This document shows positions 1-32,000 of a stretch of 32,000 nt of DNA, piece after piece. The notes beneath the pieces were generated by a model. The model did no database searches and was not told where the DNA came from. It saw nothing but the letters and a program-made list of their open reading frames with translations. The stretch spans positions 29,442-61,441 of the forward strand of contig NZ_BFAQ01000011.1 of NCBI RefSeq assembly GCF_002933855.1, given 5' to 3'. The first letter of the stretch is position 1. Each line of letters opens with the position of its first letter. Origin of the DNA: Vibrio penaeicida. Lineage in GTDB: Bacteria; Pseudomonadota; Gammaproteobacteria; Enterobacterales; Vibrionaceae. The position numbers and the translations under genes are program-made.

Positions 1-209
1 ATAGGTTGAGTCGTGCGACGACCGCTGTTGACTAACGCGACATACTGAGAAGTACGTATATCACGACTTTCTAGAGAGAAAGACTGCCCATTCACCAATT
101 TCACGCTGCTCAAGGTTGGTGTCGGTGTGAGGTTTATTTGTTCTTCTTTCTGTGGAGAAGCGCAAGCTGCTAAAAGTGTCACAGATGCAGCAAGTATCAA
201 TTTTCTCAT
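1..209 (-). CDS. Lipoprotein, YajG-like (N-terminal part; gene runs off the left edge)
   Basis: Absent from the ORF track because it is truncated. The reverse complement of 1..209 reads MRKLILAASVTLLAACASPQKEEQINLTPTPTLSSVKLVNGQSFSLESRDIRTSQYVALVNSGRRTTQP..., with ATG at 209..207 and lipobox LLAAC. The region after the Cys resembles my recollection of E. coli YajG, which also lies near bolA in E. coli. Confidence 0.5.
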   Translation of the reverse strand, partial: MRKLILAASVTLLAACASPQKEEQINLTPTPTLSSVKLVNGQSFSLESRDIRTSQYVALVNSGRRTTQP

Positions 210-247
210 GACGAATTCCTTAATTAAACATTCTCGCAGGACGTTTT

Positions 248-1384
248 CTATTTTTTAGTGGCTTGTAATATAACAAATTTACGGTTCGATGCGACGAGCT
301 TAACCTGCGATTTTCCAAATAAGCGTTCAAGTTTTATATCGTAGCCTAGGTGACGGTTACCAATAACAAATAAATCCCCTCCACTACTAAGAACATGCTT
401 TGCATCACAGAACATCTGCCATGCAATGTGGTCTGTAACGGCTTGTTGTTGATGGAACGGGGGGTTACATAACACTAAGTAAGTACTCTCTTTTTCAAAT
501 CCATCAAGGCAATTATTGGCTATGCACTGGATATTGCGATCTTCACCCAGAGTTTCTGTGAGATTGCGCTTAGCTGATTCCACAGCCATGTAGCTTTCGT
601 CAACACAGGTAATATTTGCTTTGGGGTTTAATTGTCCGGCTTTAACAGAAAGAACGCCATTGCCACAACCGAGATCAAGAATGTGCTCTAGCCGGGGGTT
701 TTGAGGAATATGTTCAAGCATAAAACGTGCACCTAAATCGAGAGCCTCACCGGAATACACATTGGCGAGATTGGTCAGCGAGAAGCTTTCCCCATCCACT
801 TTCCATTTTGTTTCAGGTTCTGTCTTATGGCTGAGGGTAGAGTCCGGTATCGAGAATACAAGACGGTGCTTTTTCCACGCAAGAGAGGTCGTTGTGGTGC
901 CTAAGTGTTTTTCAAACAGCTTTAGTGTGGATGTGTGTATTTCTTTAACTTTGTTCACCGCCACTATTTGGCAGTGCGAAGGTAACACCGATCGCAATTG
1001 GTTGAGCTGATATGTTAAAAATCGATTAATTTTGGGGATCTGCATGAGCACTAAGTCGATATCGGTAGGAATGCTTTCTAAGCTGGTTAGAAAGTCGACT
1101 TTATTGCATTGATTCCGTTGCAGATTTTTTAGTGTTCCTCTATGTGATACGAATGAGTCCGTCATCATGGTGACGTGATGTTTTTCTGAAAACCAGCAAG
1201 ATAAAGCCCCAAAGTTATCATTCAGAATGAGGATTTTTTTTCCGTCTGAAACTTTAAGCTCTTTCTCAACGTAATTAATAAGGTATTCGTCACCAGCACT
1301 CCATGCCTGAAGTGTTTCTTGTGCTCGTTTGGGAAAGCGTTGCAGCGTTAAAGTTCGACCGTCGATGTGTAGCTCGGTATTCAT
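248..1384 (-). CDS. rlmG: 23S rRNA (guanine-N2)-methyltransferase RlmG
   Basis: 378 aa, the same length as E. coli RlmG (YgjO). It aligns by eye along the whole length: LTLQRFP, LQAWSAGDEYL, ILILNDNFGALSC, IHTSTLKLFEKHLGTTTTSLAWKKHRL. It has the SAM-binding motif LDLGCGNGV and the catalytic motif LCNPPFHQQ. Confidence 0.88.
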   Translation of the reverse strand: MNTELHIDGRTLTLQRFPKRAQETLQAWSAGDEYLINYVEKELKVSDGKKILILNDNFGALSCWFSEKHHVTMMTDSFVSHRGTLKNLQRNQCNKVDFLTSLESIPTDIDLVLMQIPKINRFLTYQLNQLRSVLPSHCQIVAVNKVKEIHTSTLKLFEKHLGTTTTSLAWKKHRLVFSIPDSTLSHKTEPETKWKVDGESFSLTNLANVYSGEALDLGARFMLEHIPQNPRLEHILDLGCGNGVLSVKAGQLNPKANITCVDESYMAVESAKRNLTETLGEDRNIQCIANNCLDGFEKESTYLVLCNPPFHQQQAVTDHIAWQMFCDAKHVLSSGGDLFVIGNRHLGYDIKLERLFGKSQVKLVASNRKFVILQATKK

Positions 1385-1589
1385 TGTGCTTGGTTTCTAA
1401 TGGGCTATGAGCGCATTGTCGCAGAAAGCGGCAAATTCTAGAAATGAAAATAAAAACAAACGGCTTGAATACATCGGGAAGGGGCTCATTTTGGGCTTTT
1501 TATTCTTGAAAAGCCATTTTGATCGGTTATCTGGTCTTAGAATGTTGGGATACTGATAACAAGGACATAGCAGGCGATCGTCAGTAAGG

Positions 1590-1595
1590 TATAAT
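1590..1595 (+). promoter_or_regulatory. Candidate -10 hexamer (TATAAT) for bolA
   Basis: A perfect TATAAT lies 27 nt upstream of the bolA ATG. The -35 at 17-bp spacing is poor (ATAGCA). This is sequence inspection only. Confidence 0.3.
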
Positions 1596-1622
1596 CAAAT
1601 AAAAATTGAGCAAGGAATAAAC

Positions 1623-1937
1623 ATGATTCATGAAATCATTGAAGAAAAACTGCGCAGTGCTTTTGAGCCAAAGCACTTAGAAGTACTTAATGAAAGCTAC
1701 ATGCATAATGTCCCTAAAGGATCTGAAAGCCACTTTAAAGTGATCATCGTCAGCCAAGCGTTTGAAAACTTGAGACTGGTTGCTCGTCACCGCAAAGTTA
1801 ATGGCGTATTGATAGAAGAATTAGAAAATCACATACACGCTCTCTCTATTCATACCTATACTGAATCAGAATGGCTGCAACAAACGGATGGTGCTCCAGA
1901 GAGTCCAATGTGTTTGGGTGGAAGCAAACTGGGTTGA
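1623..1937 (+). CDS. bolA: BolA-family transcriptional regulator / Fe-S-linked stress-morphology protein
   Basis: 104 aa. The BolA signature is present throughout: I..KL...[22 protein letters not shown]......V.RHR.V. An AAGGA Shine-Dalgarno lies upstream of the ATG. Confidence 0.9.
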
Positions 1938-1941
1938 TATT

Positions 1942-1966
1942 AAGGCGGCGTGGCTGCCTTTTTTGT
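1942..1966 (+). terminator. Rho-independent terminator after bolA
   Basis: AGGCGGC-GTG-GCTGCCT forms a 7-bp stem with one G.U pair, followed by TTTTTTG, beginning 5 nt after the stop codon. Confidence 0.6.
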
Positions 1967-2347
1967 GTGATTACTCGTTGAGTGAAAGAATATTAAAGAA
2001 GTGAATTGTTAAAAAAACATATAAATAAAAATGAATGGCTTAAGTCGAAATATTTTTATGAAATATTAACATTTGTGCGACAGTTCAAACTTATTCACTT
2101 TGATTAGCTAATCTATAACCAACATACAAAAAATTACAGATTTATCCAATGCATGGTCATGGCATCACCTTCACAAAAGATGCTAGACTATCGCACCTGA
2201 TAAAACTCGCTATTTTTTGTGACGAGTTAATTAAGAGGATGTTGCGATTTTGACCAGGGTGTCAGGTCAAAACCGGACACAAAATGTCGTGTCTAACTTT
2301 TACGCAATTAAAAGAATCTTTTTCCCGATAAAGTAGTGCAAGTGCGT

Positions 2348-3688
2348 ATGATTACAATAAATAAGGGCTTGGATATTCCAATTTCTGGAGTTCCATCCCA
2401 GGTGATAAGTGATGGCAAGTCCATCAATAAAGTCGCCTTGCTTGGCGAAGAGTACGTTGGAATGCGTCCTACGATGCATGTTCGCGTAGGCGATGAAGTG
2501 AAGAAAGGTCAGGCTCTTTTTGAAGACAAGAAGAACCCTGGCGTATTATTTACTTCTCCAGCAAGTGGTAAAGTCATTGAAGTTAACCGAGGCGCAAAGC
2601 GCGTTCTTCAATCTGTAGTGATTGAAGTTTCTGGTGATGAGAAAGTGACTTTCGACAGTTACACAGCCGATAAATTAGTGAGCCTTGAACGTGAAGCGAT
2701 CAAAACTCAACTGGTTAATTCTGGTGCGTGGACTGCACTCCGTACTCGTCCGTTCAGCAAGGTTCCCGCGATCGAGTCTTCAACTCAAGCTATCTTTGTA
2801 ACCGCTATGGATACCAACCCATTGTCGGCAGATGCTGGAGTGATCATTAACGAGCAGTCTGATGCTTTCACAGCCGGTTTGGACGTTCTTTCTCGTCTAA
2901 CGGATGGCAAAGTATTGGTATGTAAGAACGGTGAAAGCCTTCCTCGCTCATCTCAATCGAATGTTGAAGAACATGTATTTGATGGACCACACCCTGCTGG
3001 GCTTGTTGGTACACACATGCATTTCCTTTACCCAGTTAACGAAGAATACGTTGCTTGGAGCATCAACTACCAAGATGTGATTGCAATAGGTCATCTCTTC
3101 CTTACTGGTGAAGTCTATTCAGACCGTGTTGTTTCTCTGGCAGGTCCAGTGGTAAACAATCCTCGTCTAGTACGTACAACAATGGGTGCAAACCTAGATC
3201 AGCTTACCGATGGTGAGATGATGCCTGGTGATGTACGTATTATTTCTGGTTCTGTACTAGCTGGTACTCAAGCGAAAGGTCCTCATGCTTTCCTTGGTCG
3301 TTACCACCTTCAAGTGTCTGCACTTCGTGAAGGCTATGAAAAAGAGTTATTTGGCTGGGCGATGCCTGGTAAGAACAAATACTCTATAACTCGTGCATAT
3401 TTTGGTCACCTGTTCTCAGGGCGTCTGTTTAACATGACAACAACGACCAACGGTAGTGATCGTTCTATGGTGCCAATCGGTAACTATGAGAAGGTATTAC
3501 CACTGGATATGGAACCAACTCTGCTGCTTCGTGACCTATGTGCCGGCGATACTGATAGTGCTCAGTCACTCGGTGCGCTTGAGCTGGACGAAGAAGATTT
3601 AGCGCTGTGTACTTTTGTGTGCCCAGGTAAATATGATTACGGCGAGTTGCTTCGTGAATGTCTAGACAAGATCGAGAAGGAAGGTTAA
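2348..3688 (+). CDS. nqrA: Na+-translocating NADH:quinone oxidoreductase subunit A
   Basis: From the ATG at 2348 the protein begins [14 protein letters not shown], the typical NqrA N-terminus, giving 446 aa. The track ORF starts 4 codons earlier at GTG 2336, which I consider less likely. It is the first gene of the nqrA-F cluster. Confidence 0.95.
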
Positions 3689-3691
3689 GTC

Positions 3692-4936
3692 ATGGCCCTA
3701 AAGAAGTTTCTTGAAGATATAGAGCACCATTTTGAACCTGGTGGCAAACATGAAAAATGGTTTGCACTGTACGAAGCTGTAGCAACAGTATTCTATACAC
3801 CTGGTTTGGTGACAAAACGTGGTTCACACGTTCGTGATAGCGTTGACTTAAAACGCATCATGATCATGGTTTGGTTTGCGACGTTCCCAGCAATTTTCTG
3901 GGGTATGTACAACGCAGGTAACCAAGCAATTATGGGTCTTAACCATCTTTACCAAGGTGCAGAACTAGCAAGTGTTGTTGCTGGTAACTGGCACTATTGG
4001 TTAACAGAGATGATTGCCGGTCCAGTTTCCGTTGAAGCCGGGTGGGGAACCAAGATGATTCTTGGTGCAACCTACTTCTTGCCGATTTACTTAACAGTAT
4101 TTGCGGTAGGTGGCTTCTGGGAAGTTCTATTCTGTATGGTTCGTAAGCACGAAGTAAACGAAGGCTTCTTTGTTACTTCAATCTTGTTTGCGTTAATCGT
4201 TCCGCCAACACTTCCTCTTTGGCAAGCAGCGCTAGGTATTACCTTCGGTGTTGTAGTCGCGAAAGAAATCTTTGGTGGTACAGGTCGTAACTTCCTTAAC
4301 CCAGCACTTGCTGGTCGCGCATTCCTATTCTTTGCATACCCAGCTCAAATCTCTGGTGATGTAGTTTGGACTGCAGCGGATGGTTTCTCTGGTGCAACTG
4401 CTCTTAGCCAATGGGCTCAAGGCGGTAACGGTGCGCTAGTGAACACTATCACAGGTGATGCGATCACTTGGATGGATGCTTTCCTAGGTAATATCCCAGG
4501 TTCTATCGGTGAAGTGTCGACTCTGGCGCTTATGATCGGTGCTGCGTTTATTGTTTATATCGGTGTTGCCTCGTGGCGAATCATCATTGGTGTGCTTTTA
4601 GGTATGGTGGCGACGTCATTCCTGTTCAACGTCATTGGTTCGGACACTAACCCATTGTTCAGCATGCCGTGGCACTGGCACCTAGTTTTGGGTGGTTTTG
4701 CATTTGGTATGTTCTTCATGGCAACCGACCCAGTATCTGCTTCCTTTACCAACAAAGGTAAATGGGCGTACGGTGCACTGATTGGCGCAATGTGTGTGAT
4801 GATTCGTGTGGTTAACCCAGCTTACCCAGAAGGTATGATGCTGGCGATTCTATTTGCGAACCTATTCGCACCTCTGTTCGACCACGTCGTGATCGAGAAG
4901 AACATCAAGCGGAGAAAAGCACGTTATGGCAAGTAG
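3692..4936 (+). CDS. nqrB: Na+-NQR subunit B (polytopic, FMN-bound)
   Basis: 414 aa and multi-TM. It carries the flavinylation motif FSGATALS (covalent FMN on Thr) and sits in operon position 2. Confidence 0.95.
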
Positions 4937-5714
4937 TAACGATAGCATTAAAAAGACGCTGGGTGTTGTTGTCGGATTGAGCTTGGTTTGTTCAATCGTC
5001 GTATCAACAGCAGCCGTAGGTCTACGTGGTCAACAGAAGGCAAATGCTGTTCTGGATAAGCAAAGCAAGATTGTTGAAGTTGCGGGCTACCAAGCAAGCA
5101 GCCCTGCAGAAGTTCGTGAACTGTTTGGTGAAAAAATCGAACCTCGCTTGGTTGATTTCAACACAGGTGAATACGTTCAGGAAACTGAAGACGGTTTAAC
5201 TGCTTCAAATTACGATCAGCGTAAAGCCTCTAAAGATCTTTCTCAGTCGATTAAACTGACGTCTGAAGACGACAAAGCAAAGATCCTTCGTCGTGCAAAC
5301 TTAGGAACGGTTTACCTAGTTAAAGATGGCAGTGACTTTTCTAAAGTTATTATCCCTGTTCATGGAACTGGTCTATGGTCAATGATGTACGCATTTGTTG
5401 CTGTTGAAACAGACGGTAACACAGTGTCGGGTATTACTTACTACGAGCAAGGTGAAACTCCTGGTCTTGGTGGTGAGGTTGAAAACCCAACTTGGCGTGC
5501 ACAGTGGGTAGGTAAGAAACTATTCGACGAAAACCACCAGCCAGCAATCAAGGTTGTTAAAGGTGGCGCACCAGCCGGTTCTGAGCACGGTGTTGATGGT
5601 CTATCTGGCGCAACACTAACTGGTAACGGTGTTCAGGGTACATTCGACTTCTGGCTGGGTGAGAAGGGCTTTGGTCCATTCCTAGCTAAAGTTCGTGACG
5701 GAGGTCTGAACTAA
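4926..5714 (+). CDS. nqrC: Na+-NQR subunit C (FMN-bound)
   Basis: 262 aa, with the N-terminus [27 protein letters not shown] typical of Vibrio NqrC. It carries the flavinylation motif LSGATLTG. The start overlaps the nqrB end by 11 nt. Confidence 0.95.
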
Positions 5715-6346
5715 TGTCTAGTGCAAAAGATATTAAAAAGAGTGTCTTAGCGCCAGTATTGGATAACAACCCAATCGCGCTTCAGGTACTTGGTGTGTGT
5801 TCTGCACTAGCAGTAACCACCAAACTAGAAACAGCGTTTGTAATGACTCTTGCGGTTATTTTCGTAACAGCACTGTCAAACTTCTTTGTTTCTTTGATCC
5901 GTAACCACATTCCAAACAGTGTTCGTATTATCGTACAGATGGCGATCATTGCTTCTTTGGTAATCGTGGTAGACCAAATCCTAAAAGCTTACTTATACGA
6001 TATCTCTAAGCAGCTATCTGTATTCGTTGGTCTGATCATTACAAACTGTATCGTAATGGGTCGTGCAGAAGCATTTGCTATGAAATCTGCACCTCTACCG
6101 TCTTTAATTGATGGTATTGGTAACGGTCTTGGTTACGGTTTTGTACTGATTACAGTTGGCTTCTTCCGCGAACTATTCGGTAGCGGCAAACTATTTGGTA
6201 TGGAAGTACTTCCGCTGGTAAGTAATGGCGGTTGGTATCAACCAAACGGTCTAATGCTTCTGGCACCATCTGCATTCTTCTTGATCGGTTTCCTAATCTG
6301 GGCGATCCGTGTGTTCAAGCCAGAACAAGTAGAAGCGAAGGAGTAA
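5714..6346 (+). CDS. nqrD: Na+-NQR subunit D
   Basis: 210 aa and polytopic (NqrD/RnfE family), containing [23 protein letters not shown]. It overlaps the nqrC stop by 1 nt (TAATG). Confidence 0.95.
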
Positions 6347-6353
6347 GGTCGTC

Positions 6354-6950
6354 ATGGAACATTATATTAGTCTGCTAGTTAAATCGATTTTCATCGAAAA
6401 CATGGCACTGTCTTTCTTCTTGGGTATGTGTACATTCCTTGCGGTATCCAAGAAAGTTAAGACTTCTTTTGGCTTAGGTGTCGCTGTTGTCGTAGTACTT
6501 ACTATTGCAGTACCGGTAAACAACTTAGTTTACAACCTTGTGCTTAAAGAGAACGCTCTGGTTGAAGGTGTTGACCTGAGCTTCCTGAACTTCATTACCT
6601 TCATTGGTGTAATTGCAGCATTGGTACAGATTCTAGAGATGGTTTTAGACCGTTTCTTCCCGCCTCTGTACAACGCACTGGGTATTTTCCTTCCGCTGAT
6701 CACAGTTAACTGTGCAATCTTCGGTGGTGTATCTTTCATGGTGCAGCGTGATTACAACTTTGCTGAGTCCGTAGTTTACGGTTTCGGTTCTGGTGTAGGT
6801 TGGATGCTTGCTATCGTTGCGTTAGCAGGTATTCGTGAGAAGATGAAGTACTCAGACGTTCCTCCAGGTTTACGTGGTCTTGGTATCACATTTATCTCTG
6901 TAGGTCTGATGGCACTGGGCTTCATGTCATTCTCTGGTGTTCAACTGTAA
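6354..6950 (+). CDS. nqrE: Na+-NQR subunit E
   Basis: 198 aa and polytopic (NqrE/RnfA family), beginning [34 protein letters not shown]. Confidence 0.95.
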
Positions 6951-6967
6951 GGCATAAGGAATAGTCA

Positions 6968-8191
6968 ATGGACATTATTCTTGGTGTAGTGATGTTTACA
7001 CTGATTGTTCTAGCCCTAGTTTTGGTTATTTTATTTGCCAAATCTAAGCTAGTACCAACAGGTGACATTACCATTTCCGTAAACGGCGATCCTGAAAAAG
7101 CGATCGTTTCTCAACCAGGTAGCAAGCTGCTAAGTTCTCTTGCTGGCGCTGGTGTATTCGTTTCATCTGCTTGTGGTGGCGGTGGCTCTTGTGGTCAGTG
7201 TCGTGTGAAAGTGAAATCTGGTGGTGGCGACATTCTACCAACAGAACTGGATCACATTACTAAAGGTGAAGCCCGTGAAGGTGAGCGTCTGGCTTGTCAG
7301 GTGGCAGTGAAAACTGACATGGACATCGAGCTTCCAGAAGAAATCTTCGGCGTTAAAAAGTGGGAATGTACGGTTATCTCTAACGATAACAAAGCGACAT
7401 TCATCAAAGAACTTAAGATTCAGATTCCTGATGGCGAGTCAGTACCTTTCCGTGCGGGTGGTTACATTCAAATCGAAGCGCCAGTTCACCACGTGAAATA
7501 CGCTGATTACGATATTCCTGACGAATACCGTGAAGACTGGGACAAGTTCAACCTGTTCCGCTATGAGTCTAAAGTTAACGAAGAAACCATTCGTGCTTAC
7601 TCAATGGCTAACTACCCTGAAGAAGAAGGTATTATTATGCTGAACGTGCGTATCGCTACGCCGCCGCCTAATAATCCTGATGTACCACCTGGTATCATGT
7701 CTTCGTACATCTGGTCTCTTAAAGAAGGTGACAAGTGTACGATCTCTGGTCCATTTGGTGAATTCTTCGCGAAAGATACAGATGCTGAAATGGTATTCGT
7801 TGGTGGTGGTGCCGGTATGGCGCCAATGCGTTCGCATATCTTCGATCAGCTTAAGCGTCTGAACTCTAGCCGTAAGATGTCATTCTGGTACGGTGCACGT
7901 TCTAAGCGTGAGATGTTCTACGTAGAAGACTTTGACGGTCTGCAATCTGAAAACGATAACTTCGTTTGGCACTGTGCTCTATCAGATCCAATGCCAGAAG
8001 ATAACTGGGAAGGTTACACAGGCTTCATCCACAACGTATTGTACGAAAACTACCTGAAGGACCATGATGCTCCTGAAGATTGTGAGTACTACATGTGTGG
8101 TCCACCGATGATGAATGCGGCTGTTATCGGCATGCTGAAAGATCTTGGTGTAGAAGACGAAAACATCCTATTGGATGACTTCGGTGGCTAA
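6968..8191 (+). CDS. nqrF: Na+-NQR subunit F (2Fe-2S ferredoxin / FAD / NADH domain)
   Basis: 407 aa with an N-terminal TM. It has the 2Fe-2S motif [12 protein letters not shown]...C, the FAD motif RAYSMAN and the NADH-binding motif [11 protein letters not shown]. Confidence 0.95.
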
Positions 8192-8346
8192 ACCCATCTA
8201 AGTAATTGATTTGTGGCTGACTCGTATGAGTCAGCCATTTATTTTTGTAAATCAAGTTGCTATAGAACAGTATCCAGAACAACAAACGCTAAAGTATTGG
8301 GTATTTTTCTCTATCAACTTAAATAATTATAAGCAGGAGTGAGCAA

Positions 8347-9351
8347 GTGAAATACTGGCTTGTTGTCTTAACTTCCTTATTGTTTCTAGCTGGTTGCAGT
8401 CAGCCGAAAGAACAAATCCACTTATCCGGTCCTACTATGGGAACGACTTACAATATTAAATATATTGAGGTCGATGGTGCGCCAGCATCTGCCGATATTC
8501 AGAAAGAAGTCGATAAGTTACTGGAATTAGTGAATGACCAGATGTCGACGTATCGCAAGGATTCAGAGCTTAGTCGTTTTAACCAATACAAAGGTAACGA
8601 AGCATTTAAGGTGTCCGCTGAAACCGCAATCGTAGTGAAAGAAGCGATTCGCCTGAATGAGCTTACTCGTGGTGCATTGGATGTGACTGTTGGTCCTCTC
8701 GTTAATTTATGGGGCTTTGGACCAGAAGCTCGACCGGAAGTGGTGCCAAGTGATGAAGAACTAAGTGCTCGAAAAGCCATGACGGGAATATCATATTTAA
8801 GCGCGACTTCTACTACTCTGACAAAGACGCTGCCAGAGCTGTATGTTGACCTTTCTACCATTGCAAAAGGTTGGGGGGTAGATGTCGTTGCCAATTATGT
8901 TGAGTCGCTAGGCATTCACAATTACATGGTTGAAATTGGTGGTGAGATTCGCGTAAAAGGTGTTAATCAAAGCGAAGAAGCGTGGAGAATCGCCATTGAG
9001 AAACCTTCAACCACAGAGCGTGCGATTCAAGAAATTATTGAACCTGGTGACATGGCGATTGCTACTTCAGGGGATTACCGAAATTATTTTGAAAAGGATG
9101 GTATTCGATACTCGCATATTATCAATCCACAATCAGGAAAGCCGATCGATCATAAAGTGGTATCGGTTACGGTTCTTCACCCTTCTAGTATGACGGCCGA
9201 TGGCTTATCTACTGGTATTATGGTGTTAGGTGAAGACGCTGGTCTGGAAATCGCGAACGAAAATGACCTTGCCGTTATGATCATTGTAAAAACAGAGCAA
9301 GGGTTCGAAGAAATCTATTCAGACGCATTTAAGAAGTATTTAAATAAATAA
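8347..9351 (+). CDS. apbE: FAD:protein FMN transferase (flavinylates NqrB/NqrC), lipoprotein
   Basis: 334 aa. GTG start with AGGAG 7 nt upstream and lipobox LFLAGC. The ApbE family pattern is present (GPTMGTTY..., DVTVGPLVNLWGFGP, SGDY) and the gene sits directly after nqrF. Confidence 0.9.
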   Translation: MKYWLVVLTSLLFLAGCSQPKEQIHLSGPTMGTTYNIKYIEVDGAPASADIQKEVDKLLELVNDQMSTYRKDSELSRFNQYKGNEAFKVSAETAIVVKEAIRLNELTRGALDVTVGPLVNLWGFGPEARPEVVPSDEELSARKAMTGISYLSATSTTLTKTLPELYVDLSTIAKGWGVDVVANYVESLGIHNYMVEIGGEIRVKGVNQSEEAWRIAIEKPSTTERAIQEIIEPGDMAIATSGDYRNYFEKDGIRYSHIINPQSGKPIDHKVVSVTVLHPSSMTADGLSTGIMVLGEDAGLEIANENDLAVMIIVKTEQGFEEIYSDAFKKYLNK

Positions 9352-9366
9352 TAGGAGTCGTGAGCA

Positions 9367-9600
9367 ATGGCTACGTTTATCGTTACATTTGGATTTTTCT
9401 TGGCAATTGTCACCGCCATGTCTGTCGGTTACATCTTCCAAAAGAAAGTTGTGAGAGGAAGTTGTGGCGGATTGGATGCCGTTGGCATTGATAAAGTGTG
9501 TAACTGTCCAGAACCATGTGATGCGCGTAAAAAGCGTGAAGCACGTGAGGCAATCCGTGCTGAAAAAATCGCTGCTTGGGAAAAAGATAAAATTCTCTAA
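9367..9600 (+). CDS. nqrM: Na+-NQR maturation protein NqrM (DUF539)
   Basis: 77 aa with one TM, then a Cys cluster (GSCGG...CNCPEPC) and a basic tail. It occupies the conserved position after apbE and has an AGGAG Shine-Dalgarno. Confidence 0.85.
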   Translation: MATFIVTFGFFLAIVTAMSVGYIFQKKVVRGSCGGLDAVGIDKVCNCPEPCDARKKREAREAIRAEKIAAWEKDKIL

Positions 9601-9641
9601 GCTTTTAGCTTAAGAAGCAGATAAAATCGAAGATGTTAAAA

Positions 9642-9672
9642 GTTCAGCCGTTGCTGAGCTTTTTTATTTTTT
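9642..9672. terminator. Rho-independent terminator closing the nqr operon (possibly bidirectional)
   Basis: GTTCAGC-CGTT-GCTGAGC forms a 7-bp stem with one G.U pair, followed by TTTTTTATTTTTT. On the other strand the stem is followed by TTTTAA, and it sits between convergent genes. Confidence 0.75.
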
Positions 9673-9724
9673 GGGGATACTGGGGGTATTTCGTAGTTAG
9701 CCAAAGAGGCTAGACAGACAGCAT

Positions 9725-10099
9725 TTAAATCGATGGGCTGGTTAGCGTAACGGAGTAGCGCCATGGTTTCCCGTTTTCAGTATTGATTTCCATGCTGGCA
9801 TTTTTACCATCGTTTGTACTCAGTGTCAGCGACGGCAGTTCTAATGAAGTTGGTCCACCTCTCTCATTACAAGTAACGTTGCCGGTGAGCTCTACATTAC
9901 CTAATGAATCTGGCGTTATCTTCGCGAGGAATTTGCATTCCCCCGATACCGCTGCTCCCCATTCATTCGCTTCTAGGAAAGCTTCAAAATATTGGCGCTG
10001 ACCTTGTCGTTCTAGCGTAATACATGCCTTGTAGTCAAAATTAGCAGCTGCTGGAAAGCTGGTAGTGACCAACAATAAACACGTCATCCGAATGTTCAT
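9725..10099 (-). CDS. Small secreted Cys-containing protein of unknown function
   Basis: 124 aa with a signal peptide (MNIRMTCLLLVTTSFPAAA/NF) and four Cys in the mature part. The composition is beta-rich. An AGGTGA Shine-Dalgarno lies 5 nt upstream of the ATG, and the start is only 9 nt after the AsmA-like stop. I recognise no family. Confidence 0.6.
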   Translation of the reverse strand: MNIRMTCLLLVTTSFPAAANFDYKACITLERQGQRQYFEAFLEANEWGAAVSGECKFLAKITPDSLGNVELTGNVTCNERGGPTSLELPSLTLSTNDGKNASMEINTENGKPWRYSVTLTSPSI

Positions 10100-10108
10100 T
10101 CTTCACCT

Positions 10109-13100
10109 TTACTTCTTTATAGGGGTTCCGCGCGAAATCATTTCACACAGGTAGCTTCCATCGCTATCAAGCGGTTTTTCAACTAGCCAGCGAATCGGTG
10201 AAATAACTGGGCTGGTAGTGAATCGCACGGACGTTTCTAAGATCGCAGAAAACGGCACACTTAAGTCAAAGTCTTCAAAATTACCGGAAACTTCAATCGG
10301 TGTTTGAAGGCTAAATATCTGGGCTGATTTGGGTCTTGGCGCGAGATAAAGATCGAACGTTCTATCCGAGTAAGAAGCTGAAAAGTTACCATTTACTTGA
10401 ATACGCGTTGTGTCCAGTAACAAGTCCCGCTGCTGCAAATCACCATTTGTGATATCAAAGCCGCCTGCCACGCAATTTAGAACCGATTCCTGTTCCTTGG
10501 TAAAGCTAGGCAATATTGCATCGGTTAAATTGACGGCCCAAAGGTCGATTAAGTCCGCTTCAAACTCCTGTGGCCAAATAGAAAAACCAATAAACCCGTT
10601 AGCGTTATTCATGAGATTATCAGGAGTGTTGGCCAAACTGGTTAAATTAAAGTAAGTACTGAGATTTCCACCCATATCTGTCTTAGTATCGATACGTCTA
10701 GCGATAATACCGTAGTCAAAATGATGTACTTGCCCTTGAATAGCGATATCGAATTGGTCTTGTCGAGCTTCAATTTGCCCAGCCAAAGAAAAGGAGCCGC
10801 CAGGAATACTGATTTTTAATGGAGAGACACGTAATTTTCCATCCAATAGTGATAGCTTCGCGGATGTTGCGCCTAACCAATCATCACCTGAACGAACATT
10901 ACTTACCTCTATATCCATTTCTACGTTTGCCCATGATAAGCCTTCAGGGCTAACGACAAGTGGTTGTGTTGTGCTTTCTTCTACAGTTGGCTTGCGACTA
11001 GAGGTTTCTCGGTTAGCAGAATTCGGTATCCAAGCTTTCCAGTTGCCCACTTTAAAGTCGTCCATTTGAATCTGCGATGATGACAGGCTTAATACAATGT
11101 CAGGACGCGAATATTTCCCGAGTGGGCGGAATTGCCCAGTACCAATAAGCTCACTCTTACCGATATTGAGGACAAGTTGCTGTAATTGATATTGAACGTC
11201 ATCTAGCGATAACTTGGCCGATAAATCAATTGGACCATAAGGCGGAAGCTTGACCCCTGTGAACTCGTTAAGCCTATTTAAATTAGGAATAGCCGCGTTT
11301 AATTGGAGTTCCAATTGAGTGAAGTCCAGTGGTAGGGCAATGTCCGTTGAGGCTTCAATTTTTATATCACCAAGGGTAAAAAAGACATTAGCAGGTAAGC
11401 TTTCTGAAAGCCTATTGGCTTCTTTCAGAGAAACCGATTGGATGCTCAGTGTTGTTTTTTTATCCTGTACGGAGCCCGTCAGTAGCAGCTCGGTGTTGAG
11501 CTCCGGTCCGGTATGAAAATGCCCTTCCGAGATGTGAATGTCCATCGATTTTCCGGTATAGATATCCGGAACCTTGAGATACCCACCTTCAAGTAAAGCT
11601 TGTACTTGAGTCATCTCCATGAATTCAAGTAACGTTTTTCCTGAAAGTGATAAGCTTACTCGGGCACTATCTAATGCCATTTCCATGTCATCGGCGATGC
11701 CAAAGCTTTTAGCGATAGCAGCAATATTCGGTGAGTCAGCTTTAAGGTTAAGCGTTGAGGATATTTGAGCAGCGTTGATGCTAACAGCAAGATCGCCTGT
11801 CATTAGGTTGTCGGCGAGGCGCATTGAAAACGGCGCAGGTTTCATTATGCCGTTTCGAAGCTTACCCGAGAAGGTGATGTGTTTGAGGCTTTGATTTGAC
11901 CATCGCATATCACCGACATTTAGGTTGATATCCGCATCCACAATAGTAATGTCGTTACTCAAGATAGGAACGGAAAGGTTGACCCCTTGAGTTGGTATGG
12001 CTTGTTCTACTTCTGGTAACGTTTCTTCTTGTGCTAACAAGGCGAGTTGATTGAAATCCAATATAGAAAAATCAGCATCGATATCCACAAATGAGCGTTT
12101 AGGATCGTTTAACCATTTGAGTGCTAATGTCCCTTTGCTGTCCATAACACGAAGGTTTTGAGTGGAAAGTGTCAGCCACTCATTTTGATGTTCTAAGGTC
12201 GCATTGAGCTTTAGAGGTCCGCTAGCCCCTGACTGCGTACCTAACCAAGGTGAAAGTTTTGCGATATTCGGGCTCGATATGTCCAGCTTAAATTGGCTGC
12301 CAACTTGCCAGCGTGTTTCAGGGAGAGAGCCAAACGCGTGAATATTCAGTATTGGGCTGTCTAGTGTGATGGTCGTTTCCCAATCTCGCTTGTTGATGAT
12401 GTCTGACAGTGCCCCCGCTTTAGCTGTGATGGTAGCAGGCACACCTTGGAGGTTACCGCGAATATCGACATCGACTGGCTGGTTCATTCCTGCTTTAAAT
12501 CGCGCTTTCTCAATGGCATAGTTTGCACCTTCTGTCCAAGATATAGCGGCATTATCCAATGCAAAAGCGAGGCGACTGTTGTCTATCCATTCCTTAAGTT
12601 TGGTGCCTTCAGTTTGGACACTCAGTAACGCACTTTCAAGGTGACCATCTGCTTCTTCGATACCCGCCAGCCAATGAGCGAGTTCACCGAGTGGAGAGTC
12701 TTGGGCACCAAGCTCTATATTTAAAGTTGAAGACCATTCGGTTGCGTCAATTGATGCCTTCCCTCGGAAAGGAACTTGAGCGATATCGGCAGAAATGGGC
12801 GCGTTCAATGTTCCTTTCTCGCTTACGACGGCAAGAGATAGGTTTTTTATTTCTGTTCCAAGCCCTAATATTTCTCCTATAGAGACAGAAAGGTTGGTTT
12901 GGGTAGAGACCAGCCATTGATCAAGAGCTTGCTGCAGCGGGGACTTTTGCGGTGGTGCAGACGCATACCCCATCATTTGCTGTTCTGGCTCTGGTTGTAG
13001 CCAAGGCTTAAGATCGATCACAGGAATCGTGAGTTTGCCATCAATGGTGTTGACGTCACCAAGTGCAATGTCCAGATACCCTTCTGCTTGTGTGATAGGG

Positions 13101-14101
13101 CTATCCACGTTAAGCGACTTAATGTGCAGTGCGCCCTGTTTTGCCGATATGTCAGCGGAGATACTAAGTGGAGCTATATGATAGACATCGAGCCCCAGTA
13201 AGGCTTCAATAGGCTGTGTGTCGAGCCAGTCTAATTGGATGTTTGCCGTTGAAAGCGCTTTCCCGTTTGGTTGAATATTGGAATTGAATTCCAGAGAAGC
13301 GCCTGCGAAATGACCTTTGACGTCAAGAGAGCCTGTTTGGGCATTGAGGAGCTTTTCTATTTCTCCCGTGACACTCAGGTTGTATTCTTGACCTAATGCT
13401 GCCCCTTTGGTGTTGAGATGCCAAATTTTATCATCTTTGGTTAAATCAAATTCATCCAGAAACCAATCCACATAAGTTTGGGTATTCTGATCTTCGTAAA
13501 TCACACTTAAGCTTTTGGCTACGGCTTTCTCACCGAGTTTGACCGTCCAATGCGCTAGCTTGCTGTCTGAATTTAAGGGGCTATCTGAATTTAAACTGCT
13601 CTCTGAATTGTCGCTGCTTTCTGGTGCCACTCTGGTTACTTGGGGAGCAACAGATTCCGCCTGCTTTCCAATTGCCCAGTTTTCATTGCCATCCATATCT
13701 TTTGCTAGATAGAGATGGATCCCTTCCAAATCAATGTAATCAATGAATAGTGTGTTTTCGAATAAGGGGAATATCGCCACTTTTGCCGAAGCGTGCCCCA
13801 CACGCAGCAGCGGTTGCCACTCTATTGAAGGAATATTCGCGACTTCAATATTATTAATTTCCAACTCAGGCCTAAACGATACATGAAATCGGATATCGCC
13901 ATCAATTTTGACAGGTCGATTGATCTGGTTTTCGAGAATGCTGGATATTTTTGGCTTATGCGCCGTTAGGTTTATGTTGAACCCTACGGTAAGCGCGATA
14001 GCCAGTATTGCAATGAATGAAAGAAGGGTTATACCCAAATATTTCAAGGTTTGAAGCAGAACAAATGGCATTTTAGTTTTGGTGGCTGTTGGCGTATTCA
14101 T
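10109..14101 (-). CDS. AsmA-family giant envelope protein (AsmA/TamB/YhdP-like)
   Basis: 1330 aa. It has an N-terminal TM (YLGITLLSFIAILAIALTVGF), then the typical AsmA N-domain pattern (HKPKISSILENQINRPVKIDGDIRF...LEINNIEVAN...IDYIDLEGIHLYL..DGNENW). A long beta-rich body follows, and the C-terminus is AsmA_2-like (LSLLDGKLRVSPLKISIPGGSFSLAGQIE). The true start could be M11. Confidence 0.8.
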   Translation of the reverse strand: MNTPTATKTKMPFVLLQTLKYLGITLLSFIAILAIALTVGFNINLTAHKPKISSILENQINRPVKIDGDIRFHVSFRPELEINNIEVANIPSIEWQPLLRVGHASAKVAIFPLFENTLFIDYIDLEGIHLYLAKDMDGNENWAIGKQAESVAPQVTRVAPESSDNSESSLNSDSPLNSDSKLAHWTVKLGEKAVAKSLSVIYEDQNTQTYVDWFLDEFDLTKDDKIWHLNTKGAALGQEYNLSVTGEIEKLLNAQTGSLDVKGHFAGASLEFNSNIQPNGKALSTANIQLDWLDTQPIEALLGLDVYHIAPLSISADISAKQGALHIKSLNVDSPITQAEGYLDIALGDVNTIDGKLTIPVIDLKPWLQPEPEQQMMGYASAPPQKSPLQQALDQWLVSTQTNLSVSIGEILGLGTEIKNLSLAVVSEKGTLNAPISADIAQVPFRGKASIDATEWSSTLNIELGAQDSPLGELAHWLAGIEEADGHLESALLSVQTEGTKLKEWIDNSRLAFALDNAAISWTEGANYAIEKARFKAGMNQPVDVDIRGNLQGVPATITAKAGALSDIINKRDWETTITLDSPILNIHAFGSLPETRWQVGSQFKLDISSPNIAKLSPWLGTQSGASGPLKLNATLEHQNEWLTLSTQNLRVMDSKGTLALKWLNDPKRSFVDIDADFSILDFNQLALLAQEETLPEVEQAIPTQGVNLSVPILSNDITIVDADINLNVGDMRWSNQSLKHITFSGKLRNGIMKPAPFSMRLADNLMTGDLAVSINAAQISSTLNLKADSPNIAAIAKSFGIADDMEMALDSARVSLSLSGKTLLEFMEMTQVQALLEGGYLKVPDIYTGKSMDIHISEGHFHTGPELNTELLLTGSVQDKKTTLSIQSVSLKEANRLSESLPANVFFTLGDIKIEASTDIALPLDFTQLELQLNAAIPNLNRLNEFTGVKLPPYGPIDLSAKLSLDDVQYQLQQLVLNIGKSELIGTGQFRPLGKYSRPDIVLSLSSSQIQMDDFKVGNWKAWIPNSANRETSSRKPTVEESTTQPLVVSPEGLSWANVEMDIEVSNVRSGDDWLGATSAKLSLLDGKLRVSPLKISIPGGSFSLAGQIEARQDQFDIAIQGQVHHFDYGIIARRIDTKTDMGGNLSTYFNLTSLANTPDNLMNNANGFIGFSIWPQEFEADLIDLWAVNLTDAILPSFTKEQESVLNCVAGGFDITNGDLQQRDLLLDTTRIQVNGNFSASYSDRTFDLYLAPRPKSAQIFSLQTPIEVSGNFEDFDLSVPFSAILETSVRFTTSPVISPIRWLVEKPLDSDGSYLCEMISRGTPIKK

Positions 14102-14205
14102 AGCACGTTATACGGTGTGTCTGATGTCATATTAGGCGCAAAGGACAATAGCACAGACCCAAGCAAAAATATAAAGTTATGATCGCGATAATGAGAGTAC
14201 CGCAC

Positions 14206-14850
14206 CTAGTGCCGAGTACTTCGTTTTATGTAGATGCTTACGCGACGATTGGCTTTTCTTTGAGCTGCGAGTTCCACTGTATCTGATATTGTTGGGTAGG
14301 TATCTGCGTACGCGACAGCACTCAGTTTTGTCTTGTCGATAGACAAGGAAATCAGCTGTTTTGTTACGCCTATTGCTCTTGCACCGGAAAGCTCCCAGTT
14401 GCTATCGAAATGGTCGTTATGAATAGGTAAGTCATCTGTATGACCTTCGACGACAATTTCCTTTCCCTCCAAACTTGTACGTTCTATAGACGACGCAAAA
14501 ATTGTCAACAGCCGAACGCCTTCATTGCTTAACTTTGCGGAACCTTCTTCGTAAAGTGCTTCTGTGTCGAAATCCACTTTAATTCCATCAGGCATTTTCG
14601 TTAAGGAGATAGGCTCATGCTCAGTCGATTGCTTTAGGGCTTGAATGAGCAGGGTCATTGGCATCTCGGCTTTTCGATCCGATAGCGCGTTCCAACTGGC
14701 TTTCAGCTCTTCAAACTTTCCTTGGTCGATTTGAGAAGTGGCGAGAATAACGATGAAGAAAGTCATCAAAAGTGTAATGAAATCACTGTACGTTACTAGC
14801 CAGTCATTTTCTTCTCGGACATCGGCACCACTCTGTCTTCTGCGCGGCAT
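14206..14850 (-). CDS. MotB/PomB-type stator subunit with OmpA-like peptidoglycan-binding C-terminus
   Basis: 214 aa. The basic N-terminus is followed by WLVTYSDFITLLMTFFIVIL, a single TM with the conserved channel Asp (D23; compare E. coli MotB YADFMTAMM). The C-terminus is OmpA-like (VEGHTDD.P......SNWELSGARA...RRVSIYI). The start is 2 nt after the motA-like stop. Confidence 0.85.
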   Translation of the reverse strand: MPRRRQSGADVREENDWLVTYSDFITLLMTFFIVILATSQIDQGKFEELKASWNALSDRKAEMPMTLLIQALKQSTEHEPISLTKMPDGIKVDFDTEALYEEGSAKLSNEGVRLLTIFASSIERTSLEGKEIVVEGHTDDLPIHNDHFDSNWELSGARAIGVTKQLISLSIDKTKLSAVAYADTYPTISDTVELAAQRKANRRVSIYIKRSTRH

Positions 14851-14852
14851 AA

Positions 14853-15632
14853 TTAGGACTCCAGCCTTTTCTTGGGAGAGAGATAGCTGTTCATCGAGTC
14901 TTTGATGTGCATATCAGGTTGCTTTTCCGTCATCATCACAAAGGCTTGGATCTGCATATCTCGATGGCGAAAATTGTCGTCAGATTTACGCCTAACATTG
15001 ATCGCAGAAGGCTTGAACAAAGCCTGAGCAAGTAGAGTGCCGTATAACGTTGTAAGTAGGGCAATCGCCAGCCCTTTCCCCATGGTAGCCATGTCACCAT
15101 CTAAGCTATCCAGCATAACAATCAACCCAACCAGTGTGCCTATCATGCCAAATGCAGGAGAGAAATTTGCCATAGTACTCAACACATTGGCGGGTTGTGC
15201 TTCTTGCACTCGCTGGCTTTCGTTACTTTCATCAAGCAAATTACGAAGTGCCTTCCCTTTGTAGCCTGTGCCCAGTAACTCTATGGCCATTGCAATGAAA
15301 GGGTCTTTTAACTCTTTATTTGTTAAGGTTTTTTCCAAGCCAGTAATTCCTTCGGTGCGATACACCTTGTTCCATTCTAATGAGCGAATGATAGAAGAGT
15401 GCTTCAGTTTGGTTTCATTCCTACCATCAAATAAGCTTGCAATAACCGCTTGAATGGCTTTAAAGAAAAGAGGGTAAGAGTAGCTAATTAGGGCTGCAGT
15501 TGACGTTCCTCCTGCAACAATCAGAAAGCTGGATAAGCTAACAAATAGCCAATAATTATCGGTGCTTGAAACCACAGCGGTAGTCAAGACAGCGGCAGAA
15601 AACAGCCATCCCGTAATGGTACTCAAAGACAT
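14853..15632 (-). CDS. MotA/PomA-type ion-channel stator subunit (MotA_ExbB family)
   Basis: 259 aa with four predicted TMs in a 2 + long cytoplasmic loop + 2 layout, which is flagellar-stator topology rather than the 3-TM TolQ/ExbB layout. TM3 has FSPAFGMIGTLVGLIVML and TM4 has GLAIALLTTLYGTLLAQALFKP. The start overlaps the upstream stop by 1 nt (TAATG). Confidence 0.85.
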   Translation of the reverse strand: MSLSTITGWLFSAAVLTTAVVSSTDNYWLFVSLSSFLIVAGGTSTAALISYSYPLFFKAIQAVIASLFDGRNETKLKHSSIIRSLEWNKVYRTEGITGLEKTLTNKELKDPFIAMAIELLGTGYKGKALRNLLDESNESQRVQEAQPANVLSTMANFSPAFGMIGTLVGLIVMLDSLDGDMATMGKGLAIALLTTLYGTLLAQALFKPSAINVRRKSDDNFRHRDMQIQAFVMMTEKQPDMHIKDSMNSYLSPKKRLES

Positions 15633-17482
15633 TAGGCTAGTTCCTCCAGCTCACTCATTTTAAACTTATTTTCTTCTAACGCTTGACGCATGACCCTAAC
15701 AATATCTTGCTTGGCAGCGTTTCTATCGTTTTCGTTGACGTCCGTTGCCATCTCTAATTCACTGATTACCATATTGACGTAGCGGTTTGGACAGCCTGAA
15801 ATCAGCGCTTTTACGCGTTCCACTGGCATATCTGAAAAGGCGTTAGCAAGTGTTTGAGCATCAAGATTTCGGATATGATTGCTAATGATTTGTGTCGGTG
15901 TTCGCCAAATGTCATCAAAGCTATAAAAACGTTGTTTTAGCTGCACATAAGCACCCGGAGACGTTTCTTTTAACTGGGTTAATAGGTCGTTTTGTTTGGT
16001 GATACTTAACCCATCGAGGATTTGAGTCAAAACGAAAGGACCATCAGTAGGTAGCGTTCTAAAGTCTGGAACGGTTTGAGCTTTCGTCGCCAACGAAGAA
16101 GCAACATCATTAAAGGTTGCCATAGGAAGAGTGTCTAACCGAGCAATTTCCATCGCCAATTCAGCCTGACGTTCCATTGGGTATAGAGAAAGCAGCGCTG
16201 CAGAATTCTCTGAAGAAAGTTGGCTAATCACCATAGCCTGTATACGCTCAGGCTCGTGCTCCAACAGCCAGCGGATTTGGTTGATGGACAGGGTCTCAAG
16301 AAAATCAAATGGTTGTGACTTTCGGGTTGAGTGTGCGTGAGGGTTTGAGTCGACAAGGAGCTGCTTGAATGCAGAAACGTGCTTTACGACTTGCTCGCGA
16401 TCATTTGGGTTTTGCTCCAAATAGCTTACATAGCTAGGTATCTGAGAAGTCAGGCTAGGGTACATAGTGGTGAACATCGCTCTCCCAAGCTCTTGATATA
16501 CGCAAGCAAACATAGGCAGATTTTGTTCGTTTAGGCTGAGTTTTCTGATGGTCTGATCGACTTGATGAGGCTCGCCTAAGCTGAATTTGACTAATTCTTG
16601 GCGACACGCCTCGTGTTCATAATACTGATGGGAAACTAAGGGCTCGGCTTGCAATGAGGAAGCAGGCTGAACATCGTTTACAGTATCGTTGTTTGGTCCT
16701 GCAGAGCGTGCGCGAAGCAGCATGACGATAAGAGTAATTATCACCAAGCCAAGCGCAATGAGCGTTAGCCAAAAGTAATCTAGCCAAAATACTTTCTCCT
16801 GAATTTGAGTGCTGTCTTTGTTGGGAACCTCAAATACGGTGCGGATGATGTCCAGCGAATCGCCTCTAAGTGGGTTGTAATCCACTTTTTGAATCAGAAG
16901 TTTTTTTAGGAGCTGTACGTTTTCGCTGCTCACCTTTTCGTCCAGCAATAGTGTTACGGACAACTTGTTGATTTCAGTAGAGAGAGGTTTGGCTTCCCTT
17001 TGGTTTTTGCTGATGTTAGCCGTTGGGTTGGGTGCCGGCGTATTTTGCTGGGGGGGAGGCGCTGGCTGAGCCATGGTCTGAACTGGAATCTCAATGTTCT
17101 CTTTGGCGGGCATGCCGCTTAATCCAGGCAGTTTAGGGACGAATTCAGCTACTCTTCGAACAGGTGCTGCAATGGTTGTCGTTCTTTGAGGGGCTCCAGT
17201 TTGATCGGCTTTAGTTTCGGGTGTTTTGGCTGCAGATGCATTAGCTACAGGTACGTTGATTCCCGAATTCTCCTTTTGTACGAACTCCGATTGAATGGTC
17301 AAGACATGCTTGTTGGGTCCTATGATACGTTCAATATCGTCATTTATGCGCGCTTCTAATCTCGCAGAGAATTCAAGCGCTTGGATCTCACTGGATGATT
17401 GCGCAAGGCTAAAGCTAGATATACAAAAAGGCAGAATAAAGGCAAGTTTAACTAATGGGTTCATCATTATTTTTCCAGCCAT
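15632..17482 (-). CDS. Bitopic membrane protein: FliF/YscJ-like periplasmic motif + TM + FliG-like middle and C-terminal domains
   Basis: 616 aa from the track start. The alternative starts M6 and M7 (17467/17464) form a TAATG overlap with the upstream stop and are plausible. Features are an N-terminal signal/anchor, periplasmic EIQALEFSARLEARINDDIERIIGPNKHVLTIQ and LSVTLLLDEK...NPLRGDSLDIIRTVF (FliF-like), and a Pro-rich spacer. A TM follows (FWLTLIALGLVIITLIVMLL). The cytoplasmic part has LLEHEPERIQAMVISQL...LSLYPMERQAELAMEIARLD (FliG-M EHPQ-like) and FYSFDDI...LANAFSDMPVERVKALISGCPNRYVNMVISELE...AAKQDIVRVMRQALEENKF (FliG-C-like). Confidence 0.7.
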   Translation of the reverse strand: MAGKIMMNPLVKLAFILPFCISSFSLAQSSSEIQALEFSARLEARINDDIERIIGPNKHVLTIQSEFVQKENSGINVPVANASAAKTPETKADQTGAPQRTTTIAAPVRRVAEFVPKLPGLSGMPAKENIEIPVQTMAQPAPPPQQNTPAPNPTANISKNQREAKPLSTEINKLSVTLLLDEKVSSENVQLLKKLLIQKVDYNPLRGDSLDIIRTVFEVPNKDSTQIQEKVFWLDYFWLTLIALGLVIITLIVMLLRARSAGPNNDTVNDVQPASSLQAEPLVSHQYYEHEACRQELVKFSLGEPHQVDQTIRKLSLNEQNLPMFACVYQELGRAMFTTMYPSLTSQIPSYVSYLEQNPNDREQVVKHVSAFKQLLVDSNPHAHSTRKSQPFDFLETLSINQIRWLLEHEPERIQAMVISQLSSENSAALLSLYPMERQAELAMEIARLDTLPMATFNDVASSLATKAQTVPDFRTLPTDGPFVLTQILDGLSITKQNDLLTQLKETSPGAYVQLKQRFYSFDDIWRTPTQIISNHIRNLDAQTLANAFSDMPVERVKALISGCPNRYVNMVISELEMATDVNENDRNAAKQDIVRVMRQALEENKFKMSELEELA

Positions 17483-18054
17483 TTCATCATTCGTTTTACT
17501 TCAGGGAGCTCAGGGTTGTGCTTCAACGCTTGTTGCCAAGCAATGATGGCATCTTCTACTTTGCCCAGTTTGTAAAGAACACTCCCCTTTGTCGCAAGAA
17601 TGTTTTCTGGCGTTTCTGTTAGTGGTTGAGCTTGTTCAAGTAGAGTCAGTGCGGCATTAAAATCGCCTTTCACTGCATTTTCTTGAGCTTCTAATTTGAG
17701 TGCGAGTGACCTCGCTTCATTGAATGGAGATACAGGTTCCTCCCCATTTTCTTCTTGAGAAGGTGCGGCATCTTCAGTTTGTGGGGCAGTTTCCTCAGGA
17801 AGAGGAAATGCTGACTCTTCCTGAGACACGGTTGTGTAAGTGGGCTCAGCACTGTCTGTCTCGATGGTTAACACCATATCCGGATCAGACAAATCAAATT
17901 GCACACCTGATTCATACTGGTTGCCCTGCATGTGTATGGTTATTTTTCCATCTTTCATTGCAACTCGTTGTCGAGTTTCTGATTGAGATGCTGATTCAGC
18001 CCAAGCTGGATTTGTCAGCAAAAATAGACAAGCACAAAGGATCGTATTCTTCAT
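17467..18054 (-). CDS. Secreted protein with acidic Pro/Glu linker and C-terminal TPR repeats
   Basis: 195 aa with signal peptide MKNTILCACLFLLTNPAWA/ES. A low-complexity acidic segment (PEETAPQTEDAAPSQEENGEEP) is followed by a TPR-like helical repeat (GDFNAALTLLEQA...GKVEDAIIAWQQALKHNPELPE). The start is 3 nt after the upstream stop. Confidence 0.7.
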   Translation of the reverse strand: MKNTILCACLFLLTNPAWAESASQSETRQRVAMKDGKITIHMQGNQYESGVQFDLSDPDMVLTIETDSAEPTYTTVSQEESAFPLPEETAPQTEDAAPSQEENGEEPVSPFNEARSLALKLEAQENAVKGDFNAALTLLEQAQPLTETPENILATKGSVLYKLGKVEDAIIAWQQALKHNPELPEVKRMMKWLEK

Positions 18055-18057
18055 GGA

Positions 18058-19083
18058 TTAAAACCTCACGCCTAACGTTAGATCGAACGCAGGGTTGCCG
18101 CCCCATGTGCCGTTTTCAAAGGTGTCTTTGCTGATGTACATCAAACCGAGATCGACAAAAATATCCCCTTGAGTAAAGAAGGCATTTCGTGGTGGTGACA
18201 ATTCTAGCCCTGCACGTACGGCGATTTTTTGTTTGTTCTCAACAAACTGAAAGCCCGAACCCGCGTAAACAGATAACCAGTCATCGGTAATCGCATACAG
18301 TGCTCTAGCTTCTGCTCCAAAGCCTTGAATCGAAAAATTTGTACTGCCGTCAAAGTTGCGAAAATAGTTGCCGATAAAGGCAAAGTGAGCGCGTTCTGAT
18401 GGGGTGTGCCCGCTGTAGTAGCGTATAGAAAGGTCCGTTACATTTTGTATGTCTTCGCCATCAGTTGAGGTACCATTGATACCAATGTAACCAAGAGCGA
18501 CTCCGACTCCGCTCTCCTTTACATTCTTCTTTGCGAGCACATCCGGATCCTCCTTTATGTCGAAGTTTCCCGTCCATACCACTTCGTTATTTTGAGTGCT
18601 AACTAGTGACATAGTGATGTTGTGAGTATTGTCGCTAAGAGGCGAACGCCAGGTTAGGAAGGCGTCGACACGTATTTTCTTTCCGAGCTTACGCAGTTCA
18701 TCATTACTTGAAAGCCCATGCTTAAACTTTACGTTGGAGGCAGAGAGGTTGACTTGTGTTTTTCCACATTCGATACAGCTGCGTACTTTGATCCCATTGT
18801 TTTTCATTTTGGCAGTTAGGATCGATGTCAGCTTGAGCAGCTCGGTTTTTTCTTCATCCGTTACGGCTTTACCCTCGAAATACAAGGCGACACTTTGGAT
18901 CTTAGCTAAAGACTTGTTGTCTAAAATGTCGAACCAAAGATCATCGTGTTCTAAGAATTCTTCAACTGTTTGTGCTTCATTATCTTTTGCGGAGAAAAGT
19001 GCATTTAAAGGTTTGGAAAAAACAATCGAAGAGTAAGAAATTAAAAGGGTGCTAATGGTTAGAGTCGTGACTTTTTTCCACAT
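18058..19083 (-). CDS. Secreted two-domain protein, putative outer-membrane beta-barrel with N-terminal periplasmic alpha/beta domain
   Basis: 341 aa with signal peptide MWKKVTTLTISTLLISYSSIVFS/KP. The C-terminal ~170 aa show an alternating aromatic/small-residue strand pattern rich in G/Y/F and end ...FDLTLGVRF, the terminal-Phe OMP signature. The N-terminal half has alternating helix/strand character. The family is not recognised with certainty. Confidence 0.6.
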   Translation of the reverse strand: MWKKVTTLTISTLLISYSSIVFSKPLNALFSAKDNEAQTVEEFLEHDDLWFDILDNKSLAKIQSVALYFEGKAVTDEEKTELLKLTSILTAKMKNNGIKVRSCIECGKTQVNLSASNVKFKHGLSSNDELRKLGKKIRVDAFLTWRSPLSDNTHNITMSLVSTQNNEVVWTGNFDIKEDPDVLAKKNVKESGVGVALGYIGINGTSTDGEDIQNVTDLSIRYYSGHTPSERAHFAFIGNYFRNFDGSTNFSIQGFGAEARALYAITDDWLSVYAGSGFQFVENKQKIAVRAGLELSPPRNAFFTQGDIFVDLGLMYISKDTFENGTWGGNPAFDLTLGVRF

Positions 19084-19347
19084 AATGAAACTCCATTCAG
19101 ATCGAGGCTAGGGAAAAGACCTCGAACTGATAGGCTAGGGGACTCACTCTATTTGAATCGCCTTGCACACATGATCCCGAGGGCTGGGTATGAAGAGTAT
19201 TTTGTTAACCCTTTGGATTTCTTGCAATAAACCATTGATCTGATGATTAAACGCATGGCGTGCTTTGTTTAGATAGGGGTATGTAGCTTGAAGTGATTTT
19301 CCGCCGTTTTGAGTGATCTTTGTATATGTAGAAATGGTAGGTGTAGA

Positions 19348-20571
19348 TTAGCGAGCAACGAGGCGGTTTCGACCTTCTTCTTTTGCTTGATACAACAGAT
19401 CGTCAGCATCCCGAATAATTTCTTCTAGGTTTTGCTCTTCATTGCCAGAGCTAACACCAATACTCACTGTGAGATGAATTTGTAAATCTTCGTATTGAAC
19501 AGCCGTTTTCTCTATTCGTTGGCGCATCTTGTCTAGGCGACTTTGGAATTCTTGATAATCCCCACAGTGTTGAATACAGAACTCTTCACCACCAAATCTC
19601 ACCGCAATTTCATTTTTGAAGTAGATGGATATAATTTGCGCCACAGTAACCAGTGCTCTGTCGCCGCCATCATGACCATAGGTATCATTCACTTTCTTAA
19701 AGAAGTCGATATCAATCATGGCGATATTGCGATTGTCACAACATTTATTGTTGTTCTCACCGAACAAGTAGCGACGATTCCAAAGACCAGTTAACGCATC
19801 TTGGTTAGCGATGCGATAAAGCTCGTCGGTGGCGTCTTTCATATCCAGAATGTGTTGAACTCGACAATAGAATTCTTCTTGGTTGAAAGGCTTATAAAGG
19901 AAATCGTTAGCACCAGCTTTTAGAAATCGCGCCGTCATCGTGCGGTCGTTATTGCCAGACAGGCCCAGAATAGCCAAATGATTTCGATCATACTGATTTC
20001 TAATTTCTCTGGTCATAGTAATGCCGTCTTTATTCGGCATGTCATGATCGGTAATTATCATAGTGATGTCTGGGTTTTCCGCTAAAATATCAATAGCTTG
20101 CTGCCCATCATTTGCTTGCAAGGTATCAATGTACTGATGCTCAAGGAGATACACTACATGGTTTCTAACGGTAATTGAGTCATCGACAACCAATGCTTTG
20201 TGTGTATGGTTCGCCATCAATCGCTTTAGAAGTGGGATCAAATAGGATACAGAAGCGCTACTGTCTTTGGTGATGTAATCGAGTACACCTTTAGCAATAA
20301 CATGTTCACGGACGTTTTCATTAAACTGAGCGGTGAGAACAATCGCACGAACTTTATGCGATAAAACGAGATCGATAATTTCCCCGTCTGGACCGTCGGG
20401 TAAGCAATAATCCAATACAGCGCATAGAAAGTTAGTATCTTGTCTTATTATGTTATTTGCCGCTTCTAACGACTCCGCTAAGACAACTTCAAAACCAATT
20501 TGCTTAAGCTGCGAGTTAAGGTAATTACGAAAGGCTCGACTATCCTCGACAACCAAAATCCGATTTAGCAC
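19348..20571 (-). CDS. Response regulator diguanylate cyclase (REC-REC-GGDEF, PleD-like architecture)
   Basis: 407 aa. GTG start with GGAG 5 nt upstream. REC1 has VVEDS...AVLDYCLPDG...YITKD. REC2 has VVDDS...IITDHDMPNKDG...FLYKPF. The GGDEF domain has ALTGLWNRRY, DIDFFKKVNDTYGHDGGD and the active site RFGGEEF. Confidence 0.9.
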   Translation of the reverse strand: MLNRILVVEDSRAFRNYLNSQLKQIGFEVVLAESLEAANNIIRQDTNFLCAVLDYCLPDGPDGEIIDLVLSHKVRAIVLTAQFNENVREHVIAKGVLDYITKDSSASVSYLIPLLKRLMANHTHKALVVDDSITVRNHVVYLLEHQYIDTLQANDGQQAIDILAENPDITMIITDHDMPNKDGITMTREIRNQYDRNHLAILGLSGNNDRTMTARFLKAGANDFLYKPFNQEEFYCRVQHILDMKDATDELYRIANQDALTGLWNRRYLFGENNNKCCDNRNIAMIDIDFFKKVNDTYGHDGGDRALVTVAQIISIYFKNEIAVRFGGEEFCIQHCGDYQEFQSRLDKMRQRIEKTAVQYEDLQIHLTVSIGVSSGNEEQNLEEIIRDADDLLYQAKEEGRNRLVAR

Positions 20572-20772
20572 CAGAGCTCCAAATTCTTCTTATTCTTTAA
20601 TTGACCTGTTTGTTAAGTCTAATCACAAAAGTGAGTACTGCCACAAAAAAACAGGTTTTTTCCATGGTCGTAAAAAGGATGAGACAGAATACGCAGTTGT
20701 TGAGCTTTTTGAACTGCCAAAATTTGTCAGGAGAGTTTGGTAAATGCTGTGCAATGCTTCAGACTTTTATTA

Positions 20773-20792
20773 TACTGATTTTTTATACAGTA
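20773..20792 (+). promoter_or_regulatory. LexA (SOS) box upstream of dinB
   Basis: TACTGATTTTTTATACAGTA fits the gammaproteobacterial consensus TACTG-N10-CAGTA exactly at both arms. It lies 23 nt upstream of the dinB ATG. Confidence 0.8.
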
Positions 20793-20814
20793 TCTGTGTG
20801 AGAGCATTTAGGTA

Positions 20815-21882
20815 ATGGCAAATGATGCGATGAAGAAAATAATTCATGTGGATATGGATTGTTTTTATGCCGCAGTGGAAATGCGCGATAACCCCGCCTA
20901 TAGAGGGCGACCTCTTGCCGTTGGAGGAAGTGAAAAGCAACGCGGTGTTCTGAGTACGTGTAATTATGAAGCGCGTCGATTTGGTATTCGATCAGCAATG
21001 CCAACAGGGCAAGCTTTGAAACTCTGTCCCAATTTGCTGGTGGTGCCGGGGCGGATGCAAGTTTACGTTGATACCTCACGAAAAATACGCGAAATTTTTG
21101 AACGGTATACTTCGGTCATTGAACCTCTGTCCCTTGATGAAGCCTATCTGGATGTTACTGAAACTCAAGTTCTTCATGGCAGTGCCACTTTGATAGCGGA
21201 GGCGATCCGTTATGACATTTGGAATGAATTAAAATTGACAGCTTCGGCGGGCGTTGCTCCTATCAAATTCCTAGCGAAAGTCGCATCCGACATTAATAAA
21301 CCGAATGGCTTGTGCGTGATCCCACCAGACAAGGTTCAGGAAACGATTGATTCGCTTACACTTGATAAAATCCCTGGTGTGGGAAAAGTGTCCTTAGAAA
21401 AGCTGAATACTGCGGGTTTTTTTACTTGTCGAGATATTCGCAAATCGGATTATCGTTCACTGCTGACCCAATTTGGTCGCCAAGGTGAGTCGTTATGGAA
21501 GCGCAGCCAAGGTATTGATAATCGAGAAGTTGTTACTGAGCGCGAGCGAAAATCGGTTGGTGTAGAACGCACTTTTTCCCAAAATATTCGCACGTTTGAT
21601 GAATGTTGGAAGGTGATTGCAGACAAGCTCTTCCCTGAGTTAGAACATCGTTTAGTGAAAGCATCACCAGAAAAGGCGATCATTAAACAGGGTATAAAAA
21701 TGAAATTTGCGGATTTTCAGCAAACCACGATAGAGCATATTCATGGTGAATTAGAGCTAGAAGATTTTCGAGGTTTATTAGAAAAGGTACTGCAACGTCA
21801 GAAAGGAAGAGAGATTCGTTTGCTCGGGCTGAACGTGATGCTCAAACCCGAACAAGAAGCGAGACAGCTCAGTTTTTTCTGA
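20815..21882 (+). CDS. dinB: DNA polymerase IV (Y-family translesion polymerase)
   Basis: 355 aa. It begins KIIHVDMDCFYAAVEMRDNP (catalytic DMD), with SLDEAYLDVT and IAPIKFLAKVASD..KPNG. It is full length, with a LexA box upstream. Confidence 0.93.
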   Translation: MANDAMKKIIHVDMDCFYAAVEMRDNPAYRGRPLAVGGSEKQRGVLSTCNYEARRFGIRSAMPTGQALKLCPNLLVVPGRMQVYVDTSRKIREIFERYTSVIEPLSLDEAYLDVTETQVLHGSATLIAEAIRYDIWNELKLTASAGVAPIKFLAKVASDINKPNGLCVIPPDKVQETIDSLTLDKIPGVGKVSLEKLNTAGFFTCRDIRKSDYRSLLTQFGRQGESLWKRSQGIDNREVVTERERKSVGVERTFSQNIRTFDECWKVIADKLFPELEHRLVKASPEKAIIKQGIKMKFADFQQTTIEHIHGELELEDFRGLLEKVLQRQKGREIRLLGLNVMLKPEQEARQLSFF

Positions 21883-21886
21883 AAAC

Positions 21887-23806
21887 TTAAATGGCTGCCA
21901 CTAACTCAAGAACTTCACTAAACGGAGTGCTTTCCAGCCGACCAAACCCTTCCATTTGCCTAGCTTTAAGTCGAGTCGATTCTGGTGTGGTGATCCCGCA
22001 TAAGAAGCGCGCCAGAGCTTTTGGTGTTGCCTTATCTTTCAATGCATTTTGGTAAGGTGCAATCCAATGCGGGATATTATCTCGTTCATATTCAGCCGAA
22101 TTTGAAGATGGCAATGTGGCAACATGCCCGTCGCAAACCGAGCAATGTTGGCAGTTTGAAGGGGCATTTTCATCTGCAAAGTAACGAGCTAGTTGATGGC
22201 TTAAGCATCTATCATCCTCAAAGAATGCCACCATCTCCCTAATTCTATTGATTTCGCTGGCTTCTTTTTGTTCGAACAATAGATGCATTTGCTCAGCTAA
22301 TTCGTGGGGCGATTTCTGAGTGTCCAGTATACGGTAAACGTCGGTGGCTTGTTTGCTTTCTAACTCTATCCAGCCGTTTTCATGAAAGTAGTCCAATGCA
22401 GAAACCACTCGGCTTCGCTCTGCTGAGTAGCCTTGCCATAAAGCATCAAAATCCAAGGTGTGCCAAGTCTTGGCTTTGGGAGAGCATTGGAAAATCGCTT
22501 CCACAAACTGTTTTCTTTCCCCTTGAAATCGCTGGAAAATCGCGTGTAGATCGACATTTAACTTAAATCGGTAATCAGCGAAATAGGTAAACCTTGGTTC
22601 AATGACGTTTTGCAGTTCAAGATAAACCAGTAAGGTCTTCAAAGGAAGTTGACGAATGTTGACCTCTTTTGAAAGCCTATTAAGCATAATGCTCCACTCG
22701 TCTGAGTGTTCGTATATCTGCTCAATGACCATTTGAATGGAATGAGCGTCGGGTGTGTCGCCGTATACAAAGTTCTCTAATACTGTTAACCCCGACTTGT
22801 CGCCAAGCAAAATACACTGGGAGCTTTGCCCGTCTCGACCCGCTCGACCAATTTCTTGGGAGTAGTTTTCGATAGACTTTGGCAAATCAAAATGAATAAC
22901 GCGGCGAATGTCGGCTTTATCCACTCCCATTCCAAAGGCTATGGTGGCGACTATGCAAGGAACATGACCTTGCATAAATGCATGTTGTATGCGCTCGCGA
23001 TCTTCGCTTTTTAAACCCGCATGGTAAGCCTGAACTTGTACCCCGTGATTACGAAGGAACCCGGCAACTTGTTCAGCCGTTTGCTGCAAAGTGACATAAA
23101 CAATGGTGGGCTCTGAAGGGGACTCATTGATAATTTTTGCCAACTTTTCCAACCGATCTTCGGCAAGACAAGTTTGAATATTTAAATGCAAGTTAGAACG
23201 ATAAAATCCCGTAACGGTGATGTGTTCCGGCTGAATGGCAAATTTACTCTGCATGTCTGAGATGACTTGCGGTGTGGCCGTAGCGGTTAACAGTAGCACT
23301 TGTGGAATATTCAAAGCTTGTTGGTATTGAGGCAGCTTTAGGTAGTCAGGGCGAAAGTTGTGTCCCCATTCAGAGATACAGTGCGCTTCATCCACGACCA
23401 TCATAGAGATTGGAACTTGTGAAATGAATTGGCGAAAGCGCTCGTTTTTCAACCTTTCAACTGAAATCATCAGTATTTTTGTTGTCCCATTTCGAACAGA
23501 CTGCATGATGCGTTGAGTGGTTTCTCTGTCTTGGGTTGAATCGATGGACTCGGCTTCAATGCCTTTACTTTTTAAAAATTGAAGTTGATCCTTTATTAAT
23601 GCCAATAGCGGTGAGATCACCAAAGTTAAGTGGGGAAGGTGTAAGGCGGGCAGCTGGTAGCAAAGGGATTTACCTGAACCAGTCGGAAAAATTGCCGCAC
23701 TAGAATGACCTTGCAGCACGTGATTCACTACGTCATTCTGACCTTTTCTTAGCTCGTTAAAGCCGAATACGTGCTGCAAACTTTGGCGAATAGCCTGATT
23801 GACCAT
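21887..23806 (-). CDS. RecQ-family ATP-dependent DNA helicase (paralog with extended C-terminal region)
   Basis: Helicase motifs are present: PTGSGKSLCYQLPA, VVDEAHCISEWGHNFRPDY, LLLTATAT, AYHAGL and FGMGVDKADIRRVIHFDLPKSIENYSQEIGRAGRDG. A RecQ-type Zn motif, CLSHQLARYF...CQHCSVCDG, lies near the C-terminus. I prefer the start at M8 (23806), because GGAAAGGGGAAGG lies just upstream. The track start is 23827. Confidence 0.85.
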   Translation of the reverse strand: MVNQAIRQSLQHVFGFNELRKGQNDVVNHVLQGHSSAAIFPTGSGKSLCYQLPALHLPHLTLVISPLLALIKDQLQFLKSKGIEAESIDSTQDRETTQRIMQSVRNGTTKILMISVERLKNERFRQFISQVPISMMVVDEAHCISEWGHNFRPDYLKLPQYQQALNIPQVLLLTATATPQVISDMQSKFAIQPEHITVTGFYRSNLHLNIQTCLAEDRLEKLAKIINESPSEPTIVYVTLQQTAEQVAGFLRNHGVQVQAYHAGLKSEDRERIQHAFMQGHVPCIVATIAFGMGVDKADIRRVIHFDLPKSIENYSQEIGRAGRDGQSSQCILLGDKSGLTVLENFVYGDTPDAHSIQMVIEQIYEHSDEWSIMLNRLSKEVNIRQLPLKTLLVYLELQNVIEPRFTYFADYRFKLNVDLHAIFQRFQGERKQFVEAIFQCSPKAKTWHTLDFDALWQGYSAERSRVVSALDYFHENGWIELESKQATDVYRILDTQKSPHELAEQMHLLFEQKEASEINRIREMVAFFEDDRCLSHQLARYFADENAPSNCQHCSVCDGHVATLPSSNSAEYERDNIPHWIAPYQNALKDKATPKALARFLCGITTPESTRLKARQMEGFGRLESTPFSEVLELVAAI

Positions 23807-23839
23807 GTAAAACCTTCCCCTTTCCATATCAATCCGGCT

Positions 23840-23979
23840 ATTCTAACAGGTCCTAAAGTTCTAACAGACTTTAAAGTTCTAACAGCCTCTAGTTTCTAAA
23901 AGATCTAAGTTGCTGACAGGCCTAAGCTTGTAGCAGGTCTAGGTTTCTAACAGATCCATGATTCTAATGGTTTTAAGTT
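23840..23979. repeat. Degenerate 17-18 bp tandem repeat array (about 8 units)
   Basis: The units read aTTCTAACAGgtcctaaa, gTTCTAACAGactttaaa, gTTCTAACAGcctctagt, TTCTAAAAGatctaagt, TGCTGACAGgcctaagct, TGTAGCAGgtctaggtt, TCTAACAGatccatgat and TCTAATGGttttaagtt. They fill the divergent intergenic region. Confidence 0.85.
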
Positions 23980-23993
23980 TGGTGCATAAAAAT

Positions 23994-24476
23994 ATGAATA
24001 AGTCTGAGGTTCGGCAGGTATTTCTTGATGAATTACACCGCATACATAAAACAGCGTTAAATGCCGCTCAAACAGCTATTGAATCCGCGACAGATGAAGA
24101 GACAGTACCAGAACATAAATACGATACGTTGGCATTAGAAGCGGCGTATCTTGCTCATGGCCAAGCACAGCGAGTCGCTGAGTGTGAAGAGAACATTCGG
24201 CTTTATTCTGAGTTAGTGCTTCGAGAATTTAATGAAGACACACCGATTGCTGTATCTGCTTTGGTAAAGCTTGACGATCTTAATGGAAATGAGAGCTGGT
24301 ATTTCATCGCCCCCACGGCTGGTGGAACGACTGTCGAATTTAATGGTGAGCCGATAGCAAGTGTGACATTAAAGGCACCTTTAGGGCAGCAGCTGAAAGG
24401 AAAGTATCTGGGCGACGAAATACAATTGTTGGCTGGAAATCTACAGACCAACTTTGAAGTCGTTGAGCTGTTATAA
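23994..24476 (+). CDS. GreA/GreB-family (transcript-cleavage-factor-like) protein
   Basis: 160 aa from the ATG at 23994; the track start at 23958 lies inside the repeat array. The N-terminal helical region has an acidic segment (ESATDEETVPEHKYDTLALEAAYLAHGQAQR; compare the Gre coiled-coil tip). The C-terminal domain pattern is WYFIAPTAGG...VTLKAPLGQQLKGKYLGDEIQL (compare Gre-C S.SPLG.AL.GK..GD). Confidence 0.6.
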   Translation: MNKSEVRQVFLDELHRIHKTALNAAQTAIESATDEETVPEHKYDTLALEAAYLAHGQAQRVAECEENIRLYSELVLREFNEDTPIAVSALVKLDDLNGNESWYFIAPTAGGTTVEFNGEPIASVTLKAPLGQQLKGKYLGDEIQLLAGNLQTNFEVVELL

Positions 24477-24562
24477 CAAATTACTGACAATTCACCCATT
24501 AACTTTGTTAGCTTGATTATTCTGTTAGCGAAAATTGAACATGGGTCTATTTTGAGGTGACT

Positions 24563-25309
24563 ATGTATATCAAATGGATAGGGTTAGCACTGCTAACAAT
24601 AAGTACTTACTCTCATGCTTCGCAATGTAAGGTCGATGTCGAAAATGAAGTCCATTTAGATGGAAATCGAGTAGAGGTTTACCAGAAAGGGGAAGCAAAG
24701 GTTCTAATAGATAAAGACAATAATGTCTTTATTAATGGTGAGAAGTTAGCGCTCGATGAATGGCAGCATCAGGCTGTAGACTCGTACCGTGAAAAAATGA
24801 ACGAATATGTGCCAAGAGCCAAAGACATTGCTAATAACGGCGCTGATCTCGCAAAGGACATTGTTGATGATGTCAGCGCCAGTTTTAACGACAGTCAAGC
24901 GTTCAATAATGTGAAATCTGCCATCGATGATTTTTACACTGATCTCGAATCTCGCTACTACCAAGACGGGGAATTTGTTCTTAAGGAAAATGCGTTTGGT
25001 GATGCCTTCAGTAATTGGAAGAATGACTTTGATGGTGCGATGGAAAAGTTTAATGGGGAGTTTTTCTCCAGCGCGTTTTCTGCTTTGTCTGAAAAAATGA
25101 AGACGGAAGGCGGTATTAATTTTACTGAATTGCAAAAGCAGTTGGGTTCACTAAAAGATACGCTGAAAGAAAAGATTGAAGGGCAGTCGGAGGAGATTCG
25201 CAAAGAAGCTCAGCAATACTGTGAACAGCTAAAAGATGTGGCGGGTGAAGAACAAAAACTGCATGAGAAAATACCAGCTCTAAAAGACTACCCAGTATTC
25301 TTAATCTAA
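24563..25309 (+). CDS. Secreted DUF2884 (YggN-like) family protein
   Basis: Signal peptide (MYIKWIGLALLTISTYSHA/SQC), then C.V....V.L......V, as I recall for E. coli YggN, followed by a helical acidic body. I prefer the ATG at 24563, with GAGG 5 nt upstream. The track uses GTG 24557. Confidence 0.55.
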   Translation: MYIKWIGLALLTISTYSHASQCKVDVENEVHLDGNRVEVYQKGEAKVLIDKDNNVFINGEKLALDEWQHQAVDSYREKMNEYVPRAKDIANNGADLAKDIVDDVSASFNDSQAFNNVKSAIDDFYTDLESRYYQDGEFVLKENAFGDAFSNWKNDFDGAMEKFNGEFFSSAFSALSEKMKTEGGINFTELQKQLGSLKDTLKEKIEGQSEEIRKEAQQYCEQLKDVAGEEQKLHEKIPALKDYPVFLI

Positions 25310-25336
25310 TACTTTCAATACTACAAAACAGACAAC

Positions 25337-25365
25337 AAAGGGGAGCGAATAGCTCCCCTTTCTCT
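25337..25365. terminator. Bidirectional rho-independent terminator between convergent genes
   Basis: AAAGGGGAGC-GAATA-GCTCCCCTTT is a GC-rich stem flanked by an A-run on one side and a T-run on the other. Confidence 0.8.
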
Positions 25366-25396
25366 ATTTAGTTACCTGTGTTGATTCAGTAAATCG

Positions 25397-27940
25397 TTAT
25401 TGCCCCGCATTCAGTTGGTCTAATTTATTACCTACAGGTACTGAGAAGTTGAAGCCATCGTGTTGGTCCCAGTTAATAGACCATGTCATCACGCCACCAA
25501 AACTTGGATACAGCTTAGCAGGCACAACCGTGCTGCATTTCGTGCCTTTAATTAAGCAGTCGAGCGCATCATAGATGTTTTGGACTGGAGCTTGACCAGA
25601 GTTAGCACTGCTAGGACCAGATGGTAAACCAATGGCTACCTGATCGTCACGTAACGGAGCGAACTGAGTACCATCAGCCAGTTTAAACCCTTCAACGAGC
25701 ATTTTTGCTGACGCTACCATCATATCAACGGAACCTTCAGGGGCAGCACCTGGCATGTATGGGTTAGGCAAACCACCATTGTTGTATAGCTGAACATGAA
25801 GCAAGTCTAGTGTGTCACGAACTTGGTCAATCACTGGAATGTAAGCACCCCAAATACCAGTGTACGCGATCATTCCTCCTTGAACATATGGGTGCTCAGG
25901 TGCCATTGTTAGGTACATATCACCACCAGTATTCGCTTCTATCGCTTTAAGAGCACGACCTAAACGAGCCTGTATTTGAGAGCCATGTAATAGGTTTGAA
26001 CCACTTTCTAAGTCAACGTCCAACCCGTCGAAGCCCCACTCTTTGATGATGCTTGTTAAGCTGTTCACAAAGTTGGTTTCATCTTGGTCAGTGTTTAAGG
26101 TAATTGTCCCTTCAGCACCGCCTAAAGACAGAACAAAGATTTTCCCTTTGGCTTGCAGCGCTGCCATATCTTGCTTGAACTGAGCTGGATCGAGTGCAGG
26201 GCAAGAACTGTGGATATCACCTGAATACAAGTTGAAGTGAACAGTACCGTCGCTGTTACGATCGTTATCTGCAAACGCAATGTCAATAATATCCCAACGC
26301 TCAGACATATCAGCCAAACGAAGTGGACAGCCTGAACCGTTCACAAAATTATGCCAGTAACCAATAAGGTTATGTTTCTTGGCGACTTGCTCAACCGCAT
26401 TAACAGTAACACCGGATGAAACCGCGCTGTTTCCAGAGGAATCTTTGGCAATAACAGTTAGGGTGTAGTTACCGATTGCAGCAGGTGTCCAATTTACGCT
26501 GTAAGGTGCAGTAGTGTCCGATGAAATAACAGAGCCATTAACCAAGAAATCAACGCTTTGAACTGTACCTGTTAAGCTGGTTGCGTCCGCGCTGATTGCC
26601 GTTGATTTACCGACGCCAACGGTACTTCCGTTTGCGGGAGAAGTGAGTCGGGTAACAACGGGTTGGTCACTCACGGTAACCAAAGCACTTGCTTCGCCTG
26701 TTGAGCCACCGTTATCAGTGGCGATGGCTTTCACCGTGGTTTCACCTACGGCCGTTGCTTGCCAATTAACGGTGTATGGTGCTTGAGTATCAATACCTAA
26801 ACTGGTGTTGTTTGCAAAGAATTCAACTTGCGTTACGTTTCCGTCTGCATCACTCGCTTGCGCATTTACCGTTACGGTTGAGCCAGCGAGAATAACATCA
26901 CCAGTAGAAGGTGCTGTTAAGGTGACTTCTGGGGCTGCACTGCATGCACCTAACCCAGTCCATGCTTCTTTCCAGTATTCACCCACTCCCGGTTCGTATG
27001 CCCACGCTGAGTTGGATGAACACCAACCAGCAACGTCACAACGGTATTTCTGGTTAGCATTTTCGACCAACGCACCTGCGCTGTATGCAGTGCCTGCAAC
27101 ATAAGGCGTAGCATCAGCACAACCACCAGAGGACGCCGACTTCACATTCACAGATACCTCTTGGCTAGCTGTTGAAAGGTTGTCGTTATCTGTTGCCTTA
27201 GCAGAAACAGTATGAGCACCAGCTTGAGCTGTCCAGTTATGTTCAAATGGCGCTGCTGTGTCTGTCGCAACAAGGTTGCTGTCCACATAGAATTCGACTT
27301 GTGTAACTGTGCCATCGGTATCTGCTGCATTAGCGGATAGAGTCAGTACGTCACCTTGAGTGACAGATTCAGAACCTGTTGGGGATGTTAGGTCGATACT
27401 TGGTGCCACCAATCCACCTGCCGGCGCTACCTGTATTAGAACTGTTGATTCGTTCGTTGCGCCTAAGTTGTCGGTCGCAATAGCAGAAATGGTATGGTTG
27501 CCTGTTTCCGTCGTCCAATCTAGCGTGTAAGGCGCGGCTGTTGTTACGCCCAAACTTACACCAGACAAGAAAAACTCGACTTGCGCGATGCTGCCATCAA
27601 TGTCGGAGGCGTTCACTTGTAAACCAATGACTTGGCCCGTTGTTAGCTGAGCATTGTTGAGTGGCGATGTAATGCTCACTTCAGGAGATGCGTTGAAACC
27701 ACCACACGCACCTAGCCATTTCCATTCTTGCCAATCACCAGAGTGAGTTGCTGGCGAGTTCCCCTGCGACCACCATCTTGCCTGATACGCGTTGTTATCT
27801 TGTTGAACCTTTCCGTCCGTAGAGTAGGCGCCATCTGGCTGCCAAACTGGCAGTGTTCTACAATCGACCGTTGCCGCTTGAACAGCACTGGTCAAGCTTA
27901 AAGCGGACAGTATTGCACCGCTGATAATTGTCCTTTTCAT
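25397..27940 (-). CDS. Secreted modular GH18 chitinase (CBM5/12 - Ig - Ig - CBM5/12 - Ig - Ig - GH18)
   Basis: I prefer the start at M20 (27940; MKRTIISGAILSALSLTSAVQA/A, with GGGAGAAG upstream). Two chitin-binding modules are present (AYSTDGKVQQDNNAYQARWWSQG; AYSAGALVENANQKYRC). There are four ~95-aa Ig-like repeats (...ASD.DG...QVEF......G.DT.APY...W...). The C-terminal GH18 domain carries the catalytic motif FDGLDVDLE. Confidence 0.9.
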   Translation of the reverse strand: MKRTIISGAILSALSLTSAVQAATVDCRTLPVWQPDGAYSTDGKVQQDNNAYQARWWSQGNSPATHSGDWQEWKWLGACGGFNASPEVSITSPLNNAQLTTGQVIGLQVNASDIDGSIAQVEFFLSGVSLGVTTAAPYTLDWTTETGNHTISAIATDNLGATNESTVLIQVAPAGGLVAPSIDLTSPTGSESVTQGDVLTLSANAADTDGTVTQVEFYVDSNLVATDTAAPFEHNWTAQAGAHTVSAKATDNDNLSTASQEVSVNVKSASSGGCADATPYVAGTAYSAGALVENANQKYRCDVAGWCSSNSAWAYEPGVGEYWKEAWTGLGACSAAPEVTLTAPSTGDVILAGSTVTVNAQASDADGNVTQVEFFANNTSLGIDTQAPYTVNWQATAVGETTVKAIATDNGGSTGEASALVTVSDQPVVTRLTSPANGSTVGVGKSTAISADATSLTGTVQSVDFLVNGSVISSDTTAPYSVNWTPAAIGNYTLTVIAKDSSGNSAVSSGVTVNAVEQVAKKHNLIGYWHNFVNGSGCPLRLADMSERWDIIDIAFADNDRNSDGTVHFNLYSGDIHSSCPALDPAQFKQDMAALQAKGKIFVLSLGGAEGTITLNTDQDETNFVNSLTSIIKEWGFDGLDVDLESGSNLLHGSQIQARLGRALKAIEANTGGDMYLTMAPEHPYVQGGMIAYTGIWGAYIPVIDQVRDTLDLLHVQLYNNGGLPNPYMPGAAPEGSVDMMVASAKMLVEGFKLADGTQFAPLRDDQVAIGLPSGPSSANSGQAPVQNIYDALDCLIKGTKCSTVVPAKLYPSFGGVMTWSINWDQHDGFNFSVPVGNKLDQLNAGQ

Positions 27941-28407
27941 TTCTTCTCCCGTCTTAAAAAGTATGGGGATATACGACTGCCCCCAGAACTTGCTCAAGCA
28001 GCCTAATATGACGGCTTACGTCATTTCTGAAAGGTTGCTTGGGTATAAAGTGCTTAATTTATAAACGCACAAAGTCTCTATTTATTAGACGGAGAGTTAA
28101 ACAATGTCATTGTTAGGATATTGAATTAATTGCAAAACTAGATTGAATATCACAGAGAAATATTCTGAGGTTCTTGAGTTTCAGTATGTTTTCGAGGCAC
28201 TTCACCTTAATTTGTTCGGAAAATTTCATGTGTATTTTTGATTCGTCGCCTGAAGGAGAATACTTTTCGACGCAATTCTATATTTTTAGACCAATTGTTT
28301 GTAATTTGTGCGTTCGAATGGGTATTACTGCTGCATGCTCTTGTTATTGCCTGTGTAAAACACTATTGTACTAGCCAACTAGTTCGCAAGTGTGTCAGTA
28401 GCGTAGT

Positions 28408-29757
28408 ATGGCAAATACAAGAGAAAATTTTGGATCGAGATTGGGCTTCGTGTTGGCGGCAGCTGGTGCAGCGGTAGGTCTTGGAAATATATGGGGTTTC
28501 CCCACTCAGGCTGCGAGTAATGGGGGCGGTGCATTTTTAATGGTGTACCTCTTCATGATCCTTGTCGTGGCTTTTCCTATGTTGGTTGTTGAAATGGCGA
28601 TAGGACGTCATGGTCAAGCCAACCCAGTCGATAGTATGAAGTCACTTACGGAGAACCCGCTAGGTAAAAAAGTCGGAGGCTTAGTCGGTTGGATTGGTCT
28701 TAGCGTACCAAGTGCCGTTCTTGCTTTTTATTCCATCGTGGGTGGGTGGTTAATCTGTTTCTTGTTAGGGGCGATAACCGAGCTGTTCGGTTTTGCGTCC
28801 GTAGCTCAATGGTTTAAAGGCTTTAGCGTTGAAAGAAACCTGTTTGGAACATTGGTTTTTTATGTTCTGACTATTTTGATTGTTCAAGGTGGGGTTAAGC
28901 AGGGGATAGAAAAGTGGTCGACTCGATTAATGCCCGCGCTGTTTGTTTTGTTTGCATTGCTTTTCGTCTACATCATGATGCAATCAGGTGCGGTAGAAGG
29001 GCTTAAGCATTATTTGATTCCTGACTTCGAAAAAATTTGGGATAGAAAACTGATTCTGGCGGCAATGGGACAAGGCTTTTTCTCACTGACGATTGGTGGG
29101 TGTTCGATGCTCATTTATGGTTCATACCTGAGCAAAAAAGAAAATCTGCCTAAAATGGCAATGAATGTCACGCTGGTGGATACCGCGGTCGCTTTCATCG
29201 CTGGTTTAGTGGTTTTGCCTGCGATGTTCGTTGCCATGCAAAAAGGCGTACAGATTTATGCAGAAGATGGTTCTTTACTGAGCTCTGATACTTTAGTTTT
29301 CACTGTTCTGCCTTTGATGTTCGAAAGCCTTGGTTTGCTTGGTCAGCTGTTTGCGATCATTTTCTTCTTACTTCTTACAATTGCAGCGCTCACGTCATCT
29401 ATCTCCATGCTGGAGTGCCCAGTCGCTTTGGTGAGTGAACGTTTGGAATCGAAACGCAGCACCACAAGCTGGATATTAGGCGGTTTAATTGCACTGTTTA
29501 GTGTCGTCATTGTATTTAATTTTGGTGAGCTGTTTGGATTGGTTGCAATGGTTGCGACTCAATATTTACAGCCTACCGCTGCATTAATGTTCTGCCTGTT
29601 TGGTGGATGGGTGTGGAATCGACATTCAAAAATTAAAGAACTCGAACTCGGTAACCCAGACTTTCAATTGGGCTGGTTCGGTAAAATTTGGCCAGCGTAC
29701 GTGAAGTTTGTTTGCCCAGTGCTTGTCGCTACGGTCATCTGGGCTTCATTTGGTTAA
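28408..29757 (+). CDS. Sodium-dependent transporter, SNF/NSS family
   Basis: 449 aa with ~11-12 TMs. The NSS N-terminal signature is present: RENFGSRLGFVLAAAGAAVGLGNIWGFP. Confidence 0.88.
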   Translation: MANTRENFGSRLGFVLAAAGAAVGLGNIWGFPTQAASNGGGAFLMVYLFMILVVAFPMLVVEMAIGRHGQANPVDSMKSLTENPLGKKVGGLVGWIGLSVPSAVLAFYSIVGGWLICFLLGAITELFGFASVAQWFKGFSVERNLFGTLVFYVLTILIVQGGVKQGIEKWSTRLMPALFVLFALLFVYIMMQSGAVEGLKHYLIPDFEKIWDRKLILAAMGQGFFSLTIGGCSMLIYGSYLSKKENLPKMAMNVTLVDTAVAFIAGLVVLPAMFVAMQKGVQIYAEDGSLLSSDTLVFTVLPLMFESLGLLGQLFAIIFFLLLTIAALTSSISMLECPVALVSERLESKRSTTSWILGGLIALFSVVIVFNFGELFGLVAMVATQYLQPTAALMFCLFGGWVWNRHSKIKELELGNPDFQLGWFGKIWPAYVKFVCPVLVATVIWASFG

Positions 29758-29771
29758 TAGAAATTAGAAAT

Positions 29772-29812
29772 AAAAAATGCCGCTCAAGTTTGAACTGAGC
29801 GGCATTTTTTTA
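29772..29812. terminator. Bidirectional rho-independent terminator
   Basis: AAAAA-ATGCCGCTCA...TGAGCGGCAT-TTTTTTT has a 10-bp perfect stem. It sits between the convergent transporter and DUF4250-like genes. The stop codon of the latter lies in the T-run. Confidence 0.85.
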
Positions 29813-30001
29813 TCTGAACTGTCCAGCATCAGGTAAAAAGTCAAAACCTGCTGTTGCCAATCTCGCTTCCAGCTTGCTTTTATCAATGTCAAAAAATACA
29901 ACGAGCTTGTCGAGGTCGCCGCCAAAATCATCGCGAAGCTTCATATTTACAATGCTCATCAGCATGACGGGGTCCATTGATTCGTAGTTGGCTAAATTCA
30001 T
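29810..30001 (-). CDS. DUF4250-like small protein
   Basis: 63 aa. MDPVMLMSIVNMKLRD...LD.L...FDID...LE..L...GF matches my recollection of the DUF4250 family. The start overlaps the yaeP stop by 1 nt (TAATG). Confidence 0.55.
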   Translation of the reverse strand: MNLANYESMDPVMLMSIVNMKLRDDFGGDLDKLVVFFDIDKSKLEARLATAGFDFLPDAGQFR

Positions 30002-30207
30002 TATTTGTCCTCAAAATCCGAAATCAATAAATTAGCTGCAGCAAAAGCGGCTTTCTCACGCACTTCGTTAGGGAGGGCTGTGTCTGATGCTATGTCGTTA
30101 AAGGTACGAATTGAACATGCAATCGCGTTCGGCACGTAAGCTTGATCACCACTGCCAATTTGAGCGTACATCTGACGAATGAGTTCACAACAATCGAATA
30201 CTTTCAT
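30001..30207 (-). CDS. yaeP: UPF0253 family protein YaeP
   Basis: 68 aa. [59 protein letters not shown] closely parallels E. coli YaeP as I recall it ([23 protein letters not shown]...VREKAAYAAANLLVSDY). Confidence 0.75.
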
Positions 30208-30408
30208 AAAGATTACCTAGAAAATGAAAACTGGAGTCAATATACAGAGTTACGATATTCACCTCAATATACAAAAAAACAAACTCAAAATAGGAATTTG
30301 TCTTAGCGCAATATGGGGAATGGAGTGATTGTTATTTGAGCATTTTAAGGCAGGGTAAAGTCTCAGATGGCTCCTAAAAGGGGGAGCAGAGCCATCTGAG
30401 TAAAACGG

Positions 30409-31092
30409 TTATGTATTAACTTGAGCCTCTAGCTGCAACACTAAGTCATCAGCAAGCCCTAACTGGGTAGCAAGTTCTTTTAAATAACTTCTTTCCATGA
30501 AATTTTGCTCGTCAACGACAAGTAATGACGCGAGATAGACTTCGGCTGCTTGCTCTTTATTGGAGACAGATCGAGCGATGTCTGAAGGATCGAGAGGTTT
30601 GTTTAACTCCGATTGAACCAATTGGTTGACTGAATCGTCCGCACCGAGCTCTGTGACGGCTTGTTGAATTTTTAATTGTTCCTGTTCATCAACATGACCA
30701 TCCGCTTTTGCGGCAGCTATCATAGCTTTTAGAATTAAAATACTGTGTTGATCTTCACTCAACTGAGGTGAAGAAGAGGGAGAAGGGGAAGTATTCCCCG
30801 GCTGGCTTTTCTGCCAGTCGTTGTACACTTTAAAAGCCAAAGCACCTAAAGCTGCGGCACTGCCGACTCCTAATGCTTTCTTCCCCATTTTACGGGACTT
30901 TTTGGATCCCATGAGTAACCCAATTAAACCACCTCCTACTGCACCAGCTCCTAATGTTGCTAACTGGCTTTTGTCTTGACCTAGCTTTTGCGCACTGTTT
31001 CCGAGACTTTGTGCACTTTGGCTAAGAGTTTGACTGCCTTGTTTCATCAAATCAGAATTTAGTGCTTGGTTTAATAGGCTTTTGAGATCCAT
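30409..31092 (-). CDS. DUF533 / TerB-like inner-membrane protein (YebE-like)
   Basis: I prefer the start at M9 (31092, with GGAG upstream). It has a Gly-rich TM (GAGAVGGGLIGLLMG), then ILKAMIAAAKADGHVDEQE..., LDPSDIA and the C-terminal FMERSYLKELATQLGL, as in E. coli YebE. Confidence 0.7.
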   Translation of the reverse strand: MDLKSLLNQALNSDLMKQGSQTLSQSAQSLGNSAQKLGQDKSQLATLGAGAVGGGLIGLLMGSKKSRKMGKKALGVGSAAALGALAFKVYNDWQKSQPGNTSPSPSSSPQLSEDQHSILILKAMIAAAKADGHVDEQEQLKIQQAVTELGADDSVNQLVQSELNKPLDPSDIARSVSNKEQAAEVYLASLLVVDEQNFMERSYLKELATQLGLADDLVLQLEAQVNT

Positions 31093-31234
31093 ACTCGACT
31101 CCGTTTTAAACAACAAACCCAGAATACGTTTCGCAATATGAATTAAAGATGAATGGTGGTCAGAAAAGAAAAAAGAGCAACAATGTTGCTCCTTTGGAAG
31201 ATTTCGAACTGATGAAAGAAGTCAGTGAATTGTA

Positions 31235-32000
31235 TTAGGCAAGTTGCGCTTGAATATGCTCTATGATGTTATCGATAGCTACAGCTGTTTTCTCACCTTT
31301 ACGGCGGTTTTTATATTCGAAGTTACCTTCGTCCATACTGCGATCACCGATAACGATAGTATGAGGAACACCCACCAGCTCGATATCCGAGAACATGACA
31401 CCTGGGCGCTCTTTACGATCATCAAACAGGACTTCAATGCCTGCTGCGGTTAGTTCAGCGTACAGTTTTTCTGCTGCTTCCTTAACACGTTCTGATTTGT
31501 GCATGTTCATAGGAACAATGGCAACTTGGAATGGTGCGATAGCATCTGGCCAAATAATGCCGTGTTTGTCGTGGTTTTGTTCTATTGCAGAAGCAACAAC
31601 ACGAGTAACACCAATGCCATAACAACCCATTTCTAGAATGGTATTTTTACCATCAGGACCAAGCACGCCACAATTCATCTTCTCTGAGTAGCTTTTACCT
31701 AGCTGGAAAATATGGCCGACTTCGATACCGCGCTTCAGCTGAATTGTGCCTTGACCGCATGGGCTAGGATCGCCTTCGACAACGTTACGTAGGTCTTCGA
31801 CTTGTCCAAGCTCGACATCACGACCCCAGTTAATACCGAAGTAGTGTTTGTCATCAATGTTTGCACCCGCACCAAAATCGCTCATTGCAGCAACGCTACG
31901 ATCAACGATGAACGGCAATTCAAGACCAACTGGACCTAAAGAACCTGGACCCGCTCCAATCAGTGCGCGAATTTCTTCTTCAGTCGCCATCTCTAAAGGA
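31235..32000 (-). CDS. proS: Prolyl-tRNA synthetase, C-terminal part (gene continues beyond the right edge)
   Basis: The frame stays open to the window edge (…PLE before the track Met). It contains the class II motif 3 region, [12 protein letters not shown], and a C-terminal anticodon-binding domain (VAIVPMN...DDR.ERPGVMF.D.EL.G.P). Confidence 0.9.

Follow-up and report, generated by a model that had tools for sequence, protein, structure and literature searches.

An expanded YhjG-like AsmA-family gene of Vibrio penaeicida and its probable lineage-specific juxtaposition with a non-flagellar FliG/MotAB cassette

Described systems and the AsmA-family protein

TolQR-Pal and ExbBD-TonB are 5:2 ion-driven motors that energize outer-membrane processes, and in both the motor is co-conserved with its periplasm-spanning effector. 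Since the source of power for lipid transport by AsmA-like bridges is an open question (PMC10345924), a genomic link between such a bridge and an ion-driven motor would be a valuable lead; bulk phospholipid exchange needs the proton motive force (PMC10345924). A sequence-only reading of a stretch of V. penaeicida DNA (32 000 nt, hereafter the window) had proposed a functional link of this kind for a 'giant' AsmA-family gene that follows a MotAB/FliG-like gene cassette. The MotA/MotB-like pair of this cassette belongs to the same superfamily as TolQR-Pal and ExbBD-TonB (Pfam MotA_ExbB), and these systems are a precedent for the idea of motor coupling. However, the motor of the window and its candidate effector, the AsmA-family protein, are not co-conserved, and the stator resembles flagellar PomA/MotB and is paired with a FliG-like rotor protein, unlike TolQR-Pal and ExbBD-TonB.

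A profile of the AsmA clade found YhjG to be the best paralogue in E. coli (125 bits), compared to only 55 bits for AsmA, and did not match the sequences of YhdP, TamB or YdbH significantly. YhjG (686 aa) was matched at both ends (YhjG residues 11-163 and 247-672) and has PF05170 in common with the window protein, which is almost twice as long, as some 700 central residues have no YhjG counterpart; in the profile alignment this expansion falls between YhjG residues ~163 and 247. A c-di-GMP turnover gene lies near both, pdeH in E. coli and a REC-REC-GGDEF gene in the window. No phenotype has been reported for mutants of YhjG (PMC8593681), and hence no function can be transferred to the window protein. 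E. coli AsmA (617 aa) likewise has PF05170, with AsmA-type regions at the N- and C-terminus, but the window protein is not an AsmA orthologue, given its partial match to the equivalog for AsmA proper (NCBIfam NF008091, residues 923-1156, 52.5 bits against a cut-off of 412). The window protein also resembles YhdP, TamB and YdbH in its N-terminal inner-membrane anchor and long beta-rich periplasmic body, and YhdP and TamB are comparable in length. Foldseek matched the window protein weakly to TamB (9xdd_B), to LptD and to the ApoB100 beta-belt. TamB was rejected, with no TamB/DUF490 match in Pfam or NCBIfam, as was YhdP (PF13116), which matched the N-terminus only, at 24 bits against a cut-off of 46. 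Neither a YnbE/YdbL-type nor an Omp85 (TamA) partner gene was found beside the AsmA-family gene. Partner genes of the E. coli AsmA family overlap or abut (tamA/tamB, ydbH/ynbE), whereas motB and the AsmA gene do not.

The AsmA-family assignment itself was confirmed by PF05170, which matched the 1330-aa protein at 129.4 bits (E 2.5e-37, gathering cut-off 29.8), and when the protein was scanned in pieces the N-terminal and C-terminal pieces each exceeded the cut-off alone. The V. penaeicida 'AsmA family protein' P0001 is 94% identical to it. Hydropathy (Kyte-Doolittle, 19 residues at a time) reached its maximum of 2.44 at residues 13-48, the sole such segment, and on hydropathy alone a single N-terminal transmembrane (TM) anchor is predicted, with the remainder of the protein periplasmic. 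N-terminal matches to DUF748 and YhdP were weak and below the Pfam cut-offs, and residues ~252-959, scanned as a separate piece, matched no Pfam family. In an AlphaFold2 (AF2) model built for residues 131-1330 from an alignment of 19 sequences (mean pLDDT 70.5), ~70 beta-strands form hairpins, accompanied by short helices. The anatomy first described, an N-terminal TM followed by an AsmA N-region and a beta-rich body, is thus upheld by hydropathy, the Pfam pieces and the AF2 model. An AsmA_2-like C-terminus was right in part, as the AsmA-type C-terminal part of PF05170 was matched but PF13502 (AsmA_2) was not, and 'giant' is correct as to the 1330 aa but relative, since E. coli YhdP and TamB have 1266 and 1259 aa. 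On these sequence comparisons, the protein belongs to the AsmA-like family and is unremarkable there except for its length. One N-terminal helix would fix this YhjG-like protein, with ~700 extra residues of putative beta-groove, in the inner membrane, and an elongated beta-sheet groove would cross the periplasm; transport of lipids we infer from the family alone.

Table 1. Position of the features discussed, counted from the first letter of the window
Feature	Position	Strand	Basis or remark
Hairpin, T/A runs both sides, 11 pairs	9638..9663	.	Between nqrM and 124-aa ORF; terminator scan
124-aa ORF, signal-peptide-like N-terminus	9725..10099	-	ORF list; 9 nt downstream of AsmA gene
AsmA-family gene (YhjG-like, expanded)	10109..14101	-	ORF list; ATG start, 1330 aa
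AsmA-type C-terminal region, residues 960-1225	10427..11224	-	PF05170 profile positions 331-605 of 607
Central beta-rich expansion, ~700 residues (252-959)	11225..13348	-	AF2 model; no Pfam match
AsmA-type N-terminal region, residues 18-251	13349..14050	-	PF05170 profile positions 4-222
Single hydrophobic segment, residues 13-48 (predicted inner-membrane anchor)	13958..14065	-	Kyte-Doolittle
motB-to-AsmA spacer, 104 bp	14102..14205	-	Computed gap, sequence read
Extended -10-like motif TGCTATTGT, candidate AsmA promoter	14145..14153	-	Begins 52 nt before AsmA start codon
MotB-like gene, last of cassette	14206..14850	-	Pfam MotB_plug 62 bits, OmpA 49 bits
MotA/PomA-like stator gene	14853..15632	-	Pfam MotA_ExbB 70.6 bits
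FliF_C-like periplasmic region + TM + cytoplasmic FliG_M/FliG_C, 616 aa	15632..17482	-	Pfam
TPR protein with signal peptide, 195 aa	17467..18054	-	Pfam TPR_2, TPR_11, TPR_1
Outer-membrane barrel candidate, 341 aa, signal peptide, first cassette gene	18058..19083	-	No Pfam match
REC-REC-GGDEF diguanylate cyclase (GGEEF motif)	19348..20571	-	Pfam Response_reg x2, GGDEF

The motor cassette and the distribution of the two units

The genes beside the AsmA gene were borne out as a MotA/MotB/FliG-like cassette with TPR and OMP-like proteins. The MotB-like protein has a plug, a TM with Asp23 in 'YSDFITLL' (read from the sequence) and an OmpA-like peptidoglycan-binding domain. In the FliF/FliG-like protein, FliG_M (51.6 bits) and FliG_C (52.1 bits) accompany a TM at residues 230-262 and a YscJ_FliF_C match of 23.0 bits, slightly under the Pfam cut-off. 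The TPR protein is conserved in every cassette copy. The 341-aa OMP-like protein has a conserved CxEC motif and ends in ...GVRF, and its alignment displays an invariant C-terminal R-F and an alternating pattern; its single-sequence AF2 model has a pLDDT of 35. The flagellar-type stator and rotor domains (MotA_ExbB, MotB_plug with OmpA, FliG_M and FliG_C) were all above the Pfam cut-offs, whereas the NCBIfam flagellar equivalogs, including MotD/MotB for the MotB-like and PomA/MotP/MotA for the MotA-like protein, were all below theirs, which indicates that the cassette proteins are not orthologues of canonical flagellar proteins. The Zorya anti-phage system was also rejected, as PADLOC gave only generic ZorB (MotB-like) matches and none for the remaining proteins, with no ZorA match for the 259-aa MotA-like protein.

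The functional link between the AsmA gene and the motor found no support in comparison across genomes, in which the two were not co-conserved, an outcome that the sequence-only reading had itself named as refuting its proposal. V. penaeicida and V. nigripulchritudo alone have both, side by side, and the phyletic lists overlap in no other species; the same-strand adjacency has persisted in these two although their proteins are only 61-65% identical, a point against a mere juxtaposition. The cassette was found with no AsmA-family gene nearby in four lineages outside this clade, namely A. fischeri (loci L005, L006, L011 and L015), A. logei (L012), A. finisterrensis (L013) and the Shewanellaceae MAG UBA2521 (L007-9, L014 and L023). 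All of the OMP-like, TPR, FliG-like, MotA and MotB genes are kept in the Aliivibrio and Shewanellaceae cassettes, with motB as the terminal gene, followed by convergent or unrelated genes. A 9-kb Bacteriovoracaceae contig carries a distant FliG-like/TPR/OMP-like trio, with neither MotAB nor an AsmA gene. Orthologues of the AsmA gene (42-52% identity) were without the cassette in all seven non-Vibrio contexts inspected (P. jeanii, P. sanctipauli, P. aphoticum, P. damselae, Veronia pacifica and two metagenomic contigs). The clade of the AsmA gene is restricted to Vibrionaceae, with Veronia and at least 13 named species of Photobacterium among its carriers, and no orthologue of it was detectable in Aliivibrio. 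Each of these absences argues against motor coupling. Over the contexts compared, this distribution shows the pairing of AsmA gene and cassette not to be ancestral, and to be required by neither partner elsewhere.

Boundaries of the AsmA unit

The MotB-like gene does lie upstream of the AsmA gene on the same strand, at a computed gap of 104 bp. The cassette genes are tightly coupled, with gaps of +3, -16, -1 and +2 nt, compared to gaps of 104 nt on the motB side of the AsmA gene and 9 nt on its far side. This motB-to-AsmA spacer is loose and also variable in length (104 bp here, 155 bp in strain 6E01 and ~190 bp in V. nigripulchritudo), which again argues against motor coupling, and its conservation against the latter two is limited to the part closest to the AsmA start. 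An extended -10-like motif lies in this spacer. Its pattern, TGnTATnnT, is invariant across seven aligned AsmA upstream regions from four genomic contexts; the chance product over six lineages is ~8e-10, for a motif that was chosen post hoc. The motif is also present upstream of the orthologue in Veronia, with a variant, TGGTAGAGT, in P. damselae, and both the motif and a AATAAAAC-like box after it are conserved in all contexts inspected. A sigma-70 scanner, which needs a -35 element, found nothing, and the candidate is a motif match only. It looks as if a conserved promoter-like element of its own stays with the AsmA gene wherever it is located.

A simple scanner found no terminator in the 104-bp gap of this strain. 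6E01 and V. nigripulchritudo each have, between motB and the motif, a stable stem-loop (z about -2.6) with a T-rich tract behind it, and neither satisfied the terminator criteria of the scanner. A 51-nt hairpin segment of 6E01 is missing from the spacer of this strain, with the flanking sequence kept. The earlier statement that the gap lacks a terminator hairpin is therefore true here, but at the same place a strong stem-loop is present both in a sister strain and in the sister species. That the promoter-like element accompanies the AsmA gene everywhere, and that hairpins divide the units in relatives, are further points against motor coupling.

The 124-aa ORF beyond the AsmA gene had no match in Pfam, NCBIfam or PADLOC, and the only homologues came from V. 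penaeicida (85%) and V. nigripulchritudo (52%). It is probably co-transcribed with the AsmA gene. The hairpin that follows is likely a bidirectional terminator closing the unit of the AsmA gene and this ORF (orf124).

Readings of the neighbourhood

Taken together, our data suggest that the AsmA gene and orf124 are probably a separate unit, and that their adjacency to the cassette is a lineage-specific juxtaposition with no conserved functional partnership. The AsmA gene and the ORF for the small secreted protein would form a two-gene unit, with an extended -10-type promoter ~52 nt before its start codon and a transcript ending at the 9638-9663 hairpin. The AsmA gene and the five-gene FliG/MotAB cassette would be two separately distributed units, brought together in the V. 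penaeicida/V. nigripulchritudo clade. As the hairpin that divides them in relatives has been lost in this strain, some read-through from the cassette could occur here. Adjacency in one lineage only, for a gene with a promoter-like element of its own, makes weak evidence for a motor-driven lipid bridge.

The two units may be coupled in regulation only, the loss of the hairpin in this strain letting the cassette transcript run into the AsmA gene and orf124, with co-expression but no mechanical or physical coupling. We regard this as possible, though on balance rather unlikely. The 51-nt segment of 6E01 and a scanner terminator are both absent from the spacer; however, the leftover T-rich tract and the promoter-like motif are uninformative on the efficiency of read-through. 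Such regulatory coupling is compatible with a lineage-specific juxtaposition of separate units.

A functional tie of the YhjG-type AsmA protein to c-di-GMP signalling via the REC-REC-GGDEF cyclase, rather than to the motor, is in our judgement doubtful. Expression or activity of the protein would be linked to the cyclase, and its role might be, for example, envelope or lipid remodelling on the switch to surface or biofilm life, and the cassette, which begins 264 bp downstream of the cyclase gene, would merely have been interposed between cyclase and AsmA gene in this lineage. The cyclase is a more recurrent neighbour of the AsmA orthologues than the motor cassette is. REC-REC-GGDEF proteins of the same length as that of the window, and 47-49% identical to it, are encoded at 0.6-7 kb from AsmA orthologues in P. 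jeanii, P. sanctipauli and metagenomic contig L020 (loci L001, L018 and L020). The two Photobacterium species have one flanking background in common and L020 has another; a third is that of both Vibrio species, in which the cyclase is at most 11 kb from the AsmA gene. In E. coli K-12, pdeH, which encodes a c-di-GMP phosphodiesterase, precedes yhjG by 69 nt on one strand, and dgcE is three genes from asmA. However, the cyclase was not found around the AsmA gene in four of the seven non-Vibrio contexts (L003, Veronia, P. damselae and P. aphoticum, where the search reached ~6 kb downstream of the AsmA gene), and Pfam detected no PilZ or other c-di-GMP receptor domain in the AsmA-family protein. 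GGDEF genes are very numerous in Vibrionaceae, and chance proximity to the AsmA gene is therefore plausible.

Given the distribution and spacing above, it is very improbable that the MotAB/FliG-like rotary unit energizes or gates lipid or protein transport via the AsmA groove to the outer-membrane barrel, even in this lineage, despite the one-strand adjacency in both species of the clade, the 104-bp gap of this strain without a scanner terminator, and a cassette with inner-membrane, periplasmic and probable outer-membrane components. We give equally little credence to the recruitment, in V. penaeicida and V. nigripulchritudo, of the expanded YhjG-type AsmA protein and its small secreted partner to the non-flagellar FliG/MotAB rotary cassette. 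If such recruitment were true, ion-motive force would drive or gate lipid or protein traffic along the AsmA-like groove, and a bridge-like lipid transporter would for the first time have an energy source dedicated to it. The comparative data instead point to a local juxtaposition, which saves effort on a weak hypothesis.

Better-supported leads are the YhjG-type AsmA genes that recur near c-di-GMP enzymes and the cassette itself, a self-contained and widespread non-flagellar FliG/MotAB/TPR/OMP system that is worth study in its own right. The genomic context of the cassette was covered for ~6 independent lineages among the ~190 clusters of the FliG-like family. This family comprises 193 clusters of 50% identity at E<1e-30, Saccharospirillaceae and Bacteriovoracaceae among them.

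A probable YhjG-type protein with an expanded centre

The 1330-aa reading frame after the MotB-like gene is real and adds one more member to an established family. As the sequence-only reading had proposed, it lies on the strand of the MotB-like gene after a 104-nt gap, and its product scored 129 bits with the Pfam AsmA profile (cut-off 29.8). The N-terminal transmembrane segment described in that reading was recovered as a single hydrophobic segment (residues 13-48), the AsmA N-domain as a match of residues 18-251 to the N-terminal part of the profile, and the long beta-rich body in an AlphaFold2 model (pLDDT 70.5), built for residues 131-1330 from 19 aligned sequences, which consists nearly entirely of beta-hairpins and short helices. 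The AsmA_2-like C-terminus held in part, as residues 960-1225 match the C-terminal part of the AsmA profile, although AsmA_2 itself was not scored as a match. The ~700 residues between 251 and 960 matched no family, and the matches that Foldseek found for the model in the PDB (ApoB100 beta-belt, LptD and TamB) were all weak and low in TM-score. The protein of another V. penaeicida strain is 94% identical, and the window's FliG-like protein has a 100% match among the NCBI entries for V. penaeicida; exact look-ups of the window's AsmA protein and of a second protein, P0025, gave no record.

When a profile of this AsmA clade was scored against the six AsmA-like paralogues of E. coli K-12, the best match was YhjG (125 bits, aligned at both ends), followed by AsmA (55 bits), and YhdP, TamB, YdbH and YicH were not matched. 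Since the window protein also falls far below the cut-off of the NCBIfam AsmA equivalog, it is classed, on profile scores, as a YhjG-type member of the AsmA family that is much expanded in its central part. Mutants of E. coli yhjG have no reported phenotype (PMC8593681), so function can be taken from the family only; on that basis the protein is most likely anchored in the inner membrane, with a periplasmic beta-groove that would move lipid between membranes.

Distribution of the motor cassette and the AsmA gene

The sequence-only reading had further put forward, as a testable hypothesis, that the adjoining MotAB/FliG-like motor energises or mechanically gates envelope lipid or protein transport. 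This functional link was not borne out, as other taxa have the cassette without AsmA or AsmA without the cassette, and co-occurrence, looked at from both directions, was confined to V. penaeicida and V. nigripulchritudo among the contexts compared.

Features of the window and of compared loci
Feature	Locus	Position	Strand	Remark
REC-REC-GGDEF diguanylate cyclase	window	19348-20571	-	264-nt gap to next gene
341-aa OMP-like protein, CxEC motif	window	18058-19083	-	3-nt gap to next gene
TPR protein	window	17467-18054	-	16-nt overlap with next gene
FliF_C-like/TM/FliG_M/FliG_C fusion	window	15632-17482	-	1-nt overlap with next gene
MotA-like (PomA-like) gene	window	14853-15632	-	2-nt gap to next gene
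MotB-like gene, plug and OmpA domains	window	14206-14850	-	104-nt gap to next gene
AsmA-family ORF, 1330 aa	window	10109-14101	-	9-nt gap to next gene
orf124, 124 aa	window	9725-10099	-	last gene of the row
Hairpin	window	9638-9663		3' of orf124
Extended -10-like motif TGCTATTGT	window	14145-14153		starts 52 nt before AsmA start codon
Stem-loop after motB	L010 (V. penaeicida 6E01)	13311-13372		z ~ -2.6
Stem-loop after motB	L016 (V. nigripulchritudo)	~9500-9570		z ~ -2.6
REC-REC-GGDEF cyclase	L001 (P. jeanii)	16015-17244
REC-REC-GGDEF cyclase	L018 (P. sanctipauli)	21234-22457
REC-REC-GGDEF cyclase	L020 (metagenomic contig)	14486-15706

Cassette loci were obtained from homologue searches with the FliG-like protein and a scan of species-representative genomes, which placed them in V. 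penaeicida, V. nigripulchritudo, A. fischeri, A. logei, A. finisterrensis and the Shewanellaceae MAG UBA2521, with a distant relative in a Bacteriovoracaceae MAG. Comparison of all window proteins with these loci by tblastn, together with precomputed Pfam lists, revealed that the OMP-like, TPR, FliG-like, MotA and MotB genes form a conserved, self-contained five-gene cassette whose genes overlap in Vibrio and Aliivibrio as well as in the Shewanellaceae MAG (loci L005, L011-L016, L007-9 and L023). V. penaeicida and V. nigripulchritudo alone among the cassette loci have an AsmA gene (65% identity) and orf124 after motB. The cassette of the three Aliivibrio species terminates at motB, facing a convergent molybdopterin oxidoreductase gene, and no AsmA-sized ORF occurs within 10 kb. 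The Shewanellaceae MAG has small opposite-strand ORFs 3' of the cassette and then a metalloprotease-like lipoprotein unrelated to AsmA; in this protein (L007 12002-14365, 787 aa) QGGQPD is repeated ~15 times in tandem, and a zinc-protease motif, HEMGH, is present. The 9-kb Bacteriovoracaceae contig encodes a distant FliG-like fusion (20% identity), then a TPR/PEGA protein and an OMP-like protein (L017 2567-6120), with neither AsmA nor MotAB genes, and this FliG-like/TPR/OMP trio may represent the conserved core.

An exhaustive HMMER search extended the FliG-like fusion family to 193 50%-identity clusters at E<1e-30, with members in V. agarivorans, Vibrio sp. SCSIO 43136 and a Saccharospirillaceae MAG and a reach as far as Bacteriovoracaceae. 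A metagenome scan with the FliG-like alignment returned the Shewanellaceae MAG again and nothing else, tblastn of plasmids with the cassette FliG-like gene, which bears on a plasmid origin for it, gave no match, and literature searches found no paper describing the cassette or an AsmA-motor link. A single-sequence structure model of the OMP-like protein had no usable fold (pLDDT 35), and an assignment of the MotAB-like pair to Zorya was rejected. The cassette looks like a non-flagellar rotor-stator machine and is a more unusual object of this region than the AsmA gene.

From the other direction, single-sequence and profile searches with AsmA returned full-length orthologues from Veronia pacifica, V. 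penaeicida, metagenomic entries and no fewer than 13 named species of Photobacterium, and none from Aliivibrio; that of V. nigripulchritudo was found at its cassette locus (L016). Outside Vibrio, the surroundings of seven orthologues were examined (P. jeanii, P. sanctipauli, P. aphoticum, P. damselae, Veronia and two metagenomic contigs), and none had the cassette in the 10 kb to either side (downstream, ~6 kb for P. aphoticum). Most of these orthologues are solitary genes preceded by ~280-510 bp of intergenic DNA. As each unit is found elsewhere without the other, the two exist independently and presumably work independently, and their adjacency is lineage-specific; the sequence-only reading had itself set this outcome as a refutation of its proposal.

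Putative transcription signals between motB and AsmA

Cassette genes overlap or nearly abut, unlike the AsmA gene behind its spacer, which differs in length (window, 104 bp; strain 6E01, 155 bp; V. nigripulchritudo, ~190 bp) and is alignable among the three only in the part nearest the AsmA start. The extended -10 motif is a canonical promoter element, and upstream of AsmA orthologues the form TGnTATnnT is followed after 7-9 nt by a AATAAAAC-like box. Both were seen in V. nigripulchritudo, P. jeanii, P. sanctipauli, P. aphoticum and the metagenomic contig L020 (alignment A2, of AsmA upstream regions) and also in Veronia, with a variant form in P. damselae and a degenerate version in the metagenomic contig L003. 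Multiplying per-sequence shuffle probabilities over six lineages gave ~8e-10 for this motif, picked post hoc. The AsmA gene thus keeps one and the same cis-element in every genomic context, behind motB included.

Between motB and the -10-like motif, both 6E01 and V. nigripulchritudo have a stable stem-loop with a T-rich tract after it. The window strain has lost a 51-nt segment with this hairpin (corresponding position ~14170-14180), and operon insulation may therefore differ between strains. The relatives' hairpins fall below the criteria of a simple terminator scanner, which makes them suggestive only, and they are not repeated elements in the sequences compared here. In the window's 104-bp gap the scanner found neither a -35/-10 promoter nor a terminator, in agreement with the earlier remark that no convincing terminator hairpin lies there. 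From the lost segment and the empty scan we infer, as for every statement on transcription made here, that read-through from the cassette into AsmA is possible in the window strain. For the spacer, the possibility of a riboswitch or another known RNA element was also considered; Rfam gave zero matches across the whole window.

Candidate partners and genomic setting

In E. coli the partner genes of TamB and YdbH overlap or abut (tamA/tamB and ydbH/ynbE by 4 nt each, with ydbL 7 nt after ynbE), whereas in the window orf124 lies 9 nt from AsmA and motB 104 nt. By this analogy the likely partner of the AsmA protein is the product of orf124 downstream, a lineage-specific candidate, rather than MotB. 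The orf124 protein begins with a signal-peptide-like segment, contains three conserved Cys, matched no family and is limited to V. penaeicida and V. nigripulchritudo; no relationship to small ORFs flanking the Photobacterium AsmA orthologues was detectable. In P. jeanii, small signal-peptide ORFs with weak OMP_b-brl matches lie either side of the orthologue (L001 8904-9710 and 14122-14772), one ending ...DYRF, and neither is homologous to orf124.

YhjG-type AsmA genes may also be linked to c-di-GMP turnover, which we regard as a lead and not a demonstration. A REC-REC-GGDEF protein (406-409 aa, 47-49% identical to that of the window) is encoded 0.6-7 kb from AsmA in P. jeanii, P. sanctipauli and L020, such a gene flanks the block in both Vibrio species, and in E. 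coli the gene next after pdeH, 69 nt downstream, is yhjG (L024 8291-11188). However, the cyclase was absent from the stretch examined in four of the seven non-Vibrio contexts, and GGDEF genes are abundant in Vibrionaceae. A single cassette insertion into an ancestral AsmA/cyclase pair was rejected as inadequate, because the order is AsmA, cyclase in L020 and cyclase, cassette, AsmA in the window. Mechanical or energetic coupling of AsmA to the motor in the V. penaeicida/V. nigripulchritudo lineage is very improbable, given that the adjacency is confined to this lineage and the AsmA gene has a conserved upstream element of its own.

The ~11-kb block from orf124 to the cyclase gene sits between nqrM and dinB, with convergent nqr/apbE/nqrM genes beyond the hairpin, and V. 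nigripulchritudo has the corresponding block between the same two genes; nqrM and dinB are presumably adjacent in V. cholerae. An 18-nt direct repeat (16/18 identical) occurs at the two ends of the block (9647-9664 and 20693-20710). About one such pair is expected by chance in the region, so the repeat may or may not mark an insertion, and it was set aside as not distinguishable from chance. A LexA/SOS-box-like palindrome, TACTGATTTTTTATACAGTA, lies at 20773-20792 (+), ~20 nt upstream of the start codon of dinB (DNA polymerase IV).

Follow-up and report, generated by a model that had tools for sequence, protein, structure and literature searches.

What does a flagellar-type stator drive when no flagellum is encoded beside it? 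The window analysed here, a 32,000-nt stretch of Vibrio penaeicida DNA, contains five tightly packed minus-strand ORFs (positions 14206–19083, Table 1) that an initial annotation had read as an envelope-spanning, ion-powered machine with an unknown output. Our analysis supports this overall reading with two amendments: the partner of the stator is a FliF-FliG fusion, and part of the module has very probably been named already, as motA2/motB2 of Vibrio fischeri. On balance, and without strong confidence, we favour a self-contained, non-flagellar rotor–stator machine whose output is unknown.

None of the five ORFs is disrupted, and they are translationally coupled. In the sequence itself, the 341-aa and 195-aa ORFs are separated by 3 nt (TAA-tcc-ATG) and the 259-aa and 214-aa ORFs by 2 nt (TAA-tt-ATG), while the 195-aa/616-aa and 616-aa/259-aa junctions each overlap by 1 nt (TAATG). 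A Pfam scan of all other ORFs of at least 120 aa in the 32 kb detected no flagellar or chemotaxis genes, and no fliM/fliN, export, rod or hook genes accompany the module. Two initial claims, five minus-strand genes joined by 1-nt overlaps or 2–3 nt gaps and nothing else flagellar in the window, were therefore upheld. That the block does not belong to a lateral-flagellar locus held within the window and the related loci examined, a scope that falls short of the whole genome. The presumed promoter region showed no sigma-70-like site on the minus strand and no sigma-54-like site.

Table 1. Positions in the window of the module's genes, their main parts and the flanking features.
Feature	Position	Strand	Basis
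341-aa secreted protein; candidate 8-strand outer-membrane barrel + periplasmic domain	18058..19083	-	ORF call
195-aa secreted TPR protein	17467..18054	-	Pfam TPR matches
FliF-FliG fusion, proposed rotor subunit	15632..17482	-	Pfam, PDB phmmer, hhalign, Foldseek
FliF-like S-ring region, periplasmic	16838..17395	-	Family profile against PDB, AF2 topology
Single transmembrane helix (~aa 238-257), FliF TM2 position	16712..16771	-	Hydrophobic stretch and alignment
Complete FliG, cytoplasmic	15638..16639	-	Pfam FliG_M/FliG_C and hhalign FliG_N
259-aa MotA/PomA-type stator A subunit	14853..15632	-	MotA_ExbB, NCBIfam PomA
214-aa MotB/PomB-type stator B subunit	14206..14850	-	MotB_plug and OmpA
Upstream intergenic region, 264 nt, presumed operon promoter site	19084..19347	-	Sequence
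REC-REC-GGDEF response regulator, upstream of module (context only)	19348..20571	-	Pfam/NCBIfam
AsmA-family protein, 1330 aa (context only)	10109..14101	-	Pfam AsmA, E 2.5e-37

The stator is of the flagellar kind. The 259-aa A subunit matches MotA_ExbB (Pfam, E = 1e-19), its best NCBIfam models are PomA and MotP, and its best PDB matches are MotA (E = 5e-28) and PomA (E = 5e-23). It also contains the equivalents of E. coli MotA R90/E98 (R92/E100) and P173/P222 (P159/P208), as well as those of PomA T158, T185 and T186 (T166, T194 and T195). A TolQ/ExbB-type stator was rejected, both by a tree that grouped the protein with PomA/MotA (bootstrap 100/100) and by its NCBIfam scores (16 bits and E = 0.008 for TolQ, compared to 128 bits for PomA). 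The 214-aa B subunit (MotB_plug, E = 4e-17; OmpA, E = 8e-13; best NCBIfam model MotD) has Asp23 in its transmembrane helix (TYSDFITLL); a plug and a short linker lead to an OmpA-like domain of the peptidoglycan-binding kind (SNWELSxxRA, NRRV). The module's MotA and MotB are thus a PomAB-type pair in which the channel Asp, the plug and the OmpA-like anchor to peptidoglycan are all present, and the initial assignments of both subunits were confirmed.

Like TolQRA, ExbBD-TonB, GldLM, AglRQS-Glt and Zorya, the module encodes an ion-driven A5B2-type unit next to a dedicated output partner and to components that span the envelope. Unlike in those systems, its A subunit is of the PomA/MotA type rather than the Tol/Exb type, and, compared to Tol-Pal, Ton and GldLM, its partner is a FliG ring protein and not an extended periplasmic protein such as TolA, TonB or GldM. 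A Zorya-like anti-phage or other defence system built on a MotAB-type motor could be proposed, given a match between ZorB models and the MotB-like protein (E = 2e-19), but this is generic MotB-family similarity. The module carries no Zorya signature: ZorA is not matched, the 259-aa A subunit has no long tail, and neither ZorC/D/E nor any other PADLOC system was matched, and the genes alongside encode FliF/FliG, TPR and outer-membrane proteins. We consider a defence role very unlikely.

The 616-aa partner was found to be two flagellar proteins in one chain. Pfam and NCBIfam identified FliG_M (E = 1e-13), FliG_C (E = 9e-14) and, weakly, YscJ_FliF_C (E = 1e-4); phmmer against the PDB returned FliG structures; and, in a Foldseek search with an AF2 model of low confidence (pLDDT 63), the top 13 matches were all FliG and every match with E < 0.02 was FliG or FliF. 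The chain comprises an S-ring-forming part of FliF (RBM3, a collar-position insert and TM2) followed by a complete FliG (N, M and C domains); RBM1 and RBM2, from which FliF makes the inner M-ring below the S-ring, are missing. The same architecture recurs in at least 150 clusters at 50% identity (proteins of 530–777 aa), within a family of 190 clusters at E ≤ 1e-30. The protein has 616 aa when counted from the first ATG and 611 aa from the ATG at 17467; the latter is the likely start and gives the length of the public V. penaeicida protein.

The FliF-like half was identified with a profile built from the N-termini of 30 fusion-family members, only 7 of which match YscJ_FliF_C individually. Searched against the PDB, this profile matched FliF alone at E < 0.001 (V. 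alginolyticus FliF 257-492, E = 8e-9; Salmonella FliF 234-478, E = 2e-7). RBM3a (aa 30-70, helix and strand) and RBM3b (aa 168-215, strand-helix-strand, with an RGD motif at 206-208) flank a low-complexity, collar-position insert (aa 71-167) in which LPGLxG at 118-123 is nearly invariant. The AF2 secondary structure follows the same order, alpha-beta-(insert)-beta-alpha-beta, and Foldseek aligned the region to FliF RBM3/collar rings with TMt of 0.5–0.57. These borders agree with those of Vibrio FliF, where residues 257-449 form RBM3 and the beta-collar (PMC11481574), and the transmembrane helix (225-260 in the AF2 model) aligns with FliF TM2. Because the collar position is low-complexity and predicted to be disordered, the periplasmic ring may possibly differ from an S-ring.

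In the FliG half, post-transmembrane helices and a FliG_N-like region (aa 282-388) precede FliG_M (393-472) and FliG_C (481-615). The hhalign match to FliG was full-length and included FliG_N, with the region at about aa 320-388 aligned to E. coli FliG 5-75 (probability 92.7%, E = 4e-7). The FliM-binding EHPQR motif has been lost: it is degenerate, and the E alone is kept, in 128 of 141 family members. The initially proposed FliG-like fold therefore held on four lines of evidence (Pfam, PDB phmmer, hhalign and Foldseek). Its description as a membrane-anchored FliG-like protein held only partly, as the anchor is the S-ring half of FliF and not a novelty added to FliG. A FliF-FliG fusion makes a ring-shaped rotor more likely.

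Charged residues with a part in flagellar torque generation were compared across 27 non-identical MotA/FliG pairs from module loci. On the MotA side, the R90 equivalent is basic in 25/27 and the E98 equivalent acidic in 26/27; on the FliG side, the R281 equivalent is basic in all 27 and the D288/289 equivalent acidic in 22. In the V. penaeicida fusion, R567 and E575 occupy the positions of E. coli FliG R281 and D289. Of the five classical FliG charges, K264, D288 and R297 are not conserved. Both main electrostatic torque pairs, MotA R90–FliG D289 and MotA E98–FliG R281, are retained.

These observations bear on the strongest rival explanation, that the module is a non-rotating energy transducer or sensor in which FliF-FliG is a static membrane platform recruiting MotAB-type units. 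Ion-driven conformational work or load-dependent engagement would then reach the TPR and outer-membrane partners, in the manner of Tol-Pal and Ton, or be read out as a signal, for example through the neighbouring REC-REC-GGDEF protein and c-di-GMP. In its favour, periplasmic and outer-membrane partners exist while an axial rod is absent; a response regulator adjoins the module, of GGDEF type in both V. penaeicida and V. nigripulchritudo and, accompanied by a kinase, of OmpR type in A. fischeri; and motA2/motB2 transcripts are lower in one V. fischeri biofilm-inducing model (PMC10804989). Against it, the regulators vary by species and are missing at most loci, the MotA is flagellar rather than Tol/Exb type, and an RBM3 ring-building domain, a complete FliG and the torque-helix charge pairs are what a rotor needs and exceed what an anchor needs. 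We regard the transducer as unlikely and retain the rotor–stator reading.

The arrangement is not a chance juxtaposition, because more than 25 unrelated contigs carry all five parts together. Its occurrences include other Vibrio species, Aliivibrio fischeri and numerous metagenomic contigs, the flanks differing between them, and the set is retained though its proteins have diverged to about 20–40% identity. A split variant has separate FliF-like and FliG genes together with MotAB and one to three larger TPR proteins, also without other flagellar genes. Compared to a second V. penaeicida strain, dN/dS ranges from 0.06 to 0.39 across all five genes (0.055 for the 341-aa gene), showing that all are under purifying selection. 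With flagellar-family genes present and all other flagellar genes absent, the block could be taken for the decaying, functionless residue of a lateral or secondary flagellum. However, the ORFs are intact and coupled, selection is purifying, the five-part set persists despite its divergence, and two of the five proteins do not belong to flagellar families. A remnant is strongly disfavoured and very unlikely.

The same five-gene cassette lies on an A. fischeri contig of chromosome-II size (fusion protein identity 41–42%). Its stator pair is very probably motA2/motB2 (VF_A0186/VF_A0187, ES114), an equation inferred from the species, the replicon size and the published count of two motAB pairs, without a check of the ES114 sequence. 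In V. fischeri, motA2/motB2 mutants swim normally and the genes are not controlled by FlrA, while motA1 or motB1 mutants are completely non-motile (PMC3948606). If the equation holds, swimming in soft agar is very unlikely to be the module's output in A. fischeri. The literature treats motA2/motB2 as flagellar paralogues without a soft-agar phenotype and does not discuss the adjacent FliF-FliG, TPR and outer-membrane genes; we found no description of the module as a whole in the literature that could be searched.

These results also weigh against a further alternative, in which the module supplies accessory parts of the polar flagellum: an alternative stator and a FliF/FliG subunit that enter the existing basal body conditionally, modelled on the dual stator systems of Shewanella, Pseudomonas and Aeromonas. 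The named hosts are all Vibrionaceae, which are known to be flagellated; MotA/MotB are PomAB-like with the PomA sodium-site residues present; and homologues of the module's RBM3 and FliG domains exist in the native motor. Yet, besides the mutant phenotypes and absent FlrA control, the fusion could not bind FliM in a C-ring because RBM1/RBM2 and EHPQR are missing, and the dedicated outer-membrane and TPR partners, the cassette's varying flanks and the split variant without flagellar neighbours indicate autonomy. We rank this explanation below the transducer, itself unlikely. Vibrios generally carry a polar flagellum, and, although none is encoded in the window, cross-talk with it remains possible.

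Compared to the flagellar motor core, particularly the Vibrio polar Na+ motor, the module shares homologous RBM3/S-ring, TM2 and FliG N/M/C domains, a PomA-like A subunit that carries Arg and Glu of the torque interface, a PomB-like B subunit, and, on the torque helix of FliG_C, residues equivalent to R281 and D289. It differs by having FliF and FliG in one chain, a low-complexity insert in place of the collar, no EHPQR and dedicated envelope partners; by lacking RBM1/RBM2, an export gate, ATPase, FliM/FliN, rod, hook, filament and che genes; and by being dispensable for V. fischeri swimming (PMC3948606). Its domain order is collinear with that of engineered FliF-FliG fusions (Salmonella; V. 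alginolyticus PDB 8z4d/8z4g), and the engineered chain aligned to the window protein in two collinear stretches and to the family profile at E = 3.7e-9. Such an engineered fusion forms 34/35-mer rings (PMC11481574). Unlike these constructs, the natural protein belongs to a separate, diverged family and is truncated, with a signal peptide replacing TM1, RBM1 and RBM2.

The two remaining proteins are secreted. Aligned with its orthologues, the 195-aa protein shows, after a signal peptide, a small conserved domain at the N-terminus, a variable linker rich in acidic residues and Pro, and a C-terminal TPR (TPR_2, E = 7e-8, plus TPR_11 and TPR_1), in line with the initial description as a secreted acidic-linker/TPR protein, and its gene adjoins the FliF-FliG gene in nearly all module loci. 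The 341-aa protein had no significant match among Pfam, NCBIfam and PADLOC families, is found in the module at 20+ loci, and is 35–39% identical to its A. fischeri and Tara orthologues. Its N-terminal signal peptide is followed by an alpha/beta periplasmic domain (about aa 64-175), in which CxECxK at 103-108 is invariant, and by eight beta strands (aa 190-340), the last residues being GVRF. In Foldseek searches of the PDB with an AF2 model (pLDDT 57), OmpA-TM/Ail/NspA/OmpX were the matches of the C-terminal half (E = 3e-6 to 4e-4, TMt 0.5–0.6), and those of the N-terminal half were the LpoB C-domain, the TolB N-domain and GNA1162 (E ~1e-3). The initially suggested barrel with a terminal Phe is thus supported only at low confidence, as a predicted eight-stranded outer-membrane barrel joined to a periplasmic domain that resembles LpoB/TolB-N.

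In the rotor–stator machine that we propose, RBM3 would assemble the fusion into a large inner-membrane ring, like the ~34-mer S-ring, displaying a built-in FliG ring at 1:1. Peptidoglycan-anchored, probably sodium-driven MotA5B2-type units would push the FliG_C torque helix and turn the ring in one direction only, because there is no switch. Ring formation, rotation and rotor–stator contact are all inferred, without direct evidence. The TPR and barrel proteins would form the periplasmic and outer-membrane part, either as a stator or bushing scaffold or as the element that receives the output; co-occurrence is the sole support for these roles. The scaffold option rests on analogy with the T- and H-rings of the Vibrio polar motor (MotX, MotY, FlgT, FlgO and FlgP). 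In that motor, MotX, a small secreted repeat protein of Sel1/TPR-like type, acts with outer-membrane-associated proteins as the scaffold of PomAB around the rotor, and the FlgT N-domain is TolB-N-like, as is the low-confidence model of the 341-aa protein's N-domain. No sequence similarity between these ring proteins and the module was detected with Pfam and NCBIfam.

Membership of the two flanking genes in the module is not shown. The REC-REC-GGDEF gene is adjacent in V. penaeicida 6E01 and V. nigripulchritudo and not elsewhere. The AsmA-family gene lies 104 nt downstream on the same strand, an adjacency held in V. nigripulchritudo and absent in A. fischeri and the metagenomic loci. Along with these two, the other ORFs of the window include nqrABCDEF-apbE, dinB and a RecQ-like helicase.

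Five minus-strand genes form a compact operon whose junctions, read from the sequence, consist of one 3-nt gap, two TAATG overlaps of 1 nt and one 2-nt gap, in agreement with the packing described in the initial annotation (1-nt overlaps or 2-3-nt gaps). The TAATG overlap at 17467 indicates that translation of the third gene begins at its second cluster of in-frame ATGs, yielding a 611-aa protein; a public V. penaeicida protein that is 100% identical to the 616-aa product is also 611 aa long. We scanned the five proteins and all other window ORFs of at least 120 aa with Pfam and NCBIfam. The scans upheld the earlier assignments of a secreted 341-aa protein ending in Phe, a secreted acidic-linker/TPR protein, a MotA of the 4-TM type, and a MotB with the TYSDFITLL segment and an OmpA domain. 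The claim that nothing else in the 32 kb is flagellar also held: the Pfam scans detected no flagellar or chemotaxis gene among the other ORFs of this size, which include nqrABCDEF-apbE, a 1330-aa AsmA-family gene, a REC-REC-GGDEF gene, dinB, a RecQ-like helicase, a Big_7/GH18 gene, and one 124-aa ORF without a family match.

Genes for a type III export apparatus, rod, hook or filament are absent from the 32-kb window, and the same classes are absent from the flanks of the related loci that we checked (mostly 7-10 kb, less at contig ends); the rest of the genome was not covered. No fliM or fliN was found near the module. With no flagellar genes among the scanned window ORFs, a fragment of a lateral-flagella locus was rejected. 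Compared to a second V. penaeicida strain, dN/dS is 0.055 for the candidate outer membrane (OM) protein, 0.39 for the TPR protein, 0.20 for the third protein, 0.068 for MotA and 0.15 for MotB. Therefore, the genes are maintained by selection; a pseudogene was rejected on these values, and we consider it very unlikely that the module is a relic. Scanning the 264-nt region upstream of the operon found no sigma-70 or sigma-54 sites.

Positions of the module, its neighbours and the related loci discussed in the text
Feature	Sequence	Positions	Strand	Remark
Five-gene module	window	14206-19083	-	
341-aa candidate OM protein gene	window	18058-19083	-	
195-aa TPR protein gene	window	17467-18054	-	
Fusion protein gene	window	15632-17482	-	616-aa reading
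Collar-position insert	window	16982-17272	-	aa 71-167
MotA-type gene	window	14853-15632	-	259 aa
MotB-type gene	window	14206-14850	-	214 aa
nqrABCDEF-apbE	window	2336-9351		
AsmA-family gene	window	10109-14101	-	
REC-REC-GGDEF gene	window	19348-20571	-	GTG start
dinB	window	20815-21882		
Big_7/GH18 gene	window	25397-27997	-	TTG start
AsmA-family gene	L002, V. nigripulchritudo	9641-13564		
OmpR-type regulator and histidine kinase genes	L003, A. fischeri	6120-8179		
Split module	L092	6751-13956		
Module with Sel1/SPOR gene	L016, gammaproteobacterial MAG	10614-16819		same contig as L034
Distant member	L008	2630-7543		
Interrupted fusion gene	L024	3324-5217		

The third protein, initially annotated as bitopic and FliG-like, is bitopic, and its identity is now sharpened to a FliF RBM3-TM2 region followed by a complete FliG. 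Searching the PDB with phmmer gave a two-part, collinear alignment to the engineered V. alginolyticus FliF-FliG fusion 8z4d: residues 184-269 match FliF 434-520, TM2 included, and residues 389-607 match the FliG part. A profile of 30 diverse family N-termini, searched against the whole PDB, matched FliF only at E<0.001 (V. alginolyticus FliF 257-492, E 8e-9; the fusion chain, E 3.7e-9; Salmonella FliF 234-478, E 2.2e-7). In Vibrio FliF, residues 257-449 are the S-ring unit, with RBM3a at 257-299, the beta-collar at 300-388 and RBM3b at 392-449 (PMC11481574); therefore, the match begins exactly at RBM3a and extends through TM2. The Pfam model YscJ_FliF_C matches the window protein and 7 of the 30 family members. 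The near-invariant family motif LPGLP aligns with the (I/V)PGAL motif of FliF, and an RGD motif ahead of the last strand is common to the family and FliF.

The AF2 model of the fusion protein, which has low confidence (pLDDT 63), begins with a signal peptide or N-terminal helix, followed by a helix (30-54), a strand (59-70), a disordered stretch (70-168), a strand (168-181), a helix (186-199) and a strand (209-215). After residue 215 come a single transmembrane helix and an all-helical cytoplasmic part. The modeled periplasmic topology, alpha-beta-insert-beta-alpha-beta, corresponds to a ring-building motif that an insert interrupts, as in FliF RBM3. A Foldseek search with the whole model returned, at E<0.02, FliG at ranks 1-13, FliF MS-ring chains at ranks 14-30 and nothing else, with TMt values of 0.5-0.57 to FliF RBM3/collar chains. 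The insert at the collar position is Pro/Ala/Gln-rich, differs in length between species and is predicted to be disordered; it carries a near-invariant LPGLxG that aligns with the (I/V)PGAL loop at the top of the FliF collar. The insert is of low complexity, and formation of a beta-collar by it is not demonstrated. Unlike FliF, the fusion protein is missing TM1, RBM1 and RBM2: there is no YscJ_FliF match in Pfam, and a cleavable-looking signal peptide, which replaces these three elements, is followed directly by RBM3a.

The cytoplasmic part retains all three armadillo-like domains of FliG (N, M and C), including FliG_C with its torque helix. Pfam identified FliG_M (E 1e-13) and FliG_C (E 9e-14), and an hhalign comparison of the family with a small FliG alignment covered FliG end to end. 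The segment following the membrane helix (residues ~320-388) aligned locally by hhalign with residues 5-75 of E. coli FliG_N (probability 92.7%, E 4e-7), and Foldseek matched full-length FliG with an E of 2e-8 over 320-342 columns. The check for a FliG fold is therefore positive by Pfam, hhalign and Foldseek. Together, the PDB matches, FliG alignments and Foldseek results show that the protein is a natural FliF(RBM3-TM2-tail)-FliG(N,M,C) fusion.

We then asked which residues of the rotor-stator interface are kept. In E. coli, torque involves the pairing of MotA R90 with FliG D288/D289 and of MotA E98 with FliG R281 (PMC12505986). In an alignment of 141 family members with E. coli FliG, R or K occupied the R281 position (window R567) in 122 and D or E the D289 position (window E575) in 75; the D288 equivalent was acidic in 38, and the K264 and R297 equivalents, the other two of the five classical charges, were not conserved. 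We also compared MotA and FliG from the same operon in 27 non-identical pairs. On the MotA side, 25 have a basic residue at the R90 position and 26 an acidic one at the E98 position; on the FliG side, the R281 equivalent is basic in all 27 and D288 and/or D289 is acidic in 22. Co-variation counts for MotA R90 versus FliG D288/289 were 21/4/1/1, with too few variant pairs to inform. The residues of the two main charge pairs are conserved in the operon-encoded sets. The hinge Phe of MFxF is retained in 121 of 141 members. FliM/FliN and the FliM-binding EHPQR motif are features of the flagellar switch, whereas the module lacks both except for the Glu of EHPQR (128/141), with H, P, Q and R lost; this loss is consistent with the absence of fliM/fliN.

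The 259-aa A subunit matches MotA_ExbB (Pfam, E 1e-19), and its best NCBIfam models are PomA (128 bits) and MotP (123 bits), compared to 16 bits for TolQ. It aligns over its full length to the solved structures of MotA (E 5e-28) and PomA (E 5e-23). Flagellar-type A subunits span the membrane four times and carry conserved Arg/Glu in a large cytoplasmic domain between TM2 and TM3. We aligned the window protein by MAFFT with E. coli MotA, TolQ and ExbB and V. alginolyticus PomA (the PomA reference agrees with the PDB alignment); R92/E100 occupy the positions of E. coli MotA R90/E98, and P159/P208 those of P173/P222. The threonines equivalent to PomA T158, T185 and T186, which form the sodium site of PomA, are kept, and the cytoplasmic domain has no E. 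coli-type (TGI5-type) insertion. These features are those of the A subunit of a MotAB/PomAB flagellar-type stator of the FIT/TGI4 group (PMC12505986). The 214-aa B subunit also has the make-up of that group: it matches MotB_plug (E 4e-17) and OmpA (E 8e-13) in Pfam; the channel Asp23 of its single TM helix, within TYSDFITLL, aligns with E. coli MotB D32, and it keeps the plug and the OmpA-like SNWELS...RA/NRRV motifs, with a short linker.

A rough neighbor-joining (NJ) tree with a small reference set separated all Mot-type sequences from TolQ/ExbB in 100 of 100 bootstraps, so the MotA-like protein does not fall inside TolQ/ExbB, an outcome that would have undermined the initial annotation. The module's MotA proteins, including those of a split variant described below, formed a group in 51 of 100 bootstraps, sister to PomA-like stators of genuine flagellar clusters. 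A Tol/Ton identity was rejected on the NCBIfam scores and the tree. Tol-Pal and Ton systems have TolQ/ExbB-type A subunits, TolR/ExbD-type B subunits without an OmpA domain, and a TolA/TonB partner, whereas the module fails on each count; Pfam found no TolA/TonB-like gene in the operon. Zorya has a ZorA with a long C-terminal tail together with ZorC/D or ZorE/F/G, none of which the module contains according to PADLOC. A Zorya identity was rejected, since the only PADLOC matches were generic ones between ZorB and the MotB-type protein and the remaining four proteins had none, and a defence role is likewise very unlikely.

The two envelope proteins are less well defined, and their roles are inferred only from co-occurrence with the other three. 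The 341-aa secreted protein has no family match in Pfam or NCBIfam and ends in GVRF. Its orthologues in A. fischeri and on a Tara Oceans contig (35-39% identity) have the same invariant CxECxK and likewise end in (V/F/I)RF. The AF2 model of the 341-aa protein is weak (pLDDT 57) and shows an alpha/beta domain followed by eight long strands. On this low-confidence model, Foldseek matched the strands to OmpA-TM, Ail, NspA and OmpX (E 3e-6 to 4e-4) and the N-domain to the LpoB C-domain, TolB N-domain and GNA1162 (E about 1e-3). The earlier proposal of an OM barrel, still only a candidate reading, rests here on the modeled strands and structural matches: the OmpA-TM/OmpX/Ail/NspA barrels have eight antiparallel amphipathic strands and a C-terminal aromatic beta-signal, and the 341-aa protein has eight modeled strands and a conserved RF end, but no sequence-family match. 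The 195-aa secreted protein has a small conserved domain at its N-terminus and a TPR region at its C-terminus, joined by a variable acidic linker.

We characterized the distribution of the module with several searches. Word-indexed searches with single proteins gave 14 hits for the 616-aa protein and 4 for the 341-aa protein (6 with a 341-aa alignment). These counts understate the family, as corrected by an index-free profile search of 1.84 billion representatives, which found 190 fusion-family clusters at E<=1e-30; of the best 150, nearly all consist of proteins of 530-777 aa whose match runs end to end. Members with names come from Vibrio and Aliivibrio species and one gammaproteobacterial MAG, and most are metagenomic. 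A contig search seeded by the fusion protein alone recovered only two close Vibrio loci, and a metagenome scan seeded with the module MotA gave 80 loci, which we scanned with home-built HMMs for six parts. Among relatives of at least 36% identity, the fusion gene lies beside MotA in 17 of 21, on contigs long enough to hold it. For the remaining 4, the contig is short and breaks off either at the stator genes or a little beyond them. Conserved co-occurrence of the module's genes is shown. All five parts occur together in A. fischeri (343/180/573/260/213 aa), on the Tara contig and in several distant members, with unrelated flanks; some loci have the permuted order MotA-MotB-OM protein-TPR-fusion. 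Clustering of flanking ORFs from 34 module loci revealed no universal sixth component, recurrent neighbours being confined to closely related contigs.

Six related loci (L044, L045, L068, L082, L087 and L092) contain a split variant, consisting of one to three TPR proteins, MotA, MotB, a FliF-like protein (440-640 aa) limited to the YscJ_FliF_C/RBM3 part, and a FliG of ~310 aa, with N, M and C domains, encoded separately. In L092, the sole match of the FliF-like protein is YscJ_FliF_C (E 1e-10), the N, M and C domains of FliG are all significant, and no other flagellar genes are found near the module. A home-built HMM did not detect the 341-aa-type OM protein in the split variant. The existence of separate FliF-like and FliG proteins provides independent support for reading the window protein as a FliF-FliG fusion.

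Three further loci deserve mention. In L016, a Sel1/SPOR protein gene precedes MotA-MotB-OM protein-TPR-fusion, and the module is directly followed by a BBP2_2 barrel gene and Wza-, Wzc- and Wzy-like polysaccharide export genes, a single case that may be coincidence. L008 carries a distant, 665-aa member (20% identity) with TPR, 211-aa and VWA-domain proteins; MotAB is not visible on its 9-kb contig. In L024, a metagenomic contig, the fusion gene appears as three consecutive ORFs of 199, 92 and 349 aa, the likely result of two frameshifts or assembly errors.

The A. fischeri cassette lies on a 1.35-Mb contig, which is the size of chromosome II, and it is very likely the motA2/motB2 locus, an inference from species and replicon size rather than from the ES114 sequence. 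In V. fischeri ES114, soft-agar swimming is normal in insertion mutants of motA2 (VF_A0186) and motB2 (VF_A0187), and motility is lost in motA1 and motB1 mutants; motA2B2 is not FlrA-activated and was noted as unique among the Vibrio genomes complete at that time (PMC3948606). Transcripts of motA2/motB2 are reduced in a biofilm model based on RscS overexpression (PMC10804989). It is unlikely that the module plays an accessory part in the polar flagellum, with which it shares a stator type and FliG homology, because the motA2/motB2 mutants swim normally. The open-access literature that we searched, which leaves out most subscription journals, does not mention the adjacent FliF-FliG, TPR and OM genes, nor does it describe a non-flagellar FliG/MotAB module, which is absence of evidence only; a MotAB phylogeny (PMC12505986) leaves the module unmentioned in the passages searched. 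To our knowledge, no FliG-type rotor is known outside flagella. Known protein families here form a combination that we have not found described, a flagellar rotor-stator core without a flagellum.

Overall, the initial annotation of an envelope-spanning, ion-driven machine is supported and sharpened. The proposed mechanism is inferred. The fusion protein would assemble via RBM3 into a large ring in the inner membrane that carries its own FliG ring at a 1:1 ratio; rings of 34/35 subunits are formed by an engineered fusion of FliF to FliG (PMC11481574). Peptidoglycan-anchored MotA5B2 units, probably Na+-conducting, would dock on FliG_C, rotation would proceed in one direction, and the TPR and barrel proteins may form a periplasmic/OM assembly that acts as stator scaffold or output receiver. 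We lean modestly toward this rotary reading; ring and rotation are unproven and the output is unknown. A non-rotary transducer or sensor built from the same parts is a less likely possibility. A bolder version of the rotary reading is a free-standing ion-driven motor, in which PomAB-like stators turn a FliF-FliG ring in the absence of any export apparatus, rod or filament, and the motor delivers work to a periplasmic/OM process through the TPR and barrel proteins. We would not yet bet on this version, though it falls only a little short of even terms.

If the bolder version were true, a flagellar rotor-stator pair could exist and be useful apart from type III secretion, and the module would either have branched off from the flagellum or represent a living counterpart of a stage that preceded it. 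Described ion-driven 5:2 motors are each defined by a partner (FliG, TolA, TonB, GldM, Glt or the ZorA tail), and the module would add a new output class to this family. A conserved rotor ring and stator accompanied by TPR and small OM proteins would show that the torque core is separable and used beyond swimming, and would make the origin of flagellar rotation testable: can rotor and stator function without a secretion system and rod? The module can be studied experimentally in A. fischeri, a genetic model that carries it, very probably as motA2/motB2. Both the fusion protein and the MotAB pair are of a size suited to cryo-EM, and co-evolution analysis can draw on at least 150 diverged clusters of the family.

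The genomic surroundings offer several minor observations. The AsmA-family gene follows the MotB-like gene on the same strand after a gap of 104 nt, an adjacency also seen in V. nigripulchritudo and absent in A. fischeri and the metagenomic loci; the AsmA family is a periplasm-spanning lipid-transport family, and co-transcription with the module in this lineage is possible. The REC-REC-GGDEF regulator directly upstream, whose best NCBIfam model is CbrR, is retained in V. penaeicida 6E01 and V. nigripulchritudo, and the equivalent place in A. fischeri holds an OmpR-type regulator and a histidine kinase. The AsmA, module and GGDEF genes lie between nqrABCDEF-apbE and dinB, with the same layout in V. 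nigripulchritudo; judged from layout alone, this block resembles an insertion into a conserved backbone. Farther away, where the GC content of the window peaks (0.50 at 27001-28000 versus ~0.44 elsewhere), lies the gene of an 866-aa protein that combines four Big_7 domains with a GH18 (chitinase-like) domain.

Follow-up and report, generated by a model that had tools for sequence, protein, structure and literature searches.

Gene content of the locus

The window, a stretch of 32,000 nucleotides from Vibrio penaeicida, contains a compact module of five genes on the reverse strand in the order p341, TPR protein, FliFG, MotA and MotB, adjacent genes either overlapping (by 16 and 1 nt) or being separated by gaps of 3 and 2 nt. 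FliFG (15632..17482, (-)) encodes a single chain of 616 aa, an open reading frame present as originally predicted, in which Pfam, PDB profile search, hhalign and Foldseek on an AF2 model identify a FliF portion (RBM3 plus TM2) followed by a FliG portion (N-like, M and C domains). NCBI begins the protein at M6 (nt 17467), giving 611 aa, and FliFG is 100% identical to a V. penaeicida protein named 'FliG C-terminal domain-containing protein'. The domains run from a signal peptide or N-terminal anchor, through an RBM3-type domain split by an insert and a transmembrane (TM) helix, to the cytoplasmic FliG part. The central claim of the original prediction, that a FliF-type periplasmic ring element and TM are joined to a FliG-type rotor domain in one natural polypeptide beside a MotA/MotB pair, is confirmed, Pfam, PDB profile search, hhalign, Foldseek and hmmsearch being in agreement and the similarity well beyond chance, and the interpretation of the protein as a chimera is supported. 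We found no published description of the FliFG family in the literature.

The MotA gene (14853..15632, (-)), whose start codon shares 1 nt with the FliFG stop, encodes a MotA/PomA-type stator A subunit of 259 aa with four TM helices (Pfam MotA_ExbB), and every PDB match to it at E<=1e-3 is a flagellar stator (8ucs_C 5e-28, PomA 5e-23). The MotB-type B subunit (14206..14850, (-)) comprises a TM, a plug and an OmpA-like peptidoglycan-binding domain (Pfam MotB_plug 62 bits, OmpA 48.9 bits); it has 214 aa, compared with 308 aa in E. coli MotB, and a short periplasmic linker.

On the other side of FliFG lies a secreted TPR protein of 195 aa (17467..18054, (-)), recognised by Pfam TPR_2, TPR_11 and TPR_1 and by synteny, which is the most consistent neighbour of FliFG and adjoins it in nearly every related locus examined. 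A small secreted protein of TPR/Sel1-type repeats beside a stator recalls MotX of the T-ring (MotX/MotY), but NCBIfam models detected no similarity to MotX. The outermost gene encodes p341 (18058..19083, (-)), a secreted protein of 341 aa whose N-terminal alpha/beta domain bears an invariant CxEC and a weak FlgO-like motif, and whose C-terminal part is predicted as eight beta-strands with Phe at the end; on this prediction p341 probably forms a beta-barrel in the outer membrane, the AF2 model (pLDDT 38) being usable for secondary structure alone. No Pfam domain matched V. penaeicida p341. Its V. nigripulchritudo homologue is named 'Porin' in UniRef, and homologues give sub-threshold matches to FlgO, FlgT_M and OMP_b-brl in Pfam; those to FlgO and FlgT_M recur over ~45 residues and recall the H-ring proteins FlgO, FlgP and FlgT, whereas the predicted barrel of p341 extends beyond the FlgO family profiles.

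Lineage-specific genes flank the module. A REC-REC-GGDEF diguanylate cyclase (19348..20571, (-); Pfam, NCBIfam) lies 264 nt upstream of p341 in V. penaeicida, and this neighbour is otherwise present only in V. nigripulchritudo (L037), being missing from other loci. Downstream, an AsmA-like protein of 1330 aa (10109..14101; Pfam AsmA 129 bits) and a secreted protein of 124 aa (9725..10099) occupy 9725..14101, (-), in an arrangement identical to that of V. nigripulchritudo and absent elsewhere; they may be co-transcribed. A hairpin with a T-run is found at 9638-9663.

Domain architecture of FliFG

Residues 1-27 (17402..17482, (-)) form a Sec-type signal peptide or an N-terminal anchor with a weak hydrophobic segment at 5-28. 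Any cleavage would, to judge from the sequence, probably fall at S25-L-A27/Q28, and the small -3/-1 'xxA|Q' site is kept in the alignment of close homologues. Two separate ring-building elements had been proposed for the periplasmic part; the likeness to ring-building motifs stands, but the two are halves of a single RBM3 (alpha-beta, insert, beta-alpha-beta) colinear with FliF 231-434, with the alpha-beta-beta-alpha-beta fold of the AF2 model. The first half (residues 30-70; 17273..17395, (-)) consists of a helix (30-54) and a strand (59-70) in that model and pairs with E. coli FliF 231-250, the start of RBM3. The second (residues 168-216; 16835..16981, (-)) is a strand-helix-strand, 'LSVTLLLD...RGDSLDIIRTVF', equivalent to E. 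coli FliF 374-434 by hhalign and hmmsearch. Small corrections apply to the segments as first placed, 'EIQALE...' beginning at residue 32 rather than 33 and residues 172-217 corresponding to 16832..16969 rather than ending at 16963.

A profile of the periplasmic part matched E. coli FliF over 231-434 (local hmmsearch, E=1.4e-4), its Foldseek matches are FliF S-ring/RBM3 structures, and the family profile found FliF 6scn among PDB sequences (E=3e-5). By hhalign, residues 171-260 equate to FliF 374-472 (prob 96.2%, E=2e-9), a match that takes in both the FliF stretch cited in the original prediction ('LSVAVVV...RGDSLNVVNSPF') and TM2, and FliF 231-472 is colinear with FliFG residues 32-260. The Pfam model YscJ_FliF_C scores 23.0 bits, slightly below its cut-off of 23.8. 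R206, G207 and D208 are all invariant in A3, G207 and D208 nearly so in A2. Between the RBM3 halves, where FliF has its beta-collar, lies a Pro/Ala/Thr-rich insert (residues 71-167; 16982..17272, (-); P 16%, A 15%; pLDDT <40) whose LPGL[PS]G motif (residues 118-123) is nearly universal in the family; since this low-complexity insert replaces the beta-collar, the ring geometry of FliFG may differ, or there may be no ring. Unlike flagellar FliF, FliFG has a signal-peptide-like N-terminus in place of TM1, lacks RBM1 and RBM2 (hhalign and hmmsearch against E. coli FliF) and has no detectable C-terminal FliG-binding tail. The TM helix lies where it was predicted, coordinate arithmetic placing residues 236-257 at 16712..16777, (-); it has a hydropathy maximum of 2.84 and, from its alignment with FliF 445-472, is positionally homologous to FliF TM2. 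With an N-terminal signal or anchor and one strong TM, the FliG part is therefore cytoplasmic and not, as would have contradicted the prediction, periplasmic.

The helical juxtamembrane region (residues 283-392; 16307..16636, (-)), modelled by AF2 as six helices, may be a degenerate FliG_N. The best three PDB matches to its profile are FliG N-domains (8umx_B, 8umd_B and 5tdy_B; residues 5-68) at a borderline E of ~0.02, and hhalign gives a probability of 7%; such a domain may have been kept between the TM and FliG_M. With 135 helical residues from the TM to FliG_M and these borderline matches, the proposal that a covalent tether replaces FliG-N is unestablished.

The remainder is specifically FliG M plus C, as expected for the C-terminal 220 residues. 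By hhalign, residues 398-609 equate to E. coli FliG 113-323 (prob 97.8%, E=1e-12), the family profile found FliG 3hjl in the PDB (E=3e-26), and the significant Foldseek matches of the whole model, a monomer of moderate mean pLDDT (61) in which the insert and juxtamembrane region are poorly modelled, are solely FliG, then FliF S-ring/RBM3 structures. A generic MgtE-N repeat was rejected, MgtE_N scoring 20.5 bits, under cut-off, with no MgtE chain among PDB matches at E<=1. In the middle (ARM-M) domain (residues 398-472; 16067..16291, (-); Pfam FliG_M 51.6 bits, cut-off 25; hhalign), the segment at the EHPQR position reads L-L-E-H-E-P-E-R, its EHEPER core (16244..16261) falling within the range first given. 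The proposed parallel with EHPQ(R) holds for position but not for motif: among the 35 diverse family members used for residue counts, conservation extends only to Glu E410 (33/35) and to basic character at position 413 (25/35), and this loss, a departure from flagellar FliG with its FliM-binding EHPQR, fits the absence of FliM.

The C-terminal domain (residues 503-607; 15662..15976, (-); Pfam FliG_C 52.1 bits, cut-off 23.3; hhalign) has its MFxF-type hinge at F519-Y-S-F522 and its torque helix at residues 565-579, which arithmetic confirms as 15746..15790. The residue map first given for this helix (R567=R281, S574=D288, E575=D289) is identical in hhalign. Of the classical E. coli charges, five in number, FliFG has dropped three (K264->S550, D288->S574 and R297->N583), and the two that it retains are those that pair with retained MotA residues in E. 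coli. The R281 equivalent is R or K in 32 of the 35 members and the D289 equivalent E or D in 27; in a few members neither 288 nor 289 is acidic, and one of these, P0061, does have MotAB. F522 of the hinge is invariant across the family, and G481 of the GG-type linker nearly so.

The stator pair retains residues of the ion pathway and of rotor contact. The A subunit aligns R92, E100, P159 and P208 with E. coli MotA R90, E98, P173 and P222, and D23 of the MotB-like protein corresponds, as predicted, to E. coli MotB D32. R90, P173, P222 and D32 are kept in 7/7 aligned module copies and E98 in 5/7, with no charge covariation seen among these copies where E98 is replaced.

Conservation and genomic context of the module

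The complete module is found in Aliivibrio fischeri, A. logei and A. finisterrensis, in Thalassolituus, Bermanella, Marinicellulosiphila and Bacterioplanoides (Oceanospirillales are named among the carriers), in a Pseudomonadales MAG and in every metagenome locus with enough flank save the divergent L036. Gene order is unchanged at 22-42% protein identity across Gammaproteobacteria orders and many metagenomes; a FliFG relative at 20% identity has MotA-MotB directly upstream, and adjacent MotAB is missing at some family loci (L001, L016, L038 and L040). The family comprises 192 clusters at 50% identity with E<1e-30, mostly 550-730 aa and aligned end to end; FliG_M and FliG_C match 35/35 diverse members and YscJ_FliF_C 12/35 (best E 7e-8). 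The module might be what is left of a duplicated flagellar locus, decaying and functionless, for no phenotype is on record for any member, its distribution in Vibrionaceae is patchy, and its genomic sites differ between Vibrio and Aliivibrio. This is contradicted by conservation and scarcely credible, given intact, tightly packed reading frames, a five-gene order that persists at such divergence, functional residues kept in all three motor proteins and full-length architecture across those ~190 clusters.

Every recognisable part is flagellar by origin, p341 carries its weak FlgO-like motif and JGI labels FliFG homologues 'flagellar motor switch protein FliG', so that an alternative MS-ring/FliG and stator for a polar or second cryptic flagellar system might be proposed. 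In FliF, however, the export gate and rod are housed by RBM1, RBM2 and the beta-collar, and FliFG has neither of the first two and no recognisable version of the third. The TIGR00207 fliG model gives FliFG 55 bits against a cut-off of 226.7 and the NCBIfam PomA model gives the A subunit 128 bits against an equivalog cut-off of 341. The original prediction noted no FliM- or FliN-like gene nearby, and a Pfam search of the window likewise found none; the window holds no flagellar genes beyond FliFG and MotA/MotB, and FliM/N, FlhA/B, FliPQR, rod, hook and flagellin genes are absent from it and from every related locus. As the A. fischeri stator orthologues are also dispensable for motility (PMC3948606), a true flagellar role is largely refuted and very improbable.

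Regulatory neighbours vary by lineage: V. penaeicida has the REC-REC-GGDEF protein, Aliivibrio a two-component system, and L040 a PilZ protein. A diguanylate cyclase adjoins the module in two Vibrio species, and in part of the family FliFG lacks a nearby cognate stator; the membrane-tethered FliG could then compete with the flagellar C-ring for stators, or the MotAB paralogues could swap into the polar motor, tuning swimming, for example at high c-di-GMP or on surface contact. Consistent with this, motA2 and motB2 of A. fischeri, which are orthologues of the module stator, are down-regulated alongside flagellar genes in one biofilm model (PMC10804989). Yet insertion mutants of motA2B2 (VF_A0186/7) show normal swimming and FlrA does not activate these genes (PMC3948606), most lineages have a dedicated stator in the module, the cyclase is unconserved, and a conserved periplasmic RBM3, TPR protein and outer-membrane partner would be superfluous for a cytoplasmic decoy. 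We consider such a role distinctly improbable.

A putative non-flagellar rotor and stator

The module has its own MotA/MotB in a conserved operon and other flagellar genes are absent, and we therefore favour, with a probability of roughly 60%, FliFG as the rotor of a self-contained, stripped-down, non-flagellar rotor-stator machine. Periplasmic RBM3 domains would assemble as an S-ring-like ring set in the inner membrane, arraying the FliG domains below it as a one-polypeptide MS-ring and upper C-ring. Peptidoglycan-anchored MotA5B2-type units would dock on FliG_C through the pairs R92-E575 and E100-R567, and ion flow through D23 of the MotB-like subunit would push on the ring, probably turning it. 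The periplasmic face of the ring would contact the TPR protein, perhaps via the invariant LPGLPx motif of the insert, and through it p341 in the outer membrane, so that ion-motive force might power some process of the envelope or outer membrane. With no FliM/FliN switch, export gate, rod, hook or filament, the machine is not a flagellum and would perform no flagellum-style secretion or switching; it has instead a dedicated TPR protein and outer-membrane partner, and its A. fischeri stator orthologue is unneeded for swimming (PMC3948606).

Free rotation is hard to picture if p341 ties the ring to the outer membrane and MotB ties the stator to peptidoglycan. FliFG could instead be a fixed, envelope-anchored platform that draws in the MotAB-like channel and unplugs it for signalling, sensing of envelope tension or Tol/Ton-like energising of an outer-membrane partner, without continuous ring rotation. 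The conserved TPR and outer-membrane partners could immobilise the periplasmic domain, and the lineage-varying regulators, absent switch complex and short MotB-like linker are in keeping with this. The FliG features kept, however (torque-helix charges, MFxF hinge, GG-type linker), are tied to the transmission of torque and the rotation of domains, and RBM3 forms rings in all solved structures matched. Moreover, 5:2 stators rotate their A-ring whatever the load, as structures of MotAB, ExbBD and GldLM establish; we judge a static platform unlikely.

FliFG has parallels among other fusions. In Salmonella and Vibrio alginolyticus, full-length FliF and FliG have been fused by engineering, with the FliF part likewise first, and the products assemble into rings (PMC6079021, PMC11481574). 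A natural fusion is not unprecedented either: the closest precedent, compared by description, is the much shorter (~330 aa) Chlamydiaceae FliF-FliG fusion (Bergeron 2016, PeerJ, PMC4768692), also a natural single chain with a FliF-type periplasmic RBM, TM and cytoplasmic FliG-type domain and no flagellum at organism or locus. That protein differs in having two TMs, two RBMs of which one is RBM2-like, and only the FliG middle domain without the torque-generating C domain; its neighbours are a few T3SS-related flagellar paralogues, MotAB is absent, and SctQ is its proposed partner (PMC4768692). FliFG proteins have ~600 aa with RBM3 and FliG (N-like)-M-C, and are co-operonic with MotAB.

As a machine, the module resembles inner-membrane channels of the MotA/MotB superfamily that are genetically coupled to periplasmic and outer-membrane partners and turn no flagellum. 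Non-flagellar 5:2 ion-driven motors with periplasm-spanning outputs include ExbBD-TonB, TolQRA-Pal, GldLM/PorLM, AglRQS-Glt and ZorAB; to our knowledge, none of these uses a FliG-type cytoplasmic rotor. They have ExbB/TolQ/GldL-type A subunits, and their force passes through the B subunit or through a periplasmic arm resembling TonB, TolA or GldM (for an overview of such motors, see PMC12505986), whereas the module combines a flagellar-type stator with a cognate FliG at its cytoplasmic face.

Architecture of the fused FliF-FliG protein

FliFG, the 616-aa product of an open reading frame at 15632..17482 on the minus strand, matches, at full identity, a Vibrio penaeicida protein named 'FliG C-terminal domain-containing protein' by NCBI, which annotates it from M6. 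The coordinates and residue numbers of the original prediction, which had read the protein as a natural FliF-like/FliG-like chimera, were correct save for two slips of one and two residues. Hydropathy reveals a weak hydrophobic segment at residues 5-28, followed by an S-L-A|Q site that alignment shows to be kept in close homologues, from which we infer a signal peptide or an N-in anchor, and a single strong transmembrane segment (TM) at 236-257. Because of this N-terminal signal or anchor and the one strong TM, residues 28-235 are placed in the periplasm and 258-616 in the cytoplasm. At E<1e-30, an exhaustive profile search recovered 192 clusters (50% identity), most of them 550-730 aa long and aligned end to end, and the architecture therefore defines a sizeable family.

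That the cytoplasmic part is FliG-like, as had been claimed, was borne out by Pfam, PDB profile search, hhalign and Foldseek alike. Pfam recognised FliG_M (PF14841, residues 402-472, 51.6 bits against a cut-off of 25), which is present in 35/35 members of an alignment of diverse homologues, and FliG_C (PF01706, residues 503-607, 52.1 bits against 23.3). Queried with this 35-member family alignment, hhalign equated E. coli FliG 113-323, including the ARM-M stretch 113-190, with FliFG residues 398-609 (probability 97.8%, E=1e-12). A profile built from nine homologues matched FliG structures in the PDB at E=3e-26, and the first 13 Foldseek matches of the AlphaFold model, a monomer with a mean pLDDT of 61 and 75-89 in the FliG part, were all FliG chains. 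The similarity does not reduce to an MgtE-N or helical repeat, for MgtE_N fell below its Pfam cut-off and no MgtE chain appeared at E<=1 in the PDB search with the nine-homologue profile; a generic MgtE_N/ARM-repeat reading is ruled out by this cut-off and by PDB sequence and fold matches to FliG. Equivalog-level similarity to FliG was not reached (TIGR00207, 55.4 bits against a cut-off of 226.7): whereas FliG at that level is soluble, has about 330 aa and is the product of a flagellar-operon gene, FliFG has 616 aa, is membrane-anchored and lacks flagellar neighbours.

The hhalign register against E. coli FliG reproduced the mapping first proposed (R567 to R281, S574 to D288 and E575 to D289) and supplied S550 as the equivalent of K264 and N583 as that of R297. 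The stator-facing charges of the torque helix are indeed kept only in part, R567 (R281) and E575 (D289) being retained and the equivalents of K264, D288 and R297 being uncharged. Of the 35 diverse members, 32 have R/K at the R281 position, 27 have E/D at the D289 position and 15 have an acidic residue at the D288 position; all share F522, the MFxF hinge's second Phe, and nearly all share G481 at the GG-linker position. The suggested parallel to the EHPQ(R) motif survives in two of its residues, a Glu (E410) kept in 33/35 members and a basic residue at 413 in 25/35, but the H, P and Q positions vary. This restriction to the Glu and basic residues is consistent with there being no FliM or FliN gene in the window or in related loci; their lack nearby had been remarked at first.

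A helical stretch of 135 residues links the TM to FliG_M and may represent a degenerate FliG_N. The top three PDB matches to a profile of residues 280-392 were FliG N-domains, but at E of about 0.02 and with an hhalign probability of only 7%; Pfam FliG_N matches in the family fall on the M domain, as an internal repeat, and the Foldseek alignment of FliFG to full-length FliG (8umx_B) extends over 323 columns. Profiles of residues 259-325 and 283-325 gave no match to the E. coli FliF C-terminus, the tail that binds FliG_N.

In the periplasmic part, the proposed FliF-like ring-building elements and TM were confirmed as similarity to RBM3 and TM2 by hhalign, the periplasmic profile, the PDB profile search and Foldseek. 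E. coli FliF 374-472, which covers the last strand-helix-strand of RBM3 plus TM2, corresponds to FliFG 171-260 (hhalign probability 96.2%, E=2e-9), and the whole periplasmic profile matched FliF 231-434 in one domain (E=1.4e-4 at PDB-size Z) that runs from 'QLKYASDVEGRIQRRIEAIL', the first RBM3 helix, as far as 'RGDSLNVVNSPF'. The family profile matched the FliF structures 6scn (E=3e-5) and 12dr, FliF S-ring/RBM3 structures came next after FliG among the Foldseek matches (probability 1.0), and YscJ_FliF_C, which in FliFG itself scored 23.0 bits, under the Pfam cut-off of 23.8, was matched by 12/35 family members (best E=7e-8). On these alignments the periplasmic part is one FliF RBM3 domain. 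As modelled, it comprises helix 30-54, strand 59-70, an unmodelled insert at 71-167, strand 168-181, helix 186-199 and strand 209-215, a predicted RBM alpha-beta-beta-alpha-beta fold with its insertion where FliF has the beta-collar. TM1, RBM1 and RBM2 (SctJ-homology), which flagellar FliF carries around the export gate, are absent from FliFG; about 30 residues precede RBM3, with no match to PF01514, and all FliF alignments begin at FliF 228-231.

The 97-residue insert, at the topological position of the beta-collar, is Pro/Ala/Thr-rich and variable, with pLDDT <40. Within this otherwise hypervariable, disordered stretch an LPGL[PS]x motif (residues 118-123; 17114-17131, minus strand) is nearly universal; taken with the near-constancy of the neighbouring TPR gene, this makes it a candidate short linear motif to which the TPR protein would bind.

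At the level of sequence, FliFG is a FliF(RBM3+TM2)-FliG fusion. The sole natural fusion of this kind that we found described is the 330-aa chlamydial protein (PMC4768692). By its published description (PMC4768692) the Chlamydiaceae fusion has two TMs, an RBM2-like domain and a second RBM, a cytoplasmic FliG_M only and no stator genes, whereas FliFG, at 616 aa, combines one RBM3 with both the M and the C domain of FliG and has MotAB as its cognate stator. Engineered full-length FliF-FliG fusions form rings (PMC6079021, PMC11481574).

Stator genes and envelope partners

FliFG is the third of five closely packed co-directional genes, whose successive spacings are -16, 3, -1 and 2 nt (negative values being overlaps). 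The MotA-like protein (14853..15632, minus strand; Pfam MotA_ExbB), aligned with E. coli MotA, is a 4-TM A subunit that retains R90, E98, P173 and P222 as R92, E100, P159 and P208, and its PDB matches at E<=1e-3 are all flagellar stators. The MotB-like protein (14206..14850, minus strand; Pfam MotB_plug and OmpA) retains D32 as D23, together with the plug and the OmpA-like domain. The module's stator proteins reached none of the NCBIfam equivalog cut-offs for PomA, MotA and MotB, scoring 128 bits (PomA cut-off 341) and 147 bits (MotD cut-off 283).

Two MotA-FliG charge pairs, R90-D289 and E98-R281, have been defined genetically in E. coli (cited in PMC12505986), and both are present in FliFG and the MotA-like protein, since R92/E100 and E575/R567 are kept. 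Covariation was uninformative: MotA E98 is Leu or Ile in two loci, where the FliFG R281-equivalent stays Lys. Among the family members compared, loss of the acidic 288/289 residues does not follow absence of an adjacent MotAB. Judged by its residues, the module possesses a cognate flagellar-type stator whose functional positions are intact, and a relic is an unlikely explanation. The main rival, a static scaffold or sensor, would make the same contacts without sustained rotation; we consider it rather improbable. A decoy regulator is also unlikely.

Upstream lie genes for two secreted proteins, the 195-aa TPR protein (17467..18054, minus strand) and p341 (18058..19083, minus strand). p341 has no match in Pfam or in the PDB profile search, and its AF2 model, from an alignment of 7 sequences, has a pLDDT of 38. 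Its predicted secondary structure consists of an alpha/beta N-domain and then eight long strands ending in Phe, and a CxEC pair (C103, C106) is invariant. Eight of ten homologues gave sub-threshold Pfam FlgO matches (13-19.6 bits, cut-off 22.6), on the same 45-residue motif each time, and three gave weak FlgT_M matches, the related loci concerned being L008-L012, L017, L019 and L027; sub-threshold OMP_b-brl matches also occurred, and UniRef names one homologue a porin. p341 is thus, at low certainty, a probable outer-membrane protein, possibly, and again at low certainty, with a FlgO-like periplasmic domain, and it could be a further flagellum-derived part.

Distribution and proposed function

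The order p341-TPR-FliFG-MotA-MotB recurs on chromosome II of A. fischeri ES114, in A. logei and A. finisterrensis, in Thalassolituus, Bermanella, Marinicellulosiphila, Bacterioplanoides and one Pseudomonadales MAG, and in every metagenome locus with enough flank except the divergent L036. The recovered loci are biased to Vibrionaceae and Oceanospirillales by a narrower search pattern, the 35-sequence alignment being too diverse to serve as one. One distant member has the arrangement TPR...MotA-MotB-FliFG. Others lack a nearby MotAB and carry either FliFG-TPR-p341 or a TPR-FliFG pair beside different outer-membrane proteins. Of all the gene pairs, TPR and FliFG stay together most consistently, side by side at almost all the loci examined. 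In a Guaymas gammaproteobacterial MAG (L013 2660-6334 / L036 2660-6334) a TPR gene precedes tandem FliFG-like genes of 430 aa and 789 aa, near which no MotAB was detected; the tandem may be the rotor in a split or a duplicated form. At locus L038 (7303-12971) TPR-FliFG adjoins a TraF_2/PorP_SprF-type outer-membrane barrel and a PKD/Ig/cadherin-repeat surface protein, and at locus L040 (6456-6797) a divergently transcribed PilZ-domain protein; these neighbours hint at a cell-surface output and at c-di-GMP control. JGI labels several family members 'flagellar motor switch protein FliG', a mis-annotation that can inflate genome-based motility predictions.

In A. fischeri the stator orthologues are motA2 (VF_A0186) and motB2 (VF_A0187), and the fused gene is VF_A0185. 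Insertions in motA2/motB2 leave soft-agar motility unaffected (Brennan et al. 2013; PMC3948606), the two genes are not activated by FlrA (PMC3948606), and they are down-regulated in one biofilm model (PMC10804989); motA1B1 are essential for motility (PMC3948606). Flagellar drive by the module's stator is not borne out by this normal swimming, a result for the orthologue and not for V. penaeicida itself, and a true flagellar part is an unlikely reading. The module combines conserved synteny, the lack of a flagellar context and an orthologous stator without a role in motility. No paper outside subscription was found on VF_A0185 or the five-gene module, and within the same bounds a search for FliG-like proteins or fusions and for non-flagellar MotAB with FliG returned only the Chlamydia fusion, the engineered fusions and A. 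fischeri motA2B2.

We favour, at a probability of roughly 60%, the reading of FliFG and MotAB as a non-flagellar rotor-stator module. FliF assembles into a ring of about 33-35 subunits; FliFG would form a ring via RBM3, MotA would dock on FliG_C, the stator-FliFG pair would generate torque or force, and coupling of FliFG to the TPR and outer-membrane partners would direct the output to the envelope. To our knowledge the MotA-FliG torque interface has so far been thought exclusive to flagella, and the other non-flagellar MotAB relatives that we know of exert force via periplasmic arms and not through a FliG rotor. The parts are all of known kinds and it is the assembly that is new, namely a putative rotor made naturally as one chain, devoid of RBM1/2, of a recognisable collar and of switch and export gate, with its own stator, TPR and outer-membrane partners, a wide distribution and apparently no link to swimming.

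More tentatively, the module may belong to a new class of rotary nanomachines driven by ions, as a minimal motor of the flagellar type with its whole rotor (S-ring and FliG ring) in one polypeptide and its own MotAB stator, dispensing with the type III export gate, axial rod, switch and filament, coupled via the TPR protein (perhaps docked on the LPGLP motif) to a FlgO-like outer-membrane beta-barrel, and energising an outer-membrane or cell-surface process. It would then stand either as a present-day model of the pre-export 'proto-motor' stage that figures in debates on flagellar evolution or as a reduction from that stage. If a rotor-stator module is the true reading, bacteria use the flagellar torque interface (MotA-FliG) outside the flagellum, and no natural system would be simpler than this single-chain rotor and its dedicated stator for studying ring assembly, stator recruitment and torque generation free of the 25 or more other flagellar proteins; the module would also bear on how motor and export apparatus came together in flagellar evolution. 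On this reading, the FliFG module accounts for the orphan 'motA2B2' paralogues carried by Aliivibrio fischeri, a symbiont of squid.

Genomic setting in Vibrio penaeicida

The eight genes from a GGDEF cyclase to a 124-aa protein (9725-20571, minus strand) form an insertion between nqrA-F/apbE/nqrM (2336-9600, plus strand) and dinB (20815-21882, plus strand), and V. nigripulchritudo has the same eight-gene arrangement between nqrM/apbE and dinB. The Aliivibrio five-gene core lies on chromosome II beside a two-component system and a molybdopterin oxidoreductase/cytochrome pair, and these differing sites suggest that the core module moves horizontally.

An AsmA-like protein and the REC-REC-GGDEF cyclase can be ruled out as core parts, being beside the module only in V. 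penaeicida and V. nigripulchritudo. The AsmA-family protein (10109-14101, minus strand) is unusually long at 1330 aa and has an N-terminal anchor; 9 nt after its gene, the 124-aa protein (9725-10099, minus strand) is secreted, Cys-containing and matches no family, and outside V. penaeicida both genes are kept beside the module in V. nigripulchritudo only. The REC-REC-GGDEF protein (19348-20571, minus strand) has an intact GGEEF motif and, read by eye, no RxxD I-site five residues upstream of it; among NCBIfam models it scores best against CbrR, a regulator of bile resistance, with 243 bits where the cut-off is 600.

Promoter and terminator scans gave counts at or below shuffled expectation, and the one feature retained from them is a hairpin at 9638-9663. 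It has an 11-bp stem (AAAAGTTCAGC-CGTT-GCTGAGCTTTT) flanked by A- and T-runs, lies between the convergent nqrM and 124-aa genes, and resembles a bidirectional terminator that would end the transcription unit on either side. Unrelated to FliFG, an 866-aa secreted protein encoded at 25397-27997 (minus strand) carries four Big_7 Ig-like domains and a GH18 chitinase domain.
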